Shown here: one piece after another, positions 1 through 64,000 of the stretch
Layout: each line of letters begins with the position of its first letter
Position numbering within the stretch: position 1 is the first letter of the stretch
Source: a bacterium
GTDB lineage: Bacteria; Patescibacteriota; Minisyncoccia; Phycocordibacterales; Phycocordibacteraceae
Assembly: GCA_037200965.1 (NCBI GenBank)
Contig: JBBCGK010000001.1
Span: forward strand, 704,001-768,000
DNA: 64,000 nt
Direction of reading: 5' to 3'
The notes under the pieces: generated by a model
Told to the model about the DNA's origin: nothing
The model's database searches: none
The model's input: only the letters and a program-made list of their open reading frames with translations
Made by a program: the position numbers and the translations under genes

Positions 1-139
1 GCTTCGTGTTCGGAATTTGTAGTTCTCCCGCGCGCATCGCGTCGATGTCCGCCGCGATAGCTCCCTGTTCTCCGGCGGCAAGCCCTTCGACATACGTTCT
101 TGCGGCTTCGAGAAAGTACACGTCGTACCGGTCGCTCAT
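1..139 (-). CDS. hypothetical protein, 5'-partial in window (N-terminus MSDRYDVYFLEAARTYVEGLAAGEQGAIAADIDAMRAGELQIPNTK...; possible RelE/HigB-like toxin fold)
   Basis: ATG at 139..137 on the minus strand. The frame stays open to the window edge. It sits divergently to the oxidoreductase gene. The toxin-like call is only a weak resemblance. Confidence 0.3.
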   Translation of the reverse strand, partial: MSDRYDVYFLEAARTYVEGLAAGEQGAIAADIDAMRAGELQIPNTK

Positions 140-247
140 ACGGAACGATTATCTTATAACGGCCTTCGGCAGCCAAGACAAATATAGCAGACTTGCTATA
201 GTCCCGTCAACCTTGGGGATAGCGGAAAAGAGGCTACCATATTCCGT

Positions 248-1396
248 ATGGAAGGCGTTTCATACTGGCTCGACCGGCCCTATAGCCCGCGACCCGCGCT
301 GTCTTCGGATACCCAGGCCGATGTCGTCGTTATCGGCGGCGGCATCACGGGCGTCTCCGCCGCGTATCACGCGGTTGAGAACGGCTTCAAGACGATTCTC
401 GTCGAGAAGGATGCAATCGCGTCGGGTTCCGCGGGGAAGAACGGCGGGATGGTGGTCGGAGAGCTGCACCTCGATCTCTGCGAGCTGGCGGATGCCTTTG
501 GTGAGCCGGAAGCCGTCGAGCTGTGGAAAGCCGCCCGCGGCACCCGCGACTATGTCTTCTCGCTCGTGCGGAAGCACCGTATCGACTGCGACCTGGAACA
601 ACCCGGGACCCTGTATCTCGGGATAGCTGCCGATAGCCGGAAGAAGTTAGAGCGCGAGCATGCGTACAGGACGCGAAACGGCTTCGACTGTGCGCTTGAA
701 GAACCCGGTACGCAGTTCAAAGAAAGCGCGATCGGCGAGGTCCTGTATATCCCGGAAGAGGGGACGCTCCATCCGGTGAAGTTCGTTCGGGGACTTGCGG
801 ATATCGCGGAAGCGCGGGGGCTTCGTATCTTTGAAGGCACGCCCGCGCTCCGTTATGACGCGCATTCCGTCGCGACGCCCCGCGGCACGATCAGCGCGGG
901 CAAAGTGATTCTCGCCACCGAAAGCGCGCTTCCCGATCTCCGGAAGGAAGAGGGACGGATTATCCGTGAGATAGCGCTCGTGACGGAGCCGCTCTCCGAA
1001 GAGGCGACAGTCCGGATGGACGTGAAGCGCAGGGCGATGTTCTGGGGAACGGACGACGAGATAAACGGCAGGTGGATCGGAGACAGATTGTTCCTCAACG
1101 GGGATACGGCGCTCGAGCCTTCGGCGGATGATTTCGAGCGCGATAAGCGGAAGATACTCGATACGTTTCTCGGATATTTCCCGCAACTCGACAGGAGCGA
1201 GCTTCGCTTCTCGCACGAATGGAGCGGCCTGCTGCTCTATCCGGCCCACTATCACCCGCTCATCCTCGAGCATAATGGCTATTACAAAGTCTTCGGACAG
1301 AACGGCAATGGCCTCACAAACGGCATCATGACCGGAAAAATGATCGCGGACTCGTTCCTCGGGAAGGAGATTCCGGAGGTATACCGGACGCTATAA
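248..1396 (+). CDS. FAD-dependent oxidoreductase (DadA/glycine-oxidase-like)
   Basis: N-terminal dinucleotide-binding motif VVVIGGGITGVSAAYHAVENGFKTILVEKD. Length 382 aa. High GC3 usage. Confidence 0.8.
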   Translation: MEGVSYWLDRPYSPRPALSSDTQADVVVIGGGITGVSAAYHAVENGFKTILVEKDAIASGSAGKNGGMVVGELHLDLCELADAFGEPEAVELWKAARGTRDYVFSLVRKHRIDCDLEQPGTLYLGIAADSRKKLEREHAYRTRNGFDCALEEPGTQFKESAIGEVLYIPEEGTLHPVKFVRGLADIAEARGLRIFEGTPALRYDAHSVATPRGTISAGKVILATESALPDLRKEEGRIIREIALVTEPLSEEATVRMDVKRRAMFWGTDDEINGRWIGDRLFLNGDTALEPSADDFERDKRKILDTFLGYFPQLDRSELRFSHEWSGLLLYPAHYHPLILEHNGYYKVFGQNGNGLTNGIMTGKMIADSFLGKEIPEVYRTL

Positions 1397-1430
1397 ACGG
1401 GAGACTTATTGCCAGGGTATACTTTCAGCC

Positions 1431-2648
1431 ATGGCTAGCCGGAAAACCAAAGTATTCATTTCCATGCCCTTCACTGGCAAGACGTTTGAGAATTTAAGCA
1501 GGGAGCGCGAGGATTTGCATGCGCTTGCGGCAACCTATGATTTGGAACTTCCGGAGCAGTTCATCGGGTATCAATTCGCAGAAGACTTTAAGACCAAGGA
1601 CTACGATCCGTCATTTGTTCTCGCCAAAGATAAAAAGTACATAAAAGAATCCGATATTGTTGTAGCCGATTTCTCGTCTCCTTCTATCGGCACCGATTGC
1701 GAAACTACTATCGCAAAGGAACTCTATGACAAAAAGATTATCGGCATCGTTCCGGACGTGAATAAGCGGAAGCACGCATGGCTACGCTTTTATTGCGACG
1801 ACTTCGTATCTTCGGTCGAGGAGGCGTTCGAGCTCATACGGGCGAAATACGCGAACCATAATCATCCGGAGCATGTCGACAAGCGCCAGTACGACTCTAT
1901 TGCCGTCGAGTACCAGCTTGTCGAAGCCACGCCTATCCAGAAGTACGTGTACGACCCGAACGCGCGGGAGCTTCTCGGGGAATACGGCACCGGCAAGAAA
2001 GTCGCCGTGTTCCATTGCGCGAGCGGGCATCGGGCGCGTATAGCCAAAGAAGCGGGCGCGAAGGAGGTTATCGGGATCGATACTTCCTTTAGGCAGATAA
2101 GTCTCGCTCGTGAGATAGAGCTTTCTAAGCCGCAGGGCATTGAATATCGGGTCCTGAATGCTTATTCGAAGGATTTCCCCGATGAATTTCCAAAGGAATA
2201 TAATGGAAGTCTTGACGTCGTACTCGGGTTTTTCCTCATAGATCACGCGCAGACGGAAACAGAGCTCCAAAAGCTTGCGGAAAACGTTTACTCGAGCCTT
2301 GCGCCCGGAGGAGTGTTTATAGCCATGCTCGACGACTCGGAGGCGCGTACCCCGACTGACCCGAAGTACGGTGTCGCGATAGAGCCTTTAGAAGGGAAGG
2401 GGGATGCGAGCCAGCGCCGCATAGTCATCTATCAGAACATGAAGGACGGCGAGGATCGGGCCGTACTCCATTTCTTCAATTTCGAATGGACACGAGCCAC
2501 GGTACAGAGGGTATTTTCCGAAGCCGGGTTCGCTGCCGAATTCAAGGACCCGTTCGTGGCACCGGAAGGGAAAGAGCGTCTGGGGGAGGACTTCTGGAGG
2601 AAATACGAGGAAGATCCGGACAACGTGCTGTTTATCTGCAGGAAATAA
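1431..2648 (+). CDS. two-domain protein: N-terminal DUF4062 / nucleoside 2-deoxyribosyltransferase-like (TIR/SLOG-fold) domain fused to a class I SAM-dependent methyltransferase
   Basis: The N-terminus KVFISMPFTGKTFENLSREREDL matches the DUF4062 signature (VFISSTFxDLxEER). A GTDCE stretch resembles the NDT catalytic Glu region. The C-terminal half carries a Rossmann MTase motif (KKVAVFHCASGHRARIAKEAGAKEVIGIDTS). Confidence 0.55.
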   Translation: MASRKTKVFISMPFTGKTFENLSREREDLHALAATYDLELPEQFIGYQFAEDFKTKDYDPSFVLAKDKKYIKESDIVVADFSSPSIGTDCETTIAKELYDKKIIGIVPDVNKRKHAWLRFYCDDFVSSVEEAFELIRAKYANHNHPEHVDKRQYDSIAVEYQLVEATPIQKYVYDPNARELLGEYGTGKKVAVFHCASGHRARIAKEAGAKEVIGIDTSFRQISLAREIELSKPQGIEYRVLNAYSKDFPDEFPKEYNGSLDVVLGFFLIDHAQTETELQKLAENVYSSLAPGGVFIAMLDDSEARTPTDPKYGVAIEPLEGKGDASQRRIVIYQNMKDGEDRAVLHFFNFEWTRATVQRVFSEAGFAAEFKDPFVAPEGKERLGEDFWRKYEEDPDNVLFICRK

Positions 2649-2684
2649 TTTCTTCGAGCAGGATTTGAAGTTCTTAAGACAGAT

Positions 2685-3191
2685 TTACTTCAAAATAAAT
2701 TCCTCCCGCAACAGCGCATAGCCGACAGCATCGACGTATTCTCCCGTCTCGCGGTTTTCCCATTCCTTCTTGTGTCGCGCTTCCTGTCGGAAGCCGAGGG
2801 ACTCGAATACTTTTCGCATAGCGGCGTTATCCTCCCTGGTCGTCGCGTATATCCTGCGGATTTTATCGTAGCGGCCGAAGATGTAGGCAATGCCTTCTTT
2901 AAGCAGCTTCGTTCCGACTCCTTTCCCGCGCGCGTCTTTGTCTACGCAGAGAGTAAACGAAGGCGCGTCGCTGCCGGAGTTCTTTATGTTATCGAAATGG
3001 ATGAATCCGAGCAGCTTGCTTTCGTCGTAGCATACGAGCGTCTGAGCCGTCTCGCTTGAGAAATAATTCTCATCCCGGATTGCAAGGCCCCGTTCGTCGA
3101 TTATCGGATCCAGAAAATACTCCCAGCGATTCGAAGTCAGGAGATGATGAATGGCAGGAAGATCTCCGGGTCTGAAAAGATGTATTTCCAT
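2685..3191 (-). CDS. GNAT family N-acetyltransferase
   Basis: Acetyl-CoA binding motif RGKGVGTKLLKEGIAYIF. Length 168 aa. Confidence 0.8.
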   Translation of the reverse strand: MEIHLFRPGDLPAIHHLLTSNRWEYFLDPIIDERGLAIRDENYFSSETAQTLVCYDESKLLGFIHFDNIKNSGSDAPSFTLCVDKDARGKGVGTKLLKEGIAYIFGRYDKIRRIYATTREDNAAMRKVFESLGFRQEARHKKEWENRETGEYVDAVGYALLREEFILK

Positions 3192-3364
3192 GGAATAAAT
3201 AGTACCACTTCCCGCTTCTAGAAAGCGCTACGCTTTTCTCCCTCGACGATCATTACACTTCTTGTCCATCGTGGACTCTTGGTGGGGAAGGCGTGAATAA
3301 AAACCAATCCCCCTCCTTAAGTGAGAGAGCTTTTCCTAATCTAAAGGCGAGATATACTAGACGC

Positions 3365-3820
3365 ATGACAACGCAACAGTATTCAATCCGCATCAACGCG
3401 CCGAAGGAAAAGGTTTGGAACACAATGCTCGGTCAGGACACGTATCGGGAATGGACGAGCGCCTTTAACGAAGGCGGACGTTTTGAGGGCAGCTGGGACC
3501 AGGGTTCCAAGATTCTTTTCCTTGGACCGGATCCTCTGACCGGAAAGGAGGGGGGTATGGTTTCCCGCATCAGGGAGAACAGACCGTATGAGTTCATCTC
3601 TATCGAGCACCTCGGTATTATGAAAGACGGTGTCGAAGATACGACGAGCGAAGAGGCAAAAAAGTGGGCTCCTGCATACGAAAACTATACTTTCACCGAA
3701 AAGGACGGTGTCACCGAAGTGTCCGTAGATATCGACATCGCTGAGGAGTTTGCCGATATGTTTAAAGAGGCGTGGCCGAAGGGTCTTGCAAAGCTTAAAG
3801 AAATCTCCGAAAAGCCCTAG
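3365..3820 (+). CDS. SRPBCC-superfamily protein (AHSA1/Activator-of-Hsp90-ATPase-like)
   Basis: MTTQQYSIRINAPKEKVWNTML...EW is the typical SRPBCC N-terminus. I placed the start at the internal ATG (3365) rather than the ORF-track start 3293, because 3293-3364 is AT-rich and promoter-like. Confidence 0.55.
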   Translation: MTTQQYSIRINAPKEKVWNTMLGQDTYREWTSAFNEGGRFEGSWDQGSKILFLGPDPLTGKEGGMVSRIRENRPYEFISIEHLGIMKDGVEDTTSEEAKKWAPAYENYTFTEKDGVTEVSVDIDIAEEFADMFKEAWPKGLAKLKEISEKP

Positions 3821-3837
3821 GTATGTATCTCTAAAAG

Positions 3838-3868
3838 AAAACAGCCCGCTTAGGTGGGCTGTTTTCTA
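3838..3868 (+). terminator. rho-independent terminator hairpin (CAGCCC-N8-GGGCTG then TTTTCT)
   Basis: GC stem followed by a T-run directly after the stop of the 3365..3820 CDS. Confidence 0.5.
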
Positions 3869-3880
3869 TCTAGCGGGATT

Positions 3881-4022
3881 GGTTATCCCAGGGTTAGAAC
3901 CTCGCTGATGCAAAGAAACTTCTATATTTCCTAAGTGGTAGGCATAATGAGTACACAAAAGCCAATACGTGCCTACAGGGTACCCAGAATTAGGTCGAGA
4001 GGTTAAAACCTCCTCCTACAGA
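3881..4022. repeat. intergenic repeat element, copy 1 (~80% identical to 6790..6990)
   Basis: Shared blocks with copy 2: tagcggg...gttagaacctcgctgat...tatatttcct...aaaagccaatacgtgcctacagggtacccagaattagg...gaggttaaaacctcc. Confidence 0.5.
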
Positions 4023-5309
4023 TTAGGATGCAATTACCTTGTAGATTCGGTTATCAGCCACTGTGTCCGTGTTCTCTAGGTCAACCATTTCAAATACATA
4101 GCCATACTCCTTGAGTGAGTCTTCGAGCAGTGCCAGCGCGTCTTTGTCCTTATTTGAGAAACCGATATAGACCACGCCGTTTGGCGCAAGATATTCCTTT
4201 GTATTCTTAAGAAACTTAACCAGTACGCTATCTTCGTTACTCTGCGTCTTGAATGCATGGGCAAGGCTTGTATCCGTCTTCTTAACCTTCTCATTATGGA
4301 AGGGCGGATTGAAGAAGATGATATCGAAGTGATTTTTATAGATTGAAGGTATTTTTTCGAATAGATTGCTCTCGAAAGCCACCCCCTTATCTTTTTGAGG
4401 AGAATTCTCAAGGTTGTATTTAGCGTTCTGAACGGCAGTTGAATTGATATCGCTCATCACCACTTCTTTTGCGCCTACATCAAGCGCCACGAGGCCCATC
4501 GCTCCATGACCACATGCAATATCGAGAACTTTCTTATCCTTCGATACTCCACGAACAAGCTTCGCGAACAGTTTTGAGGAACGGAATCGATTAGAAGGAT
4601 AGACGCCAGGGAAGACGGTCATTACGAGCTTCTCGAACAGGATTTTATAGTTGCTCGTGTTTTTGAGTACATGCTTATAGATCTCATTCGAGGTGAGAGC
4701 CGGATAGTATATCGGCGGGTAATAGTTTTTCTTTACAAGAGCGTCGAGGTACTTCAGCACGATGGAAGCCGCTTCCTCGCCATCCTTTGCATAGAAGAGG
4801 GGAGTGGAATCAGGATGCATCAAGCCTTCTGCGGCGAATGAGTCTATAAGCGCCTTGTATCGAGTGAAGTAATCACCCACAAGAACAATAGGCTTATTGA
4901 TTTCTCCAAGAATATTCAATATATGGATCTCTAGAATTTCGTGGAATGTACCTACTGCTCCCGGTAGCGCGATGAATGCATCCCCAAGCTCGATAAGTCT
5001 GCGCTGGCGCTCGTAGTGATCCGCATATCCTTCATAATCGGAGAAATAGGGACTTGGCTTAGAATCGCGATTTCCAAGGGCAACGCCAAACAGGTTGCCG
5101 CCTGCTTCCACCGTAGCCTTTGCTACCACGTCCATGAGGCCAGAAGGGCGTCCGCCGTTATTAATGCCGTATCCAGCCTCGCTTATAAGCCGAGCCACGG
5201 CCTTGGCGTCATGAAGATAAGACTCGTTCGTAGTTTCCATGCCGCTGGAGAATATGGTCACGCGAGGCGTATATCCCGCCTCGGTTTTCTTGCTCGGCAT
5301 ATTTGTCAT
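4023..5309 (-). CDS. two-domain protein: N-terminal LOG-family (lysine-decarboxylase-like / SLOG fold) domain fused to a small SAM methyltransferase (MTS, NPPFH-type amino-MTase)
   Basis: LOG motifs GGRPSGLMDVV (GGxxGLM) and LPGAVGTFHEILE (PGGxGTxxE). C-terminal MTase motif I LDIACGHGAMG and motif IV FDIIFFNPPFHNE, which is RsmC/HemK-like. Confidence 0.65.
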   Translation of the reverse strand: MTNMPSKKTEAGYTPRVTIFSSGMETTNESYLHDAKAVARLISEAGYGINNGGRPSGLMDVVAKATVEAGGNLFGVALGNRDSKPSPYFSDYEGYADHYERQRRLIELGDAFIALPGAVGTFHEILEIHILNILGEINKPIVLVGDYFTRYKALIDSFAAEGLMHPDSTPLFYAKDGEEAASIVLKYLDALVKKNYYPPIYYPALTSNEIYKHVLKNTSNYKILFEKLVMTVFPGVYPSNRFRSSKLFAKLVRGVSKDKKVLDIACGHGAMGLVALDVGAKEVVMSDINSTAVQNAKYNLENSPQKDKGVAFESNLFEKIPSIYKNHFDIIFFNPPFHNEKVKKTDTSLAHAFKTQSNEDSVLVKFLKNTKEYLAPNGVVYIGFSNKDKDALALLEDSLKEYGYVFEMVDLENTDTVADNRIYKVIAS

Positions 5310-5397
5310 ATGCGAGAAGTATTGTATAAATGCTATTCACTGTCAAGTGATGTCAGACAGTACTTGACAACAAGTCAGGCAGGAATATACTGACCAT

Positions 5398-6159
5398 ATG
5401 GAACTCAACAAATCCCTTGAAGCTTTGGGCTTCTCATCAAAGGAGATTCAGGTTTATTTGGCGGTGATAAAGCTCGGTAAGACTACTCCAGCCGAAGTGG
5501 CGAAGATTACGAAAATCGGCCGCCCCACGGTCTATAATCTTGTTAAGAGTCTTATATCGAAGGGTGTGATAGCGGAGGATAAGGCCGATGCTGTGCTGCA
5601 CATCGTCGCACTGCCTCCCGAAGGCCTCCGAGCTACTATCGAACGGTCCAAGGTCGAGCTTTCAAAGAAAGAAGAACTTGTTGATGCGGCTATCGAAGAG
5701 CTTGGACTCATCCACTCAGGCGAGACCTATCCGGTGCCGCGCCTCCGTTTCGTGGAGGAGAACGAGCTACACGATTACCTTTTTCAGAATGCGGTTAAGT
5801 GGAATGAAAGCGTCCTCTCTAAGGACGGAATCTGGTACGGCTTCCAAGACCATAGTTTCGTAGAGAATTATGGAGATTGGATTGATTGGACGGTAAAGAA
5901 ACTCAAGGGAACGAAGTACAAGGTTCAACTATTCAGCAACGCTTCGAAAATTGAGGAACAGTTAGAAGGGAAGATCCCAGAGCGCTCAATCAAGTTCCTA
6001 AAGAGCTCTCGCTTTACGGCAACTACCTGGGTGGTAGGGGATTACCTCGTGATGATCTCAACCTCGAAGGCCCCGTTCTATTTGGTGGAGATTCACGATG
6101 CTCTTATGGCAGAGAATATGCGCGAAGTGTTTAAGAATATGTGGGAGATAAATAAATAA
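5398..6159 (+). CDS. TrmB-family HTH transcriptional regulator
   Basis: N-terminal winged-helix EIQVYLAVIKLGKTTPAEVAKITKIGRPTVYNLVKSLISKGVI. Length 253 aa, typical of TrmB. Confidence 0.6.
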   Translation: MELNKSLEALGFSSKEIQVYLAVIKLGKTTPAEVAKITKIGRPTVYNLVKSLISKGVIAEDKADAVLHIVALPPEGLRATIERSKVELSKKEELVDAAIEELGLIHSGETYPVPRLRFVEENELHDYLFQNAVKWNESVLSKDGIWYGFQDHSFVENYGDWIDWTVKKLKGTKYKVQLFSNASKIEEQLEGKIPERSIKFLKSSRFTATTWVVGDYLVMISTSKAPFYLVEIHDALMAENMREVFKNMWEINK

Positions 6160-6164
6160 GAATT

Positions 6165-6725
6165 ATGGATCGATACCTTGATCAGTGGGCGCGAATTAAC
6201 CGCTGGCATAGAAAAGTCAATACTTTTTATGAAGGAGAGAGAAGTGTTCTTGAGGATAATGAAAGATTGGATATGGTCCGAACTTTTTTCATAGAATGCT
6301 TTCATTTAAAGGATTGGATCAAAGCTGACTTTCCGAATCTTTCAGTAGCTACCGAAAGAATATTTGATCGAGTAGAAGGCGAGGAATGTTTCAAAATTTG
6401 TGCAGACCTAGCGAATGCATCGAAACACGTGGATCTTAATAAGGCAGTCAGAAAAGATAAAGAAACTAAAATCGGTACTCAAGGAATTACAATCATGGTT
6501 GATCCTATTAAATGGGATTCAGACCCGAAGGATTATTTGCCGCCCGTGTGTAAATACCGATGGGACATCATAGCGTCAAGGAAGAAGTTTGATGTAAAAG
6601 AGCTAGCCGATGAGTGTATTGAGAGTTGGAAGAAGTTTATGCGCAAGAATGGACTATCTATAGAGATTGTTGCTCGATTGTCCATTCCAATAGATGGAAC
6701 ATCTTTTGATGCCAAAGCGTCTTAG
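6165..6725 (+). CDS. hypothetical protein
   Basis: 186-aa ORF starting 6 nt after the TrmB-like gene in an AT-rich island. No motif recognised. Confidence 0.45.
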   Translation: MDRYLDQWARINRWHRKVNTFYEGERSVLEDNERLDMVRTFFIECFHLKDWIKADFPNLSVATERIFDRVEGEECFKICADLANASKHVDLNKAVRKDKETKIGTQGITIMVDPIKWDSDPKDYLPPVCKYRWDIIASRKKFDVKELADECIESWKKFMRKNGLSIEIVARLSIPIDGTSFDAKAS

Positions 6726-6789
6726 TACCGAAAGTAACAGTGATACTCCAGTCGTTTAAGAGATTACGGGAGAGGTGGAGGAAAGTTCC

Positions 6790-6990
6790 TAGCGGGTGCT
6801 TTTATGAAACTAGGTGGAATTGGATATCCGAGATAAGAACCTCGCTGATACTAAACAGCTCCTCATATTTCCTTCGTGTAGTGGATGACTGGGTATCAAA
6901 ATGAGCATACAAAAGCCAATACGTGCTTATAGGGTGCCCAAAACTAGGCGGAGGGGTTAGAACCTCCCATATTTTGGTAGTATTATCTAC
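6790..6990. repeat. intergenic repeat element, copy 2 (see 3881..4022)
   Basis: ~80% identity to copy 1 over ~150 nt. Ends in the hairpin-capable GGAGGGGTTAGAACCTCCC. A third short fragment (gttagaaccccc) lies at ~8078-8095. Confidence 0.5.
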
Positions 6991-7497
6991 ATGAAGATCG
7001 AATGGCTCGGAAAACGAATAGCAGTGGTTGGAGTAAGCGCATCAGGAAAATCAACTTTTGCGCGCAGACTTGCTACTAAGACTGGTCTGCCCCTGACGCA
7101 CATTGATGCCGTGATGTGGAAGCCGGGATGGGATTATATTGGCGATGAAGAAACAGTCCGCCAGCTCAAAGAAATCAGCAAGCAGGATGAATGGATCATC
7201 GAAGGATTCATCGATAAGAATGCTCTCGAAGCAGTTCTGACTCGTGCCGAATCAATAATCTATCTCGACTATCCGCGATACATACCTGCGTGGAGATACA
7301 TAAAACGATGGTTTAAGCATCGAAAGAATCCGCGCCCAGAATTGGAGGGCAGTCCAGAGAAATTCAGCTTTGAATTTCTGAAGCGGGTATGGGATAAGAA
7401 GGAAGTCTATCGGCTAAACGAATTTATTAAGAAAATGCCTGATACAAGCAAGATTCTGAGGCTCAAGTTGCCGAAGGAAGCAAATACTTTTCTATGA
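6991..7497 (+). CDS. P-loop NTPase, adenylate-kinase-like 'DNA topology modulation protein' (FlaR-like) family
   Basis: Walker A GVSASGKST near the N-terminus. Size 168 aa. Confidence 0.55.
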   Translation: MKIEWLGKRIAVVGVSASGKSTFARRLATKTGLPLTHIDAVMWKPGWDYIGDEETVRQLKEISKQDEWIIEGFIDKNALEAVLTRAESIIYLDYPRYIPAWRYIKRWFKHRKNPRPELEGSPEKFSFEFLKRVWDKKEVYRLNEFIKKMPDTSKILRLKLPKEANTFL

Positions 7498-7509
7498 GAG
7501 TAGTTACAT

Positions 7510-8028
7510 ATGGCTAGACTTATTATTCTCAATGGACCTCCTGGTGTAGGCAAATCTACGATTGCTGCACGTCTGCATAAGGATATTTCAAATTCGATAC
7601 TTCTGGATATAGATGAGATTCGTCGCTCCATTCCAAATTATAAAGAGCAACGTAAGGAAAGTCTGATTCTGGCGTATCAGGAGGCAATGCGGACCATAGA
7701 AGACTGTTTAGCTAAAGATCAGACCGTTATTATAGATAAGGTTGTTTCGGACTCAGATACACTCGATTCTTTTGTTGAGGCAGGGAATAAACAGGGTGTC
7801 GTAATAAATGAGATTCTCCTATTTGCAGACAAGGAATCAGTACAGAAGCGAGCAGACGAGCGTGGTTACAAACCAGGAAGTTTACTTACCCGTGAGCGAG
7901 TAGGAGACATGTGGGATCAAGTGAGTGTACTCAGAAGAAGTAGGAATAACGCTGTTGTTATGGATACGACTCATTTAAATCTTGAAGAAGTGTACAAAAA
8001 TGTAAGAGGAATAATCGGGCAAGTATAA
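7510..8028 (+). CDS. P-loop kinase-like ATPase (AAA_33 / zeta-toxin / shikimate-kinase-like)
   Basis: Walker A NGPPGVGKST. Length 172 aa. Tandem to the previous kinase-like gene. Confidence 0.5.
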   Translation: MARLIILNGPPGVGKSTIAARLHKDISNSILLDIDEIRRSIPNYKEQRKESLILAYQEAMRTIEDCLAKDQTVIIDKVVSDSDTLDSFVEAGNKQGVVINEILLFADKESVQKRADERGYKPGSLLTRERVGDMWDQVSVLRRSRNNAVVMDTTHLNLEEVYKNVRGIIGQV

Positions 8029-8153
8029 CCCGCCGGTAGGGGTGGAAGAGAAGTCCGGAATTTCTGAGAAGTTTCTGCAGAAAGTTAGAACCCCCAATCT
8101 GTTAAGACGCGCCAACACGAATGGTTACTTAACTCGGCCTTTCGTGAAATGAT

Positions 8154-8566
8154 GTGGAGGTGGGGAGGTTGAACTCCCGTCCGACCTGCGCTTGAGAGCG
8201 AGTCTACGGCGCGTAGTTCCGATTAGGGTTTAAGAGAGGATGCGAGGAAACGGAACGAAACCATTCCCCTCCGATCCCGTTATCTAAGCCGCGGGCCGGG
8301 AGAGCCGCGAACCGATCGCACAGAAGATTCCGCCCGCTGGCCCGGCTGTGCGCACCCGGGACCAGGGACGTCGCTTAGGCGAGGTGAGCCGAAGCTCGAA
8401 CCTTATGCGTAAGCGAACGCGAAGTTCCCTGCGGTAAAGTAAGGAGACTTCACGCCTACAACAGTTTTGTTTGCAGGTAGAGTTTCCCGCCAGATTAAAG
8501 TGATGGGCGGGAGTGCACTGCGCCGCACGTCTCTCAAGGTACAGGCCGTCAAAGCCGGTCACCCCC
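8154..8566 (-). ncRNA. ssrA: tmRNA (ssrA), one-piece
   Basis: The minus-strand 5' end GGGGGUGACCGGCUUUGACGG matches the tmRNA 5' consensus (GGGGCUGAUUCUGGAUUCGACGG). The 3' end GGACGGGAGUUCAACCUCCCCACCUCCA is a tRNA-Ala-like T-arm plus acceptor. There is an internal ORF ending ...AGNFAFAYA-UAA. The gene sits adjacent to smpB. Confidence 0.7.
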
Positions 8567-8604
8567 GGGGAAGGAGAGACTCGAGTGTCTCGCGCTCTCC
8601 GGGA

Positions 8605-9048
8605 TTACCGATTCTTCAGTATACGTTCGGCGTCGCGTTTCGCGTCCTTTTTCTTGAGATCCTCCCGTTTGTCCTTCTTCCCCTTGCCGCGGACGATCGC
8701 AACGCGCGCCTTGATATACCGCTTACTACTATACACCGAAAGTGGCACTACTGTCAATCCCTTCTTCGATTCGGCATCGGCCAGTTGCGCTAGTTCGGGC
8801 TTCGTCATAAGAAGACGGCGGTTGCGTTCCGGATCGTAGCTCTCCGGAGTGTTCTTGGCCTGATAGGGAGGGATGGTTGCGCCGACCAGATAGGCTTCTC
8901 CGCCGCGGACGAGCACCCGCGCTCCTTCGAGGCTCCCGAGCTTCCCGCGAAGCGCCTTCGCCTCGCCGCCCGAGAGCTCGAGGCCCGCATCGAATGTCTC
9001 AATGATCTCGTATTTGAGGCCCGCTTTTTTGTTTTCGATAAGATTCAT
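8605..9048 (-). CDS. smpB: SsrA-binding protein SmpB
   Basis: MNLIENKKAGLKYEIIETFDAGLELSGGEAKALR... is a canonical SmpB. Confidence 0.9.
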   Translation of the reverse strand: MNLIENKKAGLKYEIIETFDAGLELSGGEAKALRGKLGSLEGARVLVRGGEAYLVGATIPPYQAKNTPESYDPERNRRLLMTKPELAQLADAESKKGLTVVPLSVYSSKRYIKARVAIVRGKGKKDKREDLKKKDAKRDAERILKNR

Positions 9049-9878
9049 GTCGTGAGAAGGTCGAGAATCTCTTCGCGCCTTGCCATGACGTCATCGTAGC
9101 CCATGTAGAACGCTTCGGCGACCTTATGCGGATCGCGCGTCGTAAGGCCGACGGGAAGCGGCCGCGAGGGCGAGAGGTGAAGTCCCCGCACGCTGTTCGG
9201 GAGAACGGGGGTGTCGATGCGGTCCGTGTAATCGAGAAGCACGCCTTCAAGCGGCTCGCGCTGCCAGTACGCGTAGAGCCGGAAGAGCAGCTTCGCCCAC
9301 CGTTTCTTCGGCGTGAGATTGGTGATGAGCAGAATGCGCGTCGCGCCTTCCGCAACAGCCTTCTCAATGAGGGCCTGGGTGCCAAGCCCGATGCCGCCGT
9401 CCATATATAGATGGCTCCCGAGAGCTATGTGCCGGTGATAAAACAGCGGAATCGCCATCGCGGCGCGGAGCACCTCGTGGGGATCGAGCCAAGTATCGTT
9501 TCCGATAAAGCGCGTCGCCCCGCTTGCCTCGTCGGTCACGGGGACGAAATAACGCGACGGCGAGCGCGCGAGGCGGTCCGTATCGAGCGGAATGTACTGC
9601 TTGATAACCGTGTCGACCAGATAGTCGACATTGAACCTCGGGAAAGGGAAGTAGCGGATAAAGTTAGGGGAAGGAATGAATTTTATCCATGCCCGCTCGC
9701 CCTCATCGTACTGGCCGGAGAGATAGTACATGAGGGATCCCGTGCTTCCCGAGGAAGCGAGCGCTATGTCTGGCGCGCCAAGTCCGAGTTCTTTCCCGAG
9801 TGCGGTCAGTGCGCCCGCGGCATACGCGCACTTCATGCCTCCGCCGGAGGCGATAACCGCGGTTTTCTCCTCGCGCAT
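9045..9878 (-). CDS. patatin-like phospholipase
   Basis: Oxyanion hole GGGMKCAYAAG and GxSxG serine motif (SSGSTGS). The 4-nt overlap with smpB suggests co-transcription. Confidence 0.75.
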   Translation of the reverse strand: MREEKTAVIASGGGMKCAYAAGALTALGKELGLGAPDIALASSGSTGSLMYYLSGQYDEGERAWIKFIPSPNFIRYFPFPRFNVDYLVDTVIKQYIPLDTDRLARSPSRYFVPVTDEASGATRFIGNDTWLDPHEVLRAAMAIPLFYHRHIALGSHLYMDGGIGLGTQALIEKAVAEGATRILLITNLTPKKRWAKLLFRLYAYWQREPLEGVLLDYTDRIDTPVLPNSVRGLHLSPSRPLPVGLTTRDPHKVAEAFYMGYDDVMARREEILDLLTT

Positions 9879-9918
9879 CCTTTCGAGATTAGCAGATTTT
9901 CGGTATACTGACAGTCTT

Positions 9919-11868
9919 ATGCCGCTTCCGTTTCAAACGCCGGGCAGGAATAAGAAAAACAGGAAACAGAAAACGCCCGTGAAGCGCTCGTATTTCGGCC
10001 TGCCTCCCACCTCCTTCACCGGCAATCTCGTCACGACCGTTCTCATCTTCCTGCTTCTCACGAGTGCGTACTCGCTCTTCGTGGGCCTGAGTTCGAGTCC
10101 CGAGAGCGTATCGCTCTCGCAGGTCGCGAAAGACGTCGAAGCGGGTTCTATAACCGCGATCAAGGTCGCAGGCGACAGCCTGAAGCTCACGTATACCGAC
10201 GAAAGCGAGAAAGTCTCGACCAAGGACCCCGCCGCGGGCCTTCCGGAGACGCTCGCGACCTACGGCGTAACGCCCGAGCAGCTGCGGAGCGTTGCTATTA
10301 CCGTCACGGGACAAAGCGGCTGGCGCTTCTGGCTCCTCACGCTCCTGCCGCTTCTCCTCCCGGTCATCTTCCTCGGGTTCCTGTTCTGGTTCCTTTCACG
10401 GCAGGTGAAAGGCGCGGGCATGCAGGCCTTCACGTTCGGGCAGAGCAAGGCGCGCATGACGGACCCGGCCGACATGAGCCAGCGCGTCACGTTCGCGGAT
10501 GTCGCCGGGGCGAAGGAAGCGAAGGAGGAGCTTATGGAAATCGTGGACTTCCTTAAGAATCCGAAGAAGTTCCTCGACATCGGCGCGAGAATTCCTAAGG
10601 GCATTCTTCTCATGGGCGCGCCGGGTACCGGGAAGACTCTCCTCGCCCGTGCCGTCGCGGGCGAGGCGGGCGTACCGTTCTTCTCGATTTCCGGCTCCGA
10701 GTTCGTCGAGATGTTCGTCGGCGTGGGCGCGTCCCGCGTGCGCGACCTTTTCCAGATGGCGAAGCGCGCGGCGCCCGCGATCATTTTCGTCGACGAGATC
10801 GACGCGGTCGGGCGCGTCCGCGGCACCGGAGTCGGAGGCGGAAATGACGAGCGTGAGCAGACCCTGAACCAGATTCTCGTCGAGATGGACGGTTTTGAGC
10901 CGACGGAAAAGGTGATCGTTATGGCGGCAAGCAACCGCCCCGACGTGCTTGATCCCGCGCTTCTTCGCCCGGGCCGTTTCGACCGACGCGTCACCATCGA
11001 TCTTCCGGACCGCAAGGATCGCGAAGAGATACTTAAGATCCACGCACGCAAGAAGCCGTTCGGTCCTGACGTAACCCTTCCGGTCATCGCCGAGCGCACG
11101 CCGGGCTTCTCCGGCGCCGAGCTCTACAGCCTCATGAACGAGGCGGCCATCCTCGCGGCCCGCGAGAACCGTACCGAAATCACCCAGTACGACCTCATCC
11201 GCTCGATCGAGAAGGTGATGCTCGGTCCCGAGCGCAAGTCCCATATTTTGAGTAACAAAGAAAAGAAGCTTACGGCATACCATGAGGCCGGGCACGCGCT
11301 TGTCTCATCGGTCCTCGAGCACGCCGACCCGGTGCACAAGATTTCCATCATCAGCCGCGGGCGGGCGGCGGGCTATACGCTCAAGCTTCCGTTCGAGGAC
11401 AAGAAGATGTACTCGAAGAAGGCGTTCCTCGACGATATCGCCGCGACCCTTGGCGGCTACGTGGCGGAAGAGATGATCTATGACGACGTGACCACGGGAC
11501 CCTCGAACGATCTCCAGGTTATCACCGCGCTTGCGCGCGACATGGTGTCCCGCTACGGCATGTCCGATTCCATCGGGCCCGTCGCATTCGCGTCCGACCG
11601 CGACATGCAGGGAGACCGGTATTCGCAGGAAATCGCCGCGAAGATAGACGGCGAAGTGTCGCGCATCATCGAGGAAGGGAAAGAGCGCGCGAAGAAAGTA
11701 CTCACCGAACACCGGAAGGCGCTCGACGCCATAACGGATCGCCTGGTCGAAGTCGAGACTATCGAGCGCGAGGAGTTCGAGAAAATACTTATCGCGAGCG
11801 GCATCACGCCGAAGAAGAAGGACGAGGAAGGGGTCGTCATCGCTCCAGTCGCGCCGCGCGTGGACTAG
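9919..11868 (+). CDS. ftsH: ATP-dependent zinc metalloprotease FtsH
   Basis: N-terminal TM, AAA Walker [12 protein letters not shown], and Zn-binding HEAGHAL. The start was moved to the internal ATG 9919 to avoid overlap with the patatin gene. Confidence 0.95.
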
Positions 11869-11920
11869 TGTTTTCATAGGAAAAGGAGAAGTTCCGGGCG
11901 CGCATGCGCGCTGGGCGCAA

Positions 11921-12376
11921 GTGCGCGTGCGTGCGGCGAAGGATATCGGCACGCTGAGCGCTCGGGACATGTTCATCGCGGGGCTGTTCCTGTATTGGGG
12001 AGAAGGCACGAAGACCTCGCCCACCGAGACATCCGTCTCGAACAATGACCCTGCCATGATTCGTTTCTTCATGGAGTGGCTTATCTTAGAAGGAGTGCCA
12101 AAGAACCGTCTGCGCGTCCATCTGCACTTCTATTCGGACATGGACATCAGAAAGGAATTACGCTACTGGTCAAAGCAGCTCGATCTGCCGTTGAGTGCGT
12201 TTCGCAACGCCTTACATCAAGGAAGCGAAACGCAGCGCTCTCTCATACCCGCAACGCTTCACACACGGCACCTGCAACCTCCTCTATCACAATCGCGACG
12301 TATCCGAATACGTCCACCAATCGCTCGATCACCTCCGGTTGAGGTTTGCCGATACCAAAGAGGTATGATTGCATAG
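11921..12376 (+). pseudogene. possible degraded LAGLIDADG-type homing endonuclease remnant
   Basis: ARDMFIAGLFLYWGEGTK resembles the LAGLIDADG motif context. The reading frame appears shifted downstream (continues in another frame as ...HGTCNLLYHNRDVSEYVHQSLDHLRLRFADTKEV). It lies immediately upstream of a tRNA. Confidence 0.3.
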
Positions 12377-12383
12377 TCATATA

Positions 12384-12455
12384 CCACCCATAGCTCAATG
12401 GTAGAGCGATCGACTTATATTCGATTGGCTCCAGGTTCGAGTCCTGGTGGGTGGA
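12384..12455 (+). tRNA. tRNA, anticodon read as UAU (Ile2-type); no encoded CCA
   Basis: Cloverleaf: acceptor CCACCCA/TGGGTGG, D-arm GCTC-AATGGTA-GAGC, anticodon arm ATCGA-CTTATAT-TCGAT, T-arm CCAGG-TTCGAGT-CCTGG, discriminator A. Confidence 0.7.
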
Positions 12456-13280
12456 CTACCGAGGGAATATATCAACGAGTTCGCCCGAACTATAAAAGTC
12501 CGCGGCAAGACCGCCGAAGCTATACGAAACACCGAGAATATCGATGGCCGCGCCGCCTACCTGCGGATTCGCGTTCGGGGTCGAATGCGCGAAGCCGATG
12601 TTGTAAAGCGTCGAGACGACCGCGGGGTTTCCTTCGATAGGGAAGCCCGCCTTCCTCCACTGCGCTTCCACCTCCTTTATATAGAGTCCCGCATAGAGAT
12701 AGCTCCAATAGTGGTCGTGCTGGTCGGTCATGCGCGCGAAGCGTTCGCTTTCTACGTCGGTCGTCCGGAAGTCGAGCGCGTGCCCGAACTCAGGCCCCGG
12801 ATAGTACGGCGAGGCCGGATCCTTCAGATTATTCTCCACTTGGATCGCCGTGTCTTCTTTCATCCCCATCACGCCCCAGGAAAACTGTGTCTGAGAACCC
12901 AGGATCTTGAGCGGATAGAAGAATTGCTTATAAAACTCCCGTTCCGTGAAGAAAAGCCGCAGCTGTTCGGCGACCAAATTCGCGGCGATGAGCCGCGCGG
13001 GAACGCCCGAGTCGGCAGCCGCCCGGTCGAGCGCCGCGGTATCTTTCCGAAGCGCCGCCTCGAGCACCTGCCATTCTTCGGTCTTCTGCCAGGGCGTGCC
13101 ACGCGGATCGCTAGGCGCGAAGTCGGTCGATGTCGCGGAACCGATGAACGCTTCGCGCTGGAGGTCGACGATGCCGCTCGTGTTGGTGAGTCCGAACCGG
13201 ACCGCGAAGTATCCGACGACGAGGAAGAAGCCGATCGCGGCGAATATATAAATGACGATCGAGACGACTTTCTTAAGCAT
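12456..13280 (-). CDS. hypothetical membrane-anchored protein
   Basis: N-terminal TM helix (VVSIVIYIFAAIGFFLVVGYFAV) and balanced composition. The opposite-strand ORF 12447..13316 is R-rich and was judged spurious. Confidence 0.5.
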   Translation of the reverse strand: MLKKVVSIVIYIFAAIGFFLVVGYFAVRFGLTNTSGIVDLQREAFIGSATSTDFAPSDPRGTPWQKTEEWQVLEAALRKDTAALDRAAADSGVPARLIAANLVAEQLRLFFTEREFYKQFFYPLKILGSQTQFSWGVMGMKEDTAIQVENNLKDPASPYYPGPEFGHALDFRTTDVESERFARMTDQHDHYWSYLYAGLYIKEVEAQWRKAGFPIEGNPAVVSTLYNIGFAHSTPNANPQVGGAAIDILGVSYSFGGLAADFYSSGELVDIFPR

Positions 13281-13786
13281 GTACGTGCAGCCTACCGTCC
13301 CCGTTCCGTTGTGTAAATGAAGGGGCGCTTGACAGGAGAGACGGGATGGTATGAGATACGGGCAGATGATTGTTTAAAGGAGGGAATTCGCCATGAACGA
13401 ACACTCGAATCTCTGTGTGTTCTTGGATTGCGTCGAAACGGTCCTCAGGGTTCCGTGTTCGCTTGGACGCCGTTTCACTATCGGCGAAACGGAAACGGGA
13501 TTGAGCGCCAGGCAGGATGTCGAACAGACGACGGGATACCGCGAAGGATGCAGCGTAGCTCTCGTCGGCATCCGGGAGAGGCTGAGCTTTCGCCGGTGGC
13601 CATACCTCACGTGCTTCGTGACGTTCGCCTTGTGGAGCGAAGGCACGTGCTACGCGCTGATCAGCCTCGCTCCGGACGAGGTTTCAAGCAAGGACGGACA
13701 TTCGTATACGCACGCGATCGGCGTATTCCCGCCAGAACGCGGAAACGCCGAACTGTATCTCCTGGTTTCCACGCCCACGTCGTAAA

Positions 13787-13815
13787 AGTCCCCGCTCGCG
13801 AACAGGCGCGACGCG
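13787..13815 (-). terminator. hairpin downstream of recG (CCCCGCGTCGCGC-N5-GCGCGAGCGGGG)
   Basis: GC-rich inverted repeat located 13-40 nt after the recG stop. The T-tract is weak. Confidence 0.3.
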
Positions 13816-13827
13816 GGGCTTGGTATT

Positions 13828-15993
13828 TCATTCCCGATGCACGTCTTCGCCTGCCTGCCTCGCAAGCGCCGCGAGAAGGGGATAGCGCCTGAGTTCGGGA
13901 TCTTTTTGTACCAGGAGCGCCGCTTCCTTTTTCGCGGCTTCGACCAATTTTATATTCTTAAGCGCTTCCATGGCGATGTCGGAGACGCCCCACTGTCTCC
14001 CGCCGATAAGTTCCCCGGCGCCGCGAAGCGCAAGATCGTACTCGGCGAGCTCGAAGCCGTTTTTTGCCGTCACGAGCGCCTTGAGGCGGTCGCGGGTCGC
14101 GGGGCCATAGCGCTCGGGAAGCGCGAAGCAATAGGCCTGATGCGTCGAACGGATCACGCGGCCGCGAAGCTGATGGAGCTGGGCAAGCCCGAAGCGCTCC
14201 GCGCCCTCGATGAGTATCACGGTCGCGTTCGGTACGTTCACGCCCACTTCGACCACGCTCGTCGCGACGAGGATGCCGGTCTCACCCCGCTCGAAGCTCC
14301 CCATCACCGTCTCTTTTTCCTTCGGCGTCATCTTGCTGTGGAGGACGCCGATACTCGCCTCGGGAAACACTTCCTTCTTGAGCCGCTCGGCTTCCGCCTT
14401 GACCGACTTGGCCTGGAGCGCCATTTCTTTTGCCGGATCGGGCTCGTGTATGCGCGGGCATATTACGTACGCTTGGCGGCCTGCCGCGAGTTCCTTTCGT
14501 ACGCGCTCGTATGCCTGCTCGCGCTTCTCGGGCCCGAGCACTTCGGTCGCGACGGGCTTTCTTCCAAGCGGCATCTGGTCAAGAAGCGAAAGGTCGAGGT
14601 CGCCGTATATGGTGAGGGCCAAAGTGCGAGGGATCGGGGTCGCGGTCATCGAAAGGAGATGTGGGGAGAGCCCGTCCTTGCGGGCCAGTCTTTGCCGGTG
14701 CACTTTCCCGAAGCGGTGCTGCTCGTCGATGATCGCGTACGCGAGCGTACTGAACTCAAGGGACTTCTGTATGATCGCGTGCGTGCCGATTACGATCGGT
14801 ATCTCGCCGTTCGCGACCCATTTGCGGAACTGCGCGCGCGAAATCGGCGTCGATTCTTCCTTGCGGATCTTCGAGGGAAACTTGCGGCACTCGCTTCCCG
14901 TCAGAAGCCCGATCGCGATCGGATGGTCTTTAAAGTATGAGATGAACGTGGAGAAATGCTGCTTCGCGAGGATTTCCGTGGGGCACATGTACGCGATCTG
15001 GAGCGTGCCCGCTTTTCTTCCCGGCGGGCGCGACGTCGCGACAAGATACGCGGTCGCCGCGGCGACCGCAGTCTTGCCGCTTCCGACGTCCCCTTCAAGA
15101 AGACGCATCATCGGATGCGGCTTCTCAAAGTCCGAAACGATGGTCTCGATGGCGGCAAGCTGCGCTTTGGTCGGGGGGAAGGGGAAGGAAGATACGAAGC
15201 CCGCGAGTTTTCCGCGGTCGACCGTGACCGGAAGCGCTTTCTCCCTTGAAGCCTCCGCCCTTCGCTTATACATCGCGAGCTGAAGCGCGAAGACTTCCTC
15301 GAAGGCGAAGCGCTTCCGCGCCGCTTCCGCGTTCGCGCGCGTCTTTGGCGCGTGCATCCATACGAGCGCCGTCCCGAGCGTCGGCAGGTTGTATCGCCTG
15401 AGCATCTCCCGCGGCAAGGGGTCTTCGATCGTCTCGTGTATGCCGGTTTCGAATACGCGCTTGAGGGAATGGAAGAACCAGAGCGAAGACACTCCCTTGC
15501 TCTCGGGATAGACGGGATAGAGCTGTTCGCCTTCGGGAAGTGCGCCGTTTGAGAACAGCGTGTCGTGTATTTCATCCGGACTTACGGGCGACCGGTCGAT
15601 GTCCGGATTCGCCACGTACGGCTTCTCATTGGTGCCCGCCGTGCGGCCCGTGACTTTCACGACCATGCCGTCGTGAAGCGTTTTCGCGATATAGGGCTGG
15701 GAAAACCACATGAGCTTGATGCGCCCCGACGCGTCCTCAAGCCACGCCTCCGCGATCGGCCTGCGGCTTTTCCATGTTTTCCGCACGTCGGGCTTCCGGA
15801 TCGTGCCATAGAGCGTAACGTCGGTCCCCGGAGCGACCGCGGTTACGGTGCCGGTCGGGCCCGCGGCTTCATAGCGCTGGGGGAAATGATAGAGCAGGTC
15901 GCGCACCGTGCGGATGCCGAGCTTCCCGAGCGCCTTCTTCTGGTCGGGCTTGAGGCGCGTGAAGTGCTTTTCTAGGGGGTCCTCCGGTGTCAT
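13828..15993 (-). CDS. recG: ATP-dependent DNA helicase RecG
   Basis: Walker A GDVGSGKT, DEQHRFG box, and an N-terminal wedge domain. Length 721 aa. Confidence 0.9.
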   Translation of the reverse strand: MTPEDPLEKHFTRLKPDQKKALGKLGIRTVRDLLYHFPQRYEAAGPTGTVTAVAPGTDVTLYGTIRKPDVRKTWKSRRPIAEAWLEDASGRIKLMWFSQPYIAKTLHDGMVVKVTGRTAGTNEKPYVANPDIDRSPVSPDEIHDTLFSNGALPEGEQLYPVYPESKGVSSLWFFHSLKRVFETGIHETIEDPLPREMLRRYNLPTLGTALVWMHAPKTRANAEAARKRFAFEEVFALQLAMYKRRAEASREKALPVTVDRGKLAGFVSSFPFPPTKAQLAAIETIVSDFEKPHPMMRLLEGDVGSGKTAVAAATAYLVATSRPPGRKAGTLQIAYMCPTEILAKQHFSTFISYFKDHPIAIGLLTGSECRKFPSKIRKEESTPISRAQFRKWVANGEIPIVIGTHAIIQKSLEFSTLAYAIIDEQHRFGKVHRQRLARKDGLSPHLLSMTATPIPRTLALTIYGDLDLSLLDQMPLGRKPVATEVLGPEKREQAYERVRKELAAGRQAYVICPRIHEPDPAKEMALQAKSVKAEAERLKKEVFPEASIGVLHSKMTPKEKETVMGSFERGETGILVATSVVEVGVNVPNATVILIEGAERFGLAQLHQLRGRVIRSTHQAYCFALPERYGPATRDRLKALVTAKNGFELAEYDLALRGAGELIGGRQWGVSDIAMEALKNIKLVEAAKKEAALLVQKDPELRRYPLLAALARQAGEDVHRE

Positions 15994-16045
15994 GCGTTTC
16001 CCAAGTATAGGTTATACTGCGCGCATTACACACTCATCCATTCCC

Positions 16046-16876
16046 ATGCCTTATTTTCTACGCCCCGTCCTTCTCGCGCTTGCGCTGGGGTTCATGCTGG
16101 CCCCATCGCTTACGCTTGCGGCGGCAAAACCCGCGGTATCGCTCACCGCGCCCCTCAAAGGCGCAAGCTATAGCCGTACCGAGAAGATGCCTGTTAGCTG
16201 GAGCGTTTCGAACGTTTCGCACGATGTCGTCGTCGTGGGTGAGGTGAAGCTCGTAAAGCAGGACAGGTCGGCGCCGTCGGCCGGGCTTGTCGGCGGCGGC
16301 ACGTTCATGCATGTCGTCCATCCTTCGGATACCGGAGGAACGCACGTCTGGGATTGGGGAGCGAACGACAGCATTCCCGGGAAGTATTCGGTGACGCTCC
16401 GCCTCTACGAATGCGCGGCGAAAGGATGCGACTATTTCCCGACGGGGAAAGCGGTATCGAAAAAGACGAAGACCGTTTCCTTCACGGTACTGAATACAGG
16501 CACGGGCGCGCCAGCCGCGTCCGCGACGCATGTCACGATCCTCTCGCCAAACGGCAACGAGCGGTATCAGGCAGGCTCGGGCAAAAAACTCACCATCCGC
16601 TGGACCGCGGACGGTGTTTTGAAAGGGAGCACTGTTTGTACCGAGCTCATCCAGCAGAGCACCCAGCGGTATTTCTCGTTTCCCGGCGATGATTCCTGCA
16701 AGCGCGTAAAGGACGGGAAAGGCTCGGTCGGCGGTCCGCTCATCCGCACTTCCGGCTACGATCTTTCCCCGGGAAAGTACTGGGCAAGCGTCAGGATCCT
16801 CGCCCCGAAGACGAGCGACGGCAAGGATTCGGCGACGCTCGCTTCGGATACGAGCGACGATACGTTTTCGCTCTAG
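16046..16876 (+). CDS. secreted hypothetical protein
   Basis: Signal peptide MPYFLRPVLLALALGFMLAPSLTLAAA. The start was moved to the internal ATG to avoid overlap with recG. Confidence 0.55.
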   Translation: MPYFLRPVLLALALGFMLAPSLTLAAAKPAVSLTAPLKGASYSRTEKMPVSWSVSNVSHDVVVVGEVKLVKQDRSAPSAGLVGGGTFMHVVHPSDTGGTHVWDWGANDSIPGKYSVTLRLYECAAKGCDYFPTGKAVSKKTKTVSFTVLNTGTGAPAASATHVTILSPNGNERYQAGSGKKLTIRWTADGVLKGSTVCTELIQQSTQRYFSFPGDDSCKRVKDGKGSVGGPLIRTSGYDLSPGKYWASVRILAPKTSDGKDSATLASDTSDDTFSL

Positions 16877-16961
16877 CGGGCCGTTCCCCACACCCTCTCT
16901 TGATTTAGGCCCCAAGCGTCGTATTATCAAGGCGTATTACCCGCTTATCCCATTCCATTCC

Positions 16962-17795
16962 ATGCCATCCCTCAAGAAACTCGCGCTCGGAGGCCTCGTG
17001 GCCGCGGTGCTCATCGTGCCTGTCAGCGTTTCCGCGCAATCCGCAAGCGATCTGCAGGCGCAGATAGCGTCGCTCCTTTCGCAGGTGCAGACGCTTCAGG
17101 CGCAGCTCTCCGCCATGCGTGGCGCGGCATCGAGCACGCCCGCATTCCCCGGCAGGCCGTTTCCTCCGTACTGCATTATGCTCAAGAACAGTCTTCGGCT
17201 CGGTGATACCGACGGGACGGCGGGAGGCGAAGTCTCGAAACTTCAACAGGCGCTCGCGGCTTCGGGCTTCTTTTCCGGAACGGTGACAGGGAGGTTTGAT
17301 ACTCTGACTGAGGGCGCGGTGCAGAGATTCCAAGCACAAAACGGCGTCGTCTCTTCAGGATCCGCCATGACGACCGGATACGGCGCGGTCGGTCCCGCGA
17401 CCCGCGCACGGCTCGCCGATTGGTGCAACCGTGTCGAACCGAAGCCGGAGCCGACGGCGACGAGCACTCCTCGCGCGACCAGTACGCCGCGCGTCCCCGC
17501 CATGCCCCAGCGTCCCGCATCGACAACCGAACCGAGTCGTCCGAGACCGGGTTCGAATCCCGTCGTATGCACCCAGGAGGTGAAGCTCTGCCCTGACGGA
17601 AGATATGTCTCGCGCACCGGCCCGAACTGCGAGTTTCGGGAATGCGAGGGATCGGCCGCCTCTTCGACAAGACCGAAGCTTAATCCCCGAAACGATACGT
17701 CCTCGGCAAATACCCTCAGCGCCGCCGCCATCGCTGCGGTACAAGCCGAAGTCGATGCGCTTGCCGCACAGGTCAAAGCATTCCTTGGCCGATAA
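16962..17795 (+). CDS. secreted protein with peptidoglycan-binding (PG_binding_1) domain
   Basis: Signal peptide. LRLGDTDGTAGGEVSKLQQALAASGFFSGTVTGRFDTLTEGAVQRFQAQNGV matches the PGBD repeat. Confidence 0.6.
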   Translation: MPSLKKLALGGLVAAVLIVPVSVSAQSASDLQAQIASLLSQVQTLQAQLSAMRGAASSTPAFPGRPFPPYCIMLKNSLRLGDTDGTAGGEVSKLQQALAASGFFSGTVTGRFDTLTEGAVQRFQAQNGVVSSGSAMTTGYGAVGPATRARLADWCNRVEPKPEPTATSTPRATSTPRVPAMPQRPASTTEPSRPRPGSNPVVCTQEVKLCPDGRYVSRTGPNCEFRECEGSAASSTRPKLNPRNDTSSANTLSAAAIAAVQAEVDALAAQVKAFLGR

Positions 17796-17843
17796 CAGAG
17801 AGAGAGCGCGAACGCGCGGCCCGGGAGGGCGGCGCGGTTTGCC

Positions 17844-19001
17844 GTGCGGTATACTGGCCGTCTGATGAAATCGAAAAGCGAAAAGATATTGAAGGCGTAC
17901 GCGAAGCAGGGTGCCCGGATAGAAACGAGGGGGAAAGTGCGCATGAGCGCGAAACAGGATTTCTCACTCTGGTATACGCCGGGAGTCGGCGCGGCTTCAA
18001 TGCATCTTGCCCGAAAGCCTTCCGACGCCCGGAAAATGAGCGTGAAGAAGAACTCGGTCGCGGTCATCTCGGACGGCTCGGCCGTGCTCGGGCTCGGCAA
18101 CATCGGCCCCTATGGCGCGCTTCCGGTGATGGAAGGGAAGGCGCTCATATTCAGGGAGCTCGGCGGCGTCGACGCCTGGCCGATCGTCCTTGATACGCAG
18201 GATCCGGACGAGATCGTGCGCACCGTGCTTAGGGTCGCGCCGGGCTTCGGCGGCATCAATCTCGAGGATATCGCGGCGCCCCAGTGCTTCGATATCGAGA
18301 AGCGGCTGGTCGAAGCGCTCGATATCCCGGTCATGCACGACGACCAGCACGGGACCGCGATCGTCGTGCTTGCGGGCCTCATAAACGCGGCGAAGGTCGT
18401 AAAGAAGGATTTTAAGAAGTTACAGGTTGTTATAAGCGGGGCAGGGGCAGCCGGGACCGGGGTAGCGAGACTGCTTCTTCTGGCGGGGATTCGCGATGTC
18501 ATCGTACTCGACCGCGCGGGAACGATCTACGCCGGACGCGGGGGCCTTACGCCGCACAAGGCGGAGCTCGCCGCGCTTACGAATCCGCGAAAGATCTCGG
18601 GCGATCTTGCCGCCGCGCTTTCCGGCGCGGATGCCTTCATCGGCGTATCGGGGAAGGGGGCGCTTCGTGCGGAGCATGTCCGGAGCATGGCGCCCAAAGC
18701 GATCGTCTTCGCGCTTGCGAATCCCGACCCCGAGATCATGCCGGAGGAGGCCAGGGCGGCCGGAGCCGCGGTCGTCGCGACGGGCCGCTCCGATTTCGAG
18801 AACCAGATAAACAACGCGCTTGTTTTCCCCGGGATTTTCCGGGGCGCGCTTGATAAAGGCGTGCGCAGGATCACCGACGCGACGAAGCTTCGTGCCGCGA
18901 AAGCGCTTGCGGCGCTCGTGCCGCGCCCGACCGCTTCCCGCATCATTCCCGATATTCTTGATAAGCGGGTGATGAAGGCAGTCGCCGGGGCGGTTCGTTA
19001 G
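17844..19001 (+). CDS. NAD(P)-dependent malic enzyme (small archaeal-type)
   Basis: Motifs YTPGVG, LGLGNIGP, NDDQHGTAIVVLAGL, and a second Rossmann VISGAGAAG. Confidence 0.85.
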   Translation: MRYTGRLMKSKSEKILKAYAKQGARIETRGKVRMSAKQDFSLWYTPGVGAASMHLARKPSDARKMSVKKNSVAVISDGSAVLGLGNIGPYGALPVMEGKALIFRELGGVDAWPIVLDTQDPDEIVRTVLRVAPGFGGINLEDIAAPQCFDIEKRLVEALDIPVMHDDQHGTAIVVLAGLINAAKVVKKDFKKLQVVISGAGAAGTGVARLLLLAGIRDVIVLDRAGTIYAGRGGLTPHKAELAALTNPRKISGDLAAALSGADAFIGVSGKGALRAEHVRSMAPKAIVFALANPDPEIMPEEARAAGAAVVATGRSDFENQINNALVFPGIFRGALDKGVRRITDATKLRAAKALAALVPRPTASRIIPDILDKRVMKAVAGAVR

Positions 19002-19738
19002 CCGGTTTTTTCTATAAGGGCGGTAAACGCGCAGTGGTCGCTCAGGCCGCATATCCTTTCCACGTCAGAAACACGGTATGCGTCGGTACTGAAGATACAG
19101 TCAACCATCAGCTCGAGGGGCCCTGCGCGGTGCAGGGTGCCGTCTATGCTCGTTGTGTATTGTTGCGGGATGTTGTCGGTGAAATGGGCGGCGATTCCCG
19201 CGAATATTTCCCCGCCGCGCGGCGCATTCAGATCGCCGCAGAGCACCATGTCCCCGGCGCGCTGAAGGGAGCTCAGAAGCACCGGAAGGTCCCGGCGCTG
19301 GAATTCGTCCGGTCGCCCGTCCGGGCTCCAGGTAAAGTGGGTCGTGCCGATGCGAAACGAAATGTCGTTCTTCTCGATGTCGCAGTAGGAAAGCGCGTAG
19401 CTTTGGGTCTCGTATTTCCTTTGCGCATTTGCGATATCGAACACGCTTTTCGGTACCTCTTTGCATCCTCCGTAGTGCACGACCGTCCGGTTTCGCACGG
19501 GATATTTCGAGAAAATGCCGTTGCCTTCGATATCCGGCCTGCCATCCGTTACTCGGCGCGTTGTCGGAACGAAAAAACACGGTCCCTCGCAGATCTCTTC
19601 CAAGAACGGAACGTTCGATTCGAGAAGTTCCTGAATACAGAGCACGTCGAACGGGTGGCTTGCGAGAAACGGTTTAACGAGATCGAGATGCTTGTCGAGC
19701 TCGATGTTAAGTTGCAGCAGCGCCAACGCTTGTCTCAT
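18998..19738 (-). CDS. endonuclease/exonuclease/phosphatase (EEP) family protein
   Basis: The N-terminal DVLCIQE motif and the C-terminal SDH motif are typical of the EEP fold. Confidence 0.7.
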   Translation of the reverse strand: MRQALALLQLNIELDKHLDLVKPFLASHPFDVLCIQELLESNVPFLEEICEGPCFFVPTTRRVTDGRPDIEGNGIFSKYPVRNRTVVHYGGCKEVPKSVFDIANAQRKYETQSYALSYCDIEKNDISFRIGTTHFTWSPDGRPDEFQRRDLPVLLSSLQRAGDMVLCGDLNAPRGGEIFAGIAAHFTDNIPQQYTTSIDGTLHRAGPLELMVDCIFSTDAYRVSDVERICGLSDHCAFTALIEKTG

Positions 19739-19785
19739 GGCTTGTTGCTACGATAGTACTTCGCCAGGCTGCGGACACGCAACCG

Positions 19786-20157
19786 TCAGTTTCCATCGAC
19801 CCTATTCTCTGTGCTCGGCCACAGCGCGATCGCGAGCGCCGCGGCGGCAATGGAGAGATCGCGGAAGAGCACTTCGAACTGGTTGAGGTTGAATGCAACG
19901 ATCGCAAGCAGCATGAGCGCCGCGAGAATCGCGGGGTACCGCACTTTCCAGCCGGAGATAAGCCAGAGGGCGATAACGACTTCGGCCGCGCCGAAGGCGT
20001 GAAGCAGCAGGGTCGTGTCGACCGGAAGGGCCTGGACGAACTGCGGAAAATAGCCGATCCATGAGAACGGATCGCCTATGGCCGCGAACGGCGGATACAG
20101 GAAGGAGAACGCGACGCCGAGGCGCAGTATGAGGTGTGCTGCCCGCTCGCGATCCAT
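19786..20157 (-). CDS. DoxX-like small membrane protein
   Basis: Three to four TM helices. LILRLGVAFSFLYPPFAAIGDP is DoxX-like. Confidence 0.5.
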   Translation of the reverse strand: MDRERAAHLILRLGVAFSFLYPPFAAIGDPFSWIGYFPQFVQALPVDTTLLLHAFGAAEVVIALWLISGWKVRYPAILAALMLLAIVAFNLNQFEVLFRDLSIAAAALAIALWPSTENRVDGN

Positions 20158-20163
20158 GCCGTT

Positions 20164-20733
20164 CTATTGCGCCTGCACTTGTACCTGGACTGTGGTCGCG
20201 GATACCGCCGGGACGACGGTGACCGAGCCGGTATCGTTCGCGCCCGTGTGGTTGTGGTATCCCCAGGTGCCGGTCTTGCCGAAGGTGAAGCTCCAGCTTC
20301 CTCCCTTGCCGATCGCGGTGCATTCGTCGAATACCGAGCTTGAGGACGGCGCGTTGTTCACACAATGGCTCGTGCGGCTCGTATTGTCATAGTCGGTATG
20401 CGACGGGTGCTCGTCGGAGCCGATCCACATCGTGTGGGAGCTGTTGTTGACCCAGGTGACTTTCGTCCCGGCGCCCACCGTCACGGTCTTCGGGGAGAAG
20501 CCGCTGTCGGTATAGGTGACGGTGACCGGCGTGGTCGGGGCGGTGACGTTCGTCGTGGTCGTCGAGGTGGTGGTCGTGACGGTCGTCGGCTGTCCTTGTT
20601 CCCCGCTCGTGTCCTGTACCGTTTCCTGAGCTGGCGCGGGAGCCTGTGTGCTCTTCGGAGCGAAGAGGTACCATGCGCCGCCGATGATAATAATCGCCGC
20701 GATAACGAGTCCTAGGGTCTGGTTGGTGGTCAT
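20164..20733 (-). CDS. membrane-anchored Thr-rich protein with cupredoxin-like C-terminal domain (tentative)
   Basis: N-terminal TM anchor, a poly-Thr linker, and a His/Cys-rich β-domain (HTMWIGSDEHPSH...C...GYHNH). Confidence 0.4.
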   Translation of the reverse strand: MTTNQTLGLVIAAIIIIGGAWYLFAPKSTQAPAPAQETVQDTSGEQGQPTTVTTTTSTTTTNVTAPTTPVTVTYTDSGFSPKTVTVGAGTKVTWVNNSSHTMWIGSDEHPSHTDYDNTSRTSHCVNNAPSSSSVFDECTAIGKGGSWSFTFGKTGTWGYHNHTGANDTGSVTVVPAVSATTVQVQVQAQ

Positions 20734-20767
20734 GAGATAGCTGGATAACTGCTTATAAATCCTCCCC

Positions 20768-21205
20768 TCAGTCTACTACACCCTGTCCCCGAAGCACCCG
20801 CACGATCGACATACGCATGCCGAGAAACCGGCCGAAGAGCGCGCCCGCAAGAAGGGCGAGGGTGAACGCTCCGAGCGCGGGCCCGTGAATGAAATGGCCG
20901 AAGATCCAGTTGCGAGAGAGCTCGGCCGCGATATAGAGCGCGATGCCGATGCCGCCCACGACATCGAGTTCCGATACGACGCGCTCCCTGGTCTCGTGCC
21001 AGCGGATCGTGAGAAGGCGGCCGAGGAGAACGCCGATGCCGGTTCCAAGCAGAAGGCCGAGCCCCGCAAGGGGAAGGCCGATATCGCCCTGCCATACGTC
21101 CTTGCCGATGAACGCGAGGATGATAAGGGAGATGAGAAGGAACAATCCGAGACGGATCCTGAGCCCCCGATCCACGAGCGCTCCGCTTAGCTTATGTTCC
21201 GCCAT
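20768..21205 (-). CDS. hypothetical integral membrane protein
   Basis: Four predicted TM helices. Length 145 aa. Confidence 0.45.
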   Translation of the reverse strand: MAEHKLSGALVDRGLRIRLGLFLLISLIILAFIGKDVWQGDIGLPLAGLGLLLGTGIGVLLGRLLTIRWHETRERVVSELDVVGGIGIALYIAAELSRNWIFGHFIHGPALGAFTLALLAGALFGRFLGMRMSIVRVLRGQGVVD

Positions 21206-21217
21206 CGCACCAGCATA

Positions 21218-21925
21218 CTACGCTGTCTTCCTGAAGGTTTGGTGAGGCCCTCCGTCCTCCACGCGGTATTCGTTCACCGCCTCGTGCGCAAGCCGCGTCG
21301 GTTCCGGGAGGCGGTGCTTTCGGACGCAGTTCCGTACGAGGTCGAGCGATTCCTCGAGCGTGATGAGGTGGCCGGGGGAGATGAACATCGGCTTCACCGC
21401 CCGCTTGGTGCGAAGCGCCGCGCCGATGATCTCGGCCGGGTCAGTCCGGTCGTGAAGGTATGAGACCGAGCCTGCTTCGGTGCCGGGCTCCTCATATACG
21501 CCCGTGAGGACGCTTTTGGCGCAGCCGACCGTGGGGAGGTTGAGCGCAAGGCCGAGGTGTGTCGCGATGCCGAGCCTTCTTGGGTGCGCGATGCCGACGC
21601 CGTCAACGAGTATCACGTCGGGCTTCGTATCCAGTTTCTCCCATGCCTTAAGGAGCATCGGAATCTCACGGAAGGAAAGAAGGCCCGGAATATAGGGGAA
21701 GGGAATCGTGTCCTTCACTACGCTGTGCGCGACCAGCCTTAGGCTCGGGTATTCGAGCACCACAAACCCGGCAAAGCCTTCCTTGGCGAAGCGGTTCATC
21801 GATACGTCGCAGCCGCCGATGAGCTTCACTTCTTTCGTTAAGGGTATAAGCCGCACTTCCTCGCGGAGCTTCTTCTGGAGCGTTATCGCGTCCTTGGGAG
21901 AGAGATTCCAGTCGTGGGCGATCAT
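21218..21925 (-). CDS. nfi: endonuclease V (deoxyinosine 3' endonuclease)
   Basis: GGCDVSM (catalytic Asp) and VDGVGIAHPRRLGIATHLG motifs. Length 235 aa. Confidence 0.85.
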   Translation of the reverse strand: MIAHDWNLSPKDAITLQKKLREEVRLIPLTKEVKLIGGCDVSMNRFAKEGFAGFVVLEYPSLRLVAHSVVKDTIPFPYIPGLLSFREIPMLLKAWEKLDTKPDVILVDGVGIAHPRRLGIATHLGLALNLPTVGCAKSVLTGVYEEPGTEAGSVSYLHDRTDPAEIIGAALRTKRAVKPMFISPGHLITLEESLDLVRNCVRKHRLPEPTRLAHEAVNEYRVEDGGPHQTFRKTA

Positions 21926-22011
21926 GAGGACACTATAGGCCGGGCAGATGGTATTTCAATGAGGGCGCTGTCTTCTGCCTTATAGGGGAATATGCTAAGG
22001 TTCTCCTCAAA

Positions 22012-22101
22012 GGAGACGTGGCTGAGTGGTCGAAAGTACCTCACTGCTAACGAGGCAGGGATTAACGTCCCTCGAGGGTTCGAATCCCTCCGTCTCCGCC
22101 A
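22012..22101 (+). tRNA. tRNA-Ser (anticodon GCU), CCA encoded
   Basis: GGAGACG acceptor, long variable arm GCAGGGATTAACGTCCCTC, anticodon loop CTGCTAA, T-loop GGTTCGAATCC, ...CGTCTCC-G-CCA. Confidence 0.85.
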
Positions 22102-22155
22102 GATGTCCAAATTCGAACCCAAGCAGAATAAGGGTATTTGGACTAAGATAATGAC

Positions 22156-23250
22156 ATGGCAACCAAAACGGCAAATTCAGGTCTTCATCAGGCCAAAACT
22201 GCCAAAAAGGACGAGTTTTATACCCAACTCGTTGATATTGAAAAAGAGCTGAAACACTACAAGGACCAATTTCGTGGCAAGGTGATTTTTCTGAATTGTG
22301 ACGATCCGTACGAAAGCAACTTCTTCAAGTATTTCGCTGGTAATTTCAATGCTCTCGGATTAAAGCAGCTTATTGCCACGAGCTACAAGCGATCGCCTAT
22401 TGCCAACACCCAATTAGGACTCTTTACCGATGGTGAGGTAGTGTCCGCAACTAAAGGCCGCCCAAAAGTGACTGCCAACAAATTCGTTATTAACGAAGTT
22501 GATGACATAAATGGTGACGGTTCTTTTGACTTGCGTGATATTGCGGAGCAGCTTAAAGCTAATAAAAATAACGAATGGACTCCATTAGACGGCGAAGGAG
22601 ATTTTCGGAGTCCGGAGAGCGTAGAACTGCTCAAGCAAGCTGATATTGTGGTGACAAACCCGCCCTTCTCGCTTTTCGGCGAGTATATTGATCAACTTGT
22701 TCAATACCAGAAAAAGTTTCTGATATTAGGAAATCAGAACGCTATTAAATATAAAAATGTCTTCAAGCTTATAAAGGAGAATAGGATGTGGCTAGGCTAT
22801 GACAATGGAGGAACGAAATGGTTCCAGGTGCCGGATGACTATGATATACAAACCGAATCAAGAATCAAAATAGAAAACGGTGTGAAATATTTTAGTATGG
22901 GCAGCATTGTGTGGTTTACAAATCTTGACACAACGAAGCGTCACATAGATTTCACAATGTACAAAAAATACAAACCCGAAGCATATTCAAAGTACGATAA
23001 TTACGACGCGATCGAGGTTTCTAGGGTGGTAGAAATACCAATGGACTATGGCGGCGAAATGGGAGTTCCGATTACCTTTTTAGATAAATATAATCCTGAC
23101 CAATTTGAGATTATTGATCTGCTAAACCGATACACCTTGTTTGACTCTCAGCAAACGAACGAAGATGTCAGACGAAGGCACTCCCACACTTGTAATATCA
23201 ATGGCAAGGCCGTATTTTCTCGAATTTTAATAAAGAACAAGCAAATTTGA
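22156..23250 (+). CDS. N6-adenine-type DNA methyltransferase (NPPF motif; EcoRI-methylase-like family)
   Basis: DEFYTQ...VIFLNCDDPYES followed by IVVTNPPFS (motif IV). AT-rich codon usage distinct from the host. Confidence 0.6.
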   Translation: MATKTANSGLHQAKTAKKDEFYTQLVDIEKELKHYKDQFRGKVIFLNCDDPYESNFFKYFAGNFNALGLKQLIATSYKRSPIANTQLGLFTDGEVVSATKGRPKVTANKFVINEVDDINGDGSFDLRDIAEQLKANKNNEWTPLDGEGDFRSPESVELLKQADIVVTNPPFSLFGEYIDQLVQYQKKFLILGNQNAIKYKNVFKLIKENRMWLGYDNGGTKWFQVPDDYDIQTESRIKIENGVKYFSMGSIVWFTNLDTTKRHIDFTMYKKYKPEAYSKYDNYDAIEVSRVVEIPMDYGGEMGVPITFLDKYNPDQFEIIDLLNRYTLFDSQQTNEDVRRRHSHTCNINGKAVFSRILIKNKQI

Positions 23251-23258
23251 AAATAATT

Positions 23259-24362
23259 ATGAAAATCGAGCTAAATAAGGTTTCGGTCCGTGAAGTGGTG
23301 GCAGAATATAAAGACAGCGCTGAGGAGGGTGTTGTGGCCTATGACGGTAAGCTCGATGTGCGCCCAAAGTATCAGCGAGAATTCGTATATAAAGACAAAC
23401 AACGCGATGCCGTTATTGATACTGTCAGAAAAGGGTTTCCACTTAACGTGATGTATTGGGTAAAGACCGACGAAGGAAATTTTGAAGTATTGGACGGGCA
23501 GCAGAGAACAATCAGTCTCGGTCAGTATGTAAACGGTGACTTCTCTGTTGATTTCAACGGTCGTCTGGCTATGTTCCACAACCTTACCAAAGAAGAGCAG
23601 GAGCAGATTCTGAACTATGAACTGATGATTTATTTCTGCGAAGGAAACGATAAGGAAAAGCTCGATTGGTTCAAGATCATCAATATTGGCGGTGAGCGTC
23701 TAACCGATCAGGAGTTACGCAATGCTGTCTATACCGGTCCGTGGCTTTCTGATGCCAAGCTCAAATTCAGTAAATCAAACTGTGCGGCATACCTCCTCGC
23801 AAACGATGGCGGTGCGCTGCTCAAGGGCTCTCCAATTCGGCAAGAATACTTGGAAACTGCGATCTCATGGATAAATAACGGGGATGTGGCGGGCTACATG
23901 GCAAAACACCAGCACGATGAGAATGCGGAAGAATTATGGAAGTACTTCCAAAGTGTTATTGAGTGGGTACGCAGGACCTTCCCAAACTACCGCAAAGAAA
24001 TGGCGAGCGTAAATTGGGGGGAACTATATAACGAATACAAAGACAAAAAACTCGACGACACAAAACTAGAAGAGGAAATCGCACGATTGATGCAAGACGA
24101 AGATGTAACGAAGAAATCCGGTATTTACCCTTATGTCCTTACGGGCGAGGAACATCACCTTTCAATCCGTGCGTTTAACGACAATATGAAGCGGGAGGCG
24201 TATGAGCGCCAGAAAGGTATCTGTGTGAAATGCGGGAAGAAGTTTGAGATCGAGGAAATGGAAGCCGACCACATTACACCGTGGCACCAGGGAGGAAAAA
24301 CAAAAGCCGAAAATTGCCAGATGCTATGTAAAGACGATAACCGGAGAAAATCTGGAAAATGA
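23259..24362 (+). CDS. DUF262 (ParB/GmrS-like, DGQQR) domain fused to C-terminal HNH endonuclease
   Basis: LDGQQRTISL (DUF262 signature). C-terminal CVKCGKKFEIEEMEADHITPWHQGGKTKAENCQMLCKDDN is a canonical HNH Cys4/His-Asn finger. The ORF-track start 23247 is a TTG; the ATG at 23259 lies 8 nt after the MTase stop. Confidence 0.7.
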   Translation: MKIELNKVSVREVVAEYKDSAEEGVVAYDGKLDVRPKYQREFVYKDKQRDAVIDTVRKGFPLNVMYWVKTDEGNFEVLDGQQRTISLGQYVNGDFSVDFNGRLAMFHNLTKEEQEQILNYELMIYFCEGNDKEKLDWFKIINIGGERLTDQELRNAVYTGPWLSDAKLKFSKSNCAAYLLANDGGALLKGSPIRQEYLETAISWINNGDVAGYMAKHQHDENAEELWKYFQSVIEWVRRTFPNYRKEMASVNWGELYNEYKDKKLDDTKLEEEIARLMQDEDVTKKSGIYPYVLTGEEHHLSIRAFNDNMKREAYERQKGICVKCGKKFEIEEMEADHITPWHQGGKTKAENCQMLCKDDNRRKSGK

Positions 24363-24997
24363 TAATGAAACAAGGAGATCTCCATATCTGGGTAAGAAAA
24401 TTACTCCAACAGCTTCGTACCCAAACCGATTCAAAAGAAGATTTATATACAAATATTCTTCTCTGGGCACACGATAAGCAAGAGTCTGGATTCTCATGGG
24501 AGGAAATGAGATCAAAGTTCTCACTGAATGCAGAACAAGAACATTGGGTTAGGAATATTTTCCTAACTACTTCAGATGGAGATAGGAAATTCTTTGAACA
24601 TTTACGGAACGATGATTCCGTATCACCGAATATTTATTACTACGCTTTAAATGAAAAAGGGATCACAGCGGCAATAAACTACAAGGGCTTGCGACATGCT
24701 GAAAAGAGCAGCACCCAAGCGTTATGGGTCGCAAGTATATCTATTTTTCTGGCAGCTATCGGTTTGTTTTTTACAGTTAAACAAACGAATTTGGCCGAGA
24801 CCCAAAGTATCTCGGAAAGGATAAATCAAGCAAGGAGTATACAATCAGCGCTTGAATTCTGTCAGCAGAATCCTGATTCTCAAGATTCTGGTCTCTATGA
24901 GATCTCGACTGGTAAATCTGCTTCATGTCCTCAAGTAGTGCGTAACTATTCCTCTACCTCCTCACTGTTGGATAGAATCAAAAGTCTGTTTAAGTAA
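24359..24997 (+). CDS. small protein with one central TM helix (unknown function), third gene of operon
   Basis: Its ATG overlaps the upstream stop (ATGA). The TM segment is ALWVASISIFLAAIGLFFTV. Confidence 0.5.
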   Translation: MIMKQGDLHIWVRKLLQQLRTQTDSKEDLYTNILLWAHDKQESGFSWEEMRSKFSLNAEQEHWVRNIFLTTSDGDRKFFEHLRNDDSVSPNIYYYALNEKGITAAINYKGLRHAEKSSTQALWVASISIFLAAIGLFFTVKQTNLAETQSISERINQARSIQSALEFCQQNPDSQDSGLYEISTGKSASCPQVVRNYSSTSSLLDRIKSLFK

Positions 24998-25405
24998 CTG
25001 GAGAATTCGGATTTATTCTATTGAATAATCGATCGCACTCTTTCTTTTAGACGATTTAGGCTGTGGCACCTCAAACCACTCCGGATGAGCTTTATATATA
25101 GCCCTCAATTCCTGTATACTTTTATCAAGTTTCCCGAAGGTAAGCCGTGTTTTTGGTTCGAATTTCGGGACACCGCCTCCGCATCTAACAGCTAGCACCA
25201 GGAACCTCGGGTCTAGCTGGTGTCTAAAAACATCCGGTACTTTCTCTTACTTGTTCAATATAAAAAGGACGGGCCGGAACTGTAGAAGTTCCGGCCCATG
25301 TACTGTGTTCCCGTATTGAGTTTTGTATATTGCTTGATCAGGTGGTCCTACCTGTTGCAGGCGTGAGGAGAGACTTACTCTCCTCACGTTTATAACCTGC
25401 AGGAC

Positions 25406-25807
25406 TTATAGGTCGTCCATACACCATGCGCACATCGACACATGGCTCAACGCTTCAGTCAGGCGTCCGACGGAAGGGGCATGAAACTCATAGGGAGTCA
25501 TATGCACGTCCTTCCATTGAAGTTTCGACGCTATTCCAAAACATTGGTAGCCGTCGCTTTCGCGGTCTGGGTCTTCGAGGTTCTGAACTTCAGAATCCCA
25601 ACTCTGGAAGCCGAGAGCTCCCGCGTCTTTATCTCTAAGATTGTCATCGACAACCTTAAAAATGCCCGCGGATAATTCTTCCACGAGTAGCCACGACCTT
25701 TGTGACAACCGTACGCCCGCAAGGGCGTTTATACGGCCTCCGAGAGAGGACGCATGGTCGGCATGGACGTATATCCGGTGCCGACGGACAAATAGCAATC
25801 TGAACAA
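25406..25807 (-). CDS. hypothetical protein (possible gene fragment)
   Basis: 133-aa ORF in a 52% GC patch between the island and IS30. No motif recognised. Confidence 0.3.
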   Translation of the reverse strand: MFRLLFVRRHRIYVHADHASSLGGRINALAGVRLSQRSWLLVEELSAGIFKVVDDNLRDKDAGALGFQSWDSEVQNLEDPDRESDGYQCFGIASKLQWKDVHMTPYEFHAPSVGRLTEALSHVSMCAWCMDDL

Positions 25808-25886
25808 CTGCTCAACTCCTCTGTTAGATTTTCAGGGAACACAGCGCCTAAAGTGTAACAGTGTACATAACATATGTCAATACCCG

Positions 25887-26876
25887 GGCTTGAATCCGCT
25901 CCTGAAACGCAACACCTGACGTAGGCTCGGTGGATGAGCCATCACCACCTTTCGCGCGGCGAGCGGGTCGCGCTTGCTGCGTTTCTCCGGACAGGAAAGA
26001 GCCGGGCCGAATGCGCCCGTCTTCTTGGCGTCCACCGCTCGACCATCTCGCGGGAACTGCGGCGCGGCGGTACCGAATACAAGGCGGTCGCCGCAGACAA
26101 GGAAGCCGCACGGCTGCGGAGAGAATCAAAACAACGAGCGCGGAAGATCGAGAACGACCATTCACTCGAACGAGAAATCGTTCGACTCCTGAAGAAGGGA
26201 CACTCTCCCGAACAGGTATCAGAAGAGGTGCGGTTCGTCTCGGACGACGCCATATACGATTGGATTGAACGTTCCCGAAAAGATCTCGCGGTACTCCTGC
26301 CCCAGCGCGGCAAGGTGCGCCGCCGGTACGGGAAGAATACGGGCGCGGTCCAAGGATGGACGAAATCCGTACGCAGTATCGCAGAGCGACCGAAGGCGGC
26401 GAACGACCGCTCCCGCATCGGCGACTGGGAAGGAGATACGGTCGCCGGACGGGATCGCGCCCGTCTGCTCGTGCATGTCGACCGGAAGAGCCGGTTCATC
26501 CTGGCCACGATCACGGCAAACGGGACTGCCGATACGATCCATGCCGCTGCGGGAGCCTCGTTCAAGGGACTTCCCGTTCGAACCATCACGTATGACCGCG
26601 GCAGCGAGTTCGCTCTCTGGCGCATGATTGAGCGCGATACCGGCGCAACCGTGTACTTCGCGAACGCGCATCATCCGTGGGAACGGGGCACGAGCGAGAA
26701 CTCGAACGGCCTCCTGCGGCGGTTCTTTCCGAAAGGAACGCCGATCGGCGAGAAGCTCCAGCGGGACGTTGACCGGGCCGTGCGGCTCATCAATCATCGG
26801 CCGAGGAAATGTCTCGGCTGGAAGACGCCCTGCCGCGTGTTTGGCCGCTGTTGCGTTTCAGGCTAGGATTCAAGCC
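25887..26876 (+). mobile_element. IS30-family insertion sequence
   Basis: Terminal inverted repeats: IRL GGCTTGAATCCGCTCCTGAAACGCAACA (25887-25914) and IRR, reverse-complemented, GGCTTGAATCCTAGCCTGAAACGCAACA (26849-26876). The single transposase ORF ends inside the IRR. Confidence 0.8.
25934..26866 (+). CDS. IS30-family DDE transposase
   Basis: N-terminal HTH (RAECARLLGVHRSTISRELRRG) and DDE core (DWEGDTV...TYDRGSEF...HPWERGTSEN). Confidence 0.85.
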   Translation: MSHHHLSRGERVALAAFLRTGKSRAECARLLGVHRSTISRELRRGGTEYKAVAADKEAARLRRESKQRARKIENDHSLEREIVRLLKKGHSPEQVSEEVRFVSDDAIYDWIERSRKDLAVLLPQRGKVRRRYGKNTGAVQGWTKSVRSIAERPKAANDRSRIGDWEGDTVAGRDRARLLVHVDRKSRFILATITANGTADTIHAAAGASFKGLPVRTITYDRGSEFALWRMIERDTGATVYFANAHHPWERGTSENSNGLLRRFFPKGTPIGEKLQRDVDRAVRLINHRPRKCLGWKTPCRVFGRCCVSG

Positions 26877-26943
26877 ACCCTGTCGTGCGTTTGAGCTTCC
26901 AGTCCCATCTCTCCTAGAGAGACCGGGACGAGGAAGCCTCGCT

Positions 26944-27597
26944 TCAACGAACAGGTACGGAGTTTGGAACCGTAATGGAAGGAAGCCCGTGCGCGGCGAG
27001 CCGGGCATTTTCGAGTTCGAGGAGTTTCGCTCCAAAAGCTGTCGATCGCGCTGAAAGGATAACGTGATAACGGCGACCGCCGTTACGGAGGTCGGCTTTG
27101 GCGCCTTGCCCGGTTCCTATGTACGCATCGAATATTTTATGGGCAATTTTCTCCTGCTCGGGGACAGGAAGCGCGGCTATACGCGCAAGGGATTCGGACG
27201 GCAATACGCCGTTATGCTTTGGTGACTCAAACTCGAGAACGATGGCATGTTCGACTACCGCAAGCTCACCGAGCTTTGCGAGTTCCTGAGAGAAAAGGGT
27301 ATGTTCAACGGCTTTTTGGAAAGCCGCGCCATTGGCACGACTGAAGAAACCTCCCGAGACCGGATAGAATTTATGCGCAAGCAGGAACTGCGCGTCTGTG
27401 TCCAAATCGGCAATTCGATCCGCAAGCTTTTGTATCTCGGACTCAGATACGATTGCGTGACTATGCAGCATCTCAAGCAATCCTGGCACGACATCTAATC
27501 CCTCACCAAAGGAGGGGCGATGGGGAGTCTTTTCAGAAGCCGTAACCGCGCCATGACGACCTGCTCCGGCAGGGAAAATTTCTTCAGGATGTCTCAT
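26944..27597 (-). CDS. hypothetical protein (uncertain)
   Basis: 217-aa ORF. However, a plus-strand 83-aa ORF (27247..27498) with higher GC3 overlaps it, so the strand assignment is unresolved. Confidence 0.3.
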   Translation of the reverse strand: MRHPEEIFPAGAGRHGAVTASEKTPHRPSFGEGLDVVPGLLEMLHSHAIVSESEIQKLADRIADLDTDAQFLLAHKFYPVSGGFFSRANGAAFQKAVEHTLFSQELAKLGELAVVEHAIVLEFESPKHNGVLPSESLARIAALPVPEQEKIAHKIFDAYIGTGQGAKADLRNGGRRYHVILSARSTAFGAKLLELENARLAAHGLPSITVPNSVPVR

Positions 27598-27930
27598 GAA
27601 GTCATGATATCACCATCTTGAATGAAGACCAATGCCAGGCCGGAGGAGTTGCGTAATCCTCCTTGAACTATTAATTCGGGGAGGATGCATTATGCAACAC
27701 AGGGCAAGAGCACGCAACTACGAATCTTGAATTAGACCCCGAAGTGCACCACTGACCCCAAATGACCTCCTCCCCGGGCTCCGCTTCGCTGCGCCCGGGG
27801 TTTCCTTTTGCGGCGCTTGCGCGTGACCGCTCCGCATTCATCCCCGCGCTTGCGGGGATGAGGGATATGCGCGGGGTTTCCTGCGAACACAAAAAAGCAC
27901 ATACCCGGCCGGGTATGTGCTTTTCAAGAA

Positions 27931-27957
27931 GTCAGTTGTTGCGTTTCAGGCTCGAAT
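27931..27957 (+). repeat. solo IS30 IRR-like remnant
   Basis: TGTTGCGTTTCAGGCTCGAATTTAAGG versus IRR TGTTGCGTTTCAGGCTAGGATTCAAGCC, in the same orientation. Confidence 0.5.
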
Positions 27958-28091
27958 TTAAGGGGAATAGTCGTCTGTCCGCCATCGTTTCGCCCAATCC
28001 CGAATTCGAGAGTAAATAATCGGTACTTAAGGAGGTTTTCACCGTCCAACTCAAAGTCCCACCCCCTCCTCAAACACGCTAGAATGCTCCC

Positions 28092-29021
28092 ATGCTCAAT
28101 AACGCCTTCATTCTCATCGTCGCCCTCTATCTGCTCGGGAAGGGCTCGACCATGGCGACCGCGTACGCCGGAAGGCTTGCGGAGAGCTTCCGTCTCTCGA
28201 GGTACACCGTCGGCTTCCTCGTTGTCGCCGTCATCTCGATACTTCCGGAGACGTTCGTTTCCATAAACGCGGCCATAAGCGGGATACCGTCGTTCGGCCT
28301 CGGCGTCCTGTTCGGCTCGAATATCGCCGACCTCACGCTCATCTTCGCGATCCTCATCTTTTGCGCGGGGAGAAGCCTTAAGGTCGAGAGCAAGATCCTG
28401 AAAAACCAGGCCGCATATCCGTTTCTCCTGCTGTTTCCGCTCATCCTCGGCCTTGACGGATATTTCTCGCGGCTCGAGGGAGCCGCCCTCATCGTCGCCG
28501 GTGCGGCGTTCTATTACCTCGTCTTGCGGGAAGGAATGGACAAGGCCGCGCCGGCGGCTAGCGATACCGGCCGCTACGCGAGTCTCGGGATGCTGCTTCT
28601 TGGCATGGCGGTGCTGCTTATCGGCGCGCACTTCGCCGTCACGTCGGCCGCGGCCCTTGCCGGCGGCCTGGGAATAAGCCCGATACTTGTCGGCATGCTT
28701 ATCGTGGGCCTCGGGACGACCATGCCCGAACTGTTCTTCTCGTTGCGCGCGGTCAGGAAGAAGGACGACCCGCTCGCGATCGGCGATCTGCTCGGGACGG
28801 TGCTCGCCGACGCCACGATCGTGGTCGGCATTCTCGCGCTTGCAAGCCCGTTCGCGTTCCCGCAGAAGATCATCTATATAACCGGCGCGTTCATGGTGGC
28901 CGCGGCATTCACGCTGTTCTATTTCATGCGCTCGGGGCGCTCTCTTACCCGGCGGGAAGCGTGCGTCCTTGTGGCTTTTTGGGTAACGTTCGTCGCGGTC
29001 GAGTTCTTCGCGAATACGTAG
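28092..29021 (+). CDS. Ca2+/Na+ antiporter (CaCA / YrbG-like) family membrane protein
   Basis: Two internal alpha-repeat motifs (GSNIADLTLIFAI / GTTMPELFFSL) and ~10 TM helices. Confidence 0.65.
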   Translation: MLNNAFILIVALYLLGKGSTMATAYAGRLAESFRLSRYTVGFLVVAVISILPETFVSINAAISGIPSFGLGVLFGSNIADLTLIFAILIFCAGRSLKVESKILKNQAAYPFLLLFPLILGLDGYFSRLEGAALIVAGAAFYYLVLREGMDKAAPAASDTGRYASLGMLLLGMAVLLIGAHFAVTSAAALAGGLGISPILVGMLIVGLGTTMPELFFSLRAVRKKDDPLAIGDLLGTVLADATIVVGILALASPFAFPQKIIYITGAFMVAAAFTLFYFMRSGRSLTRREACVLVAFWVTFVAVEFFANT

Positions 29022-29206
29022 GCCTGCTGGCACCAGGCGCGAAAATCGTTCCGGCGGCGCGTCATCTACTCCTTGGCTCGTACCTGTCCTAGCGGGGTAC
29101 GTGGCGTAAGCCGCGCGCGTAAAAACCAGGGGTATTTCCACGCTTTTTAAGCGTGGTACTCTGGTCACAATCCGGGCCGCACCGCATGAGCGTGGCCACT
29201 TAATTT

Positions 29207-30991
29207 ATGAGCAACGCTCCACGTCAAAAGAAAGAAGAATCACCGTCGACCGTCACGGTGTTCCGCTTCGTGGCCGGCTATTGGAAGCGGCAGCCGAAGA
29301 AGCTGGCGCTCATCCTGTTCCTCTTCGTTACCGCGACCTTTCTCGAAGCGAAGCTCCCCGACGCGCTTTCGTCGTTCCTCGAATCGATCCGCGTCTACGA
29401 CCACGACCCCGCTCCGATACTGTGGTACTTGGGACTGTTCCTCGGCACCTATTTTTCGTACGTCATCCTCCGGAACGTGGCGTCCTTCGTCTATAACTCG
29501 TTTGAGACGCGCATCTTCACCGAACTCGTCAACGACATATTCGTGCACGTGCAGTACTTATCGGAGCGCTTCTTCGTGAACACGTTCGCCGGAAGCATTA
29601 TCACGAAGGTCAAGCGCGGGAGGGATCGGATCGAGACGTTCGAGGATCAACTCATACTCCGCCTCCTTCCGACCGCGGTCATCCTCACGAGCAGCGCCGT
29701 CCTTTTGTATTTCCGGTTTCCGACCCTTGCCATCGCGCTCGCCGCGTATCTGGTTATCGTGATCGTCGTAAGCGTGGTGATGGTCTTGCGGTTCGCGGGG
29801 CCAGCCCAGGGGCTCTATGCGAGCACGGAAGACGTATTCGGCGCTCATCTGGCGGACAGTATTGCCAGCATCGCGACGACGAAGGCGTACGCCCAGGAAC
29901 GGAAGGAGATCGGCAGGTTTTTTTCCGTCACGGAACTGTTGCGCGCGAGAAACCTGAGCGCCTACTACCGCGGGAACGCCACCGGCTTCCTTCAGCAGGC
30001 CATGCTCGGAGGAATGCTCGCGCTCCTTCTTGGGGGAGGCACGTGGTATTTCCTCCATGGCCAGGCAAGTATCGAAGACATGGCCTATCTTGCGTTCGCC
30101 TATAACATCATGCAGTCATACGTGCGGGAGGTCGGCGAGAATATCAAAAACCTCCTCACGTCGTCGTACGACCTGCACGCGGTCGTCGAACTCATGCAGG
30201 AAGTCCCGCATGTGCGGGATGCCCCGAACGCTCCCGCGCTTAACGTAGCCGGCGGCGCGATAGCGTGGAACGACGTCAGCTTTACCTATCCCGGGAAAAA
30301 GACTCCTATCTTCGAGCATTTTTCCCTTTCGATACGGGCTGGCGAGCGCGTCGCGCTTGTGGGGCACTCCGGAAGCGGCAAGACGACCTTCGTGCGGCTC
30401 CTCCAGCGCCTCTATGACGTGCAGGGCGGCGATATTCACATAGACGGACAGAATCTCAAGGAGATCGCGCAAAGCTCGCTTCGTAACGCGATCGCGCTTG
30501 TTCCCCAGGATCCCGTCCTCTTCCACCGGAGCCTCAAGGATAATATCGCGTACGCGACCCCGAACGCGACGCTCGACGACGTCAGGAGTGCCGCTACAAA
30601 AGCCCATATCGACGAGTTCATCATGCAGCTCCCCGAGCAGTACGAGACCCTGGTCGGCGAACGGGGCATCAAGTTATCGGGCGGAGAGCGTCAGCGCGTC
30701 GCTATCGCGCGCGCCATTCTCTCTGACCGGCCCATACTCATACTCGACGAGGCTACGAGCTCCCTGGACTCCGCGAGCGAACGGGCCATACAGGACGCGC
30801 TGCAGGCGCTCACCCACGGGCGCACGTCCATCATGGTGGCCCACCGCCTCTCGACCATCCAAGACGCCGATCGGATACTCGTCTTTGACGGCGGGCGCAT
30901 AATCGAGGAGGGAACCCATGCCGAGCTCGTCAAAAGGGAAAACGGAGCATACGCGCAGTTCTTCAAGCTCCAGTCGGGAGGATATGTTTGA
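29207..30991 (+). CDS. ABC transporter, fused permease/ATP-binding (MsbA/exporter type)
   Basis: Six-TM N-terminal half, Walker A GHSGSGKTT, signature LSGGERQRVAIARAIL, Walker B ILILDEATSSLD. Confidence 0.9.
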   Translation: MSNAPRQKKEESPSTVTVFRFVAGYWKRQPKKLALILFLFVTATFLEAKLPDALSSFLESIRVYDHDPAPILWYLGLFLGTYFSYVILRNVASFVYNSFETRIFTELVNDIFVHVQYLSERFFVNTFAGSIITKVKRGRDRIETFEDQLILRLLPTAVILTSSAVLLYFRFPTLAIALAAYLVIVIVVSVVMVLRFAGPAQGLYASTEDVFGAHLADSIASIATTKAYAQERKEIGRFFSVTELLRARNLSAYYRGNATGFLQQAMLGGMLALLLGGGTWYFLHGQASIEDMAYLAFAYNIMQSYVREVGENIKNLLTSSYDLHAVVELMQEVPHVRDAPNAPALNVAGGAIAWNDVSFTYPGKKTPIFEHFSLSIRAGERVALVGHSGSGKTTFVRLLQRLYDVQGGDIHIDGQNLKEIAQSSLRNAIALVPQDPVLFHRSLKDNIAYATPNATLDDVRSAATKAHIDEFIMQLPEQYETLVGERGIKLSGGERQRVAIARAILSDRPILILDEATSSLDSASERAIQDALQALTHGRTSIMVAHRLSTIQDADRILVFDGGRIIEEGTHAELVKRENGAYAQFFKLQSGGYV

Positions 30992-31142
30992 GTGCGCGTA
31001 ATAGCGCCTGTCTCAATCAGTAGAGCTTTAACGCTCGGTATATCGTCGATTTAATCTGCGCTGCTTCAAAACAGGTCTCAATAAGCTCCGACGCAGTCAA
31101 GCAGCGGAACCGCCCGAGAGCGTGCCGTGCTAGAGTTTCCGG

Positions 31143-31880
31143 ATGTTTTCGACCGAACACCTTCTCGTTTACGGAGTGCTGGGCGTTACTACGTTCGTCA
31201 ATATCGTGGTGCCCATATCGGGCTCCGCGGTCGTAACTCCTCTTCTCGCGCTTTTCACCGACCCGCATCAGGCTATCGGGATTGCTTCGGCATTTTTCGT
31301 CATAAACGGCGTCGTCCGCGCGTTTATCTTCCGCGCCAGTATTCAATGGTCGGAGGTTCGCGTCCTGCTTCTTCCGTCGGTCATCGCCGCTGCCATCGGT
31401 GCGCTTGCGCTCGTCGCCGTTCCCGAAGCGTGGTTGTTGGTTATCATTTTCTTTTTCTCGCTATACTTTCTCCTTAAGAAGCTGCGGATCAGTCCCAAGC
31501 GCGGAAAGCCGTCCCCGATCCTAAATCATTCCGTTGGAGCGTTTTCGGGTTTCCTGCAAGGAACAGGGCTGGCGGGCAGCGACCTGCGCAATCAATACTT
31601 GTATGCGCAGAATCTGAACATCGCCGAAGTCCATGGCACGACATCGCTTGTCGGCGCAGCGAATTTCTTTGTAGCAACCGCTATCCGGTTGTATACGGGC
31701 CAGCTCACGTTGCCGACAATCGAGCCGCTCGTATATCTGCTTCCCATCGTTATTCTGGCGATATGGCTTGGAAAGCGCGCGCTCTACCACATCCCCCCAA
31801 AAGTCTCAGATCGTATTGTGCTTGGCATCATGGTCATCGTCGTACTTTCCCTCGGGTATGAAATCCTGACAAGATTCTAG
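31143..31880 (+). CDS. TSUP (TauE/SafE) family membrane transporter
   Basis: 245 aa, 7-8 TM helices with the internal duplication characteristic of DUF81. Confidence 0.6.
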   Translation: MFSTEHLLVYGVLGVTTFVNIVVPISGSAVVTPLLALFTDPHQAIGIASAFFVINGVVRAFIFRASIQWSEVRVLLLPSVIAAAIGALALVAVPEAWLLVIIFFFSLYFLLKKLRISPKRGKPSPILNHSVGAFSGFLQGTGLAGSDLRNQYLYAQNLNIAEVHGTTSLVGAANFFVATAIRLYTGQLTLPTIEPLVYLLPIVILAIWLGKRALYHIPPKVSDRIVLGIMVIVVLSLGYEILTRF

Positions 31881-31944
31881 CGATCAATATATTTATACAA
31901 TTCGTGTTCCCCTAAGCGTCCCAGTCCCGTGGTACCGTAAGCAT

Positions 31945-32940
31945 ATGAAAGCCCGCGAACAGGGAGAACACTTCTTCTATACATTGCTCGGGCTCGTGGC
32001 GCTCCTGTGCCTCGCGATCTTCTGGCCGTACGCGGGCGTGATCACGGTCTCCGCGGCGCTTGCGGTCGCGCTCTCGCCGGTATTCCGCTGGTTCGACAGG
32101 CGCGTGACCCGCGGCATCCGCTGGCTCTCCTCGCTCCTTACCGTCCTCGCGTTTGCCCTGATCCTCGGCGTCCCGCTCGTGTTTCTCGGCACGATGATAT
32201 TTGCGCAGGCCGAAGGCCTTTTCACCGCCCTCGTCCACGGCGGTTCCCCGGCCTGGCTCGATTCGCTCATCCCGGCGCTCAAGGGCCTTAACATCGGGGA
32301 TTATGTCGGCGAGATCGCGTCATTTCTTCTGGGACACGCGGTGAGCATATCGGCATCGACCCTGGGCCTCCTATTCTCGCTCCTCCTTGCGCTCCTTTCG
32401 CTTTTCTTCTTCCTCAAGGACGGCAGGGCCTTTATCGAATATCTCTCCGTGCTCTCCCCGCTTACGGAAGTCCAAAGCCGCAAGATATTCGACCAGCTTG
32501 CCGCATCGATCGACGGCGTAATGCGGGGCTATATCATCATCGGCCTCGTGCAGGGAATCCTCGCGGGCGTCGGGCTGTGGCTGTTCGGGGTGCCAAACGC
32601 GCTGTTGTGGGGATTCGTGGCGGCCTTCGCTTCGATGATACCGACGATCGGCACGGCGACGATATCCGTACCGGCCATTCTCTATCTCTTCGCGGTGGGG
32701 GAGACGGTGTCGGCCATCGGCCTTGCGGCCTGGGCGGTCGTGGTCGTCGGGACGGTGGATAATTTCCTCAATCCCCTCATCGTCGGGAACCGGCTCGCCC
32801 TTCCGCCGCTTGCCGTGCTCTTCGCGGTACTTGGCGGCATCGCGCTCCTCGGTCCCGTCGGGATACTCGAGGGGCCGATCGTCGTGAGCCTCCTCCATAC
32901 CCTCGTCGTGATTTATAAGGAGGACTTCAAGCCCGCATGA
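31945..32940 (+). CDS. AI-2E family transporter (PerM/UPF0118)
   Basis: 331 aa multi-TM protein with the typical AI-2E layout. Confidence 0.65.
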   Translation: MKAREQGEHFFYTLLGLVALLCLAIFWPYAGVITVSAALAVALSPVFRWFDRRVTRGIRWLSSLLTVLAFALILGVPLVFLGTMIFAQAEGLFTALVHGGSPAWLDSLIPALKGLNIGDYVGEIASFLLGHAVSISASTLGLLFSLLLALLSLFFFLKDGRAFIEYLSVLSPLTEVQSRKIFDQLAASIDGVMRGYIIIGLVQGILAGVGLWLFGVPNALLWGFVAAFASMIPTIGTATISVPAILYLFAVGETVSAIGLAAWAVVVVGTVDNFLNPLIVGNRLALPPLAVLFAVLGGIALLGPVGILEGPIVVSLLHTLVVIYKEDFKPA

Positions 32941-33455
32941 AGAAGATACGCCTCAAGATAGCGTCGCTTGACGCCGTATTCGACCCGCTTGATCCGGAAG
33001 CGATACCGAACCGAAGGCTCTCCGCCGACTGGCTCGAATATGTGTTCGAGATGATGGAAGAGCGCGACCGCGAGTTCGGCGGCCTCTCGCTCGTCATCCC
33101 GCCGGACGTGCTCGGTCCGCGCGCTCCGCAGGAGATCGTCGACGACATGAAGCGCCAGCTCATCGCGCACGACGAGTCGCTCCGGGTGAAGCTCAAGAAG
33201 AATTTCCGCACCGGAAGGGTGACGCTCCTCCTTGCGCTCGTCGTGCTCGCGGTATTCGAAAGCCTCTCGGTCCTTTCGGGCGACTTCAATCTGGGACCGT
33301 TCCAGCAGACCTTCTCCGAAGGGTTTCTCATCATCGGCTGGGTCGCGCTCTGGCGGCCCGTCGAAATACTCCTCTACGATTGGTGGCCGATCGTCGACGA
33401 GCGCCGGAAAGTCCGCAAGCTTCTTAACGGGAAGATCGAGGTCGTAAGCCCGTAG
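32937..33455 (+). CDS. hypothetical membrane protein
   Basis: ATGA overlap with the upstream gene. Two TM helices in the C-terminal half. Confidence 0.5.
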   Translation: MKKIRLKIASLDAVFDPLDPEAIPNRRLSADWLEYVFEMMEERDREFGGLSLVIPPDVLGPRAPQEIVDDMKRQLIAHDESLRVKLKKNFRTGRVTLLLALVVLAVFESLSVLSGDFNLGPFQQTFSEGFLIIGWVALWRPVEILLYDWWPIVDERRKVRKLLNGKIEVVSP

Positions 33456-33861
33456 GGTCGCACTTTTCGCACCGGCAGCCGTGCGGCTTGATGTGCTCGT
33501 CCCAGTATTCTTTTCCATAGTCGTACGTGAGTTCCTCGCCTTCGCGTATCGCGCGTATCGATTCGATGAACACATGCCCGCGGACCGTATGCGGCTCGCA
33601 GTTCGGGCGGCAGGAGTGGTTTATGTATCCGGCCGTATTGACGCGCGGCTTTCCGTCTATCGTCTTGCGTTTGTTCACCTCGAAGAGATATTTGCTCCGG
33701 CTCGTATAGGTTTCCGCTTCCGAAAGGGTGCGGCCGACGTATTCGATGATGCGCTCTCCTTTTTTGAACGGGCGAAGGGCGAAGAGCCCGAGGCCCGCGC
33801 TTGAGCGCCGGACTGCGAGACCGTCCGAAGGGTGTTTCTTATCCCGCTTCCTGGATTTCAT
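33424..33861 (-). CDS. SET-domain protein (putative protein lysine methyltransferase)
   Basis: SET signature motifs GYINHSCRPNCE and ELTYDYG, plus a post-SET Cys cluster CRCEKC. Confidence 0.75.
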   Translation of the reverse strand: MKSRKRDKKHPSDGLAVRRSSAGLGLFALRPFKKGERIIEYVGRTLSEAETYTSRSKYLFEVNKRKTIDGKPRVNTAGYINHSCRPNCEPHTVRGHVFIESIRAIREGEELTYDYGKEYWDEHIKPHGCRCEKCDPTGLRPRSSR

Positions 33862-33885
33862 CCCGTTCTTTATACCGCACGCCGC

Positions 33886-34380
33886 TCAGTTGAGCATCCA
33901 GATCGCGTAGTTGAGGTATGCGGCGAAACTTACCCACAGCACATACGGGAGGAGAAGATACGCGGCACCCTTCGAAACTTTGCAGAACGCGGCGACGGTC
34001 GCGAGGATCGCGAGCCAGAGGAGGACGATCTCGATAAGCGCCCCGGCGGGATTATGGAAGCCGAAGAATATGACGGACCACAGCGTATTGAGGACAAGCT
34101 GGACTGCGAAAATAGAAAGCGTGGTGCGTACGCGTCTTCGGGCGAGCCCTTCGTTCCATATGAGAAACGCGGCGACGCCCATGAGCGCGAACAGGATGGT
34201 CCAGACCGGAGCGAAGATCCAAGAAGGCGGCGCGAACGCGGGCAGGACAAGCGTTGCATACCAGGTCGGGATCGCGGGGATGGTGAACAGGGAACCGATA
34301 ACGCCCGCGAGTTCGGAGACGGCAATTGCGATGACGAGCTTAAGCCAAGATGAGATGTTCATGCGGATAGTGTAGCGCAT
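33886..34380 (-). CDS. tspO: TspO/MBR (tryptophan-rich sensory protein) family
   Basis: Five TM helices, Trp-rich, 164 aa. Confidence 0.8.
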   Translation of the reverse strand: MRYTIRMNISSWLKLVIAIAVSELAGVIGSLFTIPAIPTWYATLVLPAFAPPSWIFAPVWTILFALMGVAAFLIWNEGLARRRVRTTLSIFAVQLVLNTLWSVIFFGFHNPAGALIEIVLLWLAILATVAAFCKVSKGAAYLLLPYVLWVSFAAYLNYAIWMLN

Positions 34381-34512
34381 CGTTATCAGCTAGTTTCACT
34401 GCACGCCGCGTGCGGAGAGTCTTCTTGCAAAATTCATACGCCTGCGGTTATAGTCTATTGGTGCCTGTGGGCGCAAGCCCCGTTCGGCGATGGTACACCC
34501 AAGCTGAAGAGC

Positions 34513-34553
34513 AGGCACAACAAAGGAGCCGCCTCGCGCGGCTTTTTTGTTGT
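34513..34553. terminator. long palindromic hairpin / bidirectional terminator (GGCACAACAAAGGAGCCGCC...GGCTTTTTTGTTGTGCC)
   Basis: A perfect extended inverted repeat with an internal GC stem followed by a T6 run. Confidence 0.5.
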
Positions 34554-34555
34554 GC

Positions 34556-35017
34556 CTATTCGGGATCGGCTTTTGCCAAATAGTCCGGGGCCCTGAACGG
34601 CATCACGCTGTAGAAATTAAGGGCGCCGTTTCCGATTTTCCGTACGACGACTTTAAGCTCGATGTTGACTCCCGGACGAGAAGCAATGAGTGCGACGAAA
34701 CACCAGTCCTCGATTACCTTGGCTATCCTGAAGCCGTCACCTTTGGGTCTTCCGATCGGCCCAAAATATCTCCGATGCTGTTGTACGGTTCCGGCTTTCT
34801 TGAGCACGTACGGAGCAAGCGGAAATGTCCTGTATCTTCTGATCTGGGCTTTTTTCGAACGTTCCGAACCCGCGGTGTTGTATTGGAAGTGATGGAAACC
34901 GTCCGAATTGAAACCGACATCCTGGTTAAAGTACGGACAAAATACTTTCTTGGTGCTTTCATACAGGGCCCTGGTCTGCGCTTTAAGCTGAGCACAGCAT
35001 TCGTTTTCCGTAGCCAT
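34556..35017 (-). CDS. hypothetical Cys-containing protein in a ~50% GC patch
   Basis: 153 aa (MATENECCAQL...VFCPYF...). Local GC is ~10 points below the flanks. Confidence 0.4.
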   Translation of the reverse strand: MATENECCAQLKAQTRALYESTKKVFCPYFNQDVGFNSDGFHHFQYNTAGSERSKKAQIRRYRTFPLAPYVLKKAGTVQQHRRYFGPIGRPKGDGFRIAKVIEDWCFVALIASRPGVNIELKVVVRKIGNGALNFYSVMPFRAPDYLAKADPE

Positions 35018-35077
35018 AGCGACATGGTACGTATGAAGTATAAGAAGTTTATAAAATTACGTATCGGTAGTTAGCGG

Positions 35078-35701
35078 TCAATGCGCGAGCGCGACGGGAA
35101 GAACGCGCTTCGCGCCCGCATCAAGAAGTGCGTCCGCGGCGGAGCCAAGCGTTGCTCCCGTCGTCACGACATCGTCAAGGAGGATATAGGTATAGGAAGG
35201 ATCGATAGGATTTGTTGCCGCGAAAGCCCCGCGAAGATTCTCCCTGCGTCCGGCTCCCGTAAGGGTGGTCTGCGGCGCAGTATCGCGGGTACGCGCGAGG
35301 ATATCGGCGCGAACCTCAATTCCGGCATGTTTCGCGGCCCGAAGCGCGATTGCTTCGGCCTGATTGTAGCCGCGGGAGCGAAGGCGCTCGCGCGAAAGGG
35401 GGATAGGAACGAGAACGGCCTTGCCAAAGCTCTCCTCGCTTCCCAGGTCAAGAAGATACTCGCCAAGCACTTCGCCAAGAAGCCCGAAGGCCCTCCGTCT
35501 CCCGTGATATTTCGCTTCGTGCACGAGTGCCCGGACGCGCTCGTTACCAAACGGAAGGAGTCCCGTCACAACGGGCTTGGTGCCGGGAACAAGCACTGGC
35601 TTTACAAGCCCTGCCAACAGCTCCTCGGAAACCCCGCGCACCACCCGTTCGTCGACGCGGGGAGGGAAAAGAAGATCAAGGAGCGAAGCGAACACCGGCA
35701 T
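35078..35701 (-). CDS. comF: ComF family protein (phosphoribosyltransferase domain)
   Basis: PRPP-binding motif YILLDDVVTTGATLGSA at the C-terminus. This is the C-terminal part of the long R-rich ORF 35078..36844. The start is set at the first internal ATG, but the true start may be further upstream. Confidence 0.7.
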   Translation of the reverse strand: MPVFASLLDLLFPPRVDERVVRGVSEELLAGLVKPVLVPGTKPVVTGLLPFGNERVRALVHEAKYHGRRRAFGLLGEVLGEYLLDLGSEESFGKAVLVPIPLSRERLRSRGYNQAEAIALRAAKHAGIEVRADILARTRDTAPQTTLTGAGRRENLRGAFAATNPIDPSYTYILLDDVVTTGATLGSAADALLDAGAKRVLPVALAH

Positions 35702-35734
35702 GTTCCACAGGATAGCGCATGCTAAAATGAGCCC

Positions 35735-36823
35735 ATGAGTTTCTGGAGTTCGCTTTTCGGCGGAAAGAAAGGCACGAGCGTGCTTGGCGTCGACATCGGC
35801 TCGTCTTCGCTCAAGGTCGTGCAGCTGCGCTCCGATAACGGCGTCGCCGTGCTTGAGACCTATGGCGAACTCGCGCTTGGCCCGTACGGCGGGTTCGAAG
35901 TCGGTCAGGCGACCAACCTCCCGGCGGATAAGATCGCGGAGACGCTCCGGGATCTCCTTCGCGAAGCGAACGTAACGACGAAAGACTGCGGCGTCTCGAT
36001 CCCGTTCTCCCGCTCGCTTCTCACGCTCGTCACGCTCCCCAAGCGCGAGGATCAGGCCGAGCAAAAGACGGTCATCGAGCTCGAAGCCCGCAAATACATT
36101 CCCGTGCCGGTTTCCGAAGTGCAGCTTGACTGGTTCATCGTTCCCGAAAACGACCCGGCGGGTTCCGCGAACAAGACGCAGGTGGACGTGCTTCTGGTCG
36201 CCGTGCATAACGATGAGCTCAAACTGCTTGAAGCGGTCGTTAAGGGCGCGGAACTTGCCGCGTCGTTTTATGAGATAGAGATATTCAGCACGATACGTTC
36301 CGTCGTCGACGAGCCCGTAAAGCCGATTCTCGTGCTCGACATCGGCGCGTCCGCTACCAAAGCATATGTGGTCGAGCACGGCATCGTCGCGTTCTCGCAC
36401 AACATCACGAACGGCGGACAGGATGTCACCCAGGCCATCGCGAGCGCGCACGATCTTCCGATAGCGAAAGCGGAGGAGCTTAAGAAAGCGCACGGTTTCA
36501 CCCCGAGCACGGATGCCAAATACGGGCGCGAGTCGATCGAGCTCGTCTTCTCCCGTATTTTCTCCGAAGCGCGCCGCGTCCTGGTGCAGTATGAAACCGC
36601 GCACGAGAAATCCGTTTCCGCGATCGTCCTTACCGGCGGCGGGGGAGTCACCAAAGAGCTCGGCGCGTACGCGGGCACCTTCTTCTCGATGCCGGTGCGC
36701 GTGGCCGACCCGTTCGCGAAAACGGAAGCGCCGCAATTCATGCGGCCTATCCTCGAGGCCATAGGGCCGGAGTTCGCGGTCGCGGTCGGCGTGGCGATGA
36801 GGAAACTCGAGGAACTGCGCTGA
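35735..36823 (+). CDS. pilM: type IV pilus assembly protein PilM (actin-like ATPase)
   Basis: LGVDIGSSSLKVV, and later ILVLDIGASATKAYVV (two actin-fold phosphate loops). Confidence 0.8.
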   Translation: MSFWSSLFGGKKGTSVLGVDIGSSSLKVVQLRSDNGVAVLETYGELALGPYGGFEVGQATNLPADKIAETLRDLLREANVTTKDCGVSIPFSRSLLTLVTLPKREDQAEQKTVIELEARKYIPVPVSEVQLDWFIVPENDPAGSANKTQVDVLLVAVHNDELKLLEAVVKGAELAASFYEIEIFSTIRSVVDEPVKPILVLDIGASATKAYVVEHGIVAFSHNITNGGQDVTQAIASAHDLPIAKAEELKKAHGFTPSTDAKYGRESIELVFSRIFSEARRVLVQYETAHEKSVSAIVLTGGGGVTKELGAYAGTFFSMPVRVADPFAKTEAPQFMRPILEAIGPEFAVAVGVAMRKLEELR

Positions 36824-36888
36824 TGCGCCGTCCGTTATACACACGAACGCAAGGGATGGCGAGCGCGTAGGCTATACTCAAGACAGCG

Positions 36889-37560
36889 ATGCCTCCAACG
36901 ATTCCAACCTCATTCGTTCCCAAGCAGCCGGTACGCTCCGGCAGCAGCCGACCGACCGGATTCAACCTCCAGGGGCTTTTTCTCCTCGTCTCGCTCGTGC
37001 TTCTTGGCCTGTCGCTTGCGGCGTCCGCGGGCGTCTTCGCCTACGGGCGCTATCTTGAGGGTCAGGCGAGCGCCAAGTCCGAAGAGCTCGCCCGTGCCCG
37101 GGCAAGCACGAGCGAGAGTACGGTCGAGGAATTCCTTCGGCTCCGGAACCGCCTCTCCGCAAGCGAAGGCCTTCTTGACCGGCACGTGACCCTCTCCTCT
37201 TTCTTTTCGCTCTTCGAGAGCCTTACCATAGAACGGGTCCGCTTCACGGCTCTCAACCTCGCCGTGAAGGACGACCAGACGGCGATGCTCCAGGCGAACG
37301 GCCAGGCGGCGAACTTCAACGCGCTCGCCGCCGAGTCGCATGAATTCTCGGGAAGCCCGCACGTGAAGAACGCCATTTTCGGCAACTTTACCAATGAGAA
37401 GAACGGCGCCGTTAATTTCGCGCTCACGGCGACGATACTTCCGGGAGCGATCGCCGCGTTTTCGGCGGCGTCTTTCGCTGCTCCGGTTCAGGAAACCCCC
37501 GTTGCGGCCACTTCGACGGCAAGCACGACGCCAAGGGCGGCCACAACCACTTCGCTATGA
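36889..37560 (+). CDS. pilN: PilN-like pilus assembly protein
   Basis: Single N-terminal TM, coiled region, position after pilM. Confidence 0.5.
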   Translation: MPPTIPTSFVPKQPVRSGSSRPTGFNLQGLFLLVSLVLLGLSLAASAGVFAYGRYLEGQASAKSEELARARASTSESTVEEFLRLRNRLSASEGLLDRHVTLSSFFSLFESLTIERVRFTALNLAVKDDQTAMLQANGQAANFNALAAESHEFSGSPHVKNAIFGNFTNEKNGAVNFALTATILPGAIAAFSAASFAAPVQETPVAATSTASTTPRAATTTSL

Positions 37561-38096
37561 CCAGAAGCCCGCTCGTACCCATAGCGCTCATCCTCATCGC
37601 GACGGGGATATTTTTCCTGTATGTCCGCCCGACCTATAACGGTTCGGTTGCCGCGATGCAGGCTCAGATCGCCGGGTACGACGACGCGCTTACCGCCGCC
37701 GCGGCATACTCGGCCAAAGCGAACGAGCTTGCCGCCGCGAGAAACTCCATTCCTCCCGAAAACCTCAAGCGGCTCGAGACATTCCTTCCCGACGGCGCGG
37801 ATAATGTCCAGATCATCCTCGATCTCGACGCGCTCGCGGCGCGCTCGGGCCTTTCGCTCGCGGACTTCACGACGAGCGCGCCCCGGGCCGAAGACGCGAA
37901 CGCGCCCACGGGGAACCAGATCGAACCCGTGGACCTTACGGTAACCGCGACCGGAACGTACGGGGCGCTGCGCACCTTCATGGCCGGGGTCGAGAAGAGC
38001 CTCCGGCTTATCGACATCATGAACCTGACCGTAAAGCAGGCCGATTCCGGCGTGTACACGTACCAGCTGGGACTGCGCTTCTATTCCCTCCACTGA
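37557..38096 (+). CDS. pilO: PilO-like pilus assembly protein
   Basis: ATGA overlap with pilN, N-terminal TM, length 179 aa. Confidence 0.5.
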   Translation: MTRSPLVPIALILIATGIFFLYVRPTYNGSVAAMQAQIAGYDDALTAAAAYSAKANELAAARNSIPPENLKRLETFLPDGADNVQIILDLDALAARSGLSLADFTTSAPRAEDANAPTGNQIEPVDLTVTATGTYGALRTFMAGVEKSLRLIDIMNLTVKQADSGVYTYQLGLRFYSLH

Positions 38097-38097
38097 T

Positions 38098-38421
38098 ATG
38101 AACCTCAAACTTCCAAACAACGGAGCCGCGATCATAGGATTCATCGTCGTACTCGTGCTTGGCGGCGGGTATCTGTTCTTTTTCAGTACTCCCGCGGATG
38201 CGCCGCTCTCCGAGACGAACGTCGCTGGAAACGAAGCAGAGCAGCGCTTCGCTTCGCTTGTCACGCAACTCACCTCCATCAGTTTCGATACGCGTATTTT
38301 CTCCGACCCGCGTTTCGGCGCGCTCACCGACATGACGACGCCGGTAACCCCGGAAGCGGCCGGGCGGGCCGACCCGTTCGCCCCGTTCCCGGGAGCTTCC
38401 CGCACGACGACGGGACCGTAG
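38098..38421 (+). CDS. small membrane-anchored pilus-cluster protein (PilP-like?)
   Basis: Single N-terminal TM, 107 aa, embedded in the pilus operon. Confidence 0.4.
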   Translation: MNLKLPNNGAAIIGFIVVLVLGGGYLFFFSTPADAPLSETNVAGNEAEQRFASLVTQLTSISFDTRIFSDPRFGALTDMTTPVTPEAAGRADPFAPFPGASRTTTGP

Positions 38422-38425
38422 CCGC

Positions 38426-40189
38426 ATGAATCTCGTACCGCTTCTCGTCGAGAAGGGACTTCTGAAGCCGGGCGACAGCGCGGCGGTACTCGAAGAATCC
38501 AAGGACGGCACTCCCATCGAGCGCGTGCTTGAAAAGCACGGCGTTCAGACCTCGGACGTCCTTAAGGCGCTCGGCGAGCACTACGAGCTCCCGGTGCGCA
38601 CCTTTTCGGAAGCGCCGCTTGACCAGTCGGCGCTCGCCTATATTCCCGAAGAATCGGCCAGGCACTACGGATTCGCGCCGCTTGGCGTTGCCGACGGAGC
38701 GCTCGAAGTCGGCGTCGTCGACCCCGACAATATCGAGGCCCTCGACGCGCTTCATTTCATTTCGACCAAGATCGGGATGCCGTACAAGCTGTTCGTCATC
38801 TCCCAAAACGATTTCGACCAGGTGATGCAGGAATACCGTAACCTCACCGGAGAAGTCGGGCAGGCGCTCTCCGAACTCGACGACGCGCCCGTCGGAAGGA
38901 AGCGCGGCGTGCCCGAAACCCCGCTCTCGGCGCCCGAGGAAGCGGTGCCGACCGAAGAGAACGGAGCGATCAAGGCTGACGCGCCGGTGACGAAGATCGT
39001 CGCGACGATACTCCGGTATGCGGTCGAGGGCGGCGCTTCCGATATCCATATCGAGCCGACACGGGAGAAAACGCGGGTGCGCTTCCGCATGGACGGCGAT
39101 CTCCACACGTCGCTCGAGCTTCCGCTCAAAGTGCACCCGTCGGTCGTCGCGCGCATCAAAATACTTTCGTCCTTGCGGCTTGACGAGAAGAGGAAGCCCC
39201 AGGACGGGCGCTTCTCGGCGAAAGTCGAAAAGCGGCAGATCGACTTCCGCGTGTCGACCTTCCCGACGGAATACGGCGAAAAGGTCGTGATGCGTATTCT
39301 CGACCGCTCGAAATCGACCGCGACCCTCGACACCGTGGGCCTTTCTCCCGACCATCTCGCGTCGATCCGCGAAATGCTCAAGACCCCATACGGCATCATC
39401 CTCCTCTCGGGCCCGACGGGCTCCGGAAAATCGACGACTCTCTTCGCCATGCTCTCGGAAGTCGACCGCGAGACGCAGAACGTCGTGTCGCTTGAAGATC
39501 CGGTCGAGTACGAGATCGCGGGCGTCGCGCAGTCGCAGGTGAAGGAGGATATCGGCTACACCTTCGCTTCGGGGCTCCGCTCGATACTCCGCCAGGACCC
39601 GGACGTGATCATGGTGGGAGAGATCCGCGACAAGGAGACCGCGCAGCTCGCGATCCAGGCCGCGCTCACGGGACACCTGGTGCTCTCGACGATCCACACC
39701 AATACCGCTTCGGGCGTCGTCCCGCGCCTCATCGACATGGGCGTCGATCCGTATCTCATCGCGCCGACGCTTATCGCCGCCGTGGGGCAGCGCCTGGTGA
39801 GGAAGCTCTGCCCCGGGGCAGGAGAGCCGATGCCTATTTCCGAAAGCATCCAGGGCCTTCTCACCCGGGAATTCGCGGACCTTCCGGAGCAGTTCCGGTC
39901 GAAGATACCGGAATTCAGGCAGTTCTATAAGGCGGTGCCGACGCCGGACTGTCCGAACGGAACGCGGGGCCGCACCGCCGTGTTCGAGATCCTCAAGATG
40001 GACAAGGACCTTGAGCACGTCGTCCTCACCGAGCCCGTCGAGGAGAAAGTGTATGCCGCCGCGCGCGCGAAAGGGCTCATCACCATGCGCGAGGATGGTA
40101 TACTCAAAGCGCTTGCCGGAGAGATCCCGTTCGAGGAGGTGAACACGCTCGGGGGAGAACTCTTTTTCGATAGCGAAGCCGAAACCTAA
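38426..40189 (+). CDS. pilB: type IV pilus assembly ATPase PilB (GspE family)
   Basis: N-terminal GSPII_E_N domain, Walker A GPTGSGKSTT, Asp box, His box, and a tetracysteine-like CPGAGEP...CPNGTRG. Confidence 0.9.
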   Translation: MNLVPLLVEKGLLKPGDSAAVLEESKDGTPIERVLEKHGVQTSDVLKALGEHYELPVRTFSEAPLDQSALAYIPEESARHYGFAPLGVADGALEVGVVDPDNIEALDALHFISTKIGMPYKLFVISQNDFDQVMQEYRNLTGEVGQALSELDDAPVGRKRGVPETPLSAPEEAVPTEENGAIKADAPVTKIVATILRYAVEGGASDIHIEPTREKTRVRFRMDGDLHTSLELPLKVHPSVVARIKILSSLRLDEKRKPQDGRFSAKVEKRQIDFRVSTFPTEYGEKVVMRILDRSKSTATLDTVGLSPDHLASIREMLKTPYGIILLSGPTGSGKSTTLFAMLSEVDRETQNVVSLEDPVEYEIAGVAQSQVKEDIGYTFASGLRSILRQDPDVIMVGEIRDKETAQLAIQAALTGHLVLSTIHTNTASGVVPRLIDMGVDPYLIAPTLIAAVGQRLVRKLCPGAGEPMPISESIQGLLTREFADLPEQFRSKIPEFRQFYKAVPTPDCPNGTRGRTAVFEILKMDKDLEHVVLTEPVEEKVYAAARAKGLITMREDGILKALAGEIPFEEVNTLGGELFFDSEAET

Positions 40190-40195
40190 CACACT

Positions 40196-40579
40196 ATGGC
40201 GAAAACGTACCGAATCTATCTCACCGACGACGACCGCTTCCTGCTTGATATGTATGCGGTCAAGTTCAAAGGCGCGGGACACGATGTAAGCGCGTTTCAG
40301 GGCGGCGAGCCGCTGCTCGGGCAGCTGCGCTCCGCTCCTCCTCCCGACGCGATCCTCCTCGACATCGTCATGCCCGGCATGGACGGCTTTCAGGTGCTTG
40401 AGGCCATCAAGAAGGAGAATCTCGCGCCGGGGGCGAAAGTGATCATCCTTTCGAACCAGGGGCAGGACAGCGATATCGAGCGCGCGAAGGCGCTCGGGGC
40501 CGCGGGCTATATCGTGAAAGCTTCGGCTATCCCGTCCGAAGTTCTCGCGGAGACGATCGCGATACTCGAGAAACAATAA
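40196..40579 (+). CDS. single-domain response regulator (CheY-like receiver)
   Basis: Receiver motifs: acidic pocket DDD, phospho-acceptor in ILLDIVMPGMDG, and conserved K in YIVKA. Confidence 0.8.
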   Translation: MAKTYRIYLTDDDRFLLDMYAVKFKGAGHDVSAFQGGEPLLGQLRSAPPPDAILLDIVMPGMDGFQVLEAIKKENLAPGAKVIILSNQGQDSDIERAKALGAAGYIVKASAIPSEVLAETIAILEKQ

Positions 40580-40586
40580 CGCCGCC

Positions 40587-41645
40587 ATGCCTACCACTCA
40601 CATGAAGGAATTGCTCGACACCGTCATCGACGAAGGCGGTTCCGACCTGCACATCTCGGCGGGGAACCATCCGGTGCTCCGGATCGCGGGCGCGCTCGTT
40701 CCCCTGATGCAGCGGCCGGTCCTTACGGCCGCGGACACCGACGCCCTGCTTGCGGAAATACTTCCTCCCGAGCGCCTCGCGGCTTTCAAGGAGCATCAGA
40801 GCATCGACTTTTCATACGCGCACGGGACCAAGGGACGCTTCCGCGTGAACGGCTACGTCGTCGCGGGGACGACCGCTATCGCACTCCGGCTTATTCCGCA
40901 CACGATCCGCACCTTCACGGAACTTAACCTGCCGCCCATCCTCGAGGTGTTCGCGCAGCGCCAGCAGGGCTTCTTCCTCGTCGTCGGACCCGTGGGGCAG
41001 GGGAAGTCGACCACGCTCGCGGCCATGATCGAGCGCATCAACGAGACGCGCGCCGAGCACATCGTCACGATCGAGGATCCGGTCGAGTACATTTTCGAAC
41101 CGAAGAAATCGCTTATCCACCAAAGAGAGGTGCGCGTCGACACGCCGAATTTTCCGACCGCGCTCACGGCCGCCTTCCGCGAGGACGTGAACGTGCTCAT
41201 GGTGGGGGAGATGCGCGGGCACGAGACCATTTCCGCCGCCGTCACCGCCGCCGAGACCGGGCACCTCGTCTTCTCGACGCTCCATACGAACGACGCGGCC
41301 CAGACGGTCGACCGCATCATCGACATGTTCCCGGCGAACCAGCAGGGGCAGGTGCGCGTGCAGCTTGCGGGATCCCTCGCGGGCATCTTTTCCCAGCGCC
41401 TCGTGCCGCGGATCTCCGGGGGCCTCGTCCCAGCCTTCGAGCTTCTCATAAACAACAGCGCGGTTTCGAACCTGATCCGCGACGGGCGTACCCACGAGAT
41501 CAGCACCGTGATCCAGACTTCTTCCCAGGAGGGAATGATCGACATGGACCGCTCGCTCGCCGAACTCGTCCGCAAGGGCGAAGTCACCGTCGAGCATGCG
41601 TACGAGCGCGCGCTCGATCCGAAGACGTTCGAACGGTATCTCTAA
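40587..41645 (+). CDS. pilT: twitching motility ATPase PilT
   Basis: Walker A GPVGQGKSTT, 352 aa, PilT-type C-terminus. Confidence 0.9.
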   Translation: MPTTHMKELLDTVIDEGGSDLHISAGNHPVLRIAGALVPLMQRPVLTAADTDALLAEILPPERLAAFKEHQSIDFSYAHGTKGRFRVNGYVVAGTTAIALRLIPHTIRTFTELNLPPILEVFAQRQQGFFLVVGPVGQGKSTTLAAMIERINETRAEHIVTIEDPVEYIFEPKKSLIHQREVRVDTPNFPTALTAAFREDVNVLMVGEMRGHETISAAVTAAETGHLVFSTLHTNDAAQTVDRIIDMFPANQQGQVRVQLAGSLAGIFSQRLVPRISGGLVPAFELLINNSAVSNLIRDGRTHEISTVIQTSSQEGMIDMDRSLAELVRKGEVTVEHAYERALDPKTFERYL

Positions 41646-41648
41646 ACC

Positions 41649-42854
41649 ATGCTTTTTAACTACCACGCACTCGACAAGGACGGGCACGAACGGGAGGGGA
41701 CCATCGAAGCCCTCTCGATGGATGTCGCGGTTTCCGCGCTCCAGCGCCGGAGCCTTATCGTCTCCTCGATAGCCCCCATAGAGAACAAAGGGATCCTCGG
41801 TGTCGAGATATCTTTTTTCAAGGGCGTCTCGAACAAGGATGTCGTGATTCTCTCGCGGCAGATCGCGACCTTGTTTGAGGCGCAGGTATCGGCGCTCCGC
41901 GTTTTCCGGCTCATCGCTTCCGAGGTCGATAACAAATATCTCGGCGAGGTGCTGACCCAGGTCGCGGACGATCTGCAGGGCGGAAGCCCGATCTCCCGGG
42001 CGCTCGCGCGCCATCCGAAGGTCTTCAGTCTTTTCTACGTGAACATGGTGCGCGCGGGCGAGGAGTCCGGGAAGCTCTCCGACACGTTCGTGTATCTCGC
42101 CGACTACCTCGACCGCAACTACGCCGTCGTCTCGAAGGCGAAGAACGCCCTTATCTATCCGGCGTTCGTCATCGCGACCTTCATCGCGGTGATGTCGCTC
42201 ATGCTCACGCTCGTGATCCCGAAAATCAGCGCCATTCTCGTCGATTCGGGGCAGCCGATCCCTATCTATACGAAGATCGTGATCGGGCTCTCGGACGCGA
42301 TCACGCACTACGGCATCATCCTGCTTCTTATAATCGCGGCCGCCGTATTTTTCGCATACCGCTCGATCCAGACGCCGGAAGGGCGGTTGTTCTTCAACCA
42401 GCTGCTCCTCTCGGTTCCGTATCTCGGCGGGCTCTATAAGAAGCTCTATCTCTCGCGCATCGCGGACAACCTCTCGACCATGCTTCTCTCGGGCGTTCCC
42501 ATCATCGAGGTGGTCGAGATCACGGGCTCGGTCGTCGGAAGCGCCGTGTACGAGGATATCCTCAAGCAAGTTGCGACCGACGTGAAGGGCGGAGCCTCGC
42601 TTTCTGAAGCGCTCGGAAAGCACCCGGAGATCCCGGGCATCATGATCGCCATGATCCGGGTCGGCGAGGAGACGGGCGAGCTCGGCAATATCCTCACGAC
42701 TCTCGCCAAATTCTACGAGCGCGAGGTGACGACCGCGGTCGATACGCTCGTCGATCTCATCGAACCGATCATGATCGTGATGCTCGGCCTTGGCGTCGGA
42801 ACGCTTTTGGCCGCCGTGCTCATCCCGATCTATAATCTCGCGGGCAGCTACTAG
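41649..42854 (+). CDS. pilC: type IV pilus inner-membrane platform protein PilC (GspF family)
   Basis: Two T2SSF repeats, 401 aa, three TM segments. Confidence 0.85.
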   Translation: MLFNYHALDKDGHEREGTIEALSMDVAVSALQRRSLIVSSIAPIENKGILGVEISFFKGVSNKDVVILSRQIATLFEAQVSALRVFRLIASEVDNKYLGEVLTQVADDLQGGSPISRALARHPKVFSLFYVNMVRAGEESGKLSDTFVYLADYLDRNYAVVSKAKNALIYPAFVIATFIAVMSLMLTLVIPKISAILVDSGQPIPIYTKIVIGLSDAITHYGIILLLIIAAAVFFAYRSIQTPEGRLFFNQLLLSVPYLGGLYKKLYLSRIADNLSTMLLSGVPIIEVVEITGSVVGSAVYEDILKQVATDVKGGASLSEALGKHPEIPGIMIAMIRVGEETGELGNILTTLAKFYEREVTTAVDTLVDLIEPIMIVMLGLGVGTLLAAVLIPIYNLAGSY

Positions 42855-42953
42855 GCTTTTTATCCACAGGGTGCTTACTTATTTGCGCCGCGCTCTGTAC
42901 AATGATGGGAACGGCCATTCTTATTACTAAGCCGCATATCCATTTTTATCACC

Positions 42954-43430
42954 ATGACCAATTCCCGTACACTCGCGCTCCGGGGCTTCACCCTCATCGA
43001 GCTTCTCGTCGTGATCGCCATCATCGGCATTCTCTCTGCGGTGGTGCTCGCTTCCCTTAACACCGCGAGAAGCAAGGGGAACGATGCGGCGGTGAAATCG
43101 AACCTGGTGACCGTCCAAACCCAGGCCGAGCTCTTCTACGACAGCAACGGCAGCAAATACAATACGGACGGCTCGACCGGCGTTGCGGTTGCGACCTGTC
43201 CGACAACCGGCGCGACGATGTTCGCCGCGGACCCGACTATAAAGGCGGCAATCGCGGCCGCGACAAGCGCAGGCGGCACGGCGGTCTGCTATATGAAAAC
43301 GGACGGCCAGGCGTATGCGATCCAGGTTCCACTTAAGGCAGTCGCGAACACGTATTGGTGCGTCGACAGCACGGGCCAGGGCAAGCAGGAGGGCGCGGCG
43401 ATGGCAACCGGTGCGACCGCCTGTCTCTAG
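42954..43430 (+). CDS. type IV major pilin (prepilin, N-methylation motif)
   Basis: Leader MTNSRTLALRG|FTLIELLVVIAIIGIL with Glu at +5. Confidence 0.85.
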   Translation: MTNSRTLALRGFTLIELLVVIAIIGILSAVVLASLNTARSKGNDAAVKSNLVTVQTQAELFYDSNGSKYNTDGSTGVAVATCPTTGATMFAADPTIKAAIAAATSAGGTAVCYMKTDGQAYAIQVPLKAVANTYWCVDSTGQGKQEGAAMATGATACL

Positions 43431-43475
43431 CATTTCTTAAAGAAAAGAGCAGCAAACGGCCTCAAGAGAGGCCGT

Positions 43476-44267
43476 TTGCGCGTTATACTTGACTCCGTGG
43501 AAGTTCTTCTCCCCATCTTTTTCTTCTGTCTCGGCGCGATCATCGCGAGCTTTATGGGCGTTGTCGTCGAGCGGATCAATACCGGGGGATCGTGGGTCGG
43601 CGGCCGTTCCCGCTGCGATGCGTGCGGGAAAACGCTTCGTGCGTTCGATATCGTTCCGGTTCTTTCGTACGCTGCGGCGCGCGGGCGCTGCCGGATGTGC
43701 GGCACGCGCGTTTCCTGGTACGGAAGCGCATCCGAAATAGTTCTCGGAACGCTGTTCGTTCTCGCATATCTCAAGCTCGGCCTCTCAAACGGACTTCCGG
43801 TCTTCCTGTTCCTTCTTTCGTCCCTGCTCGCGACCGTGCTCTATGACCTCCGTCATATGTTCGTCCCGCGGCCGTTTTTCCTCGCGGTAGCGGGAAGCGC
43901 GCTCGTATTCGCCGTACTGGTTGCGCCTTCAGCCATGATGCTTGGCGCATGGCTTCTTGGCGCGACCGCCATCGGTCTCGCGTTCTTCCTCCTGTTCTTC
44001 CTTTCCGGCGGGCGCGCCATGGGGCTCGGGGACGCACCGATAGCGCTTTCGCTCTCGCTTGCGGCCGGTTCCGCAGCGCTTTCCGGCCTCATCTTTTCCT
44101 TCTGGATCGGCGCGGTTGTCGGCATAGGGCTCTTGGTGCTTGTGCCGCGTACGCGTAGAATGGGGGTCGAGGTGCCTTTCGTCCCGTTTCTCGCCGCCGG
44201 CTTCCTCCTCGCCTACTTCACCACATGGGAACCCTTTTCGATCATCGCGTCGTTGCTCGGTACGTAA
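43476..44267 (+). CDS. pilD: prepilin peptidase PilD (A24 family)
   Basis: Zn-ribbon CDACG...CRMCG, eight TM helices, catalytic Asp in GLGDAP. Confidence 0.85.
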   Translation: MRVILDSVEVLLPIFFFCLGAIIASFMGVVVERINTGGSWVGGRSRCDACGKTLRAFDIVPVLSYAAARGRCRMCGTRVSWYGSASEIVLGTLFVLAYLKLGLSNGLPVFLFLLSSLLATVLYDLRHMFVPRPFFLAVAGSALVFAVLVAPSAMMLGAWLLGATAIGLAFFLLFFLSGGRAMGLGDAPIALSLSLAAGSAALSGLIFSFWIGAVVGIGLLVLVPRTRRMGVEVPFVPFLAAGFLLAYFTTWEPFSIIASLLGT

Positions 44268-44950
44268 CCGGCATAGCCCGTGCCCGCGGCTTCACGCTGA
44301 TCGAGATGCTCGCGGTGCTCGCGATCATCGTCATCATCACCGCGATCGCGTTTACCGGCCAGAGCATCTTCAACCGGACGCTTACGCTCGCGAACACCGC
44401 TTATAACGTCGCGCTTTCGATACGCCAGGCGGAAAACTACGGCATCGCGAGCCGCACGTTCGGGTCGGTGCGAAACGCGGGGTACGGCGTGCGCTTTGAG
44501 GCGGCGGTCAAAAACGCGTACTATTTCTATGCCGACGTGAATCCGGTCCCGGGCATCTCCGGCAACTGCCACTGCGCGGACACGAATTGCGCCGCGCTCC
44601 CGGACGCGAAGCCCGGGAACTGCGTCTATGACGCGTCGTACGGGACGCCCGTAAGAAGCGAACTCGTGAGCCAGTATACCTTCGGTTCCGGCATCAGCGT
44701 CAAGGACTTCTGCGGCACGGCCGCAAGCGGCGGCGCAACACACTGCGCGGCGGCGGCTCCAAACGACCTCCGGGCGCTCGATATCGTCTTCGTGCGGCCG
44801 AACACGCAGGTGACGCTTACCGCGACCCAGAATAACGGCACCCGCCTGCCGCTCTCGCAGGCAACCGTTTACCTTGGCGCCGGTACCGGGCAGCGCTGCG
44901 TGACCGTGAGCGCGATCGGCCAGGTGTCGGTGCCTCTTGCCTGCCCATGA
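44225..44950 (+). CDS. minor pilin / pseudopilin
   Basis: GFTLIEMLAVLAIIVII prepilin motif. There is a long leader from ATG 44225, so the true start is uncertain. Confidence 0.6.
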   Translation: MGTLFDHRVVARYVTGIARARGFTLIEMLAVLAIIVIITAIAFTGQSIFNRTLTLANTAYNVALSIRQAENYGIASRTFGSVRNAGYGVRFEAAVKNAYYFYADVNPVPGISGNCHCADTNCAALPDAKPGNCVYDASYGTPVRSELVSQYTFGSGISVKDFCGTAASGGATHCAAAAPNDLRALDIVFVRPNTQVTLTATQNNGTRLPLSQATVYLGAGTGQRCVTVSAIGQVSVPLACP

Positions 44951-45471
44951 TGACTTCCCGCACCCGGGGCTACACGCTCCTTGAAATGATCGTCGCCGTC
45001 GCGATTTTCGCGGTGGTGATGCTTCTTGCAAGCGGCGCGTACTACACCCTTATCGCGCTCGCGCGCGACGCGCGCGCGACCACGAACGCCGTCAACACGC
45101 TCTATTTCGCGGTCGAGGACATGACCCGCTCGATACGCACGGGCACCCAGTACTGCACGACGGGCTGCTTTCCCTCCTCCTTTTCTTTCGTCGACGACGA
45201 GAACCGGACCGTCACGTACAGCAAGAACGGGACGACCTTGTACCGGAGCGTCGCGGGAGCGGGCGGGACGGCGCTCACCGGCGTACTTACCGATCCCAAC
45301 GTGACGATTACCAAACTCGATTTCAGCCTTGCGAACCTGGGCGCGTTCCCGCAGCCGAGAGTCCGCATCATCATCCAGGGATCGGTCGAGACGGGTCCGG
45401 GAAAGACGCAGTCCTTTTCGCTTGAGACAAGCGCGACCCAGCGCACGCTTGAGGCCGGCAGCGGACTATAG
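44947..45471 (+). CDS. minor pilin / pseudopilin
   Basis: MMTSRTRGYTLLEMIVAVAIFAVV. Confidence 0.65.
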   Translation: MMTSRTRGYTLLEMIVAVAIFAVVMLLASGAYYTLIALARDARATTNAVNTLYFAVEDMTRSIRTGTQYCTTGCFPSSFSFVDDENRTVTYSKNGTTLYRSVAGAGGTALTGVLTDPNVTITKLDFSLANLGAFPQPRVRIIIQGSVETGPGKTQSFSLETSATQRTLEAGSGL

Positions 45472-45473
45472 CC

Positions 45474-45964
45474 ATGAAAGCCTTCACGCTCGTCGAAACC
45501 CTGGTCGCCGTCACCATTCTCACGATCGCCATCGTGGGCCCGTACTCGTCCGCCCAGCATTCGCTCATCGCCGCGCTTGCCGCGCGGGATCAACTGACGG
45601 GCTCGACGCTCGCGGAAGAGGGGGTCGAATACGTGCGCAGCGTCCGCGACAGCAACTATTTCCTCGGCGAGCCGTGGCTTGAAAACCTCGACGCCTGCAC
45701 GCCGGGGCCCTGCGTGATCGATCCCACCGACAACACGGAAAGCGGGGTCATAAAGCCTTTGACACTTGACGCGAACGGCGTCTACAGCCAGCGTGCGGTC
45801 TCGGCGGCGAACAAGGCGACGATCTTCACGCGGACCGTGAGCCTTACGCCGATACCCGACGACGCCGAGAATCCGACGGAGGTGCTCGTCACGGTTACGG
45901 TAAGCTGGAAGGAGCACGGCACGCCCTTTAGTGCGAAGATATTCGCGCACCTCACGAACTGGCA

Positions 45965-45968
<4 letters not shown>
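45474..45968 (+). CDS. minor pilin / pseudopilin
   Basis: MKAFTLVETLVAVTILTIAIVG. Confidence 0.65.
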
Positions 45969-48500
<2,532 letters not shown>

Positions 48501-48576
48501 TACTGTTTTGACGAACCTTTCCCGAAAGGGCATACTGCCTGCGGGTTGAATATCGGCGCAACAGAGGGAGTTACCG

Positions 48577-49089
48577 ATGAATATCGCTACCATCATCCGC
48601 GTTAGCGGGGTCGTGCTTCCGGATGTCGTCGACCTGATCGGTCGCGGCACGGATTTCTGGAAAGGACCGCTCGATGGCGACGGCCGCGACGGGGACTACG
48701 TCCGCGACCTGATCGCGTGCGACCTCGCCGAGATCGATACGCTTAAGCTTACCCATGACACGTTCTTGGTCGCCCGCGAAACGGCGATGACGGGTCTCGA
48801 GCGCTTGCAGCGTCTCGAAGCGCTCCGGCACAAGGGCTGGTTCATTCCCGGCGCGGCGCTCGCTCTCGCGTTCAAAGAGCGCCCATCGCTGTATCCGTCG
48901 CTCTGGAAAGAACCCGTGCACGGATCCGCGCTGGTCATTTCCTTCGACGGGCAGGTGTTCCGGAGCGTCACGGGCAAGCCTTGCACGATCCATTCGCACT
49001 GGGACGGAAGGCGCGTCAATCTCCATTATTCCTCCCTTCTCGCGGAACGCGGCAGGCGCAATCCTTCCGCGCTTCTCAAGGCCTCGTGA
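48577..49089 (+). CDS. hypothetical protein (uncertain)
   Basis: 170-aa ORF. It competes with an R-rich antisense ORF. No motif recognised. Confidence 0.3.
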   Translation: MNIATIIRVSGVVLPDVVDLIGRGTDFWKGPLDGDGRDGDYVRDLIACDLAEIDTLKLTHDTFLVARETAMTGLERLQRLEALRHKGWFIPGAALALAFKERPSLYPSLWKEPVHGSALVISFDGQVFRSVTGKPCTIHSHWDGRRVNLHYSSLLAERGRRNPSALLKAS

Positions 49090-49176
49090 TCCCGAAACAT
49101 CGTTATGGGCCTCGTACCGGCAGCGGTGCGGGGCTCATAATCTTTACCCGCACCGGACACGTGATAGAGTGGCGCT

Positions 49177-49470
49177 ATGGCGACGAAGGAAGACGTGCAA
49201 AAGCTCGCAAGCCTTGCCCGCATCAGGGTGGTCGAGGAGGAACTTCAGAAATTCACCGAAGAATTCGACTCCATTCTCGCGTACGTGGGGAAGCTCGAGG
49301 AGCTTGCGATCGATACGAAAGGGGCGCAGGGGCTTCCGGCGCTCCGGAACGTATTTCGCGAAGACGGCGAACCGCACGAGTCCGGGGCGTACACCGGAAA
49401 GCTTGTCGAGGCATTTCCCGGGAAGGAGGGCAATCTGCTTTCCGTAAAGCAGATCATCACGCATGACTAA
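49177..49470 (+). CDS. gatC: Asp-tRNA(Asn)/Glu-tRNA(Gln) amidotransferase subunit C
   Basis: MATKEDVQKLASLARIRVVEEELQKFTEEFDSILAYVGKLEEL. Length 97 aa. Overlaps gatA. Confidence 0.85.
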   Translation: MATKEDVQKLASLARIRVVEEELQKFTEEFDSILAYVGKLEELAIDTKGAQGLPALRNVFREDGEPHESGAYTGKLVEAFPGKEGNLLSVKQIITHD

Positions 49471-50884
49471 GCCGAACGAACTTTCGATAACGGAAGCCGC
49501 GCGCGCTTTGCGCGCCGGGGAATTCTCCGTGCGCGAACTCTGGGATGCGTGCGCCTTAGCCGCGCGCGAAAGGAACCCGGAGCTCAATGCCTATCTCGAA
49601 TTGTTTGAAGCGGACGAGGAAGCGATAGCGTCCGCGCAAAAGCGCATCGACGAAGAAGGGGATGGGGCGCCCATGCTCTGCGGCATTCCGCTTGCGATCA
49701 AAGACAACATCATGATCGAGGGCAGGGTCGCGAGCGCCGCCTCGAAGATGCTTGAGAATCACCGGGCGGCGTATGACGCGACTGTTATCAAAAAGCTTAA
49801 GGAGGCGGGCGCGCTCTTCGTCGGCCGCACGAACCTCGATGAATTCGCGATGGGAAGCTCGACCGAGAGTTCCGCATTCGGCCCTTCAAGAAATCCCTAT
49901 GACACCTCGAGAGTTCCCGGCGGTTCTTCCGGCGGCTCGGCGAGCGCAGTCGCCGCGCATATGGCGCTCGGCGCGCTTGGGACCGACACTGGCGGATCCA
50001 TCCGGCAACCCGCGGCGCACACGGGCCTTGTCGGCCTCAAGCCGACTTACGGTGCCGTTTCCCGTTCCGGCCTCATCGCGCTCGGCAGCAGCCTCGACCA
50101 GGCCGGGCCTCTTGCGAAAACCGTTGCCGACGCGAAAGCGATCTTTGACGCGATTCGCGGCGCGGATCCGCTTGATGCGACCAGTGTCCCGAACGGACTG
50201 TATGCGCCGCGAGCGCTTAGCCAAACGCTTCGCATCGGCGTGCCGCGCCATCTGCTTGAATCGGGCATCGACGAAGACGTAAAGGCTTCTTTTGAGGCCG
50301 CCCTTGCCGTTCTCCAGAAAGCCGGGCATCAAATCGTCGACGTGTCGCTTCCGACGAGCTCCTATGCGCTTCCCGTGTATTACGTCATCATGCCAGCTGA
50401 GGCGTCGACCAATCTCGCCCGCTACGACGGCATACGGTACGGTCTTGCGAAACGCGGCGAGACGCTGCTTTCGGACTATATCGAAAGCCGGTCAAAAGGG
50501 TTCGGTCCCGAAACGCGCCGCCGCATTCTTCTTGGCACCTTCGTACTTTCTTCCGGTTATATCGACGCGTATTACCGCAAGGCGCATGCGGCACGCACGC
50601 TTCTGACTTCCGAATACGGCGCGGCGTTCGAGGCGTGCGATGTGATCGCGTTTCCGACGACGCCATCCCCGGCATTCAAATTCGGCGAGAAGAGCGATCC
50701 GGTTTCCATGTACCTTGAAGATATCTTTACGGTCACGGCGAACCTTACAGGCATGCCGGCAATTTCCGTCCCTATGGGGACCGTGGAGCGGGATGGAAAG
50801 GCCCTTCCGGTCGGCATCCAGTTCACCGCACCCAAGGGCGGGGAAGACTCCTTGTTTACAATCGGCGCGGCTGTGACCACATAG
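49463..50884 (+). CDS. gatA: Asp-tRNA(Asn)/Glu-tRNA(Gln) amidotransferase subunit A (amidase)
   Basis: Amidase signature GGSSGGSASAVAA and catalytic Ser/Lys context. Confidence 0.9.
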   Translation: MTKPNELSITEAARALRAGEFSVRELWDACALAARERNPELNAYLELFEADEEAIASAQKRIDEEGDGAPMLCGIPLAIKDNIMIEGRVASAASKMLENHRAAYDATVIKKLKEAGALFVGRTNLDEFAMGSSTESSAFGPSRNPYDTSRVPGGSSGGSASAVAAHMALGALGTDTGGSIRQPAAHTGLVGLKPTYGAVSRSGLIALGSSLDQAGPLAKTVADAKAIFDAIRGADPLDATSVPNGLYAPRALSQTLRIGVPRHLLESGIDEDVKASFEAALAVLQKAGHQIVDVSLPTSSYALPVYYVIMPAEASTNLARYDGIRYGLAKRGETLLSDYIESRSKGFGPETRRRILLGTFVLSSGYIDAYYRKAHAARTLLTSEYGAAFEACDVIAFPTTPSPAFKFGEKSDPVSMYLEDIFTVTANLTGMPAISVPMGTVERDGKALPVGIQFTAPKGGEDSLFTIGAAVTT

Positions 50885-50900
50885 CGGTTATACTTAGGGA

Positions 50901-51482
50901 ATGCAAACCACGGGCGACGTCAACTTTCTCAACCTCGAGTGGTGGTTCCGCCTCATCTACGAACTTGCGTTCGGCTCCCATTCCTTCTCGTCCGCCGGTT
51001 TCGGCGCCTTCCTTTCGCGGGTGTGGCTGTGGGTGACGGTCGTCGGCTCGATCGTCGCGGTTCTCTCGCTCGTCGTAATCGCGTATTGCATCATGCGGCT
51101 CTTCGAACTCCGGAAGAAGGAATCCGAAGCGCTCGGGCCCGTTATCCATCTCGCAAAAGATAACGGTGCGAATCCTCGCTGGGTCCATATACAGTCGCTC
51201 ATGGACGGCGCGAATCCGAGCCAGTGGAGAGAAGCGATACTCGAAGCCGACATCCTGCTTGAGGATATGCTTAAGGAGCAGCGCTATACGGGCGCCGGAG
51301 TGGGGGAGATGCTTAAACAGGTTGAGCGCTCGGATTTCAATACGCTCGACGCGGCGTGGGAGGCACACCGGGTCAGAAACGACATCGCGCACCGCGGCTC
51401 TACGATCGAGCTCACCGAACAGCTCGCCCGGCGTACCATCGCCAAGTATGAATCCGTATTCAGGGAGTTCGACATGATTTAG
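50901..51482 (+). CDS. hypothetical membrane protein
   Basis: N-terminal TM pair. The C-terminal helical region contains an R-x4-H (RNDIAH), a HEPN-like motif, but the call is weak. Confidence 0.45.
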   Translation: MQTTGDVNFLNLEWWFRLIYELAFGSHSFSSAGFGAFLSRVWLWVTVVGSIVAVLSLVVIAYCIMRLFELRKKESEALGPVIHLAKDNGANPRWVHIQSLMDGANPSQWREAILEADILLEDMLKEQRYTGAGVGEMLKQVERSDFNTLDAAWEAHRVRNDIAHRGSTIELTEQLARRTIAKYESVFREFDMI

Positions 51483-51590
51483 GGCGGCGGGTTGCAAAGC
51501 CCATTTTAGAGGTGTAGTCTTGGTGTATAGCGGAACAGATGAGTAGCTATTCCGTGGGGAAGAAATCAGCGTGTGCCTACTCAAAAAGAC

Positions 51591-51882
51591 AGCGGGGTAG
51601 AGGAGTGGTACCTCGGGAGGCTTGAATTATTCGGGCGTGCGCGCGAGCAATTGCGCGTAAGATCATCTGCCAAATTCGGTGAAACCCTCCTGCGCGAAAG
51701 CACAGACGGCAACGCCGAGCCAAGCCCTAAGAGCAATCGAAGGGAAGGTGTAGAGACTAGACGGTAGACATCCCGCAGGGGATGAAGGCATAGTCCAGAC
51801 CACAAATCATTCGTGCGAGAGCGGCGAAAGCCGTAGTGGTAGGCATAACCTCCAGACTCGGGTTCGAATCCCGACCCCGCAA
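51591..51882 (+). tRNA. tRNA(CAU) (Met/fMet/Ile2-type) interrupted by a ~221-nt group I intron in the anticodon loop
   Basis: 5' exon AGCGGGG-TA-GAGG-AGTGGTA-CCTC-G-GGAGG-CT (51591-51622). 3' exon CATAA-CCTCC-AGAC-TCGGG-TTCGAAT-CCCGA-CCCCGCA-A (51844-51882). The exons join to a normal cloverleaf with anticodon loop CUCAUAA. Confidence 0.65.
51623..51843 (+). ncRNA. group I intron (self-splicing ribozyme) within tRNA(CAU)
   Basis: The 5' exon ends in U and the intron ends in G. Core elements: P-like CAATTGCGCGTAAG; R-like GTGTAGAGACTAGAC (consensus GUUCAGAGACUA); S-like AAGGCATAGTCC (consensus AAGAUAUAGUCC). The P7 pairing is GACUA/UAGUC. Confidence 0.6.
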
Positions 51883-51949
51883 CAAGCTTGTGATAGTGGA
51901 ACCCAGACCGGTGCGCCTGCAAAAGCAGTTCAGTATCGGTCCGGATCAA

Positions 51950-51978
51950 AAACAGAAAAGACGCCCACGGGCGTCTTT
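51950..51978 (+). terminator. rho-independent terminator after the tRNA (AGACGCCC-ACGG-GGCGTCT + TTTTCTGTT)
   Basis: Perfect 8-bp GC stem with a T-run. Confidence 0.6.
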
Positions 51979-52054
51979 TCTGTTGGAATATAAATAAAAG
52001 GAGCATATAAACGACAAGGCCCCGATATACATCGGAGCCTCTAGGCGTCGCACT

Positions 52055-52471
52055 TTATGCAGACTTTCGTCTACGATACGCTGGAATATTCAATCCGCCA
52101 TACATCTTGCGGTACTCGGCTGTATCCACTTCGGGATCGCGGTCAAGTCGCTCGTAAATAACGGACGAGAGAAAATACGCCACTACTTTGCGGAGACACT
52201 CCACAGGCGAACTCCAAGTCTTCGCAAACTCAATCATTTCCTGTGGAAGAACCATAAACGCTTCGTCTTGTTCGAGCGCTCCCATGATTTTGCCCAGGGT
52301 TTCCGGGCTCATCTTGGCAACGTCACCTGCGAGCAGGCCAGGAAAAATCTGGTGGAGAAACAAATGGCGCTTGCCAAGCTGATAATCCTCCGGGTAAGGC
52401 TGATCGTAGACTTGGTCGAAGCGATTGCGACGAATCAGGTCGTTGGTGAGGTCTTCAATGTACTTCCTCAT
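52055..52471 (-). CDS. hypothetical protein
   Basis: 138 aa, balanced composition. No motif recognised. Confidence 0.4.
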   Translation of the reverse strand: MRKYIEDLTNDLIRRNRFDQVYDQPYPEDYQLGKRHLFLHQIFPGLLAGDVAKMSPETLGKIMGALEQDEAFMVLPQEMIEFAKTWSSPVECLRKVVAYFLSSVIYERLDRDPEVDTAEYRKMYGGLNIPAYRRRKSA

Positions 52472-52640
52472 TTTTATCTCCTTTCAGAGATTTCCCGCGC
52501 CCGAAAATTCGGTTCGCACTAGCCGGAAATCCGGCACAGCGAAGGGAAGCAGAGGGGCTTCCTGGGCGGTCCGACGGGTCATGCCTGTCGATATTTACTA
52601 TATACCATGCCATGACACTATAGTCAATAGCCGATGGTGG

Positions 52641-53482
52641 GGCATTCAGACTCAGTTGGCACAGCTCCCATACCATGGAAGCTATGTACACTCTCAAACA
52701 GATACCGAGCGAAGCGCAGATTCGGAAGTTCTTGCGCCGTACGCTCTTCGGCAAGAACGTGTTCTGTCCTTCGTGCCGGTCACGAAGGATCGAAAAGCAA
52801 CAGGAGCGGTATCGGTGCCGCACGTGCCGCATCCGCTTCTCCCTCACCTCGCACACCTGGCTCTCGAATCTGAAGCTCCCCCTCGAGCAGTGGTGGGTGC
52901 TGCTCTGGTGCTGGACCATACAAGAGCCGGTACGCCAAGCCGTCACGCTCTCTGGCCTTCCGGAACGCACGGTCAGGCGTTGGTATGCCACCTTCAGGCT
53001 CCATTTGCCCCAGGAAACCCATGTGCTCGAACGTATCGTCCAAATGGACGAAGCGTACTTCAAAAACGCCGCGCTCGTCATGGCCAAGCAGAAAGGTACG
53101 AGAAAGCTCGCCTTCGAGGTATTCCACGGCAGGTACCCAACCAAGACTGATGCCGTCTCATTCCTGTTCGAGCATGTGGCGCCGGGAAGCGAGCTCTGGA
53201 CCGATGGCGGGTCGATATACAAGAACATCAGCCAACGCTGGCCGGTGTCGCACCAGCGAGATATTCACTCCAAATTCGAGTTCGAGCACACCTCTGAGAT
53301 CGAGGGAATGTTCGGGGTATACCGCACCTTCGTGCGCAGGATGTATCATCATCACTGGAGCGAGAACTTGGAGGAATACGTGAGGGAATTCTGCTTCAGA
53401 TTTTCCTCGCCGGAAATCTTCAATTCGCCCCGTATTTACTTAACGAAATCACTCACGCTTGTGCCAACTTGTTCTTAATACC
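52641..53482 (+). mobile_element. IS1595-family insertion sequence (approximate ends)
   Basis: Imperfect terminal inverted repeats containing AGTTGGCACA / TGTGCCAACT. Flanked by the direct repeat CCGATGGTGG (52631-52640 and 53483-53492). Confidence 0.55.
52675..53478 (+). CDS. IS1595-family (ISXO2-like) transposase
   Basis: N-terminal Zn-ribbon CPSC...CRTC, then the DDE region (DEAYF... / ...ELWTDGGSIY...). Length 267 aa. Confidence 0.75.
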   Translation: MEAMYTLKQIPSEAQIRKFLRRTLFGKNVFCPSCRSRRIEKQQERYRCRTCRIRFSLTSHTWLSNLKLPLEQWWVLLWCWTIQEPVRQAVTLSGLPERTVRRWYATFRLHLPQETHVLERIVQMDEAYFKNAALVMAKQKGTRKLAFEVFHGRYPTKTDAVSFLFEHVAPGSELWTDGGSIYKNISQRWPVSHQRDIHSKFEFEHTSEIEGMFGVYRTFVRRMYHHHWSENLEEYVREFCFRFSSPEIFNSPRIYLTKSLTLVPTCS

Positions 53483-53830
53483 CCGATGGTGGTTCCATAC
53501 CGGCCCGTCTCGGTCGTCTGCAAAGAGATCGAAGGTCTTCTGGAAGGCAGGTAGCTTCATATGTTGAACAGTGGGCGGAAGAGCGGCACACAGAGTGCCG
53601 CTCTTTTCCTTTGCATGTCGTCACTAAGCCAGGGGACATGACATCAAGGGGAGCCCCTCTCTCGTTTTTCGAGCATCCTGTGCGTTGGCACAGAACAGAG
53701 CATCAAGACAGGGCATTCCTGAAAAGGGTATCTGTGGCGTATACTGTGGCTACTTAATGCGGGTGCGTTAAGGGCCGGGTTGCGACGGCGTGGAAGCCGT
53801 TATTCACGTTAGCAACTTACCTTCTGCACT

Positions 53831-54289
53831 ATGAACGATTCCATGGGGATGATGGTCGGCGGCGCCATGATGCTGCCCTCCAAGAATATCGTCGAGAATG
53901 CGATGATGGCGAACAACGTCACGACGCTCGTCGCCGCCGTCAAAGCGGCGGGGCTCGCCGAGACGCTTTCCGGTGCCGGGCCCTTTACCGTCTTTGCTCC
54001 CACAAACGATGCGTTCGCGAAACTGCCCGCGGGTACCGTCGAAACGCTGCTCATGCCGGAAAACAAGGAACGGCTGGTTGGCATTCTAACGTACCATGTC
54101 GTGCCGGGCTCCTGGATGGCGGGCTCCCTTGCCGAAGGGGAACAGAAAGTCAAAACGGTGAACGGCAAGGAGCTCACGATCACCAAAAAGGGCGGGACAG
54201 TGTGGGTAAACGAAGCGATGGTAGAGATGGCGGACATCGTTTCTTCAAACGGCGTTACCCACCTTATCGACACGGTTCTGATGCCGTAA
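53831..54289 (+). CDS. fasciclin (FAS1) domain protein
   Basis: FAS1 motifs TVFAPTNDAFAKL and YHVVPG. Length 152 aa. Confidence 0.8.
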   Translation: MNDSMGMMVGGAMMLPSKNIVENAMMANNVTTLVAAVKAAGLAETLSGAGPFTVFAPTNDAFAKLPAGTVETLLMPENKERLVGILTYHVVPGSWMAGSLAEGEQKVKTVNGKELTITKKGGTVWVNEAMVEMADIVSSNGVTHLIDTVLMP

Positions 54290-54433
54290 CTTTCCGGCTC
54301 GTCCTCCGGATACCGCGAAACCGCCGTCAGGCGGTTTCGTCGCGTTACGAAAGAGCCGCTATCGCTTTCACTGCAATCCCGTACGGATATGCCCCGTACC
54401 AGGCATCTGTCTGATAGATGGTCATACGCATAT

Positions 54434-56401
54434 TTACTTTCGATCAGGGAACCGTATCCGCATTCTCGTGCCTTCGCCGAGCTCGCTTTCGACGGCGATC
54501 GATCCGCCCTGCTGTTCGATGATGCGCTTCGCGAACGCGAGACCGAGGCCGGTGCCTCGCGCGTCATAGGGTGTGTTCTTGCCGCGGTAAAAGCGCTCGA
54601 AAACGCGTTCCCGGTCCTCCGGCAGGATGCCGATGCCCGTATCGGATATGGAGAGCTCGGTTCCGCCGTCTGCCCGCGCGAGCGCGATCCGTATTTCTTT
54701 ACGGCCTTCGGCGCGCATGTACTTGACCGCGTTGCTCGCGATGTTCATGACCGCCTCGCGCAGCCGTTTTGCGTTTCCGCGGACGACGATGCCGGGCTCG
54801 ATGGCGCTCGTGACCTCTATGCCGCGCGGCGCGGCGATGATAACGAGTTCCTCCGCGATCTCCGCGCACAACTGCGTAAGCGGGACGTCTTCCGTCCCCT
54901 CGCTTGCGGCCTGGTCGAGGTTCGCGAGCGACAGGAGGTCGTAGATGAAGTTCGAGAGCGCCGAGAGCGACTGCTCGAAGCCCGCAACCTCGCCGTCGTT
55001 CACGAGAATGCGCTTCAGCCGTTCGATCTTGGTCTGGAAAATGGCGAGCGGGGTCTGGAGATTATGGGAAATATCGTTAAGCATCTGCCGCTGGCTTTCC
55101 TGCGCCCGGCGCAGTTCCTCGGTACGCTCCGCGACTTTTTGCTCGAGCTCTTCGGCATGCCGCTTGACCTGCTCGTACAGGCGGGCGCGCGAAAGCGCGG
55201 TCGCGGCCTGGTACGCGAACGTGGCGAGCAGTTTGGCGTCCTCGCTCGTGTACGCGTCTCCCGATCGTTTCTCGCCGATGCGTATGGCGCCGACGGTCGC
55301 GCCTTCGAACGCTATCGGCACGTACATCGTTCTTCCGCTCGGGTCTTCTTCATCCGCGTCCGAATCGGGAACGGAGATGCGGACGGACGATGCGCGGAAG
55401 ATGGTAATAAGCGCGGCCTCGGCCCTGGCGGTGAGTTCGCCGAAGTCGACGCTCGTGTAGAGCACCTCGCTCAGGTTCCGGAGCGCCTCGGCATAGTCGT
55501 AGGTGTCCTTGAAGAAAATCCTGTCGGTCATCCTGCGGAAGCAGCGCTCAATGAGGGGAGCGCTGAAGATGCCGACCGCGGCCGTGACGGTGCCGCCAAG
55601 GAATGCGGCGGTACCCGACTGCGCCCCGAGCGAGCCGAATGCGGTGATGGCCACGAGATAGAACCCGGTGATAAGACCGAGAAGCGCGCTGTAGATAAGA
55701 CCGCGCTGGATGACGACGCGGATATCCATGAGCTGATGCCGGACGATGGCGTAGGCCGTAAGGGCGACGAACGCGATCGAGGAGGCCGGTCCAAGCAGGT
55801 TGAGCTGGTACATGCCGAGATACGGGAAAATGAGATCGAACACGATGAAGCTTCCGGCAAAAATGAATATGCCGACCGCGAGGTAGAGGATCTGCATCCG
55901 CTGCTTCCCGCGCGCAACGGAGAGATTCCGGCTCAAAAACCACAGCGTCGCGGACACGTGTCCGATATTGGCGAGCGCGTAGACGGGAAAGAGGGGCCCG
56001 AGAATCGCGTGGATGATACCGTTTTCGTCGACGACGATGCCGAGTATGTAGAGGCCGAACGGCAGAAGGAGCGCCGTACACGCAAGCGGAAGGAAGAACC
56101 AGGCGAATCGGAATGATACGGGTTCCCGGGAAGCGAAGGTCCGCGCGAAGAGCGTCATGCCAAAGAGCATCACGATCCCGCCGCCAAGCGCCATCTTGTC
56201 GAACGCGAAGTTGTGCGTGACATAGAGAAGCGAAATACCGGACATCCAGAGCGCCGTGCCAAGCACGAACGCGAAGAAGGACATGTTCACGACGTTTTTC
56301 GGGTTCTTGGAGAGCACGAGCGCGCCGATAGAGAGATTGACCGCGGCGATGGCGAACAGGATCGCCTGTTCAAGACCGAGCGTAATCACGGGCAGATGCA
56401 T
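54434..56401 (-). CDS. sensor histidine kinase with large multi-TM N-terminal sensor domain
   Basis: About 8 TM helices, H-box ISHNLQTPL, N/G boxes (ASNAVKY, GTGLGLAF). The start was moved to the internal ATG 56401, behind an AT-rich promoter-like stretch. Confidence 0.8.
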   Translation of the reverse strand: MHLPVITLGLEQAILFAIAAVNLSIGALVLSKNPKNVVNMSFFAFVLGTALWMSGISLLYVTHNFAFDKMALGGGIVMLFGMTLFARTFASREPVSFRFAWFFLPLACTALLLPFGLYILGIVVDENGIIHAILGPLFPVYALANIGHVSATLWFLSRNLSVARGKQRMQILYLAVGIFIFAGSFIVFDLIFPYLGMYQLNLLGPASSIAFVALTAYAIVRHQLMDIRVVIQRGLIYSALLGLITGFYLVAITAFGSLGAQSGTAAFLGGTVTAAVGIFSAPLIERCFRRMTDRIFFKDTYDYAEALRNLSEVLYTSVDFGELTARAEAALITIFRASSVRISVPDSDADEEDPSGRTMYVPIAFEGATVGAIRIGEKRSGDAYTSEDAKLLATFAYQAATALSRARLYEQVKRHAEELEQKVAERTEELRRAQESQRQMLNDISHNLQTPLAIFQTKIERLKRILVNDGEVAGFEQSLSALSNFIYDLLSLANLDQAASEGTEDVPLTQLCAEIAEELVIIAAPRGIEVTSAIEPGIVVRGNAKRLREAVMNIASNAVKYMRAEGRKEIRIALARADGGTELSISDTGIGILPEDRERVFERFYRGKNTPYDARGTGLGLAFAKRIIEQQGGSIAVESELGEGTRMRIRFPDRK

Positions 56402-56479
56402 ATGGTTCTTATATATTCGCACGCTTTGAGGCAAAAAAATGCGCCCCGGGAATCTCCGTGGGCGCAAGTACGCATGTGG

Positions 56480-57034
56480 TTATTCCCCGAACGCCTGCCG
56501 GAGTTCCATGAGATAGAGCGTCGGCACGGGAGGCTCGGTGAAGTAGAGCATCCCCGCTTCGCCGACCATGGCAAGCACTTCGTCCGCGCGGAGCCGGGCA
56601 TTCCCGATTTCCCGGCAGACGATGCCAAGTTCGCCAAGACGCTTGACGCTGTACGGCTTCGCTTCGATGAGCATGTGCCGCTTGCCAAGCTCGTACGCGA
56701 CGCGCATGGCCGTACGGACCAGGAGATTCGATACTCCCGGCGCCGTCGCGATCCATCTCGTCCCCTGCACGATGTACGGACGGTCGAAGGGATACGGCGC
56801 GTCCTTCGGATCGAATGCGTAACGGCCTTCGATAGGGAAGGGAGAAGCGTCGGCCATTCCTTCAAGCACGATACTTCCGACGATCGCGCCCTTGGCGCGG
56901 GCAATGAAGATAAGCCCGCGCGTCGGGGGAGGCTCGCATTTAAAGCGCTCGCGCATCACCGGCTCGATATAGCCGATCGCTTCGAGGCGCTCCGTTTCGG
57001 AAAGGGCGAGGGAGACTTCAGCGCCGGACTGCAC
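56480..57034 (-). CDS. hypothetical protein (possible GNAT-fold acyltransferase)
   Basis: 184 aa. Overlaps the upstream E1-like gene by 17 nt, so it is probably co-transcribed. The fold assignment is weak. Confidence 0.4.
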   Translation of the reverse strand: MQSGAEVSLALSETERLEAIGYIEPVMRERFKCEPPPTRGLIFIARAKGAIVGSIVLEGMADASPFPIEGRYAFDPKDAPYPFDRPYIVQGTRWIATAPGVSNLLVRTAMRVAYELGKRHMLIEAKPYSVKRLGELGIVCREIGNARLRADEVLAMVGEAGMLYFTEPPVPTLYLMELRQAFGE

Positions 57035-58058
57035 GGGGCACCCACCCTTCCGAGACGACCTTCGCCTGCATGGTTGCGGCGTCGAACTGCATATATCCGG
57101 CCATCGGAGGTACGTGCGCGATGTTGCGCCTGACGCCCGAATTCCGGAGCAAATGCAGGAGGACGCGGTTCGCGAGAAAACCCGCCGCCATTATCGGATT
57201 CGTAGCGATGATCGGCGCTTTCCCTTCCTCGAAGATCCGGCGGTAGAAGGCCGCGGCGTTCGCTTCCGCTGTCTCCGGGCTGTATTCCGGAAGATCCGGA
57301 ACCACCGCTCCGAGAATCGCTTCCGCGATCATGCGCCCCGCCTCCGTATCGCCCGCGCCAGCGCTCGCGCGCAGCCGCTTCGCTTCTTCGTAGCCGAATC
57401 CGACCGCTTCTTCCATCGTCATGCTCTGCGGCGTGTAGAGGAAGAGGTTAGTGCAGAATCCGACCGTGTTGCAGTTGAAGAGCGGTACACCCTCCGCCCT
57501 TCCCCGCTCATGGAGCAGGATGCGCGCGTCAAGCGTGAGGAGCTCGATCTCGTCGAGCACCACGTCGCAGCCCGCAAGGAAGTGATCGACGGTCGTCTCG
57601 TCGATTCCCTGCGGATAGACGACGACCGTCGTGTCGTCGGTGACTTCGCGCGCATCGCGCGCGGTCGTGAGCGCCTTCGACATGCCGACCGTCCGGCGCT
57701 TCGCGCCGAACTGCCGGTTGATATTCGAGACATCGAACGTCTCGCAATCGGCCGTACGCACTTCGCCGACGCCCGCCCGCAGGAAGGCTGGCAGAAGCAG
57801 CCCTCCCATCCCCCCGCAGCCGGCGATGCCGACGACGGCGTCCTGGAGCATGGCCTGCTCGTTTCTCGTGATCCAACCCCAGTTCCGGTCGGTGCGGTTG
57901 CGGTAGTACTCTTCGTCTGCGTCTTTCGGAAGCAGCCGAAGCACGCTTGCTTGCGGCAGATCTTCCGGGATGTCCATCCCCTCGATAACCGTAAGCGAAT
58001 TGTGTTGCCCAGACATCAGATAGCTCCTTAGGTTTGCGATACGGCCCTGACAGAACAA
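57018..58058 (-). CDS. ThiF/MoeB/E1-like adenylyltransferase with ~75-aa N-terminal extension (MccB-like architecture)
   Basis: Rossmann motif VVGIAGCGGMGG and a downstream D-x-x-NINRQ motif. An AAGGAG ribosome-binding site lies 7 nt before the second ATG (58016), so the true start may be there. Confidence 0.7.
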   Translation of the reverse strand: MFCQGRIANLRSYLMSGQHNSLTVIEGMDIPEDLPQASVLRLLPKDADEEYYRNRTDRNWGWITRNEQAMLQDAVVGIAGCGGMGGLLLPAFLRAGVGEVRTADCETFDVSNINRQFGAKRRTVGMSKALTTARDAREVTDDTTVVVYPQGIDETTVDHFLAGCDVVLDEIELLTLDARILLHERGRAEGVPLFNCNTVGFCTNLFLYTPQSMTMEEAVGFGYEEAKRLRASAGAGDTEAGRMIAEAILGAVVPDLPEYSPETAEANAAAFYRRIFEEGKAPIIATNPIMAAGFLANRVLLHLLRNSGVRRNIAHVPPMAGYMQFDAATMQAKVVSEGWVPRAVRR

Positions 58059-58154
58059 GACCGCTCCCGATCATAGGAAGCGCGCGCTTCACGCCCGTTC
58101 AAGCGCCGCTCACGTTCCGCTTCGCTTGAAGTGAACGGTGGATGATTCGTGCAT

Positions 58155-58185
58155 AAAAATGCGTCCCGCCGAAGCGGGACGCAAA
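58155..58185 (-). terminator. rho-independent terminator after the methyltransferase gene (GCGTCCCGC-TTCG-GCGGGACGC + ATTTTTAT)
   Basis: 9-bp GC stem with a T-run on the minus strand, directly after the stop at 58201. Confidence 0.6.
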
Positions 58186-58200
58186 GAAGGGCGTATGCGG

Positions 58201-58896
58201 TCATTTCGTTCCGGTAACGATAAGCGCATACGGCTGGACGCTTGCCATCCGCAGAATCGCGACTTCGTCCTCGTCGCGTGCGGTTTCGAGCAGGCTGGTG
58301 AGCGCGCTTCGCGGCGCGGTTACGGGAAGAGCGCGTGCGTTTAAGAAGCCGCATGCGCCGAAGAGTTTTTCAAGACTCTCTTTCGGACGCGGGTAAAGCC
58401 GAAACGCTTCCCCGAGCGTCGAGAACGTTAGCCCGCCCGGCACTTCGTTCAAAGCGAAGAAGCATGCGGCAAGGACCGTACCTCCGGGGCGTAGCACGCG
58501 CCACTGCTCCGCAACCGCGGCTCCTTGTTCCTCGTACGGCAGGTAGTTGAGCGAATGGAAAGAAACCGCCGCATCGAAGGACTGGTCGGCATAGGGAAGC
58601 GCGAGCATCGAACCTTCCATAAGCGGGAGCCCGCGCGCCGTTCCGCGCGCGATGAAGCTTGGCGAGAGGTCGATGCCGCGGCAGATGGCCCCCGTTTTTT
58701 CGAGCGCCTCGACGAGACCGCCCGAACCGCAGCCGACATCGAGCAACGTTTTTCCGGCAAGCGAACCGAGCCGTTCCGTAAGCATGGCCGCGATATCCGG
58801 ATACGCGATCCTGTCCTTGAACGCCGCGGTCTGCCGGTCGTAGCGTTCTCCCGCGCGCTCGTAGGCATCAAGCGCGTCTTGTTCATATGCACGCAT
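58201..58896 (-). CDS. class I SAM-dependent methyltransferase
   Basis: Motif I LLDVGCGSGGL and post-I acidic residue GIDLS. Length 231 aa. Confidence 0.8.
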   Translation of the reverse strand: MRAYEQDALDAYERAGERYDRQTAAFKDRIAYPDIAAMLTERLGSLAGKTLLDVGCGSGGLVEALEKTGAICRGIDLSPSFIARGTARGLPLMEGSMLALPYADQSFDAAVSFHSLNYLPYEEQGAAVAEQWRVLRPGGTVLAACFFALNEVPGGLTFSTLGEAFRLYPRPKESLEKLFGACGFLNARALPVTAPRSALTSLLETARDEDEVAILRMASVQPYALIVTGTK

Positions 58897-59007
58897 CGCA
58901 CATCACTCCTCAGGTTTGGATGGTGAACAATCTGCTCCAAGCCTATGCAGTGCGGCATGAAGAAAACGTGCGCTTCGAATGAGGCGTGCGTAAAGTTCCG
59001 TTCAATA

Positions 59008-59679
59008 TCAGCGCGCTTCGATCTTGTAGCCTCTGCCGGGCACGGTGCGGATGAGCCGGTCCTTTCCGGTGTCGCCGATTTTCTTCCGGAGGCTCAGGAT
59101 GTGCGATTCGATGGTGTTCGAGAAGATGTCGATATTCATGTCCCAGACATGCTCGAGGATCATGCCGCGGGAGAGCACGATGCCTTCGTTTTTCATGAGG
59201 TATTCGAGCAGCATAAACTCCTTGCGCGTGAGGGTGATCGATTTCTTCCCGCGCGTCACCGTGCAGCCCTTGGTGTCGAGCGTCAGGTCTTCCACCCTGA
59301 GGACTTCCTTTTCGATGGCCGCCGGACGCCGCAGAAGCGCGCGGATACGGGCTAGAAGTTCCTCGAGCGCGAAAGGCTTTGCGAGATAATCGTCCGCCCC
59401 GGCATTCAGAAGGGCGATTTTCCGGGTCGTGTCGGTTTTGACCGAGACCACGAGTATCGGCATGGTCTTGCCGCTCGCGCGTATCTCGGTGCATACCTGG
59501 AGCCCTTCCTTCTTCGGCAGCATGTTGTCGAGCACGACGAGATCGTAGTCGTTTATCCGGCCGAGATACGAACCTTTCTCGCCGTCTTCGGCGATGTCGA
59601 CCGCGAAATACTCGGACTCGAGCGAGTCCTTGAGAAAGCGGGCTATTTTCGGTTCATCTTCGACAACGAGTATTCTCAT
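59008..59679 (-). CDS. OmpR-family two-component response regulator
   Basis: Receiver (MRILVVEDE...DLVVLDNMLP) plus a C-terminal winged-helix trans_reg_C (LTRKEFMLLEYL...GYKI). Confidence 0.9.
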   Translation of the reverse strand: MRILVVEDEPKIARFLKDSLESEYFAVDIAEDGEKGSYLGRINDYDLVVLDNMLPKKEGLQVCTEIRASGKTMPILVVSVKTDTTRKIALLNAGADDYLAKPFALEELLARIRALLRRPAAIEKEVLRVEDLTLDTKGCTVTRGKKSITLTRKEFMLLEYLMKNEGIVLSRGMILEHVWDMNIDIFSNTIESHILSLRKKIGDTGKDRLIRTVPGRGYKIEAR

Positions 59680-60025
59680 GCCAGGAGGTAGTTAGGTCCC
59701 GTCTTCCTCTTTATCTCGCCATCATCAGACATTGGATAGTATTTTATCACGGCGACGGTACGCTTCATATCGCCCGCTGCGTTTACGCCTCGTTTATGCG
59801 CTGATACCGGGCTCGCTCGCGCAACACCTGCCTCGAAAGAGGACGGATAGAAGCGAGCCCGATATCACCGCGCAAGCGACGCATACTCGTACCATATAGT
59901 CCGCGTTCTCCTATGGCAACTCTTAATGGTGTGGACTCGCGTATTCGCGCTCGCCGTCCTGCTATACTGAAAACCGTTCTGGTGTTGCGTACCAGCTCTA
60001 TTCCGGAGAACGGCATCCGTCGTTC

Positions 60026-63000
60026 ATGCTCTTCCTCCTTGTACGCACACTCATAAGACCGCATACGTCCCTTCGCGCCTTTCCTTCCTTGGCAGGGAAG
60101 GGCTTCCTGTTCTTGTTCGTGCTTTGGTCCTGTTCGATAAGCGCGCTGCCTGCATACGCGGCATGGGACGGACAGCCCTATGCGCCGGGCGCAACGCTTG
60201 ACCCGGAGTGCGGGCCGAGCGACTCTAATTGCAAGACGCTTGCGAGCGCGGACGCGACGACGCTTGAAGGCAGGTCCGGAAGCTATTACCTTGCCAACTC
60301 CTTCTCGACGACCTCGGCCGCGTATTTCCTTTCTGACAATCCGGGGCTCTCGTTCGCGACCACCAGTTCTGACTATTGGCTCGCGCATCGGTCCACGTCC
60401 GACCTTCCGGAAGGCTCGCGCCTCTACTACACCGATGCCCGCGCGGACGCGCGCATTCTTGCGACAACTACTCTTGCGAATATCATCTCGCTTCCGGGCT
60501 TGTCTTTGTCCGCGTCGCAGCTTACTGGCTTCGGTATTCCTTTCTACAATTTCTTTCACGCGACGACGACCGATGCGCTCGCGGAAGGTTCCCTGCATCG
60601 CTACTACAGCGACGTGCTCGCCCGCGGAGCGCTTGGCGTATCTGCCGGGGCTCTCGCGTATGACAGCGGCACGGGAATCCTTTCGGTTGCGGGCGGATAT
60701 ACGATTCCTTTATCAGCGTCCACGACGGAGTGGGGCGAGGCATATGACAACCGCATCACGTCGGCCTCGGCGCCTCTCACGATCGCGAACCGCGAGATAA
60801 GCCTCGGCATTGTTGATGCGGGGCACGGCGGCACCGGCCTCGCCTCGTACAATCCGGGCGCACTTCTGTATGCCGATGCCGACGGAAACCTCACGACGCT
60901 TTCGCCCGGTTCTTCCGGTACCGTGCTTAAGATCGCGGGCGGCGTCCCGACCTGGGGCACGGATCTTTCAAGCGGCGGCGGGGGAGGAGCCGTAGCCTGG
61001 GCGACGACATCCGACAGCCTCGCGATCTATCCGATGGACAGCACGAACGTCGTCATCGTGGGCGCAAGCGCGACATCGTCGGCGACGAGCGTCTTTGAAG
61101 TGCACGGGAGGTCGTATTTCACGACCAATGTCGGCATCGGCACGACTTCTCCGCTCTCGGCGCTTTCCGTCGCGGGGAGCGGCTTCTTCACCGGCAACCT
61201 GACTTCGGCCAATATCACCGCCACCGGAACGCTTTCAGTCTCGGGTGCTGGCACGTCGACGTTTGCCGGGCCGTTCTTAGCAGGGAATCTTGCGGTCGCC
61301 GGACTTCCCGCGGGCCTTATAAAGGCCGGGGCGGGCGGGTATCTCCGGGGCGCCGTCGCGGGAACGGATTATTTCGATCCTGCCGCGTTCGGTTCAACTT
61401 TCTATTCTTTTTTTCACGCGACGACGACCGATGCGCTTGCCGAAGGTTCGGTGCATAAGTATTGGAGCGATACGCTCTTCGACAACCGCCTCTCCGCGAC
61501 CACGTCGCTTCCGGGCCTCTCTTCCATCGGTTCGTATACCGGGCTCATCGGCGCGAACAACGGTTCCATGTACCAAATCGCCACTTCGACCAACTTCGTG
61601 ACATCGATCGCGGCCGCATACCCGCTCTCCGTTTCCGGACCAGCCGGGGCGGTGACAATCTCGACCGCGCTCGCTACCACCACATTCCAGCACTCATACG
61701 GTTCCGCGCAGATCGGACAAATCATCCTTGCCACTTCAAGCGCGGCAACGAGTAACGGCATCACGGTGGGGCAGACCATCACGAACTCCGGCGGCGTCTT
61801 CACGTTCGCTCCGGCGGTATCCGTATCGAACATCCCCAATGCCGCCCTGCAGAATTCCGCCGTCACCGTCAACGGCACCCTGATCCCGCTTGGCGGCTCG
61901 GGTACTGTCGCCGCCGCTTCTTCCACGCTCCTTGGAGATAACAATACTTTCTCGGGCGGCAATACGTTTTTGAGCACCATCACCGGCTCCGTTTCTGGCA
62001 ATGCCGGCACCGTTACGAACGGCGTATACACGACTACTTTCGGCGGCCTTTTCGACAACCGCCTCTCCGCGACCACGTCGCTTCCGGGCCTTACGGCGGT
62101 TTCGTCCGGCCTCACGGGCGTCCTTAAGGCGGCGGCGGGCTCTCTCTCGGCGGCGGCACCGGGGATCGATTTCGAAAATCCGCTTTCGTTCCTCTATCCG
62201 CTCGCGCGCACCGCAAACAGCGTAAGCCTTGCCTTCGGGACGACAACTTCAAACACTTGGGGAGGAACCCAGACTTTCACCAACAACCCGATACTCGGCA
62301 CTCTCACCGGTCTCTTCTACGGAAACAACGGATCGCTTGCGGCGACGGCGACATCCTCCGTCACCAGCGGCACCGGCATCGGCTTTTCAGGCACGCCGGG
62401 AGCGCTTGTCGGCGGTACTCCGCTTACGATTACGAATACCGGCGTGACGTCGAATATTGCCGGGACCGGCATCAGCGTCTCGGGCGCGACCGGCGCCGTT
62501 ACGATAAGCGCGGCGAACGTGCCGAACAGCGCGCTTGAGAACTCGACGATCGGGCTTGCTTCGGGCGACTCCTCCCTTACGGTTTCCGGCTCGCCCGCCT
62601 CTCTTGGAGGCTCGCTTTCCGCCTCCCTTAACACCGCGCATCCGAATACGTTCACCGCGCTTCAGCAATTCAGCGCAAATGCGTCGACGACGGGAATCTC
62701 TTCTTCGTATGCGTCCTCGACCAAAGCCTTCCTTGGAAGCCTGTCGATAGGGAATCTGACCGGCATCCTGCGCGCGGCCGGGGGTGCCGTATCGGCCTCG
62801 CTCGTGTCCCTCGCTTCCGACGTGACCGGAGTGCTCGGCGTTATAAACGGCGGGACGGGATGGGATTCGATACAGTCCGGCAGCATCCCGTACGGAAACG
62901 GCGCCGGGGCGCTCGCCACCACGAGCCCGGGAACCAACGGGCAGACGCTCGCGCTTGTCGCCGGAGTTCCGGCCTGGATCGCGACGACAACCGCGGGCAC

Positions 63001-64000
63001 CGGCCTTACGTATTCCGGCGGCAGCTTCAATGTGAATACGGCGCAGAATGTCGCGAAGCTTTCGAACCTCACGGGGAACGGATTCGTCAAAACTATAAAC
63101 GGCGACGGCACGCTTTCGGTCGATACCAATACCTACCTCGCCTCCATTGGTCCCGCAGGACAAAGCCAGAGCGGTCCTGCGGTCGCCATTGCCTCCTCGA
63201 CCGATTCTGCGACCGGCCTTATCTCGGGCGTCGTGATAACCGGAAGCGCGAATACGCTTACCTGGAAGGCCGTGCTCTCCGGCGTCTTGAGTGCCGCAAA
63301 CGGCGGCACCGGATCGACGACGCTTTCGGGAATCCTCAAAGGAAACGGCACGGGAGTGCTTATGACCGCGGTTCCGGGAACCGACTATCAGGCGGCGGGG
63401 AACTATCTCACCGCGCTTACCGGTGACATCTCCGCGTCGGGTCCGGGTTCCGCCGCCGCGACGCTCGCGACCGTGAACGCGGATACGGGGTCGTTCGGGG
63501 GTTCGACCGCCATCCCGACTTTTGTCGTAAACGGGAAAGGGCTCGTCACATCCGCGGGCACCGCGGCGGTTATCGCGCCCGCGGGAACGCTCACCGGAAC
63601 CGTACTTGCTTCGAACATCCTCGCTTCTTCGCTTACATCCGTCGGAACGCTCGGCACGCTCTCCGTTTCCGGCCAGGCTTCGCTTGCGGGCGCGAGCTCG
63701 ACCGCCTTTTCCTCGTCCTATGCGTCTTCGACCAGTGCGTTCTTCGGAAACCTGTCCGTCGGAAGTCTTTCGGGAATACTGCGCGCGACCGCCGGAGCGG
63801 TCTCCGCGGGCGCGGTGAATCTTGCCTCGGAAATATCCGGGATGCTCGGCGTCGCAAACGGCGGCACGGGCGCGGGCTCGTTTGCGGCAGGCTCCCTCAT
63901 CTACGGAAACGGTACGGGCCCGCTTCAGAGCGCCGCGACCTCGTCCGTTTCAAACGGCGCTGGCATCTCGGTCTCGGGCGCCGCCGCCGTGGTCGGGAGC
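60026..64000 (+). CDS. giant (>1,320 aa) secreted Gly/Thr/Ser/Ala-rich repetitive surface protein, 3'-partial (runs off window)
   Basis: The open frame runs from the in-frame stop at 59924-59926 to the window end. First ATG is 60026, with a signal-peptide-like N-terminus (…FLFLFVLWSCSISALPAYA|AWDG). Internal protein repeats: FFHATTTDALAEGS(L/V)H(R/K)Y(Y/W)SD x2, FDNRLSATTSLPGL x2, ...SSSYASST.AF.G.LS.G.L.GILRA..GAVSA....LAS...G.LGV.NGGTG x2. It is missing from the ORF track because no stop lies within the window. Confidence 0.75.
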   Translation, partial: MLFLLVRTLIRPHTSLRAFPSLAGKGFLFLFVLWSCSISALPAYAAWDGQPYAPGATLDPECGPSDSNCKTLASADATTLEGRSGSYYLANSFSTTSAAYFLSDNPGLSFATTSSDYWLAHRSTSDLPEGSRLYYTDARADARILATTTLANIISLPGLSLSASQLTGFGIPFYNFFHATTTDALAEGSLHRYYSDVLARGALGVSAGALAYDSGTGILSVAGGYTIPLSASTTEWGEAYDNRITSASAPLTIANREISLGIVDAGHGGTGLASYNPGALLYADADGNLTTLSPGSSGTVLKIAGGVPTWGTDLSSGGGGGAVAWATTSDSLAIYPMDSTNVVIVGASATSSATSVFEVHGRSYFTTNVGIGTTSPLSALSVAGSGFFTGNLTSANITATGTLSVSGAGTSTFAGPFLAGNLAVAGLPAGLIKAGAGGYLRGAVAGTDYFDPAAFGSTFYSFFHATTTDALAEGSVHKYWSDTLFDNRLSATTSLPGLSSIGSYTGLIGANNGSMYQIATSTNFVTSIAAAYPLSVSGPAGAVTISTALATTTFQHSYGSAQIGQIILATSSAATSNGITVGQTITNSGGVFTFAPAVSVSNIPNAALQNSAVTVNGTLIPLGGSGTVAAASSTLLGDNNTFSGGNTFLSTITGSVSGNAGTVTNGVYTTTFGGLFDNRLSATTSLPGLTAVSSGLTGVLKAAAGSLSAAAPGIDFENPLSFLYPLARTANSVSLAFGTTTSNTWGGTQTFTNNPILGTLTGLFYGNNGSLAATATSSVTSGTGIGFSGTPGALVGGTPLTITNTGVTSNIAGTGISVSGATGAVTISAANVPNSALENSTIGLASGDSSLTVSGSPASLGGSLSASLNTAHPNTFTALQQFSANASTTGISSSYASSTKAFLGSLSIGNLTGILRAAGGAVSASLVSLASDVTGVLGVINGGTGWDSIQSGSIPYGNGAGALATTSPGTNGQTLALVAGVPAWIATTTAGTGLTYSGGSFNVNTAQNVAKLSNLTGNGFVKTINGDGTLSVDTNTYLASIGPAGQSQSGPAVAIASSTDSATGLISGVVITGSANTLTWKAVLSGVLSAANGGTGSTTLSGILKGNGTGVLMTAVPGTDYQAAGNYLTALTGDISASGPGSAAATLATVNADTGSFGGSTAIPTFVVNGKGLVTSAGTAAVIAPAGTLTGTVLASNILASSLTSVGTLGTLSVSGQASLAGASSTAFSSSYASSTSAFFGNLSVGSLSGILRATAGAVSAGAVNLASEISGMLGVANGGTGAGSFAAGSLIYGNGTGPLQSAATSSVSNGAGISVSGAAAVVGS

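Follow-up and report, generated by a model that had tools for sequence, protein, structure and literature searches.

The window analysed here is a 64,000-nucleotide stretch of bacterial DNA, and it encodes a protein of 405 residues whose features are collected in Table 1, together with a second fusion gene from the same window. About 49 homologues align with this protein over its full length at 43–83% identity, all of them with the same overall architecture, and an alignment of 37 sequences of the family has 55 invariant columns. Since this breadth of alignment and conservation would not be seen in a chance reading frame, the ORF represents a real gene. Its homologues were traced to ultra-small symbiotic microbes, either CPR bacteria or MAGs that bear the label of DPANN archaea; for some of the latter, which carry Woesearchaeota or Nanoarchaeota labels, the neighbouring genes were uninformative as to an archaeal origin.

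Table 1. Positions in the window of the two fusion genes and of the domains and motifs discussed in the text
Feature	Position	Strand	Nature or basis
Whole fusion gene	1431..2648	+	405 aa, ATG to TAA stop; ORF, alignment, 49 full-length homologues
N-terminal NDT-superfamily domain, aa 1-140	1431..1850	+	Predicted ribonucleoside 5'-monophosphate N-glycosidase
Strand 1 and loop FISMPFTGK (F9-K17)	1455..1481	+	hhalign column mapping, MilB literature, clade signature
E42-Q43-F44 motif	1554..1562	+	HMM alignment; DNPH1 mechanism
K66-D67	1626..1631	+	D67 aligns to catalytic acid DNPH1 D80
SIGTDCE (includes GTDCE, residues 87-91)	1683..1703	+	S85, G87, E91 aligned to DNPH1/MilB active-site residues
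Inter-domain linker, aa 141-152	1851..1886	+	Low model confidence
C-terminal ToxA/XrdM-type class I SAM-dependent N-methyltransferase domain (predicted), aa 153-405	1887..2645	+
Substrate lid YDSIAVEY	1890..1913	+	Alignments; XrdM/ToxA mutagenesis
Altered motif I VAVFHCASGHRAR	2001..2039	+	V193 and H195 invariant; LDLACGxG in relatives
Post-I strand VIGID, invariant D217	2067..2081	+	SAM-ribose-binding position in class I MTases
Substrate pocket FLIDH	2232..2246	+	F268, D271, H272 all invariant in family
LOG-MTase fusion	4023-5309	-	LOG (PF03641) and SAM MTase

Architecture and genomic setting

Public annotation describes the protein as a generic class I SAM-dependent methyltransferase. Pfam recovers only a class I methyltransferase at residues ~196–297, with no match to residues 1–150 at E<=1, and single-protein searches with Pfam, NCBIfam and PADLOC likewise detected the methyltransferase half alone, PADLOC through one generic methyltransferase model. 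The initial annotation had proposed that an NDT/TIR-type fold is joined here to a Rossmann-fold SAM methyltransferase, and on this point profiles, fold comparison and structural models agree. The two-domain nature of the protein is confirmed, and both halves fold confidently in the predicted models (pLDDT 87 and pTM 0.84 for the N-terminal domain; pLDDT 88.6 and pTM 0.67 for the full-length protein). In the full-length model the confidence drops over the linker region (pLDDT ~62–65 at residues 141–160). A fixed geometry between the domains was therefore dropped and, as their relative placement is not fixed by a model with this pTM and a low-confidence linker, we make no claim of channelling. 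A search of the literature turned up no relevant account of fusions of the NDT-MTase or LOG-MTase kind. The joining of a predicted nucleotide base-cleaving domain to a predicted methyltransferase is real and, as far as could be found, undescribed; the initial annotation did not recognise it as described either.

The genes surrounding the fusion are housekeeping genes that vary from locus to locus. All-against-all clustering of ORFs from 11 distinct loci revealed no conserved operon partner, with no family present in more than two loci, and no biosynthetic gene cluster was found around the fusion in these 11 loci. Given that the fusion is kept in 49 homologues while no partner gene recurs, the two domains themselves appear to be the functional unit. 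In the closest relative (83% identity) smpB, patatin and ftsH genes are syntenic with those of the window, but the genes between them differ. The gene in the window lies in a low-GC block adjoining the tmRNA gene, one homologue is inserted in a ribosomal-protein operon between the genes for L5 and S14, and in one locus (L014) a PfkB-family kinase gene follows 46 bp downstream, a homologue of which is also found near the fusion in another (L009). A phage or viral origin was rejected, as neither 50,697 phage records nor IMG/VR yielded a copy.

The LOG-MTase encoded in the same window has likewise been conserved as a fusion, and it is confined to genomes of the CPR type. The initial annotation raised the question of whether the two fusions co-occur. 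No LOG-MTase lies within 6–8 kb on either side of the fusion in any of the 16 retrieved loci that carry it, which represent about 10 distinct places, and tblastn searches of 22 loci with the LOG-MTase, the LOG domain alone and the MTS domain alone found nothing. In none of the other genomes covered are the two fusions co-located, and a linkage between them was rejected. A swap of LOG and NDT-like modules on the same MTS methyltransferase was also ruled out, as the MTS domain of the LOG-MTase is only 26–30% identical to the MTS domains that are fused to the NDT-like clade described below.

The N-terminal domain

A profile of the N-terminal domain searched against the PDB matched DNPH1/Rcl on the catalytic motif (E 0.002–0.003), and hhalign comparison with stand-alone relatives gave a probability of 99.9% (E 4e-36). 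These stand-alone relatives are members of the NDT family, with a PF05014 match in 71 of 81 as against a DUF4062 match in none of the 81. Within the fusion family PF05014 matches 20 of 21 N-terminal domains, all below threshold (best 23.3 bits against a cutoff of 28.8), and it does not match the window protein at E<=1; the Pfam check proposed in the initial annotation thus gives a sub-threshold indication of NDT affinity at the level of the family and none for the protein itself. The domain has an NDT-type flavodoxin-like fold, for which BcmB is the top Foldseek match and to which TIR domains are not the closest; these comparisons were made against PDB structures, among which DUF4062 structures are possibly not represented. 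Taken together, profiles and models support the placement of the N-terminal ~140 residues, as a predicted flavodoxin-like fold of the NDT/TIR type, in the DNPH1/MilB/BcmB branch of the NDT superfamily.

The more specific identification of this region as DUF4062, made in the initial annotation from the peptide KVFISMPFTGKTFENLSREREDL (residues 7–29, nt 1449–1517), was not supported. PF13271 gives no match to the window protein at E<=1. Among the 21 N-terminal domains of the family it matches five; these score 13–17 bits, where the cutoff is 24.7, and the matched stretch is confined to the N-terminal strand and helix. Neither PF05014 nor PF13271 reaches its curated threshold on any member of the fusion family. 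DUF4062 membership was rejected on profile, on fold as compared with PDB structures, and on context.

The predicted active site is populated by residues with clear counterparts in characterised enzymes. The glutamate of GTDCE had been likened in the initial annotation to the NDT catalytic glutamate, and this comparison is borne out: E91 takes the position of the catalytic nucleophile (DNPH1 E104, MilB E103), and its spacing to D67 and S85 is identical to that of E104 to D80 and S98 in DNPH1, with the aspartate 24 residues before the glutamate. S85, six residues before the glutamate, occupies the phosphate-binding serine position (DNPH1 S98, MilB S97), and G87 corresponds to DNPH1 G100; in nucleoside-specific (true) NDTs an aspartate stands in place of this serine. 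Of the stand-alone relatives, 120 extend over these columns, and every one of them keeps both G87 and E91; an aspartate is found at the D67 position in 109 of 123. Further towards the N-terminus, E42 aligns to DNPH1 E55, the residue of water activation, and Q43 to the base-contacting DNPH1 H56 and MilB E62. The E42-Q43-F44 motif is invariant in every methyltransferase-fused relative but missing from most stand-alone ones.

E91, D67, E42, Q43, S85 and F9 are all invariant across the fusion family. The last of these departs from the typical pattern, in that a phenylalanine occupies position 9 throughout the fusion family where relatives have a tyrosine, so that the tyrosine of the Y-D-E triad is not found. 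By hhalign mapping this position corresponds to DNPH1 Y24 and MilB F17, a correspondence that draws on hhalign and family knowledge, as the local HMM alignment to DNPH1 stops short of strand 1. F14 falls, by spacing, at the base-stacking position of MilB F22. Phenylalanine in place of the triad tyrosine in strand 1 is a documented variant in the ribonucleotide-specific MilB, in which the F17Y mutation switches the preference from CMP to dCMP. An invariant phenylalanine of the MilB type therefore disfavours a deoxyribosyl-specific enzyme, though not membership of the superfamily, and the alignments suggest that the substrates of the domain are likely to be ribonucleoside 5'-monophosphates.

The methyltransferase domain and the NDT-like clade

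The resemblance of the C-terminal half to ToxA and XrdM, in sequence as well as fold, extends across the entire catalytic domain and takes in the N-terminal lid. Within the lid, Y154 aligns to Tyr7 of ToxA/XrdM and Y161 to Tyr14/Phe14, and in the pocket F268 is the counterpart of the stacking aromatic residue, Phe112/Trp112 in XrdM/ToxA. These three residues are invariant or nearly so in the fusion family, and mutagenesis in XrdM and ToxA indicates that the aligned positions matter. An invariant D271-H272 pair replaces the His/Asn115-Tyr116 pair, which in ToxA/XrdM binds the carbonyl beside the target nitrogen and is retained as H/N-Y in stand-alone relatives; given this replacement, the acceptor is probably not toxoflavin-like. 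Both landmarks on which the methyltransferase assignment in the initial annotation depended were recovered, post-I with D217 and motif I in an altered form. The adenosine-binding positions D217, D/N243 and D262 are kept, and motif I reads V193-x-H195-x-(G/A)-S-G199 in the family (HCASG in the window protein), with an invariant valine in place of the acidic residue and one of the three glycines left in the window protein. In view of this unusual motif I, the binding of SAM is a prediction. We accordingly classify the C-terminal half, by its alignments, as a predicted small-molecule N-methyltransferase of the ToxA/XrdM type with a pocket pair of its own and an altered motif I.

A Rosetta-stone test found no NDT-like gene adjoining stand-alone relatives of the methyltransferase half. 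Two of the five stand-alone loci place the gene directly after a cytosine/purine permease (L018) or after a CDA-type deaminase (L017), neighbours that link this methyltransferase lineage to free nucleobases, for these two loci only.

The NDT-like clade to which the N-terminal domain belongs was found only fused to methyltransferases, and these belong to at least four families, namely ToxA-like, RsmB/F, MTS and Methyltransf_25. The NDT-like domain may be at either terminus, and triple fusions with two methyltransferases also occur. Some members of the clade are carried on complete RsmF_N and RsmB/F RNA m5C-methyltransferase architectures. The signature of the clade, F9-x-M-P-F14-G-K, E42-Q43-F44, K66-D67, S85-x-G87 and E91, is the same whichever methyltransferase family is attached. 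Taken as a whole, the comparisons establish the identities of the domains, the conservation of the catalytic residues and the conservation of the fusion.

Predicted activity and comparison with known enzymes

We give roughly an even chance to the proposal, drawn from sequence comparisons, that the fusion is a self-contained enzyme that would release the base from a ribonucleoside 5'-monophosphate and N-methylate this base. The N-terminal domain would bind the nucleotide and Glu91 would attack C1', giving a covalent ribosyl-5-phosphate-enzyme intermediate on Glu91, with Asp67 protonating the leaving base and a water activated by Glu42 freeing ribose 5-phosphate. In the C-terminal domain, Phe268 and the lid residues Tyr154 and Tyr161 would close over a flat N-heterocycle, one nitrogen of which, in the ring or of the amide type, would be methylated. 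We infer that the two activities are coupled, as well as the order in which they act; in the simplest coupling the methyl acceptor would be the base handled by the N-terminal domain, either after its release or while still attached, and the reaction would yield ribose 5-phosphate along with a free, N-methylated nucleobase. As to the biological role, one may speculate that, in organisms living by the salvage of nucleotides, an unwanted nucleotide is removed from the pool and its base capped against re-salvage, or that a methylated base is made as a metabolite.

The clade signature stays constant across four methyltransferase families, whichever terminus the domain occupies and in triple fusions too, which implies that the NDT-like domain has a single ligand throughout. 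This would also fit a general companion of methyltransferases that does not supply their substrate but, for example, cleaves S-adenosylhomocysteine (or 5'-substituted adenosines) to adenine and a ribosyl product, thereby relieving product inhibition where methyl-cycle enzymes are minimal, with the target of the fused methyltransferase being separate and unrelated. A ribose ligand bearing a 2'-OH would suit the phenylalanine at position 9, and the window contains a second, independent nucleosidase-methyltransferase fusion (LOG-MTS) conserved in CPR. However, S85 and G87 match the serine and glycine that bind the 5'-phosphate in DNPH1 and MilB, while S-adenosylhomocysteine has no phosphate. Because LOG enzymes act on substrates that must have a 5'-phosphate, the analogy with the LOG-MTase itself favours nucleoside monophosphates, and we know of no NDT-family enzyme that cleaves S-adenosylhomocysteine. 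We regard this explanation as unlikely.

The presence of the domain on complete RNA m5C-methyltransferase architectures, which sits less easily with a free-base pathway, and the homologue lodged in a ribosomal-protein operon would be consistent with a non-catalytic or regulatory module that senses a nucleotide or docks onto an RNA nucleotide and thereby controls or targets the attached methyltransferase, whose real substrate would be RNA or another macromolecule. Yet invariance of E91, D67, E42 and S85 over 37 sequences, down to 43% identity, would be unusual for a binding-only module, the best sequence matches of the C-terminal domain are small-molecule N-methyltransferases with a closing lid rather than RNA methyltransferases, and the fusion protein has no RNA-binding domain. 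The probability that we assign to this explanation is similarly low.

Finally, we consider very improbable an anti-phage or conflict system in which a DUF4062/TIR-like NADase, formed by the N-terminal domain, would serve as the effector or the sensor and the methyltransferase as its partner module: DUF4062, TIR and NDT are acknowledged distant relatives with a common catalytic glutamate, the weak PF13271 matches (five of 21 members, best E 0.0056) cover the very strand-helix with the motif noted initially, and the gene sits beside the tmRNA gene in its low-GC block, but the NDT-family evidence is far stronger by sequence, profile and fold, the PF13271 profile finds neither the window protein nor any stand-alone relative, a mononucleotide, and not NAD, suits the phosphate-binding serine and the Asp/Glu set of the DNPH1 type, and the conflict-system role suggested in the initial annotation finds no support in the unconserved housekeeping neighbourhoods, the lone generic PADLOC hit to the methyltransferase half or the lack of copies in the phage and viral records searched.

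With the N-terminal third, invisible to Pfam and NCBIfam, read as a predicted intact N-glycosidase of the DNPH1/MilB type, an anonymous methyltransferase becomes a candidate bifunctional enzyme that can be tested. The confinement of the NDT-like clade to methyltransferases, together with the separate and conserved LOG-MTase fusion, suggests a recurring functional pairing that is apparently undescribed. A bolder proposal, which we hold to be unlikely, is that the N-terminal domain defines a previously unrecognised NDT clade existing only as a methyltransferase partner and that, with the LOG-MTase fusions, it points to symbionts of the CPR/DPANN type having an unexplored nucleotide chemistry of 'cleave-and-methylate' reactions. 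This chemistry might take the form of pool sanitation, with the base removed and N-methylated against re-salvage; another might be a built-in nucleosidase clearing an adenosine-type by-product for any attached methyltransferase. The general view is that salvage supplies the nucleotides on which CPR bacteria and DPANN archaea depend. An enzyme dedicated to cleaving a nucleotide and methylating a base would hence be relevant to the cleaning of their nucleotide pools, to the use of these pools and to signalling with them.

The DUF4062 proteins, TIR-like NADases (Swarozyc, Evangelion/NIR, TEP1), share with the fusion the broad flavodoxin-like fold class and a catalytic glutamate, and their VFIS... 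strand motif is similar. In contrast, the fusion has a phosphate-binding serine and an aspartate acid of the mononucleotide-hydrolase type, lacks sensor and auxiliary domains and is not set in a defence context. The DUF4062 NADases, which have been characterised only recently, are thereby delimited, in that a VFIS-type motif and a conserved glutamate are insufficient for assignment to the family. The LOG-MTase is likewise a conserved CPR-type fusion of a nucleotide N-glycosidase-type domain with a SAM methyltransferase, but it combines a different glycosidase family with a different methyltransferase family (MTS/HemK-like, with an N-P-P-F motif).

DNPH1/Rcl is a 2'-deoxynucleoside 5'-phosphate N-hydrolase and a sanitiser of hmdUMP in the nucleotide pool. 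At only ~16–19% identity, the fusion differs from it in the replacement of Tyr24 by phenylalanine, which predicts ribonucleotides rather than deoxyribonucleotides, in a glutamine in place of the base-contacting His56 and in the added methyltransferase. MilB and BcmB, which act on CMP and 5-hydroxymethyl-CMP, are N-glycosidases from the biosynthesis of mildiomycin and bacimethrin. Arg23 of MilB, which gates the hydroxymethyl group and the phosphate, corresponds to T15 of the fusion and the cytosine-reading Glu62 to Gln43, suggesting that the base probably differs from that of MilB/BcmB. In bacimethrin biosynthesis the N-glycosidase BcmB is likewise followed by a methyltransferase. In the MilB/BcmB systems, however, a methyltransferase of another type is encoded on its own, and the genes belong to biosynthetic clusters, unlike those of the fusion. 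ToxA and XrdM, the toxoflavin and xenorhabdin N-methyltransferases, are ~23% identical to the C-terminal domain, which differs from them in having Asp271-His272 for His/Asn115-Tyr116, a V-x-H-x-(G/A)-S-G motif I for D-L-A-C-G-x-G and an 8-residue insertion after strand 3, and in being joined to a glycosidase outside any natural-product cluster.

Family assignment of the N-terminal domain

The fusion gene is genuine: its 405-codon ORF runs from ATG to TAA, and the peptide read in the initial annotation corresponds to residues 7–29, with the GTDCE stretch at residues 87–91. A search of 5.8 billion proteins recovered 49 approximately full-length relatives (43–83% identity), and an alignment of 37 of them contains 55 invariant columns distributed over both halves. 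In single-protein scans Pfam, NCBIfam and PADLOC recognised only a class I SAM methyltransferase (about residues 190–300), and NCBI labels the protein a plain class I SAM-dependent methyltransferase; residues 1–150 had no Pfam match at E≤1, including to PF13271 (DUF4062), PF05014 (Nuc_deoxyrib_tr) and TIR. Known superfamilies cover both domains. The fusion had not been recognised as described in the initial annotation, and literature searches likewise found no description of it, of the methyltransferase-only NDT-like clade or of the altered methyltransferase pocket.

An exhaustive search of 1.84 billion representatives with an N-domain HMM gave 324 matches. The stand-alone relatives of about 140 residues match PF05014 in 71 of 81 cases, PF15891 in 50, DUF4406 in 21 and DUF4062 in none, and hhalign joins the fusion N-domains to them with 99.9% probability (E 3.9e-36, 135 columns). 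With a profile of 21 N-domains searched against PDB sequences, DNPH1/Rcl was the top match (E 0.002–0.003), aligned on the catalytic motif, and a true NDT scored E 0.95. Scanned singly, 20 of the 21 N-domains show sub-threshold PF05014 matches (best 23 bits, cutoff 28.8), whereas PF13271 is weaker, appearing in five at 13–17 bits (cutoff 24.7) and only over the opening strand and helix. AlphaFold models residues 1–150 with confidence (pLDDT 87, pTM 0.84). The best 50 Foldseek matches of this model in the PDB, a structure set that may contain no DUF4062 members, belong without exception to the NDT superfamily, with the CMP N-glycosidase BcmB at the top. DUF4062 is a TIR-like NADase family distantly similar to both TIR and NDT (2026 preprints), which explains the faint echo that led the initial annotation to DUF4062. 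Taken together, the profile searches, hhalign, the Pfam matches of the relatives and the predicted fold place the N-domain in the NDT superfamily and not in DUF4062.

Catalytic residues and the methyltransferase pocket

By sequence alignment, the spacing of the catalytic residues is identical to that of DNPH1, for which the human sequence used agrees with 11 of 11 residue numbers quoted in the mechanism paper. All tabulated residues are invariant among the fusion homologues, and the GTDCE glutamate, previously compared in position to the NDT catalytic glutamate, is indeed E91, aligned to the DNPH1 nucleophile. MilB Phe17 accepts ribose, and F17Y flips its preference from CMP to dCMP. The N-domain is thus predicted to be a hydrolytic ribonucleoside 5'-monophosphate N-glycosidase. 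As Gln43 differs from both DNPH1 His56 and MilB Glu62, the base is probably a different one.

N-domain residues and their counterparts; DNPH1 roles are from the published DNPH1 mechanism paper
Residue	Counterpart	Role in counterpart	Basis
F9	DNPH1 Y24 / MilB F17	2'-position discrimination	column with near-invariant Tyr in relatives
F14	MilB F22	base stacking	spacing
E42	DNPH1 E55	water activation for hydrolysis of intermediate	alignment to DNPH1
Q43	DNPH1 H56 / MilB E62	base and leaving-group contact	alignment to DNPH1
D67	DNPH1 D80	general acid	alignment to DNPH1
S85	DNPH1 S98 / MilB S97	5'-phosphate binding	alignment to DNPH1
G87	DNPH1 G100	phosphate loop	alignment to DNPH1
E91	DNPH1 E104	nucleophile, covalent intermediate	alignment to DNPH1

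In the methyltransferase half, Y154, Y161 and F268 align with Tyr7, Tyr14/Phe14 and the stacking Phe112/Trp112 of the small-molecule N-methyltransferases ToxA and XrdM, whereas their carbonyl-binding His/Asn115-Tyr116 pair is replaced by an invariant D271-H272. Motif I, L-D-L-A-C-G-x-G in relatives, reads V-x-(V)-L/F-H-x-(G/A)-S-G in the fusion family, with V193 and H195 invariant (VAVFHCASG in the window protein), and eight residues are inserted after strand 3. D/N243, D262 and the post-I aspartate D217 are retained; the methyltransferase call of the initial annotation, made dependent on motif I and post-I, therefore stands, with motif I present in altered form. Stand-alone relatives of about 30% identity (Gammaproteobacteria, Polynucleobacter, Actinomycetota, Sorangium) preserve both the H/N-Y pair and a canonical motif I. 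The fusion methyltransferase thus forms a subfamily of its own that is strongly constrained; it probably remains SAM-dependent, with a different acceptor.

Related fusions and genomic setting

Every one of the nearest N-domain relatives (E 1e-22 to 1e-37) has a methyltransferase as fusion partner, and the partners come from differing families: RsmF_N with RsmB/F (proteins P0056, P0060, P0065), Methyltransf_25 with the NDT-like domain C-terminal (P0055, P0058), MTS-type with an N-x-P-F/W motif (P0062, P0063) and triple fusions that combine RsmB/F and MTS (P0054, P0064). This set (P0054–P0065), from outside the window, includes triple fusions of 700 residues. Because every architecture recurs in two or more clusters that share less than 50% identity, these are not assembly chimeras. 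All methyltransferase-fused members share the signature F9-x-M-P-F14-G-K, E42-Q43-F44, K66-D67, S85-x-G87 and E91; in most stand-alone relatives covering strand 1 position 9 is Tyr, and the EQF motif is missing. No full-length stand-alone clade member was seen among the HMM matches, three short ones (112–129 residues) being left out.

The nearby LOG-MTase gene joins a LOG domain (PF03641/TIGR00730) and an MTS/HemK-like methyltransferase that bears an N-P-P-F motif, and is conserved in about 25 full-length homologues (41–89% identity), including Candidatus Kerfeldbacteria. Its MTS domain shares 26–30% identity with those of the NDT-like clade; it is therefore a second, independent pairing of a nucleotide glycosidase with a methyltransferase. 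The suggested co-occurrence of the two was not found, LOG-MTase and either of its halves being absent within 6–8 kb of the fusion gene at the 16 fusion-bearing loci examined elsewhere, which represent about 10 distinct places.

Fusion hosts are Parcubacteria and Saccharibacteria MAGs, plus MAGs labelled Woesearchaeota and Nanoarchaeota, at whose loci the neighbouring genes gave no confirmation of the archaeal labels. The neighbourhood varies by lineage (ribosomal-protein operon, polA, cysS, smpB/ftsH), and in an all-ORF clustering of 11 distinct loci a neighbour family was shared by two loci at most. In one genome (L003, 6001–7227) the gene is inserted between the L5 and S14 genes of the otherwise conserved operon for ribosomal proteins; single-cell genome SB-2103-1078-G15 (L010, L012) carries two paralogues, 71% and 52% identical to the window protein; and in a Parcubacteria MAG (L009, 8001–9224) the fusion is split into ORFs 8001–8381 and 8505–9224, either by a frameshift or pseudogenization or by sequencing error.

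Features of the window
Feature	Coordinates	Strand	Remarks
Low-GC block	1431–8100		39–52% GC, core genome ~60%
Fusion gene	1431–2648	+	51.7% GC
LOG-MTase	4023–5309	-	
tmRNA	8152–8566	-	
smpB	8605–9048	-	
tRNA-Ile(UAU)	12384–12456	+	anticodon TAT
tRNA-Ser(GCT) and second low-GC island	22012–26866		
tRNA-Ser(GCT)	22012–22101		
EcoRI-type adenine methyltransferase	22156–23250		second island
GmrSD_N + HNH endonuclease	23247–24362		second island
Unknown 212-aa ORF			second island
IS30-like transposase	25934–26866		second island
tRNA-Ser(TGA)	51591–51883	+	221-nt intron (ARAGORN)
Group I intron	51614–51815		RF00028, 58.8 bits

The fusion gene opens a low-GC block abutting the tmRNA gene; tmRNA genes are classic sites at which islands integrate. 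The block also carries genes for a GNAT, an AHSA1-like protein, LOG-MTase, a TrmB-like regulator, an unknown protein of 186 residues and two P-loop kinases, of which one matches Zeta-toxin/AAA_33. At L001, the locus of a relative with 83% identity, the smpB/patatin/ftsH flank is shared and other genes lie in between. The second island directly follows tRNA-Ser(GCT). Elsewhere, a group I intron interrupts the anticodon loop of tRNA-Ser(TGA), which the standard scan missed and ARAGORN found with introns allowed, and tRNA-Ile(UAU) is an uncommon bacterial isoacceptor.

A possible two-step reaction

The domain assignments and intact catalytic sets are well supported. We propose, at about even odds for a scheme whose coupling, order and substrate are all inferred, that the N-domain would cleave a ribonucleoside monophosphate via a Glu91 covalent intermediate and the C-domain would then N-methylate a flat heterocycle, most simply the freed base, so that the products would be ribose 5-phosphate and a free base carrying the methyl group. 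The full-length model (pTM 0.67, low-confidence linker) gives no support for a channel fixed between the domains. A link to nucleobases is supported indirectly by neighbours, each at a minority of loci only: in Polynucleobacter (L018, 6662–8738) a stand-alone methyltransferase relative overlaps a cytosine/purine/uracil permease gene at its end, in a gammaproteobacterium (L017, 7498–14400) another follows a cytidine-deaminase-type gene and precedes an NRPS gene, both in apparent operons, and in L014 the fusion is followed after 46 bp by a PfkB-family kinase, which has a homologue near the fusion in L009. The L017 NRPS itself has an embedded methyltransferase domain.

The RsmB/F-fused relatives fit this free-base scheme poorly. 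The N-domain might instead be a general companion nucleosidase of methyltransferases, acting for example on S-adenosylhomocysteine, but the phosphate-binding Ser makes this unlikely; we hold it equally improbable that it is a regulatory or targeting nucleotide-binding module, as every catalytic residue is invariant. That the domain is a NADase of the DUF4062 type serving in a conflict system, the kind of setting to which the initial annotation linked DUF4062, is very hard to credit, with variable neighbourhoods, no recurring neighbour and no copy of the fusion in 50,697 phage records or IMG/VR.

In the bacimethrin pathway BcmB acts first and is followed by a methyltransferase. The cleavage and methylation proposed here would, by analogy, parallel that two-step logic.

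Follow-up and report, generated by a model that had tools for sequence, protein, structure and literature searches.

Cytokinin biosynthesis relies on an N-modifying transferase and a hydrolase: an isopentenyltransferase modifies AMP at N6, and a LOG enzyme then frees the base. Most characterised methyltransferases of the PF05175/MTS family act on macromolecules, namely rRNA, tRNA, release factors and ribosomal proteins. Among LOG enzymes, C. glutamicum CgLOG has Arg99 and Glu122 as its proposed catalytic residues, holds the phosphate through the backbone of the PGGxGT motif together with its Thr, and forms the base/prenyl pocket from Met96, His97, Lys100, Glu121, Glu125 and Trp129 (PMC4979012). 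Other LOG-fold proteins, including E. coli PpnN/YgdH and B. pertussis BpLOG, act on ordinary or methylated purine and pyrimidine nucleoside monophosphates (NMPs) and not on cytokinins. For BpLOG, 6-O-methylguanine has been reported as the physiological product (PMC6864091).

In a 64-kb stretch of bacterial DNA (hereafter the window), we find the LOG and MTS families joined in a single gene, LOG-MT (Table 1), whose call was also made in a near-identical strain and whose translation could alternatively start at Met4 (position 5300). The first-pass annotation had read GGRPSGLM and PGAVGTFHE as LOG signatures and the C-terminal half as an MTS-type amino-methyltransferase of the NPPF class. Both assignments hold and the fusion is confirmed: PF03641 matches aa 59–177 with 65.5 bits (gathering cutoff 27) and the catalytic dyad is conserved, and PF05175 scores 71.4 bits (gathering cutoff 23), placing the C-terminal domain in that family, with motifs I and IV conserved. 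The N-terminal domain has the Rossmann-like fold of LOG proteins and also matches PF18306 of the SLOG superfamily (E = 1e-10), although among Pfam models it scores higher as LOG proper than as SLOG cluster 4. The two halves are linked by a conserved bridge in which Y202, P203, H213 and L224 are invariant in the family alignment. This bridge, together with a pTM of 0.86 for the structure model, indicates that LOG-MT is probably a fixed two-domain unit with a defined inter-domain arrangement.

Table 1 Features of the LOG-MT locus and its surroundings in the window.
Feature	Position	Strand	Size or residues	Basis or remarks
DNPH1/NDT-like domain + ToxA-like N-methyltransferase fusion gene (NDT-MT)	1431..2648	(+)		
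Non-coding conserved element, copy A	3856..4018	(+)	~165-180 nt	Abuts LOG-MT stop codon
LOG-methyltransferase fusion gene (LOG-MT)	4023..5309	(-)	428 aa	ORF list, Pfam PF03641 + PF05175, family alignment
MTS-type SAM-dependent N-methyltransferase domain	4026..4619	(-)	aa 231-428	
Motif IV NPPFH, MTase domain	4296-4310			
FSNKD, MTase domain			aa 384-388	
Motif I DIACGHGAMG, MTase domain	4494-4523			
YPSNRFRSS, MTase family signature	4575-4601			
Inter-domain bridge of LOG-MT, conserved	4620..4724	(-)	aa 196-230	Family alignment
LOG domain	4725..5273	(-)	aa ~13-195	
Catalytic Glu124, LOG domain	4938-4940			Alignment to CgLOG Glu122
PGAVGTFHE, LOG domain			aa 116-124	
Catalytic Arg101, LOG domain	5007-5009			Alignment to CgLOG Arg99
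GGRPSGLM, LOG domain			aa 52-59	
LOG-MT promoter, sigma-70-like	5318..5346	(-)		TTGACA-17-AATACT
Palindromic operator	5341..5370		30 bp	TTGTCAA-N4-TGTC-T-GACA-N4-TTGACA; divergent intergenic region
TrmB promoter, sigma-70-like	5364..5391	(+)		TTGACA-16-TATACT, 11/12
TrmB-family winged-helix regulator	5398..6159	(+)	253 aa	PF01978, E 2e-14
Non-coding conserved element, copy B	6791..6973	(+)		

Residues of CgLOG were mapped onto LOG-MT by pairwise alignment. The catalytic Arg and Glu are retained in 20 of 22 family members, and the phosphate-binding GxGT motif is retained across the family alignment. The motif PGGxGTxxE reads PGAVGTFHE here, with its second Gly changed to Ala in 11 of the 22 members, and remains recognisable along with the dyad. 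At the base/prenyl pocket, CgLOG Met96, His97, Lys100, Glu121 and Trp129 are replaced by His98, Tyr99, Gln102, His123 and Leu131; His98, Gln102, His123 and His129 are near-invariant among the family, Leu131 is present in 13/22 members and position 99 is variable. Because the dyad and GxGT are kept and the pocket positions are replaced, the LOG domain appears to be a competent N-glycosidase for nucleoside monophosphates, one whose base specificity differs from that of CgLOG. Conservation of the dyad points to an enzyme and not to a pure sensor.

The methyltransferase (MTase) half is also conserved, with SAM motif I, a DIN motif and NPPFH retained in 19–22 of the 22 members (conserved positions D263xxG267xG269, D287 and N334PPFH338). 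To these its clade adds two invariant signatures of its own, the Arg/Ser-rich YPSNRFRSS and FSNKD. The sole members without the LOG motif (P0024 and P0088) are also the sole ones in which NPPFH has become SPPFF, a joint loss that probably reflects one evolutionary event and that would fit a functional coupling of the two domains.

A search of 5.8 billion proteins returned 35 matches to LOG-MT, approximately 24 of which are full-length LOG+MTS fusions at 41–89% identity, and the MTase half alone recovered ~10 clusters at E ≤ 1e-30 among 1.84 billion cluster representatives. LOG-MT is a rare protein of ultra-small bacteria (CPR/Patescibacteria): where a source is named, it is Patescibacteria, Adlerbacteria, Kerfeldbacteria, Peregrinibacteria or Peribacteria, apart from a handful of bins that carry other labels and are possibly misbinned. 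A 340-kb high-GC contig (L006) may not be CPR. The MTase clade occurs in three architectures: the ~426-aa LOG-MT form of the window, a ~750–790-aa form with an additional C-terminal Peripla_BP_6 (Leu/Ile/Val-type) binding domain, and a ~347-aa form in which the MTase is preceded by an N-extension of uncharacterised nature. Next in similarity come stand-alone MTS enzymes of the MJ0882/PRK14968 type (~225 aa), all of them below the curated cutoffs; LOG-MT itself scores 78.5 with PRK14968.1-3, whose cutoff is 162. Only this clade has LOG as an N-terminal partner. An adjacent lipoprotein of the same Pfam family as the fused binding domain occurs in one locus (L028), which raised the possibility of an importer and a sensor for one ligand; the two show no detectable similarity (E = 0.76) and this possibility is unsupported. 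No description of a LOG- or SLOG-methyltransferase fusion was found in the full-text literature searched. Both domains come from well-known families, and their combination, the repressor/operator pair and the three-domain relatives appear undescribed; LOG-MT is a new domain architecture built from known families and not a new kind of system.

The conserved partner of LOG-MT is the TrmB-family regulator and not NDT-MT. An orthologue, 58–94% identical, lies adjacent and divergent in 9/9 close-clade loci (defined by a LOG-MT identity of 67% or higher and the presence of upstream sequence), and this regulator is slightly more conserved than the enzyme itself. Its winged-helix domain matches PF01978 over aa 7–64 (53.5 bits, cutoff 25.6), and its nearest solved relative is TrmBL2 (E = 4e-4). 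We found nothing on TrmB regulators in CPR in the literature searched. The divergent intergenic region holds a palindrome that is common to nine loci and is present as a single copy in the window, where none is expected by chance; its outer arms form the −35 hexamers of the two divergent promoters, both of them strong, one arm each. The spacing suggests that both transcripts are nearly leaderless. From this layout we infer that TrmB is an autoregulated repressor gating LOG-MT, which would bind the palindrome and respond to a ligand. More distant two-domain members (L008 and L026) have a divergent double-wHTH AsnC/MarR-type regulator instead of TrmB. Counting TrmB in the nine close-clade loci, the AsnC/MarR-type regulators in these two and the binding domain fused in the ~750-aa form, every version of LOG-MT is accompanied by a predicted small-molecule-sensing module.

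The claim of the first-pass annotation that these genes sit in a small island is borne out: positions 1431–8028 have 46.7% GC, compared with 59.0% in the rest of the window, and start directly 3′ of the tmRNA gene (8154–8566), next to smpB. This is a classic island site, and related loci hold different cargo at the tmRNA-adjacent position. The LOG-MT/regulator module is lower in GC than its flanks in 14/14 loci examined. LOG-MT is an accessory gene, and a role as a core rRNA modifier is unlikely given its rarity, patchy distribution and low GC. Its neighbours include genes of nucleotide metabolism, each found in one lineage only: guanylate-kinase-like, MTase and NUDIX genes in a tight operon around the sister MTase clade in L033, thyA overlapping the LOG-MT stop in L011, and PfkB and NUDIX genes convergent with LOG-MT in L010. 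P-loop kinases occur in the window, where they are toxin-like, and in L021, and accessory cassettes (HepT/MNT and HTH_3-Peptidase_M78) lie near LOG-MT relatives. Downstream of TrmB, a 186-aa ORF has no Pfam match and no homologue in any related locus, and was therefore not counted in the conserved module. The two copies of the non-coding element form direct repeats that bracket LOG-MT, TrmB and this ORF. The element matched no Rfam family, and RNAalifold on both strands of three sequences gave positive (unfavourable) covariation terms. It also has no similarity to the resident tmRNA, and an origin as an ssrA att duplication was rejected for that reason.

The second fusion gene of the island, NDT-MT, belongs to a family of ~50 members and had been described as an NDT/TIR-fold protein with a methyltransferase. 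The NDT part of that call is reasonable, because PF05014 matches 11/12 members (best E = 6e-5) and the N-domain matches DNPH1 (E = 0.002) with the DNPH1 catalytic Glu aligned to the invariant E91; there is no indication of TIR. At its C-terminus NDT-MT has a heterocycle N-methyltransferase domain of the ToxA-like kind (PDB 8rdl, E = 8.5e-24). Foldseek on the full model gave 5je1 (TM 0.85) and methyltransferase matches only, so that the N-domain is assigned by domain-only profiles. NDT-MT is a separate gene and not an obligate partner of LOG-MT.

We tentatively favour, with a probability of about 0.4, the reading that LOG-MT is a bifunctional enzyme under repressor control, which splits a nucleoside monophosphate and adds an N-methyl group to its base. 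Both domains would then be catalytically active on a small molecule, and their reactions coupled. The LOG domain would hydrolyse the N-glycosidic bond of a nucleoside 5′-monophosphate to a free base and ribose 5-phosphate, with a substrate other than a cytokinin nucleotide, as the remodelled base pocket suggests. The MTS-type domain would transfer a methyl group from SAM to an exocyclic amine or amide nitrogen, on the same base or nucleotide. Methylation might precede cleavage, by analogy to isopentenyltransferase and LOG in cytokinin synthesis, or follow it and cap the released base; the net products would be an N-methylated nucleobase and ribose 5-phosphate. The TrmB-family repressor would bind the palindrome, which covers the two −35 boxes, and its activity would depend on a small ligand.

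This nucleotide model draws on the domain and fold assignments, the retained active sites of both halves, the motif co-loss and the inter-domain bridge, the accompanying sensing modules, the operator with its overlapping promoters, and the accessory status of the gene. The nucleotide-metabolism neighbours in L033, L011 and L010 favour it, as does NDT-MT, an unrelated fusion of the same lineage built on the same logic, and BpLOG is a precedent for a LOG that gives a methylated purine. Counting against it, the nearest sequence relatives of the MTase (MJ0882/PRK14968, RsmC and HemK) are of the macromolecule type, each nucleotide-metabolism neighbour is confined to a single lineage and the motif co-loss is probably one event. 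Amino-acid or amide ligands are suggested by the AsnC-type regulators and by the binding domain of the ~750-aa form, and the model leaves these unexplained. CPR/Patescibacteria are unable to make nucleotides and depend on host-derived ones. A more specific proposal, which we consider rather improbable, is that LOG-MT makes a free N-methylated nucleobase that would act on the host or community as a ‘methyl-cytokinin-like’ signal or effector, under a ligand-sensing repressor and with the DNPH1–ToxA-type fusion as a convergent counterpart.

The main rival, a macromolecule methyltransferase, is conceivable but on balance doubtful. Here the MTase would modify rRNA or tRNA (m2G/m6A) or protein Gln/Lys, and the LOG domain would serve as a nucleotide-binding regulatory or docking module in place of the non-catalytic N-domain of RsmC/RlmG-type enzymes. 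The GVF/YxS...NPPFH pattern is typical of RsmC/RlmG/MJ0882, most neighbours by sequence or structure are N-methyltransferases of RNA or protein, and the N-extension of the ~347-aa sister clade is placed like the RsmC N-domain, with one such member annotated as RsmC by JGI. The MTase half is also basic (pI 8.7), but across the family pI values run from 5.6 to 10 and so cannot separate RNA from small-molecule substrates. All curated RNA and protein MTase models, however, are far below cutoff, as seen for the NCBIfam equivalogs RsmC (46.3 versus 295), RlmG (30.1 versus 468), RsmD (46.2 versus 117.5), PrmC (51.3 versus 199), PrmB (46.3 versus 230) and TrmN (38 versus 350). A docking module would have no need of a conserved catalytic dyad, and enzymes that modify ribosomes or tRNA are not usually rare, patchy and island-borne with a repressor of their own. 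The protein could also link amino-acid or amide metabolism to nucleotide breakdown, which we regard as unlikely: either the MTase would N-methylate an amino-acid-like small molecule at an amide or amine, as HemK does with Gln and Asc-Orf2 with a carbamoyl group, or the enzyme would be set allosterically by amino-acid availability, with LOG degrading nucleotides as PpnN does. The protein of the window has no binding domain, and no similarity was detected between the fused and the neighbouring binding proteins. That LOG-MT is a canonical cytokinin-activating LOG, fused to a methyltransferase by happenstance, is highly improbable. Its best solved relatives are cytokinin riboside 5′-monophosphate phosphoribohydrolases, yet its scores are 40.9 bits for the NCBIfam cytokinin-LOG equivalog NF058542 (cutoff 300) and 84.2 for TIGR00730 (cutoff 96.35), the adenine/prenyl pocket residues of CgLOG are replaced, and no isopentenyltransferase occurs in any LOG-MT neighbourhood examined.

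It had also been proposed, as a speculation, that the two fusion genes of the island form a signal-generator and sensor pair. In such a conflict or immune module, the NDT/TIR-like protein at 1431–2648 would make a nucleotide signal, the SLOG domain would sense it and the methyltransferase effector would be switched on. SLOG domains of Thoeris ThsA do sense cADPR isomers, and LOG-MT shares its variable, low-GC island with P-loop kinases of toxin-like character and has relatives among accessory cassettes. In one independent genome (L004), an NDT-MT homologue of 48% identity lies 1.6 kb from LOG-MT. The MTase half also matches PADLOC mad2 (E = 3e-22), but at profile positions 267–429 of 492, the MTase core only; mad3 and mad8 gave weak P-loop matches (E = 0.004 and 0.001), and the full-length mad2 with other mad genes that characterises MADS was not found. 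Within ±10 kb of each gene, the two fusions occur together in 2/15 independent LOG-MT loci (the window and L004) and in 0/4 NDT-MT loci. Two further loci (L039 and L040) repeat the gene arrangement of the window and were left out as independent loci because they are from near-identical strains. Each gene also occurs alone at the same SmpB/FtsH site, with LOG-MT and TrmB only in L001 and NDT-MT only in L035. The pair, whose complete absence from other genomes was to refute the idea, was seen once elsewhere, so that the idea is weakened but not strictly refuted. PADLOC gave methyltransferase-domain matches and none to Thoeris or CBASS; Pfam and PADLOC gave no match to ThsA, ThsB, TIR, SIR2 or CBASS profiles, and Pfam none to Macro. 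In place of a conserved adjacent TIR-domain generator, as in Thoeris, the neighbour aligns with DNPH1 hydrolases, and one of its homologues sits in a ribosomal-protein operon. The LOG-MT/TrmB operator was not found upstream of the 1431 gene. In phages, tblastn recovered separate LOG or MTase genes only (26–31% identity) and never the fusion, and a scan of viral contigs for the fusion found nothing. Because the two genes are rarely near each other, each stands alone at the same site, the conserved partner is TrmB with an operator not shared by the 1431 gene, the LOG catalytic dyad is conserved in a domain that is LOG proper, and PADLOC has no Thoeris or CBASS match, the generator/sensor reading is not supported and we judge it very unlikely. 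Nothing suggests that LOG-MT is an immune sensor, and we find no evidence of a defence role.

If the coupling of cleavage and methylation is true, LOG-MT would be the first enzyme in which a single polypeptide both cleaves the N-glycosidic bond of a nucleotide and N-methylates the base, giving a compact route to free methylated nucleobases or to the disposal of unwanted nucleotides. This would bear on the nucleotide pools or host communication of genome-reduced, salvage-dependent CPR bacteria, widen LOG-family biology past cytokinins and add small-molecule nucleotides to the substrates of MTS methyltransferases. Should LOG-MT instead methylate RNA or protein, with LOG as an accessory domain, it would be of modest interest, as a new domain combination only. 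To our knowledge, almost no transcription regulation has been characterised in the CPR lineage, and the TrmB/operator pair offers a testable regulatory switch from it.

Compared with known systems, LOG-MT is just 24–29% identical to type-I LOGs such as CgLOG of C. glutamicum (PDB 5its/5zbl) and differs from them in falling below the NCBIfam cutoffs, in its replaced pocket residues, in its fused methyltransferase and in having no cytokinin pathway genes nearby. PpnN/YgdH and BpLOG are stand-alone or carry other accessory domains, none of them a methyltransferase, and PpnN is under (p)ppGpp control, whereas LOG-MT would be controlled by a TrmB repressor. Relative to the named MTS N-methyltransferases, which include MJ0882/PRK14968, RsmC/RlmG (m2G), HemK/PrmC and HEMK2 (Gln N5), TrmN6/TrmM and METTL5 (m6A), and Asc-Orf2 (carbamoyl N), it stays below the curated family cutoffs and has its own YPSNRFRSS and FSNKD signatures. 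With Thoeris ThsA (SIR2-SLOG) it shares the SLOG superfamily, and it too lies in an accessory island, but it lacks a SIR2, TM or Macro effector, a TIR ThsB partner and a PADLOC ThsA match, and keeps the LOG hydrolase dyad along with the higher score as LOG proper. The DNPH1/Rcl-like and ToxA-like fusion of the same lineage, sometimes of the same island, also places a nucleotide N-glycosidase-type domain before an N-methyltransferase; both of its domains are unrelated in sequence to those of LOG-MT, the genes occur independently and the copy in the window has no TrmB partner. Cytokinin biosynthesis likewise uses an N-modifying transferase and a LOG hydrolase, and although this is an analogy only, the transferase of LOG-MT being a SAM methyltransferase and not a prenyltransferase, we propose LOG-MT as its methyl analogue in one polypeptide.

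A conserved non-coding element of ~165–180 nucleotides (nt) occurs as direct repeats in the window, and its two copies bracket exactly LOG-MT (the LOG–methyltransferase fusion gene), the divergent TrmB regulator gene and a 186-amino acid (aa) open reading frame (ORF). In the L001 lineage, a third copy adjoins the LOG-MT stop codon. The two window copies are 83% identical over a 71-nt core and 74% identical in the extended alignment, and no further copies were found in the window or in 40 loci. The element matched no Rfam family and its three sequences yielded no convincing RNA structure; it could be a cassette boundary, a small RNA or a 3′-untranslated region element.

Coordinates of features in the window and in loci of relatives
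Feature	Location	Strand	Remark
Conserved non-coding element	window 3856–4018 and 6791–6973; L001 11289–11469		
Low-GC island	window 1431–8028		
P-loop kinase-like gene	window 6991–7497		AAA_18
P-loop kinase-like gene	window 7510–8028		AAA_33/Zeta_toxin-like; PADLOC VakA, E 1e-6
tmRNA gene	window 8154–8566	-	
smpB	window 8605–9048	-	
DNPH1/NDT-like + ToxA-like fusion genes	window 1431–2648; L004 12925–14160; L035–L038		
Three-domain LOG-MT relatives	L013–L017, L027–L031 (for example, L028 9986–12241)		

The tmRNA gene lies at the edge of the low-GC island (46.7% versus 59.0% GC), which looks like an ssrA-associated variable island. The SmpB/FtsH site carries differing cargo in relatives, including YcaO, HTH_3-Peptidase_M78, NTP_transf_2 and TauE, and neither an integrase nor an att duplication was found. 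Between the LOG-MT cassette and the tmRNA gene are the two neighbouring P-loop kinase-like genes; a homologue of the AAA_18 gene (34% identical) is located 2.7 kb from LOG-MT in L021. Elsewhere in the window, the low GC of positions 22001–26000 (43–46% versus ~60%) suggests another island, and positions 12384–12456 encode a tRNA-Ile with a TAT anticodon, an uncommon bacterial means of reading AUA.

Several paralogous TrmB-family regulators were also present in one Kerfeldbacteria genome (L008/L009, 3000–9000), each adjoining a different accessory gene (ATPase_2/DUF4143, HepT/MNT toxin–antitoxin or small ORFs), an arrangement that resembles a series of cassettes, each combining a regulator with its own cargo.

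Relatives of LOG-MT from Peregrinibacteria and Peribacteria-type genomes have three domains (~750–790 aa), combining LOG and MTS with a Peripla_BP_6/Leu-Ile-Val-type binding domain, and no signal peptide was apparent in them. In L015, L028 and L029, a divergent gene upstream encodes a lipoprotein of the fused domain's Pfam family, with no detectable similarity to that domain. A member of the sister methyltransferase clade (~347 aa) is found within a compact guanylate-kinase-like/methyltransferase/NUDIX operon preceded by two GNAT genes (L033, 9016–11196). Among aligned LOG-MT family proteins, the LOG motif PGxGTxxE is deleted only in P0024 and P0088, both of which have SPPFF replacing the methyltransferase NPPFH, and this co-occurrence suggests linked decay or retuning of the two sites.

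Lastly, in a family of ~50 members, an N-methyltransferase resembling ToxA (toxoflavin synthase) is fused with a nucleotide N-hydrolase domain of DNPH1/NDT-like type; in L038, the fusion gene is inserted between L5 and S14 of a ribosomal-protein operon. The domain logic of this family is convergent with that of LOG-MT.

Follow-up and report, generated by a model that had tools for sequence, protein, structure and literature searches.

The stretch of DNA analyzed here (the window, 64,000 nucleotides of a Patescibacteriota contig) contains three closely spaced genes within a low-GC block, which raises the question of whether they form a new three-gene defense system, as a sequence-only reading had proposed. 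Our data indicate that the block is very probably about 3 kb of foreign DNA made up of a two-gene restriction-modification (R-M) module of a widespread family, with a methyltransferase gene (gene 1, M) and a nuclease gene (gene 2, R), and of an unrelated passenger, gene 3.

The positions and spacings of the three ORFs, the tRNA-Ser gene and the low GC content given in that reading were borne out by the ORF list, ARAGORN and a composition profile. The tRNA-Ser(GCU) gene (22012-22101, + strand; ARAGORN, Rfam tRNA 55.8 bits) is a host gene and forms the left border of the block. Its orthologs lie beside endonuclease V in five related genomes (mean column identity of 91%), where the orientation relative to endonuclease V is opposite to that in the window. 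According to the composition profile, the low-GC block, a feature without strand, extends over 22102-25260, the right border being approximate. GC content is 39-47% across 22.0-25.2 kb, compared with about 56-60% elsewhere in the window and 60-65% directly beside the block, and the values for M, R and gene 3 are 0.41, 0.46 and 0.39, against 0.56-0.60 for the host. The origin of the block as horizontally acquired, foreign DNA adjoining a tRNA gene is supported. The more specific proposal of an island integrated at tRNA-Ser held in part: a block of foreign composition does abut the 3′ end of the tRNA gene, but neither an integrase ORF nor an integrase family match was found at the block, and no statistically significant flanking direct repeat (att) was found, the best + strand alignment to the tRNA 3′ end scoring 18 where shuffled sequences averaged 17. 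A resemblance to the tRNA 3′ end can be seen by eye at 25155-25185 and is not statistically significant. A 61-aa ORF of the ORF list (25013-25198, − strand) lies at the right end of the block; it had zero family matches in any library searched, Pfam, NCBIfam, PADLOC and PHROGs among them, and may not be a real gene.

The block had also been described as capped by an IS30 element. An IS30-family insertion sequence is indeed found at 25887-26876 (+ strand; NCBIfam transpos_IS30, NF033563, 8.2e-66), with a transposase ORF at 25934-26866, terminal inverted repeats of 28 nt at 25887-25914 and 26849-26876 that are 89% complementary, and a host-like GC of 0.62, but it sits about 0.6 kb past the low-GC block and does not cap it. 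Because GC has already recovered to about 50% from about 25200, and because the interval holds its own minus-strand ORF (25406-25807), with a hairpin and a strong terminator (25299-25269) after it, the IS30 element is regarded as a separate neighbor that lies outside the R-M block.

M (22156-23250, + strand; 364 aa) begins 54 nt after the tRNA gene. It matched the Pfam family EcoRI_methylase (PF13651) at 3.8e-137 over profile positions 2-345 of 345, and its residues 1-363 matched positions 1-329 of 332 of the PADLOC MTase_II profile PDLC03297 at 1.8e-122. The protein carries the M.EcoRI-family motifs CM I and CM II (NPPF); the motifs NCDDP and NPPF are invariant among its homologs, and NCDDP and DIVVTNPPFSLF are invariant between M and M.EcoRI-type homologs. 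On the strength of these profile matches and of the catalytic motifs kept in the alignment, gene 1 is a genuine M.EcoRI-family N6-adenine DNA methyltransferase, in agreement with the earlier assignment. Its identity to the methyltransferase encoded beside R.EcoRI on an E. coli plasmid is about 46% by tblastn and 52% by alignment, and M is thus a full-length homolog of M.EcoRI that shares its Pfam family and its PADLOC MTase_II profile. The likeness to the EcoRI system ends there, in that the EcoRI nuclease, which we take to be a PD-(D/E)XK enzyme, is unrelated to the window R and matches the PADLOC profile PDLC03551, and the EcoRI genes are ordered R-then-M whereas those of the window are ordered M-then-R. 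The target of M.EcoRI is GAATTC. Palindrome avoidance within 1.2 Mb around related loci gave nothing decisive, with an observed/expected ratio of 0.86 for GAATTC.

R (23259-24362, + strand; 367 aa) follows after a gap of 8 nt. Its N-terminal domain, a ParB/Srx-like DUF262 domain with a DGQQR motif, matched Pfam GmrSD_N (PF03235; 2e-18, residues 34-158), and its C-terminal domain matched Pfam HNH (PF01844; 2.4e-13, residues 322-365), while no Pfam match to DUF1524 (PF07510) was found in the protein. The HNH part, which also matched PDB 4h9d, has the motif DH..N..N together with four cysteines, and the residues invariant in R homologs are D79-G-Q-Q-R83, D337-H338, N352, N361 and C322/C325/C353/C357. 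Judged from these domain matches, gene 2 is a DUF262 (DGQQR) protein with a classical HNH nuclease domain and without DUF1524, as had been proposed. GmrSD, BrxU and SspE share with R the layout of a DGQQR DUF262 domain followed by a C-terminal His-Me-finger nuclease, and differ from it in that their C-terminal domain is DUF1524, whereas R is a shorter protein with a zinc-binding HNH domain.

The earlier reading held that the three-gene layout matched none of the canonical ones of type I-IV R-M, BREX, DISARM, Ssp or Dnd. Over its whole length (residues 1-367, profile positions 1-372 of 372), R matched the PADLOC REase_II profile PDLC03418 at 1.3e-146, its score of 486 bits comparing with 453-474 bits for relatives. 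The PADLOC profile search therefore found both parts of a Type II R-M system at the locus, an MTase_II gene and a REase_II gene 8 nt downstream of it, each matched at full length, and the claim of novelty fails for this pair. Since M and R are a database-recognized R-M pair and gene 3 is an unrelated passenger, we reject a new three-gene defense system.

The pair is conserved as a unit. Of 80 related genomic loci, 75 have M upstream of R in the same orientation, and four of the five loci without an upstream M have a contig end less than 470 nt upstream; M and R are separated by at most 60 nt in 46 of those 75. The pair is found in Patescibacteria, in other phyla, in phages and on plasmids (Macrococcoides, Mammaliicoccus, Aeromonas, Variovorax, Gordonia and lactobacilli), and small plasmids carry it alone, as their only cargo. 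Bifidobacterium also has the pair (39% identity): gene 2 shares 39-41% identity with its homologs in Bifidobacterium dentium and B. choerinum, which match the same PADLOC profile, and the bifidobacterial M homologs show about 43% identity. The window R is nearer to a branch from Patescibacteria and plasmids (60-86% identity) than to the one from bifidobacteria. Rare M-R fusion proteins were also found (P0330 and P0457). C proteins of Type II systems are encoded just upstream of the operon, and an XRE-type HTH gene was present just upstream of M in 11 of 62 loci by a strict ORF test and in about 20 of 75 by tblastn. At the window locus a C-protein gene is absent, with merely 54 nt between the tRNA gene and M. 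The unit that recurs is M with R, to which a C-protein-like HTH gene is sometimes added.

A studied counterpart is BanLI of Bifidobacterium animalis subsp. lactis, in which an M.EcoRI-like methylase, aligned with M.EcoRI by its authors, marks one strand of RTCAGG; cloned M.BanLI methylates RTC(6mA)GG (PMC3990576). For the BanLI R gene, the annotation is a DUF262 protein and the REBASE class is Type II, the entries being Ban8145ORF124P / M.Ban504ORFAP (PMC13091528). The cloned BanLI R-M system lowered P1vir plating about 10-fold, and pre-methylation raised transformation 1.8-fold (PMC3990576). The measured restriction by BanLI was weak (PMC3990576). The M and R proteins of BanLI are 41.7 kDa and 43.5 kDa (PMC3990576), and the window genes, with 364 and 367 codons' worth of protein (aa), are similar in size. 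The BanLI island, like the window block, has a GC content below that of the host genome and looks mobile; an integrase adjoins the BanLI locus but is lacking in the window. BanLI is probably a relative of the window pair, as judged from annotation, protein sizes, gene order and the Bifidobacterium homologs and not from a direct alignment. The layout at the window, which had been thought to match no canonical one, has a precedent because BanLI has the same order of an M.EcoRI-like methyltransferase and then a DUF262-annotated R (PMC3990576; PMC13091528). The conserved adjacency of M and R and the BanLI precedent make it most likely that the pair follows a modification/restriction logic, and on this point the earlier reading stands.

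The kinship of R with DUF262 nucleases allows gene 2 to be read instead as a modification-dependent Type IV nuclease of the GmrSD or BrxU kind, the methyltransferase being independent of it, whether as an orphan, as an anti-restriction enzyme or as one whose mark is not the nuclease target. GmrSD and BrxU, which have defined substrates, cut modified DNA, and SspE depends on host phosphorothioate marks. Besides GmrSD_N, the N-terminal domain of R matched the DUF262 proteins of Menshen (NsnA, 1.1e-27) and PD-T4-2 (PD-T4-2_A, 2e-12) in PADLOC; these matches cover residues of about 28-162, the DUF262 domain only, and the partner genes of both systems are absent from the window, no other PADLOC matches, such as Menshen NsnB or NsnC, being found among the neighboring proteins. 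The mean pairwise identity of R (78%) exceeds that of M (63%), and R reaches 93% where M is at about 70%, which would be expected if the nuclease ignored the sequence of the methyltransferase. We consider this reading improbable. The PADLOC Type IV profile mREase_IV reached only the HNH part of R, at an E value of 0.0045, and that part is classical HNH and not DUF1524. The near-obligate M-then-R adjacency across phyla, the C-protein-like regulators, the carriage of the pair as sole cargo of small plasmids and the rare fusions, all of them typical of cognate R-M pairs, also speak against it, as do the effects of BanLI, where prior methylation by the cognate M aids transformation and phage is restricted by the cloned R-M system.

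Gene 3 (24359-24997, + strand) encodes 212 aa if it starts at the ATG at 24359, which overlaps the gene 2 stop as ATGA, or 210 aa if it starts at the ATG at 24365, two bases past the R stop. The tight coupling claimed for the trio is accurate as to the 8-nt gap and the presence of an ATGA overlap, but the NCBI record and the homologs favor 24365 as the start. Gene 3 is probably co-transcribed with the R-M pair, and its abutment on the R stop and equally low GC could be taken to mean that the membrane protein is an obligate third part of the system, such as a sensor or an effector of abortive infection. The comparison of loci makes that highly improbable, and the expected co-conservation of the three genes failed: a gene 3 homolog follows R in only 1 of 80 related R-M loci, and clustering of the ORFs downstream of R at 70 loci gave 59 unrelated groups with no more than 3 members each. 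The two-gene pair, moreover, is carried alone on small plasmids, and the R family numbers more than 8000 candidates against about 54 members for gene 3, every one of which is in Patescibacteria. Gene 3 homologs elsewhere lie behind a different R-M system or amid housekeeping genes, always in low-GC islets of 35-40% GC, and have no neighbors in common. In one case (L015) the homolog directly follows a different R-M operon after a 1-nt gap, and in another (L065) it lies near an R-M of the M-R family; those in L019-L024 have no R-M nearby. Small TM proteins also occur among the cargo between M and R at other loci, a further point that could favor a third component. R-M genes adjoin gene 3 relatives in three of the six distinct contexts seen; a loose association of gene 3 with R-M islands is still conceivable.

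No match to gene 3 was found in Pfam, NCBIfam, PADLOC or PHROGs. Its AF2 model (pLDDT 86.6) gave weak but consistent Foldseek matches to ZitR, MepR, MexR and PefR (best E 8.4e-4, TM about 0.35-0.5), and the predicted layout is an N-terminal winged helix, a single TM helix and a short C-terminal domain in which two cysteines are conserved. The model suggests a membrane-anchored, MarR-like protein, a membrane-tethered winged helix being the most likely form. ToxR/CadC-type proteins are membrane-tethered regulators, and the predicted winged helix and single TM helix of gene 3 resemble them by analogy only; their winged helix is OmpR-type, that predicted for gene 3 is more like MarR-type domains, and there is no sequence-family match. 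Gene 3 would be a separately mobile Patescibacteria gene that landed just downstream of R, and it presumably has no role in restriction.

The module could also act in this genome mainly as a selfish addiction cassette, or be a remnant in decay, rather than serve as an active defense, and it may be poorly expressed or inactive; to this view we assign a slim chance. A search upstream of gene 1 gave no sigma-70-like promoter, and the locus has no C-protein gene and no integrase; its neighborhood is rearranged, the tRNA gene being inverted compared with related genomes and an IS30 element lying close by; BanLI restriction is weak, and on a Bifidobacterium plasmid R is interrupted by a resistance-gene insertion. 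Against this, M and R are both uninterrupted, full-length ORFs that keep every family-invariant residue, and most related loci likewise have no C gene. Selfish behavior and defense are also compatible.

For an active R-M pair, M would place N6-methyl groups on adenines of a short specific host DNA sequence, and DNA without this mark would be cut by the HNH zinc-finger nuclease that is joined to DUF262 in R. Since R is always paired with its own methyltransferase, it is presumably aimed at unmodified DNA, unlike GmrSD and BrxU; from this context, we infer that it attacks unmethylated rather than methylated DNA. The DUF262 domain would bind or hydrolyze NTP and so control the nuclease, which is plausible because R shares the layout of DGQQR DUF262 and His-Me finger with GmrSD, BrxU and SspE. 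A bolder extension, judged less likely than not, is that the M.EcoRI-like plus DUF262-HNH family, the window locus included, is an NTP-gated R-M class that is mechanistically distinct from Type IIP. In such a class, one methyltransferase would mark an asymmetric site on a single strand, as M.BanLI does, and the nuclease itself would have little sequence specificity or none. A ParB-like NTP switch could then lead to clamp-like loading, sliding or dimerization, and unmodified foreign DNA would be told from freshly replicated self DNA by a logic like that of Type III. The single-methyltransferase layout is the norm in more than 70 loci, which disfavors the explanation of a lost second methylase offered for BanLI. 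This layout, the higher identity of R than of M and the M-R fusion proteins are consistent with an NTP-gated class.

The locus holds a restriction-modification (R-M) system of a kind already known and recognised by databases, followed by an unrelated passenger gene. Gene 1 of the ORF list (22156-23250, 364 aa) encodes the methyltransferase M and gene 2 (23259-24362, 367 aa) the nuclease R, and an R-M pair is the best-supported reading of the two. M matched the whole Pfam EcoRI_methylase profile (3.8e-137), is approximately 46-52% identical to the methylase adjoining R.EcoRI on an E. coli plasmid, and carries the invariant motifs NCDDP and DIVVTNPPFSLF. The N-terminal domain of R is GmrSD_N/DUF262 and carries DGQQR, while a classical HNH domain that includes four conserved cysteines forms the C-terminus; DUF1524 was not found in R, and a profile search of PDB sequences with R returned HNH domains only. 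The AF2 model of R, built on a shallow alignment (79-90% identical sequences), was set aside as poor, with a pLDDT of 55 that fell below 50 at residues 1-220. The sequence-only reading had the domains of both proteins right, as well as the R-M logic of a methyltransferase beside a DUF262-HNH nuclease. Its claim that the system is novel is not supported, since both genes match PADLOC R-M profiles end to end: M matched MTase_II PDLC03297 (1.8e-122), and R matched REase_II PDLC03418 (1.3e-146, residues 1-367, on a profile of 372 positions). All relatives of R that were tested, including those from other phyla, scored alike with PDLC03418 (453-486 bits), which indicates that it is a multi-member family profile with R as a core member. 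The PADLOC MTase_II and REase_II models are presumably derived from REBASE-based R-M profiles. PADLOC hits to Menshen, PD-T4-2 and Septu (PtuB) were rejected, as each was a single-domain partial match and the partner genes were missing.

The nuclease family is large: clustering at 90% identity gave more than 8000 candidates, and at 50% identity there are 519 clusters (E <= 1e-30), mostly of 360-420 aa. In 80 loci picked by similarity to R, an EcoRI-family methyltransferase gene lies upstream of R on the same strand in 75, and in four of the remaining five the available upstream sequence is shorter than 470 nt. The gap between M and R, 8 nt in the window, is at most 60 nt in 46 of the 75 loci. 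The pair is found on plasmids of Macrococcoides, Mammaliicoccus, Aeromonas, Variovorax, Gordonia, Sulfitobacter and lactobacilli, in phage records, and on Bifidobacterium chromosomes and plasmids. A small XRE-type HTH gene lies directly upstream of M in 11 of 62 loci by a strict test and in about 20 of 75 by tblastn, a position that resembles that of Type II controller proteins; no such gene is present upstream of M in the window. Two representative proteins, P0330 (688 aa) and P0457 (515 aa), contain EcoRI_methylase and GmrSD_N in one polypeptide, with HNH also in P0330, and could be either natural fusions of M and R or artefacts of gene calling or frameshifts. Taken together, the comparative data show that one methyltransferase with one DUF262-HNH nuclease is the standard, widely transferred layout.

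Inserted cargo of 0.5-4.6 kb separates M from R in 19 of the 75 loci (L036, L037, L038, L042, L046-L048, L051-L053, L055, L058, L059, L065, L068, L070, L073, L081 and L089), and the junction of the two genes appears to be a hotspot for insertions. Inspection of the N-terminal sequences by eye identified, in this cargo, RhuM/Fic-like, T5orf172/GIY-YIG-like and DUF2130-like proteins, small TM proteins, a 490-aa AAA-type ATPase and, in L068, a second EcoRI-family methyltransferase.

The two partners differ in their conservation. For 71 M-R pairs from the related loci and the window, a set biased by its selection on R similarity, the mean pairwise identity was 78% for R versus 63% for M, R exceeded M in 98.5% of pairs, and r was 0.26. 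Higher conservation of the nuclease is unusual for Type II systems, although it comes from this R-selected set. Some pairs of loci have R proteins that are 93% identical and M proteins that are about 70% identical, which suggests faster evolution of M or swapping of M. The more distant plasmid copies mostly show the higher identity in R as well, as in Macrococcoides/Mammaliicoccus (R 62-63%, M 42%), but Lactiplantibacillus pentosus is an exception (R 44%, M 52%).

The closest characterised parallel considered here is BanLI, the R-M system of Bifidobacterium animalis subsp. lactis. Its locus consists of an integrase gene followed by the genes for M.BanLI (41.7 kDa) and R.BanLI (43.5 kDa; BALAC2494_1401), has 50% GC within a 60% GC genome, and encodes a methyltransferase that its authors aligned to M.EcoRI (PMC3990576). 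Cloned M.BanLI methylated one strand at the asymmetric sequence RTC(6mA)GG, the R-M clone lowered P1vir plating approximately 10-fold, and pre-methylation raised transformation 1.8-fold (PMC3990576). [quoted passage not shown] An M-R pair is also present in Bifidobacterium dentium, where R (386 aa) is 39% identical to the R of the window and matches PDLC03418; a homology search from the methyltransferase of B. choerinum found B. dentium and did not find B. animalis. The placement of the window pair in a BanLI-like family, likened through annotation, sizes, gene order and Bifidobacterium homologues, is well supported. The BanLI authors proposed that a second methylase had been lost (PMC3990576). 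The single-methyltransferase layout is universal in the family, which argues against such a loss in BanLI, and because this layout is the standard one, that of BanLI is not a degenerate Type IIS system. On the B. choerinum plasmid pBC (L130), the R gene is split (10670-10939 and 2371-3195) beside an intact EcoRI-family methyltransferase gene; the insertion that splits it carries the chloramphenicol exporter gene cmx and leaves an orphan methylase.

In the R-M reading, M would methylate adenines within a specific sequence and R would cut DNA lacking M's mark, with the HNH domain as its presumed catalytic centre and DUF262 probably acting as an NTP-binding switch, by analogy with GmrSD, BrxU and SspE. 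That R acts against unmodified DNA is suggested by its near-obligate pairing with M, the C-protein-like genes, the occurrence of the pair on small plasmids and the results obtained with BanLI. Literature searches turned up no biochemical study of a family member. Markov-corrected palindrome counts over 1.2 Mb around the 80 related loci and over the host DNA of the window gave only generic avoidance (GGCC, ACGT and GATC), and the values for GAATTC (0.86) and AAATTT (0.90) were not decisive. The higher conservation of R and the universal single-methyltransferase layout would allow a Type III-like mechanism that is gated by NTP and takes its specificity from M, although we consider this rather unlikely. 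The contribution of a ParB-like NTP-binding domain to a nuclease that must spare methylated self DNA becomes a real question if M marks a single strand.

Gene 3 (24359-24997, 212 aa) begins with an ATG that overlaps the TGA stop of gene 2, although a start at the following ATG (24365) agrees better with the NCBI record and with the homologues. It has no family match in Pfam, NCBIfam, PADLOC or PHROGs, and its approximately 54 homologues are confined to Patescibacteria. The proposed three-gene architecture is not borne out by the related loci: a gene 3 homologue lies downstream of R in only 1 of 80 (L065, where it is truncated and one gene intervenes), and the first ORFs 3′ of R in 70 loci fall into 59 unrelated clusters, the biggest with three members, that include KAP NTPase, SMC-like ATPase and recombinases. 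One homologue (L015) lies directly behind a different R-M system, with a Tsp45I-type REase and an N6_N4 methyltransferase, while those in L019-L024 lie amid housekeeping genes with no R-M system nearby. L016 and L018 were discarded as sites without R-M, as both are only fragments of L015. No common neighbour was found among the homologues, and they always have 35-40% GC, even where the flanks have 51-59%. The rarity of gene 3 after R, its varied contexts without a shared neighbour and its constant low GC thus indicate a separately mobile passenger. The window holds a further copy of an R-M module that is common and mobile, here in a genome of Patescibacteria-like character, with the proposed third component as a bystander. 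In an AlphaFold model of gene 3 (48 sequences, pLDDT 86.6), a winged-helix-like domain at the N-terminus is followed by a single, very long helix that includes the TM segment; the C-terminal part is short and has two conserved cysteines. Foldseek searches with this model consistently gave weak matches to MarR-type regulators (best E 8.4e-4), and the protein may be a membrane-tethered DNA-binding protein.

The setting of the genes was largely as first described. Both ARAGORN and Rfam found the tRNA-Ser(GCU) gene at 22012-22101 (+), 54 nt before gene 1, and the three ORFs, their spacings and the low GC were all confirmed, with 39-47% GC at 22.0-25.2 kb versus approximately 56-60% elsewhere in the window and 60-65% directly beside the block. 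The block was acquired horizontally next to the tRNA gene. However, it is not capped by the IS30 element (transposase 25934-26866; 28-nt inverted repeats 25887-25914 and 26849-26876), as GC has recovered by about 25200, 0.6 kb short of IS30, and a minus-strand ORF and a terminator lie between. This ORF (25406-25807, 133 aa, no family match), followed on its 3′ side by a hairpin (25345-25405) and then a strong terminator (25299-25269), probably represents a genuine host gene that separates the island from IS30.

No integrase is present, and local alignment of the tRNA 3′ half to the island end gave no direct repeat of the tRNA 3′ end above chance. An imperfect inverted pair (22103-22122 and 25150-25170, 19/21, around TTCGAA) lies exactly at both low-GC borders; it was rejected as att because its score does not exceed that of chance matches elsewhere in the window. 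The sequence at 25155-25185 loosely resembles a tRNA T-arm and acceptor 3′ end. An empty site was not demonstrable, and relatives anchored on endonuclease V (64-76% identity) share nothing to the right of tRNA-Ser/EndoV. The tRNA-Ser/EndoV adjacency itself is kept in relatives found through endonuclease V: tRNA-Ser(GCU) adjoins the gene in five related genomes (L108, L117, L118, L121 and L124), as in the window (21218-22101). The two are co-directional in these five, with the tRNA 3′ end towards EndoV, whereas they are divergent in the window; the tRNA-Ser, perhaps together with the island, is inverted in the lineage of the window.

Other RNA features were also observed in the window. A group I intron (Rfam RF00028, 58.8 bits, E 2.4e-12) lies at 51614-51815 within the region 51592-51889 (+), and its flanks resemble two tRNA halves, where ARAGORN made no call. 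If splicing occurs after U33 and a G before CATAA, the resulting anticodon loop would be CU-CAU-AA, that of a tRNA(CAU) interrupted by an intron of approximately 220 nt. A tRNA-Ile with anticodon UAU lies at 12384-12456 (+) and is also found in the relative L108, and a tmRNA, whose tag is predicted to be GPAGGIFCAIGSRLSRPAA, lies at 8152-8566 (-; Rfam 95 bits).

Follow-up and report, generated by a model that had tools for sequence, protein, structure and literature searches.

The split tRNA(CAU) gene at 51591-51882 on the + strand is, as read from its sequence, very probably (we would say about 90%) a tRNA-fMet(CAU) gene interrupted between U33 and C34 by a compact IC3-type group I intron that lacks an ORF, in a Paceibacteria/Kaiserbacteria-type Patescibacterium. 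The window, i.e., the whole 64-kb stretch of DNA analyzed, contained a single group I match. The RF00028 (Intron_gpI) model aligned over its full length (1-253) to positions 51614-51815 on the + strand, scoring 58.8 bits (gathering score, 50) with an E-value of 2.4e-12 for the 64-kb window searched on both strands. This match bears out the assignment to group I made in the initial annotation.

Both tRNA halves were located exactly where that annotation had placed them, and the intervening sequence, put there at ~ 221 nt, measured 221 nt (51623-51843, +). The 5′ exon (51591-51622, +) reads AGCGGGG UA GAGG AGUGGUA CCUC G GGAGG CU. It comprises the 5′ acceptor strand, the D-arm (G10 A11 G12 G13 / C22 C23 U24 C25), the 5′ strand of the anticodon stem, GGAGG, and the loop residues C32 and U33. 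The 3′ exon (51844-51882, +), CAUAA CCUCC AGAC UCGGG UUCGAAU CCCGA CCCCGCA A, continues with C34 A35 U36 A37 A38, the 3′ anticodon-stem strand CCUCC, a 4-nt variable region and the T-arm, and ends with the 3′ acceptor strand and the discriminator A73; CCA is not encoded. ARAGORN with default settings did not find the split gene in the window. Once 51623-51843 had been removed in silico, it called a 72-nt tRNA-Met(cat) cloverleaf, which backs the 5′ exon together with near-identical uninterrupted syntenic genes. In its intron mode, ARAGORN recovered both exons and an intron of 221 nt, yet put the junction 3 bases downstream (anticodon ‘tga’). We rejected this junction and the corresponding tRNA-Ser(tga): the last base of the 5′ exon would be A and that of the intron U, and the long variable arm is absent.

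U33|C34 is the only junction that combines a 5′ exon ending in U, an intron ending in G and a 7-nt loop, CUCAUAA, the mature anticodon loop proposed at the outset. The predicted spliced junction is GGAGGCU|CAUAACCUCC. At the same syntenic position, downstream of a 193-aa gene, we found 48 uninterrupted initiator-type tRNA genes, with an anticodon arm that reads ...GGAGGCUCAUAACCUCC...; the arm GGGAGGCUCAUAACCUCC is common to these genes and the window exons, and the overall match is 65/71 positions. Because uninterrupted relatives at the syntenic site share the anticodon arm, the junction is confirmed, and the insertion point that had been named, between U33 and C34, holds. U33 (51622) pairs with the intron G12 (51634) as a U·G wobble, which was present in 48/48 aligned introns. 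The omega-G (51843, +), the last intron nucleotide before the 3′ splice site, likewise occupies an invariant column (48/48). The nucleotide preceding omega-G is also a G, and a 3′ splice site shifted by one base would be compatible with the sequence. We also considered C33, found in some uninterrupted alleles, as an intron-immune state, and dropped this idea, as the intron-bearing allele L251 has a C at position -1. A 4-bp P10 (UUAU/AUAA) can be drawn in the window; it is weak, is not conserved in the closest relatives, and is not claimed here.

The fold was tested on an alignment of 48 introns, a biased sample, as its members were picked by a pattern taken from the window; 93.4% of the cells in the P1-P9b model were paired, versus 31-42% when the 3′ partners were slid. 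Changes on both sides occurred in 35 of 55 pairs and amounted to 434 cells, compared to 42-102 cells in the slid controls. The observed pairing and covariation values were reached in none of 500 shuffles. RNAalifold independently recovered P1, P2, P3, P4, P5, P6a, P8, P9a and P9b, and compensatory changes were distributed across P2, P3, P4, P5, P6a, P8, P9 and P9b. The minimum free energy structure of the single sequence (z = -2.3) had P2, P4, P6a, P8 and P9b right and the rest mispaired; the pseudoknot is not representable in such a prediction.

P1 (51620-51636, +) is formed by exon G31 C32 U33 and intron U1 G2 A3 A4 with U8 U9 C10 G11 G12 G13 C14, and its U33·G12 wobble marks the 5′ splice site. 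Intron position 1 forms a C-G pair in 35 of the 48 introns and a U·G pair in the other 13; at the following pair, 26 introns have AU and 12 have GC. P2 (51638-51659, +) has 9 bp, all nine with both-side changes, and is closed by a GCAA tetraloop of the GNRA type (51647-51650). The sequence first taken as P-like, CAAUUGCGCGUAAG (51648-51661), is actually this GCAA loop and the 3′ strand of P2. The true P element, composed of the 5′ strand of P4 with J3/4, is AAAUUCGGUG (51672-51681), which pairs with CGCCGA (51713-51718). In P3, the 5′ strand UCUGCC (51666-51671, +) pairs with GGUAGA (51763-51768, +) in 99.7% of cells, with both-side changes in 4/6 pairs, and the 3′ strand creates the pseudoknot with P7. 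The P4-P6 domain (51675-51748, +), where P4, P5 and P6a covary, consists of P4 (51676-51681 with 51713-51718; J4/5 is AAA), P5/P5a (51685-51709, GAAA loop at 51696-51699) and P6/P6a (51720-51748, GCAA loop); P5a and the distal P6a were read from the window sequence alone.

P7, by homology the guanosine-binding helix, pairs GACUA (51755-51759, +), within the R element GUGUAGAGACUAGACGG, with UAGUC (51791-51795, +), within the S element AAGGCAUAGUCC, exactly as first annotated. Its strands are complementary and invariant in the alignment; the bases were fixed by the search pattern, so covariation lends them no support. P8 (CAUCCC/GGGAUG, 51769-51784, +) has 6 bp and a GCAG loop, and its outer pair is CG in 39 introns, UA in 6, GC in 2 and AU in 1. 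The P9 domain (51800-51839, +) contains P9 (CCAC/GUGG, both-side changes in 3/4 pairs), P9a, a variable hairpin that forms weakly in the window and covaries in relatives, and P9b (GCGGC-GAAA-GCCGU, GAAA tetraloop at 51826-51829), with both-side changes in 5/5 pairs.

In terms of subgroup, the helix inventory has P2 and leaves no sequence available for P5abc or P7.1/P7.2, as expected of IC3; J3/8 measures 0-1 nt and J8/7 6-7 nt. Published IC3-labelled fMet introns of Omnitrophota, Desulfobacterota and Nitrospirota are 61-66% identical to the window intron over the global alignment (BLAST E-value 4e-16 against the three labelled introns compared); the labels of these fMet 33/34 introns come from Table S5 of PMC13011429. 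An IA1 intron showed 54% global identity and no BLAST match. An IC3 intron from another tRNA and another insertion site has a similar overall fold, but only a short BLAST core match (60 nt, 75%) and 55% global identity, and its R element is GGUGCAGAGACUCGACGG versus GGUGUAGAGACUAGACGG. The window intron is thus an ordinary member of the widespread, long-known fMet 33/34 class, one of the four classical tRNA intron classes. The class is named ‘fMet.2Ug’ by Williams 2020 and ‘fMet (CAT) 33/34, IC3’ by Nakagawa et al. 2026 (PMC13011429). The initial remark that bacterial tRNA group I introns are rare, with cyanobacteria and a few proteobacteria as their main known hosts, no longer holds. Surveys count thousands in at least 18 phyla (10.1101/2020.01.27.920355; PMC13011429), and our pattern scan retrieved fMet 33/34 introns with the same architecture from at least 120 species. 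As a search key, the bare core motif GGTGTAGAGACTAGACGG was discarded, being too common (at least 120 IMG/VR contigs).

The tRNA-fMet group I intron was reportedly first described by Biniszkiewicz et al. in 1994 in cyanobacteria, namely in Synechocystis PCC 6803. The window intron shares with this classical intron the initiator tRNA host, the U33|C34 site, the U-1/omega-G rule and the compact IC3-type core. It differs in the Patescibacterium host and the absence of an endonuclease ORF, in the A1·A72 and A29:U41 of its tRNA (C1·A72 and G29:C41 in the classical one), and in having U (U·G) rather than the commoner C (C-G) at intron position 1. Cyanobacterial fMet introns are patchily present among relatives, as is the intron among the syntenic relatives of the window. 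The window intron (221 nt, without an ORF) encodes no homing endonuclease. Among the introns retrieved by the pattern scan, the longer ones code for a homologue of PDB 2OST (E-value 6e-47); 2OST is I-Ssp6803I, the endonuclease that belongs to the tRNA-fMet intron of Synechocystis.

The Azoarcus intron is similarly compact (~ 200 nt), interrupts a CAU tRNA in its anticodon loop and has the P2-P9 architecture, with GNRA tetraloops on P2 and P9 and neither P5abc nor an ORF. The segments AAAUUCGG(C/U)GAAACC, GGCAACGCCGAGCCAAGC, GAAGGUGUAGAGACUAGACGG and GAAGGCAUAGUCCAG presumably occur almost verbatim in both introns. The Azoarcus intron lies after the anticodon (36/37; ‘Ile2.5Ug’ in Williams 2020) of tRNA-Ile2 in a betaproteobacterium, and its P5 and P8 contain canonical 11-nt tetraloop receptors; no 11-nt receptor was seen in P5 of the window intron. 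As for Patescibacterial tRNA introns, PMC13011429 covers 95 complete genomes and reports none of the IC subgroup, most being IA at 35/36. Like the window intron, these belong to the same phylum and sit in host genes that default tRNA finders do not see. Two Microgenomatia genomes in that paper have a UGCGGGG-type Met(CAU) tRNA with an intron at 33/34. The core of these introns is different (ggctatatcgg..., ccgagggaag, agagactacacgcc), unlike the IC3-type core of the window intron and its Paceibacteria relatives.

The gene order ligA-gatC-gatA-193aa-tRNA is common to the window and Kaiserbacteria/Parcubacteria MAGs, with GatA 50-77% identical, which makes the host a Paceibacteria/Kaiserbacteria-type Patescibacterium. 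Among the syntenic relatives, about 19% of loci carry the intron and 81% are uninterrupted. Identity between introns rises with that between the GatA proteins (Spearman 0.70, n = 22). We infer that this tRNA gene has long carried the intron as a passenger, handed down mostly by vertical descent, lost repeatedly or, on occasion, regained, and without an endonuclease of its own.

The intron would be expected to self-splice, in vivo or in vitro, by the established group I pathway. The precursor would fold into the P1-P9 ribozyme, and exogenous guanosine at P7 would attack the phosphodiester after U33, the site marked by the U·G wobble of P1. The freed 3′-OH of U33 would then attack after omega-G (51843), joining CU to CAUAA and releasing the 221-nt intron. 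The ligated tRNA would need ordinary end processing and, because no CCA is encoded, CCA addition.

Alternatively, the intron may be a decayed relic and the split gene a tRNA pseudogene, with a second, uninterrupted initiator gene elsewhere in the genome doing the work. Splicing is indeed deduced from sequence, P9a is weak, the view of the genome spans 64 kb, and four-fifths of the syntenic relatives have an uninterrupted gene. Decay is nevertheless hard to reconcile with the preservation of the locus: the window carries the consensus base at 96/96 of the intron columns with a conservation of 90% or more across the other 47 introns, the core helices are all intact, and both U-1·G and omega-G are present. 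Moreover, the exons agree with the uninterrupted alleles at 65/71 positions and retain an intact cloverleaf, and the gene occupies the conserved syntenic site of the initiator tRNA. We therefore consider a relic very unlikely.

The predicted initiator identity rests on several features. The D stem GAGG/CCUC contains A11:U24 and G12:C23, both complete discriminators of fMet according to Silva et al. (PMC1635315). The anticodon stem A29G30G31/C39C40U41 fits the R29G30G31/Y39C40Y41 rule, AGG/CCU being the variant signature of alphaproteobacteria and chloroplasts (PMC1635315); it departs from the stricter rule of three G-C pairs, as 29:41 is A-U instead of the usual G-C. The 1:72 mismatch is A1·A72, with G2 C3 / G70 C71 A72 present. 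Positions 2-7/66-71 are GCGGGG/CCCCGC, as in canonical initiators, and this acceptor stem recurs in the canonical CGCGGGG initiator genes that host introns of the same class. Base 1 is A and not the usual C (C1·A72), yet the Patescibacterial initiator genes retrieved commonly have A1 or U1, and many of them share both the A1 and the A29-U41 departures. The initiator type, which had been suggested from the A1·A72 mismatch, is accordingly indicated by A11:U24, G12:C23, AGG/CCU and the mismatch together.

The CAU anticodon is common to initiator tRNA, elongator tRNA-Met and tRNA-Ile2 with C34 converted to lysidine, so the host tRNA might be one of the latter two. A1 and the A-U pair at 29:41 would suit such an assignment, and the same 33/34 intron type occurs in GGGCCC-type (Ile2/Met-like) CAU tRNAs of Chloroflexota and Gracilibacteria. 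However, the discriminators listed above, together with C3-G70, assign the tRNA to fMet by the criteria of PMC1635315, and its acceptor stem is that of the CGCGGGG initiators. In related loci, distinct elongator-type tRNA-Met genes (G1-C72, C11:G24) adjoin the initiator type. The window also encodes a tRNA-Ile(UAU), which makes a lysidine-dependent tRNA-Ile2 less likely to be needed. A non-initiator host thus appears highly improbable.

About 70 nt past the tRNA 3′ end, a hairpin (51951-51984, +) with a GC-rich core (51960-51975) followed by TTTTCTGTT is probably a terminator, possibly a bidirectional one. The terminator scan did not list it, probably because the T-run falls inside the extended stem. 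The sigma-70 scan found no promoter upstream of the split tRNA gene. The 141-aa antisense ORF (51581-52006, -) is mechanical and not a gene, and the initial annotation was right to call it a miscall: it had no Pfam match, no gene is called there in the public assembly, and intron lengths in relatives differ by -3, +5, -5, -11, +9, etc., non-multiples of three that break any common antisense frame. The split gene is not an assembly artefact either, given that 6318 nt including all of it are 100% identical in the NCBI assembly GCA_015655515.1 (contig JAATEX010000024.1) and that the arrangement recurs in many other species. An antisense protein or a mis-assembly joining the tRNA halves can hence be set aside as having a negligible chance, even though the frame is open and antisense frames of 79-165 aa overlap the intron in relatives too, since the substitutions follow the RNA helices and the same architecture is seen in more than 100 species.

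A bolder reading, which we regard as unlikely, is that the split gene is the sole initiator tRNA gene of a reduced genome. All translation initiation would then hang on a guanosine- and Mg2+-dependent ribozyme, and the intron would regulate the initiator supply by the nucleotide/energy state. If true, this would illustrate the idea of ‘RNA-based regulation in place of proteins’ that PMC13011429 puts forward for Patescibacteria. In practical terms, default tRNA finders miss the gene, so the genome would appear to have no initiator tRNA, an apparent loss of the kind into which too much is often read in Patescibacteria.

More plausible than a regulatory role is that Paceibacteria harbour a large reservoir of IC3 tRNA-fMet introns that has been overlooked. 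Paceibacteria-type MAGs commonly contain IC3-type fMet introns, whereas the 2026 survey of 95 complete Patescibacterial genomes has no IC introns in tRNAs (PMC13011429). The window intron is a well-preserved example of the classical tRNA-fMet intron and leaves the general understanding of group I introns unchanged. At one conserved syntenic locus, roughly one-fifth of the relatives carry the intron and the rest lack it, a clean natural series in which to follow its loss and gain where no homing endonuclease is involved.

The tRNA(CAU) gene was divided on the + strand into a 5' half at 51591-51622 (AGCGGGG-UA-GAGG-AGUGGUA-CCUC-G-GGAGG-CU) and a 3' half at 51844-51882 (CAUAA-CCUCC-AGAC-UCGGG-UUCGAAU-CCCGA-CCCCGCA-A), separated by a 221-nt intron at 51623-51843. 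The group I intron proposed for this gene in the initial annotation was recovered in the Rfam 15 scan at gathering thresholds as a match to RF00028 (51614-51815, +; 58.8 bits vs a gathering score of 50; E 2.4e-12; model positions 1-253), the sole group I intron match in the 64-kb window. Default ARAGORN missed the split gene and returned the tmRNA, tRNA-Ile(UAU) and tRNA-Ser from the 64 kb, and nothing else. After in-silico excision of 51623-51843, the same program called the resulting 72-nt cloverleaf tRNA-Met(cat). Its intron mode found the same exons and the 221-nt intron, with the junction moved by three bases to yield a "tRNA-Ser(tga)"; such a junction would leave an A at the exon end and a U at the intron end, in a tRNA without the tRNA-Ser long arm. 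U33|C34 was the only junction with U preceding the 5' splice site, G ending the intron and a 7-nt loop (CUCAUAA). The coordinates, junction and ~221-nt length claimed originally were all correct. The co-linearity of the two halves also held; the split gene is not an assembly artefact, since contig JAATEX010000024.1 of GCA_015655515.1 matches the window at 100% identity across 6318 nt, whole split gene included, and many other species carry a gene split in this way. About 70 nt past the tRNA lies a perfect 15-bp hairpin (51951-51984, GC core 51960-51975, ending in TTTTCTGTT), a likely terminator that possibly acts bidirectionally; it was absent from the terminator-scan output, probably because the T-run falls inside the extended stem. 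We also observed, ~800 nt 3' of the split gene, an ORF for an IS1595-family (ISXO2-like) transposase (52675-53478, +) that combines a zinc ribbon with a DDE domain.

As reported by Silva et al. (PMC1635315), A11-T24 and G12-C23 completely discriminate fMet from Met and Ile2 tRNAs. The fMet anticodon stem conserves R29G30G31/Y39C40Y41 (AGG..CCT in alphaproteobacteria and chloroplasts), and G2, C3, G70, C71 and A72 of the acceptor are nearly invariant, with 1:72 mismatched. The window tRNA had the D stem GAGG/CCUC, giving A11:U24 and G12:C23, the anticodon stem AGG/CCU, and the acceptor stem GCGGGG/CCCCGC with A1.A72 mismatched. By these features the split tRNA is well supported as an initiator, bearing out what had been only a hint drawn from the A1.A72 mismatch. 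A1 or U1 was common in the Patescibacterial initiator genes that we retrieved, and separate elongator-type tRNA-Met genes (G1-C72, C11:G24) were present in related loci. The window also encodes a tRNA-Ile with the anticodon UAU (12384-12456, +, 73 bits), a tRNA that is uncommon in bacteria. Its presence suggests that AUA can be decoded with no need of a lysidine-modified tRNA-Ile2.

The split gene follows, at 108 nt, a gene for a 193-aa predicted membrane protein (50901-51482, +), itself preceded by ligA (46476-48500), gatC and gatA. The protein matched no Pfam family and has the conserved motifs WRxAIxEAD and AWEAHKVRNxIAH; in the window, as in many Paceibacteria MAGs and at least 59 metagenome loci, its gene lay directly upstream of an initiator tRNA. 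When an alignment of this protein was run against JGI metagenome contigs, at least 575 relatives came back, and the best 80 were analysed over the 1.2 kb that follow the protein gene. Among these 80, the initiator-type tRNA(CAU) was uninterrupted in 48 loci and intron-bearing in 11; no initiator tRNA was seen in another 11 that had 400 nt or more downstream, and 10 were too short for a call. The commonest uninterrupted allele (AGCGGGGTAGAGGAGAGGTACCTCGGGAGGCTCATAACCTCCAGACGCCGG...) shared 65 of 71 positions with the window tRNA spliced in silico, including the whole anticodon arm. Such alleles are the strongest non-experimental evidence for the predicted exon ligation, ...GGCU + CAUAACC...

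Some syntenic loci departed from this pattern. C33 replaced the near-universal U33 (loop CCCAUAA) in seven uninterrupted alleles. One intron-bearing allele, L251, lying some 790-1019 nt beyond the protein match, had C at -1 (GGAGGCC|UGAG...), and its 5' splice site would pair C-G instead of U.G. This resembles the "Leu.3Cg" type, for which Williams (10.1101/2020.01.27.920355) called for a splicing test. In ten loci the initiator tRNA gene lay on the strand opposite the 193-aa gene, often followed by elongator tRNA-Met and tRNA-Asp; these layouts indicate rearrangement of the local tRNA cluster within the lineage.

The ribozyme model was drawn from the window sequence and standard group I architecture, and then scored on an alignment of 48 distinct initiator-type introns of at most 260 nt, the window's included, with 8 nt of exon on each side. 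On the + strand it comprises P1 (51620-51626/51630-51636), P2 with a GCAA tetraloop (51638-51659), P3 (51666-51671/51763-51768), P4 (51676-51681/51713-51718), P5/P5a with a GAAA loop (51685-51709), P6/P6a (51720-51748), P7 (51755-51759/51791-51795), P8 (51769-51784) and P9/P9a/P9b with a GAAA tetraloop (51800-51839); P5a and the distal P6a come from the window sequence only. Standard pairs filled 93.4% of the alignment cells vs 31-42% when the 3' partners were slid by 1-3 columns, and changes on both sides were seen for 35 of the 55 pairs and for 434 cells, the latter vs 42-102 cells in the slid controls. None of 500 shuffles matched the observed pairing or covariation score. Compensatory changes were found in P2 (9/9 pairs), P3 (4/6), P6a (4/4), P9 (3/4) and P9b (5/5), and also in P8. 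RNAalifold, blind to the model, recovered P1, P2, P3, P4, P5, P6a, P8, P9a and P9b, added one further covarying pair in P8, and also paired the two exon-borne strands of the tRNA anticodon stem with each other. The alignment is biased to introns sharing the window's core, and P7, invariant in it, had its bases fixed by the search pattern. P10 showed no convincing conservation. Folded singly, the window intron was mildly better than its shuffles (z = -2.3), a modest value expected of a pseudoknotted RNA. The initial annotation was right in observation and interpretation alike, save for the "P" element, which was mislabelled, and for the claimed rarity. Of the columns conserved in 90% or more of the other 47 introns, 96 in all, the window carried the consensus base in every one; nothing in the sequence suggests decay, and such conservation points to splicing activity.

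A scan of one genome per GTDB species with the pattern GTAGAGACTAGACGG-N(15-45)-TAGTC-N(25-55)-GCATAACC returned at least 120 matches. Those listed bore the labels Parcubacteria, Paceibacteria, Kaiser-, Nomura-, Taylor- and Zambryskibacteria; Saccharibacteria, Gracilibacteria and Peregrinibacteria; and Omnitrophota, Planctomycetes, Chloroflexota, Bacillota, Nitrospira and Bdellovibrionales. A CAU tRNA split at 33/34 was reconstructed in 103 of their loci. The host tRNAs were of two types: initiator, (C/A/U)GCGGGG...GAG(C/G/A)...CUCAUAACC...CCCCGCA, to which the window's belongs, and GGGCCC (Ile2- or Met-like), chiefly in Chloroflexota, Gracilibacteria and Peregrinibacteria. Compared across the full split gene, the closest relative among the matches listed was L190 (84% identity), with L136 and L238 (Parcubacteria bacterium C7867-007) at 82% each, and L214 (81%) and L194 (80%), both Candidatus Kaiserbacteria, also close. 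All five share the order ligA-gatC-gatA-193aa-tRNA with the window; GatA identity to the window was 64-77% in the nearest loci (full-length matches) and 50-77% in the wider set. From this shared order and GatA identity, the host would be a Patescibacterium of the Paceibacteria/Kaiserbacteria kind, a placement that reflects the relatives' labels and not a taxonomic assignment made on the window.

Across loci, intron identity to the window correlated with that of the GatA encoded alongside (Spearman 0.70, p = 3e-4, n = 22). Within the best 80 of at least 575 metagenome loci, the 11 with the intron, out of 59 bearing the tRNA, were interleaved with intron-less loci of similar protein identity. 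Given this correlation, the deep synteny and the patchy presence, the simplest reading would be that the intron is old, vertically inherited and often precisely lost. It may also occasionally have been regained through recombination or reverse splicing.

Among the matches listed, introns of 600-650 nt carried ORFs. A sense-strand ORF of ~145 aa, found in eight Omnitrophota/Planctomycetes initiator tRNAs, was homologous to PDB 2OST (E 6e-47), the structure of I-Ssp6803I, the PD-(D/E)xK homing endonuclease encoded by the tRNA-fMet intron of Synechocystis; the homologue ties the retrieved set to the classical fMet class. GGGCCC-type CAU tRNAs, in six loci among others, had an antisense HNH-like ORF with the motifs CxxC and NCHAELHNP. 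The window's 221-nt intron held no 2OST-like ORF. The 141-aa antisense frame (51581-52006, -) exists as a sequence string, and was rightly regarded as a mis-call: it had no Pfam match, was not called as a gene in the identical public contig, and could not be shared with close relatives, whose introns (205-250 nt) show length differences that are not multiples of three. Antisense open frames overlapping the relatives' introns varied from 79 to 165 aa, as a GC-rich conserved RNA would be expected to give.

The tmRNA (8152-8566, -; RF00023, 95.3 bits) showed large insertions vs the model and an atypical tag peptide predicted by ARAGORN, GPAGGIFCAIGSRLSRPAA. It adjoins a low-GC stretch (42-47%, 4000-8050) with a LOG/SLOG-methyltransferase fusion (4023-5309, -), a TrmB-like regulator (5398-6159) and AAA_33/zeta-toxin-like kinases (6991-8028). 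Directly after tRNA-Ser(GCU) (22012-22101), GC fell to 43-46% vs ~60% elsewhere, over the gene for an EcoRI-like adenine methyltransferase (E 4e-137) at 22156-23250 and that for a GmrSD_N+HNH endonuclease at 23247-24362. The region 22012-25000 looks like a small restriction/defence islet beside a tRNA gene; no direct repeat was found flanking it.

Williams's survey (10.1101/2020.01.27.920355) gives four classical settings for bacterial tRNA group I introns, Leu.3Ug, Arg.5Ug, fMet.2Ug and Ile2.5Ug, all IC3, where "2" denotes 33/34; they account for 3453 of 5292 introns in ~80,000 genomes, and calling such introns rare, as the initial annotation did, is outdated. For Nakagawa et al. (PMC13011429), too, 33/34 of tRNA-fMet is a well-characterised site, with IC3 examples from Bacteroidota, Desulfobacterota, Nitrospirota and Omnitrophota. 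The window intron was 61-66% identical to three of these examples (best BLAST E 4e-16), compared with 55% to a cyanobacterial tRNA-Leu IC3 intron and 54%, with no BLAST match, to an IA1 intron. It has P2 and no space for P5abc or P7.1/7.2. Its conserved strings are presumably close to those of the Azoarcus IC3 ribozyme.

Nakagawa et al. (PMC13011429) reported no IC among the tRNA group I introns of 95 complete Patescibacterial genomes, and their Table 1 lists two Met(CAU) introns at 33/34, both from Microgenomatia, with a core visibly unlike the window's. At least 25 of our 48 aligned sequences combined an IC3-type core with a Patescibacterial label. The discrepancy probably reflects sampling, complete genomes vs MAGs, and Williams' 2017 data set may already hold Patescibacterial IC3 cases. 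Judged by its sequence, the window intron is of the group I IC3 kind, well preserved and ORF-less, and occupies the classical 33/34 initiator-tRNA site of a Patescibacterium; it belongs to an already known class, of which it is a further example.
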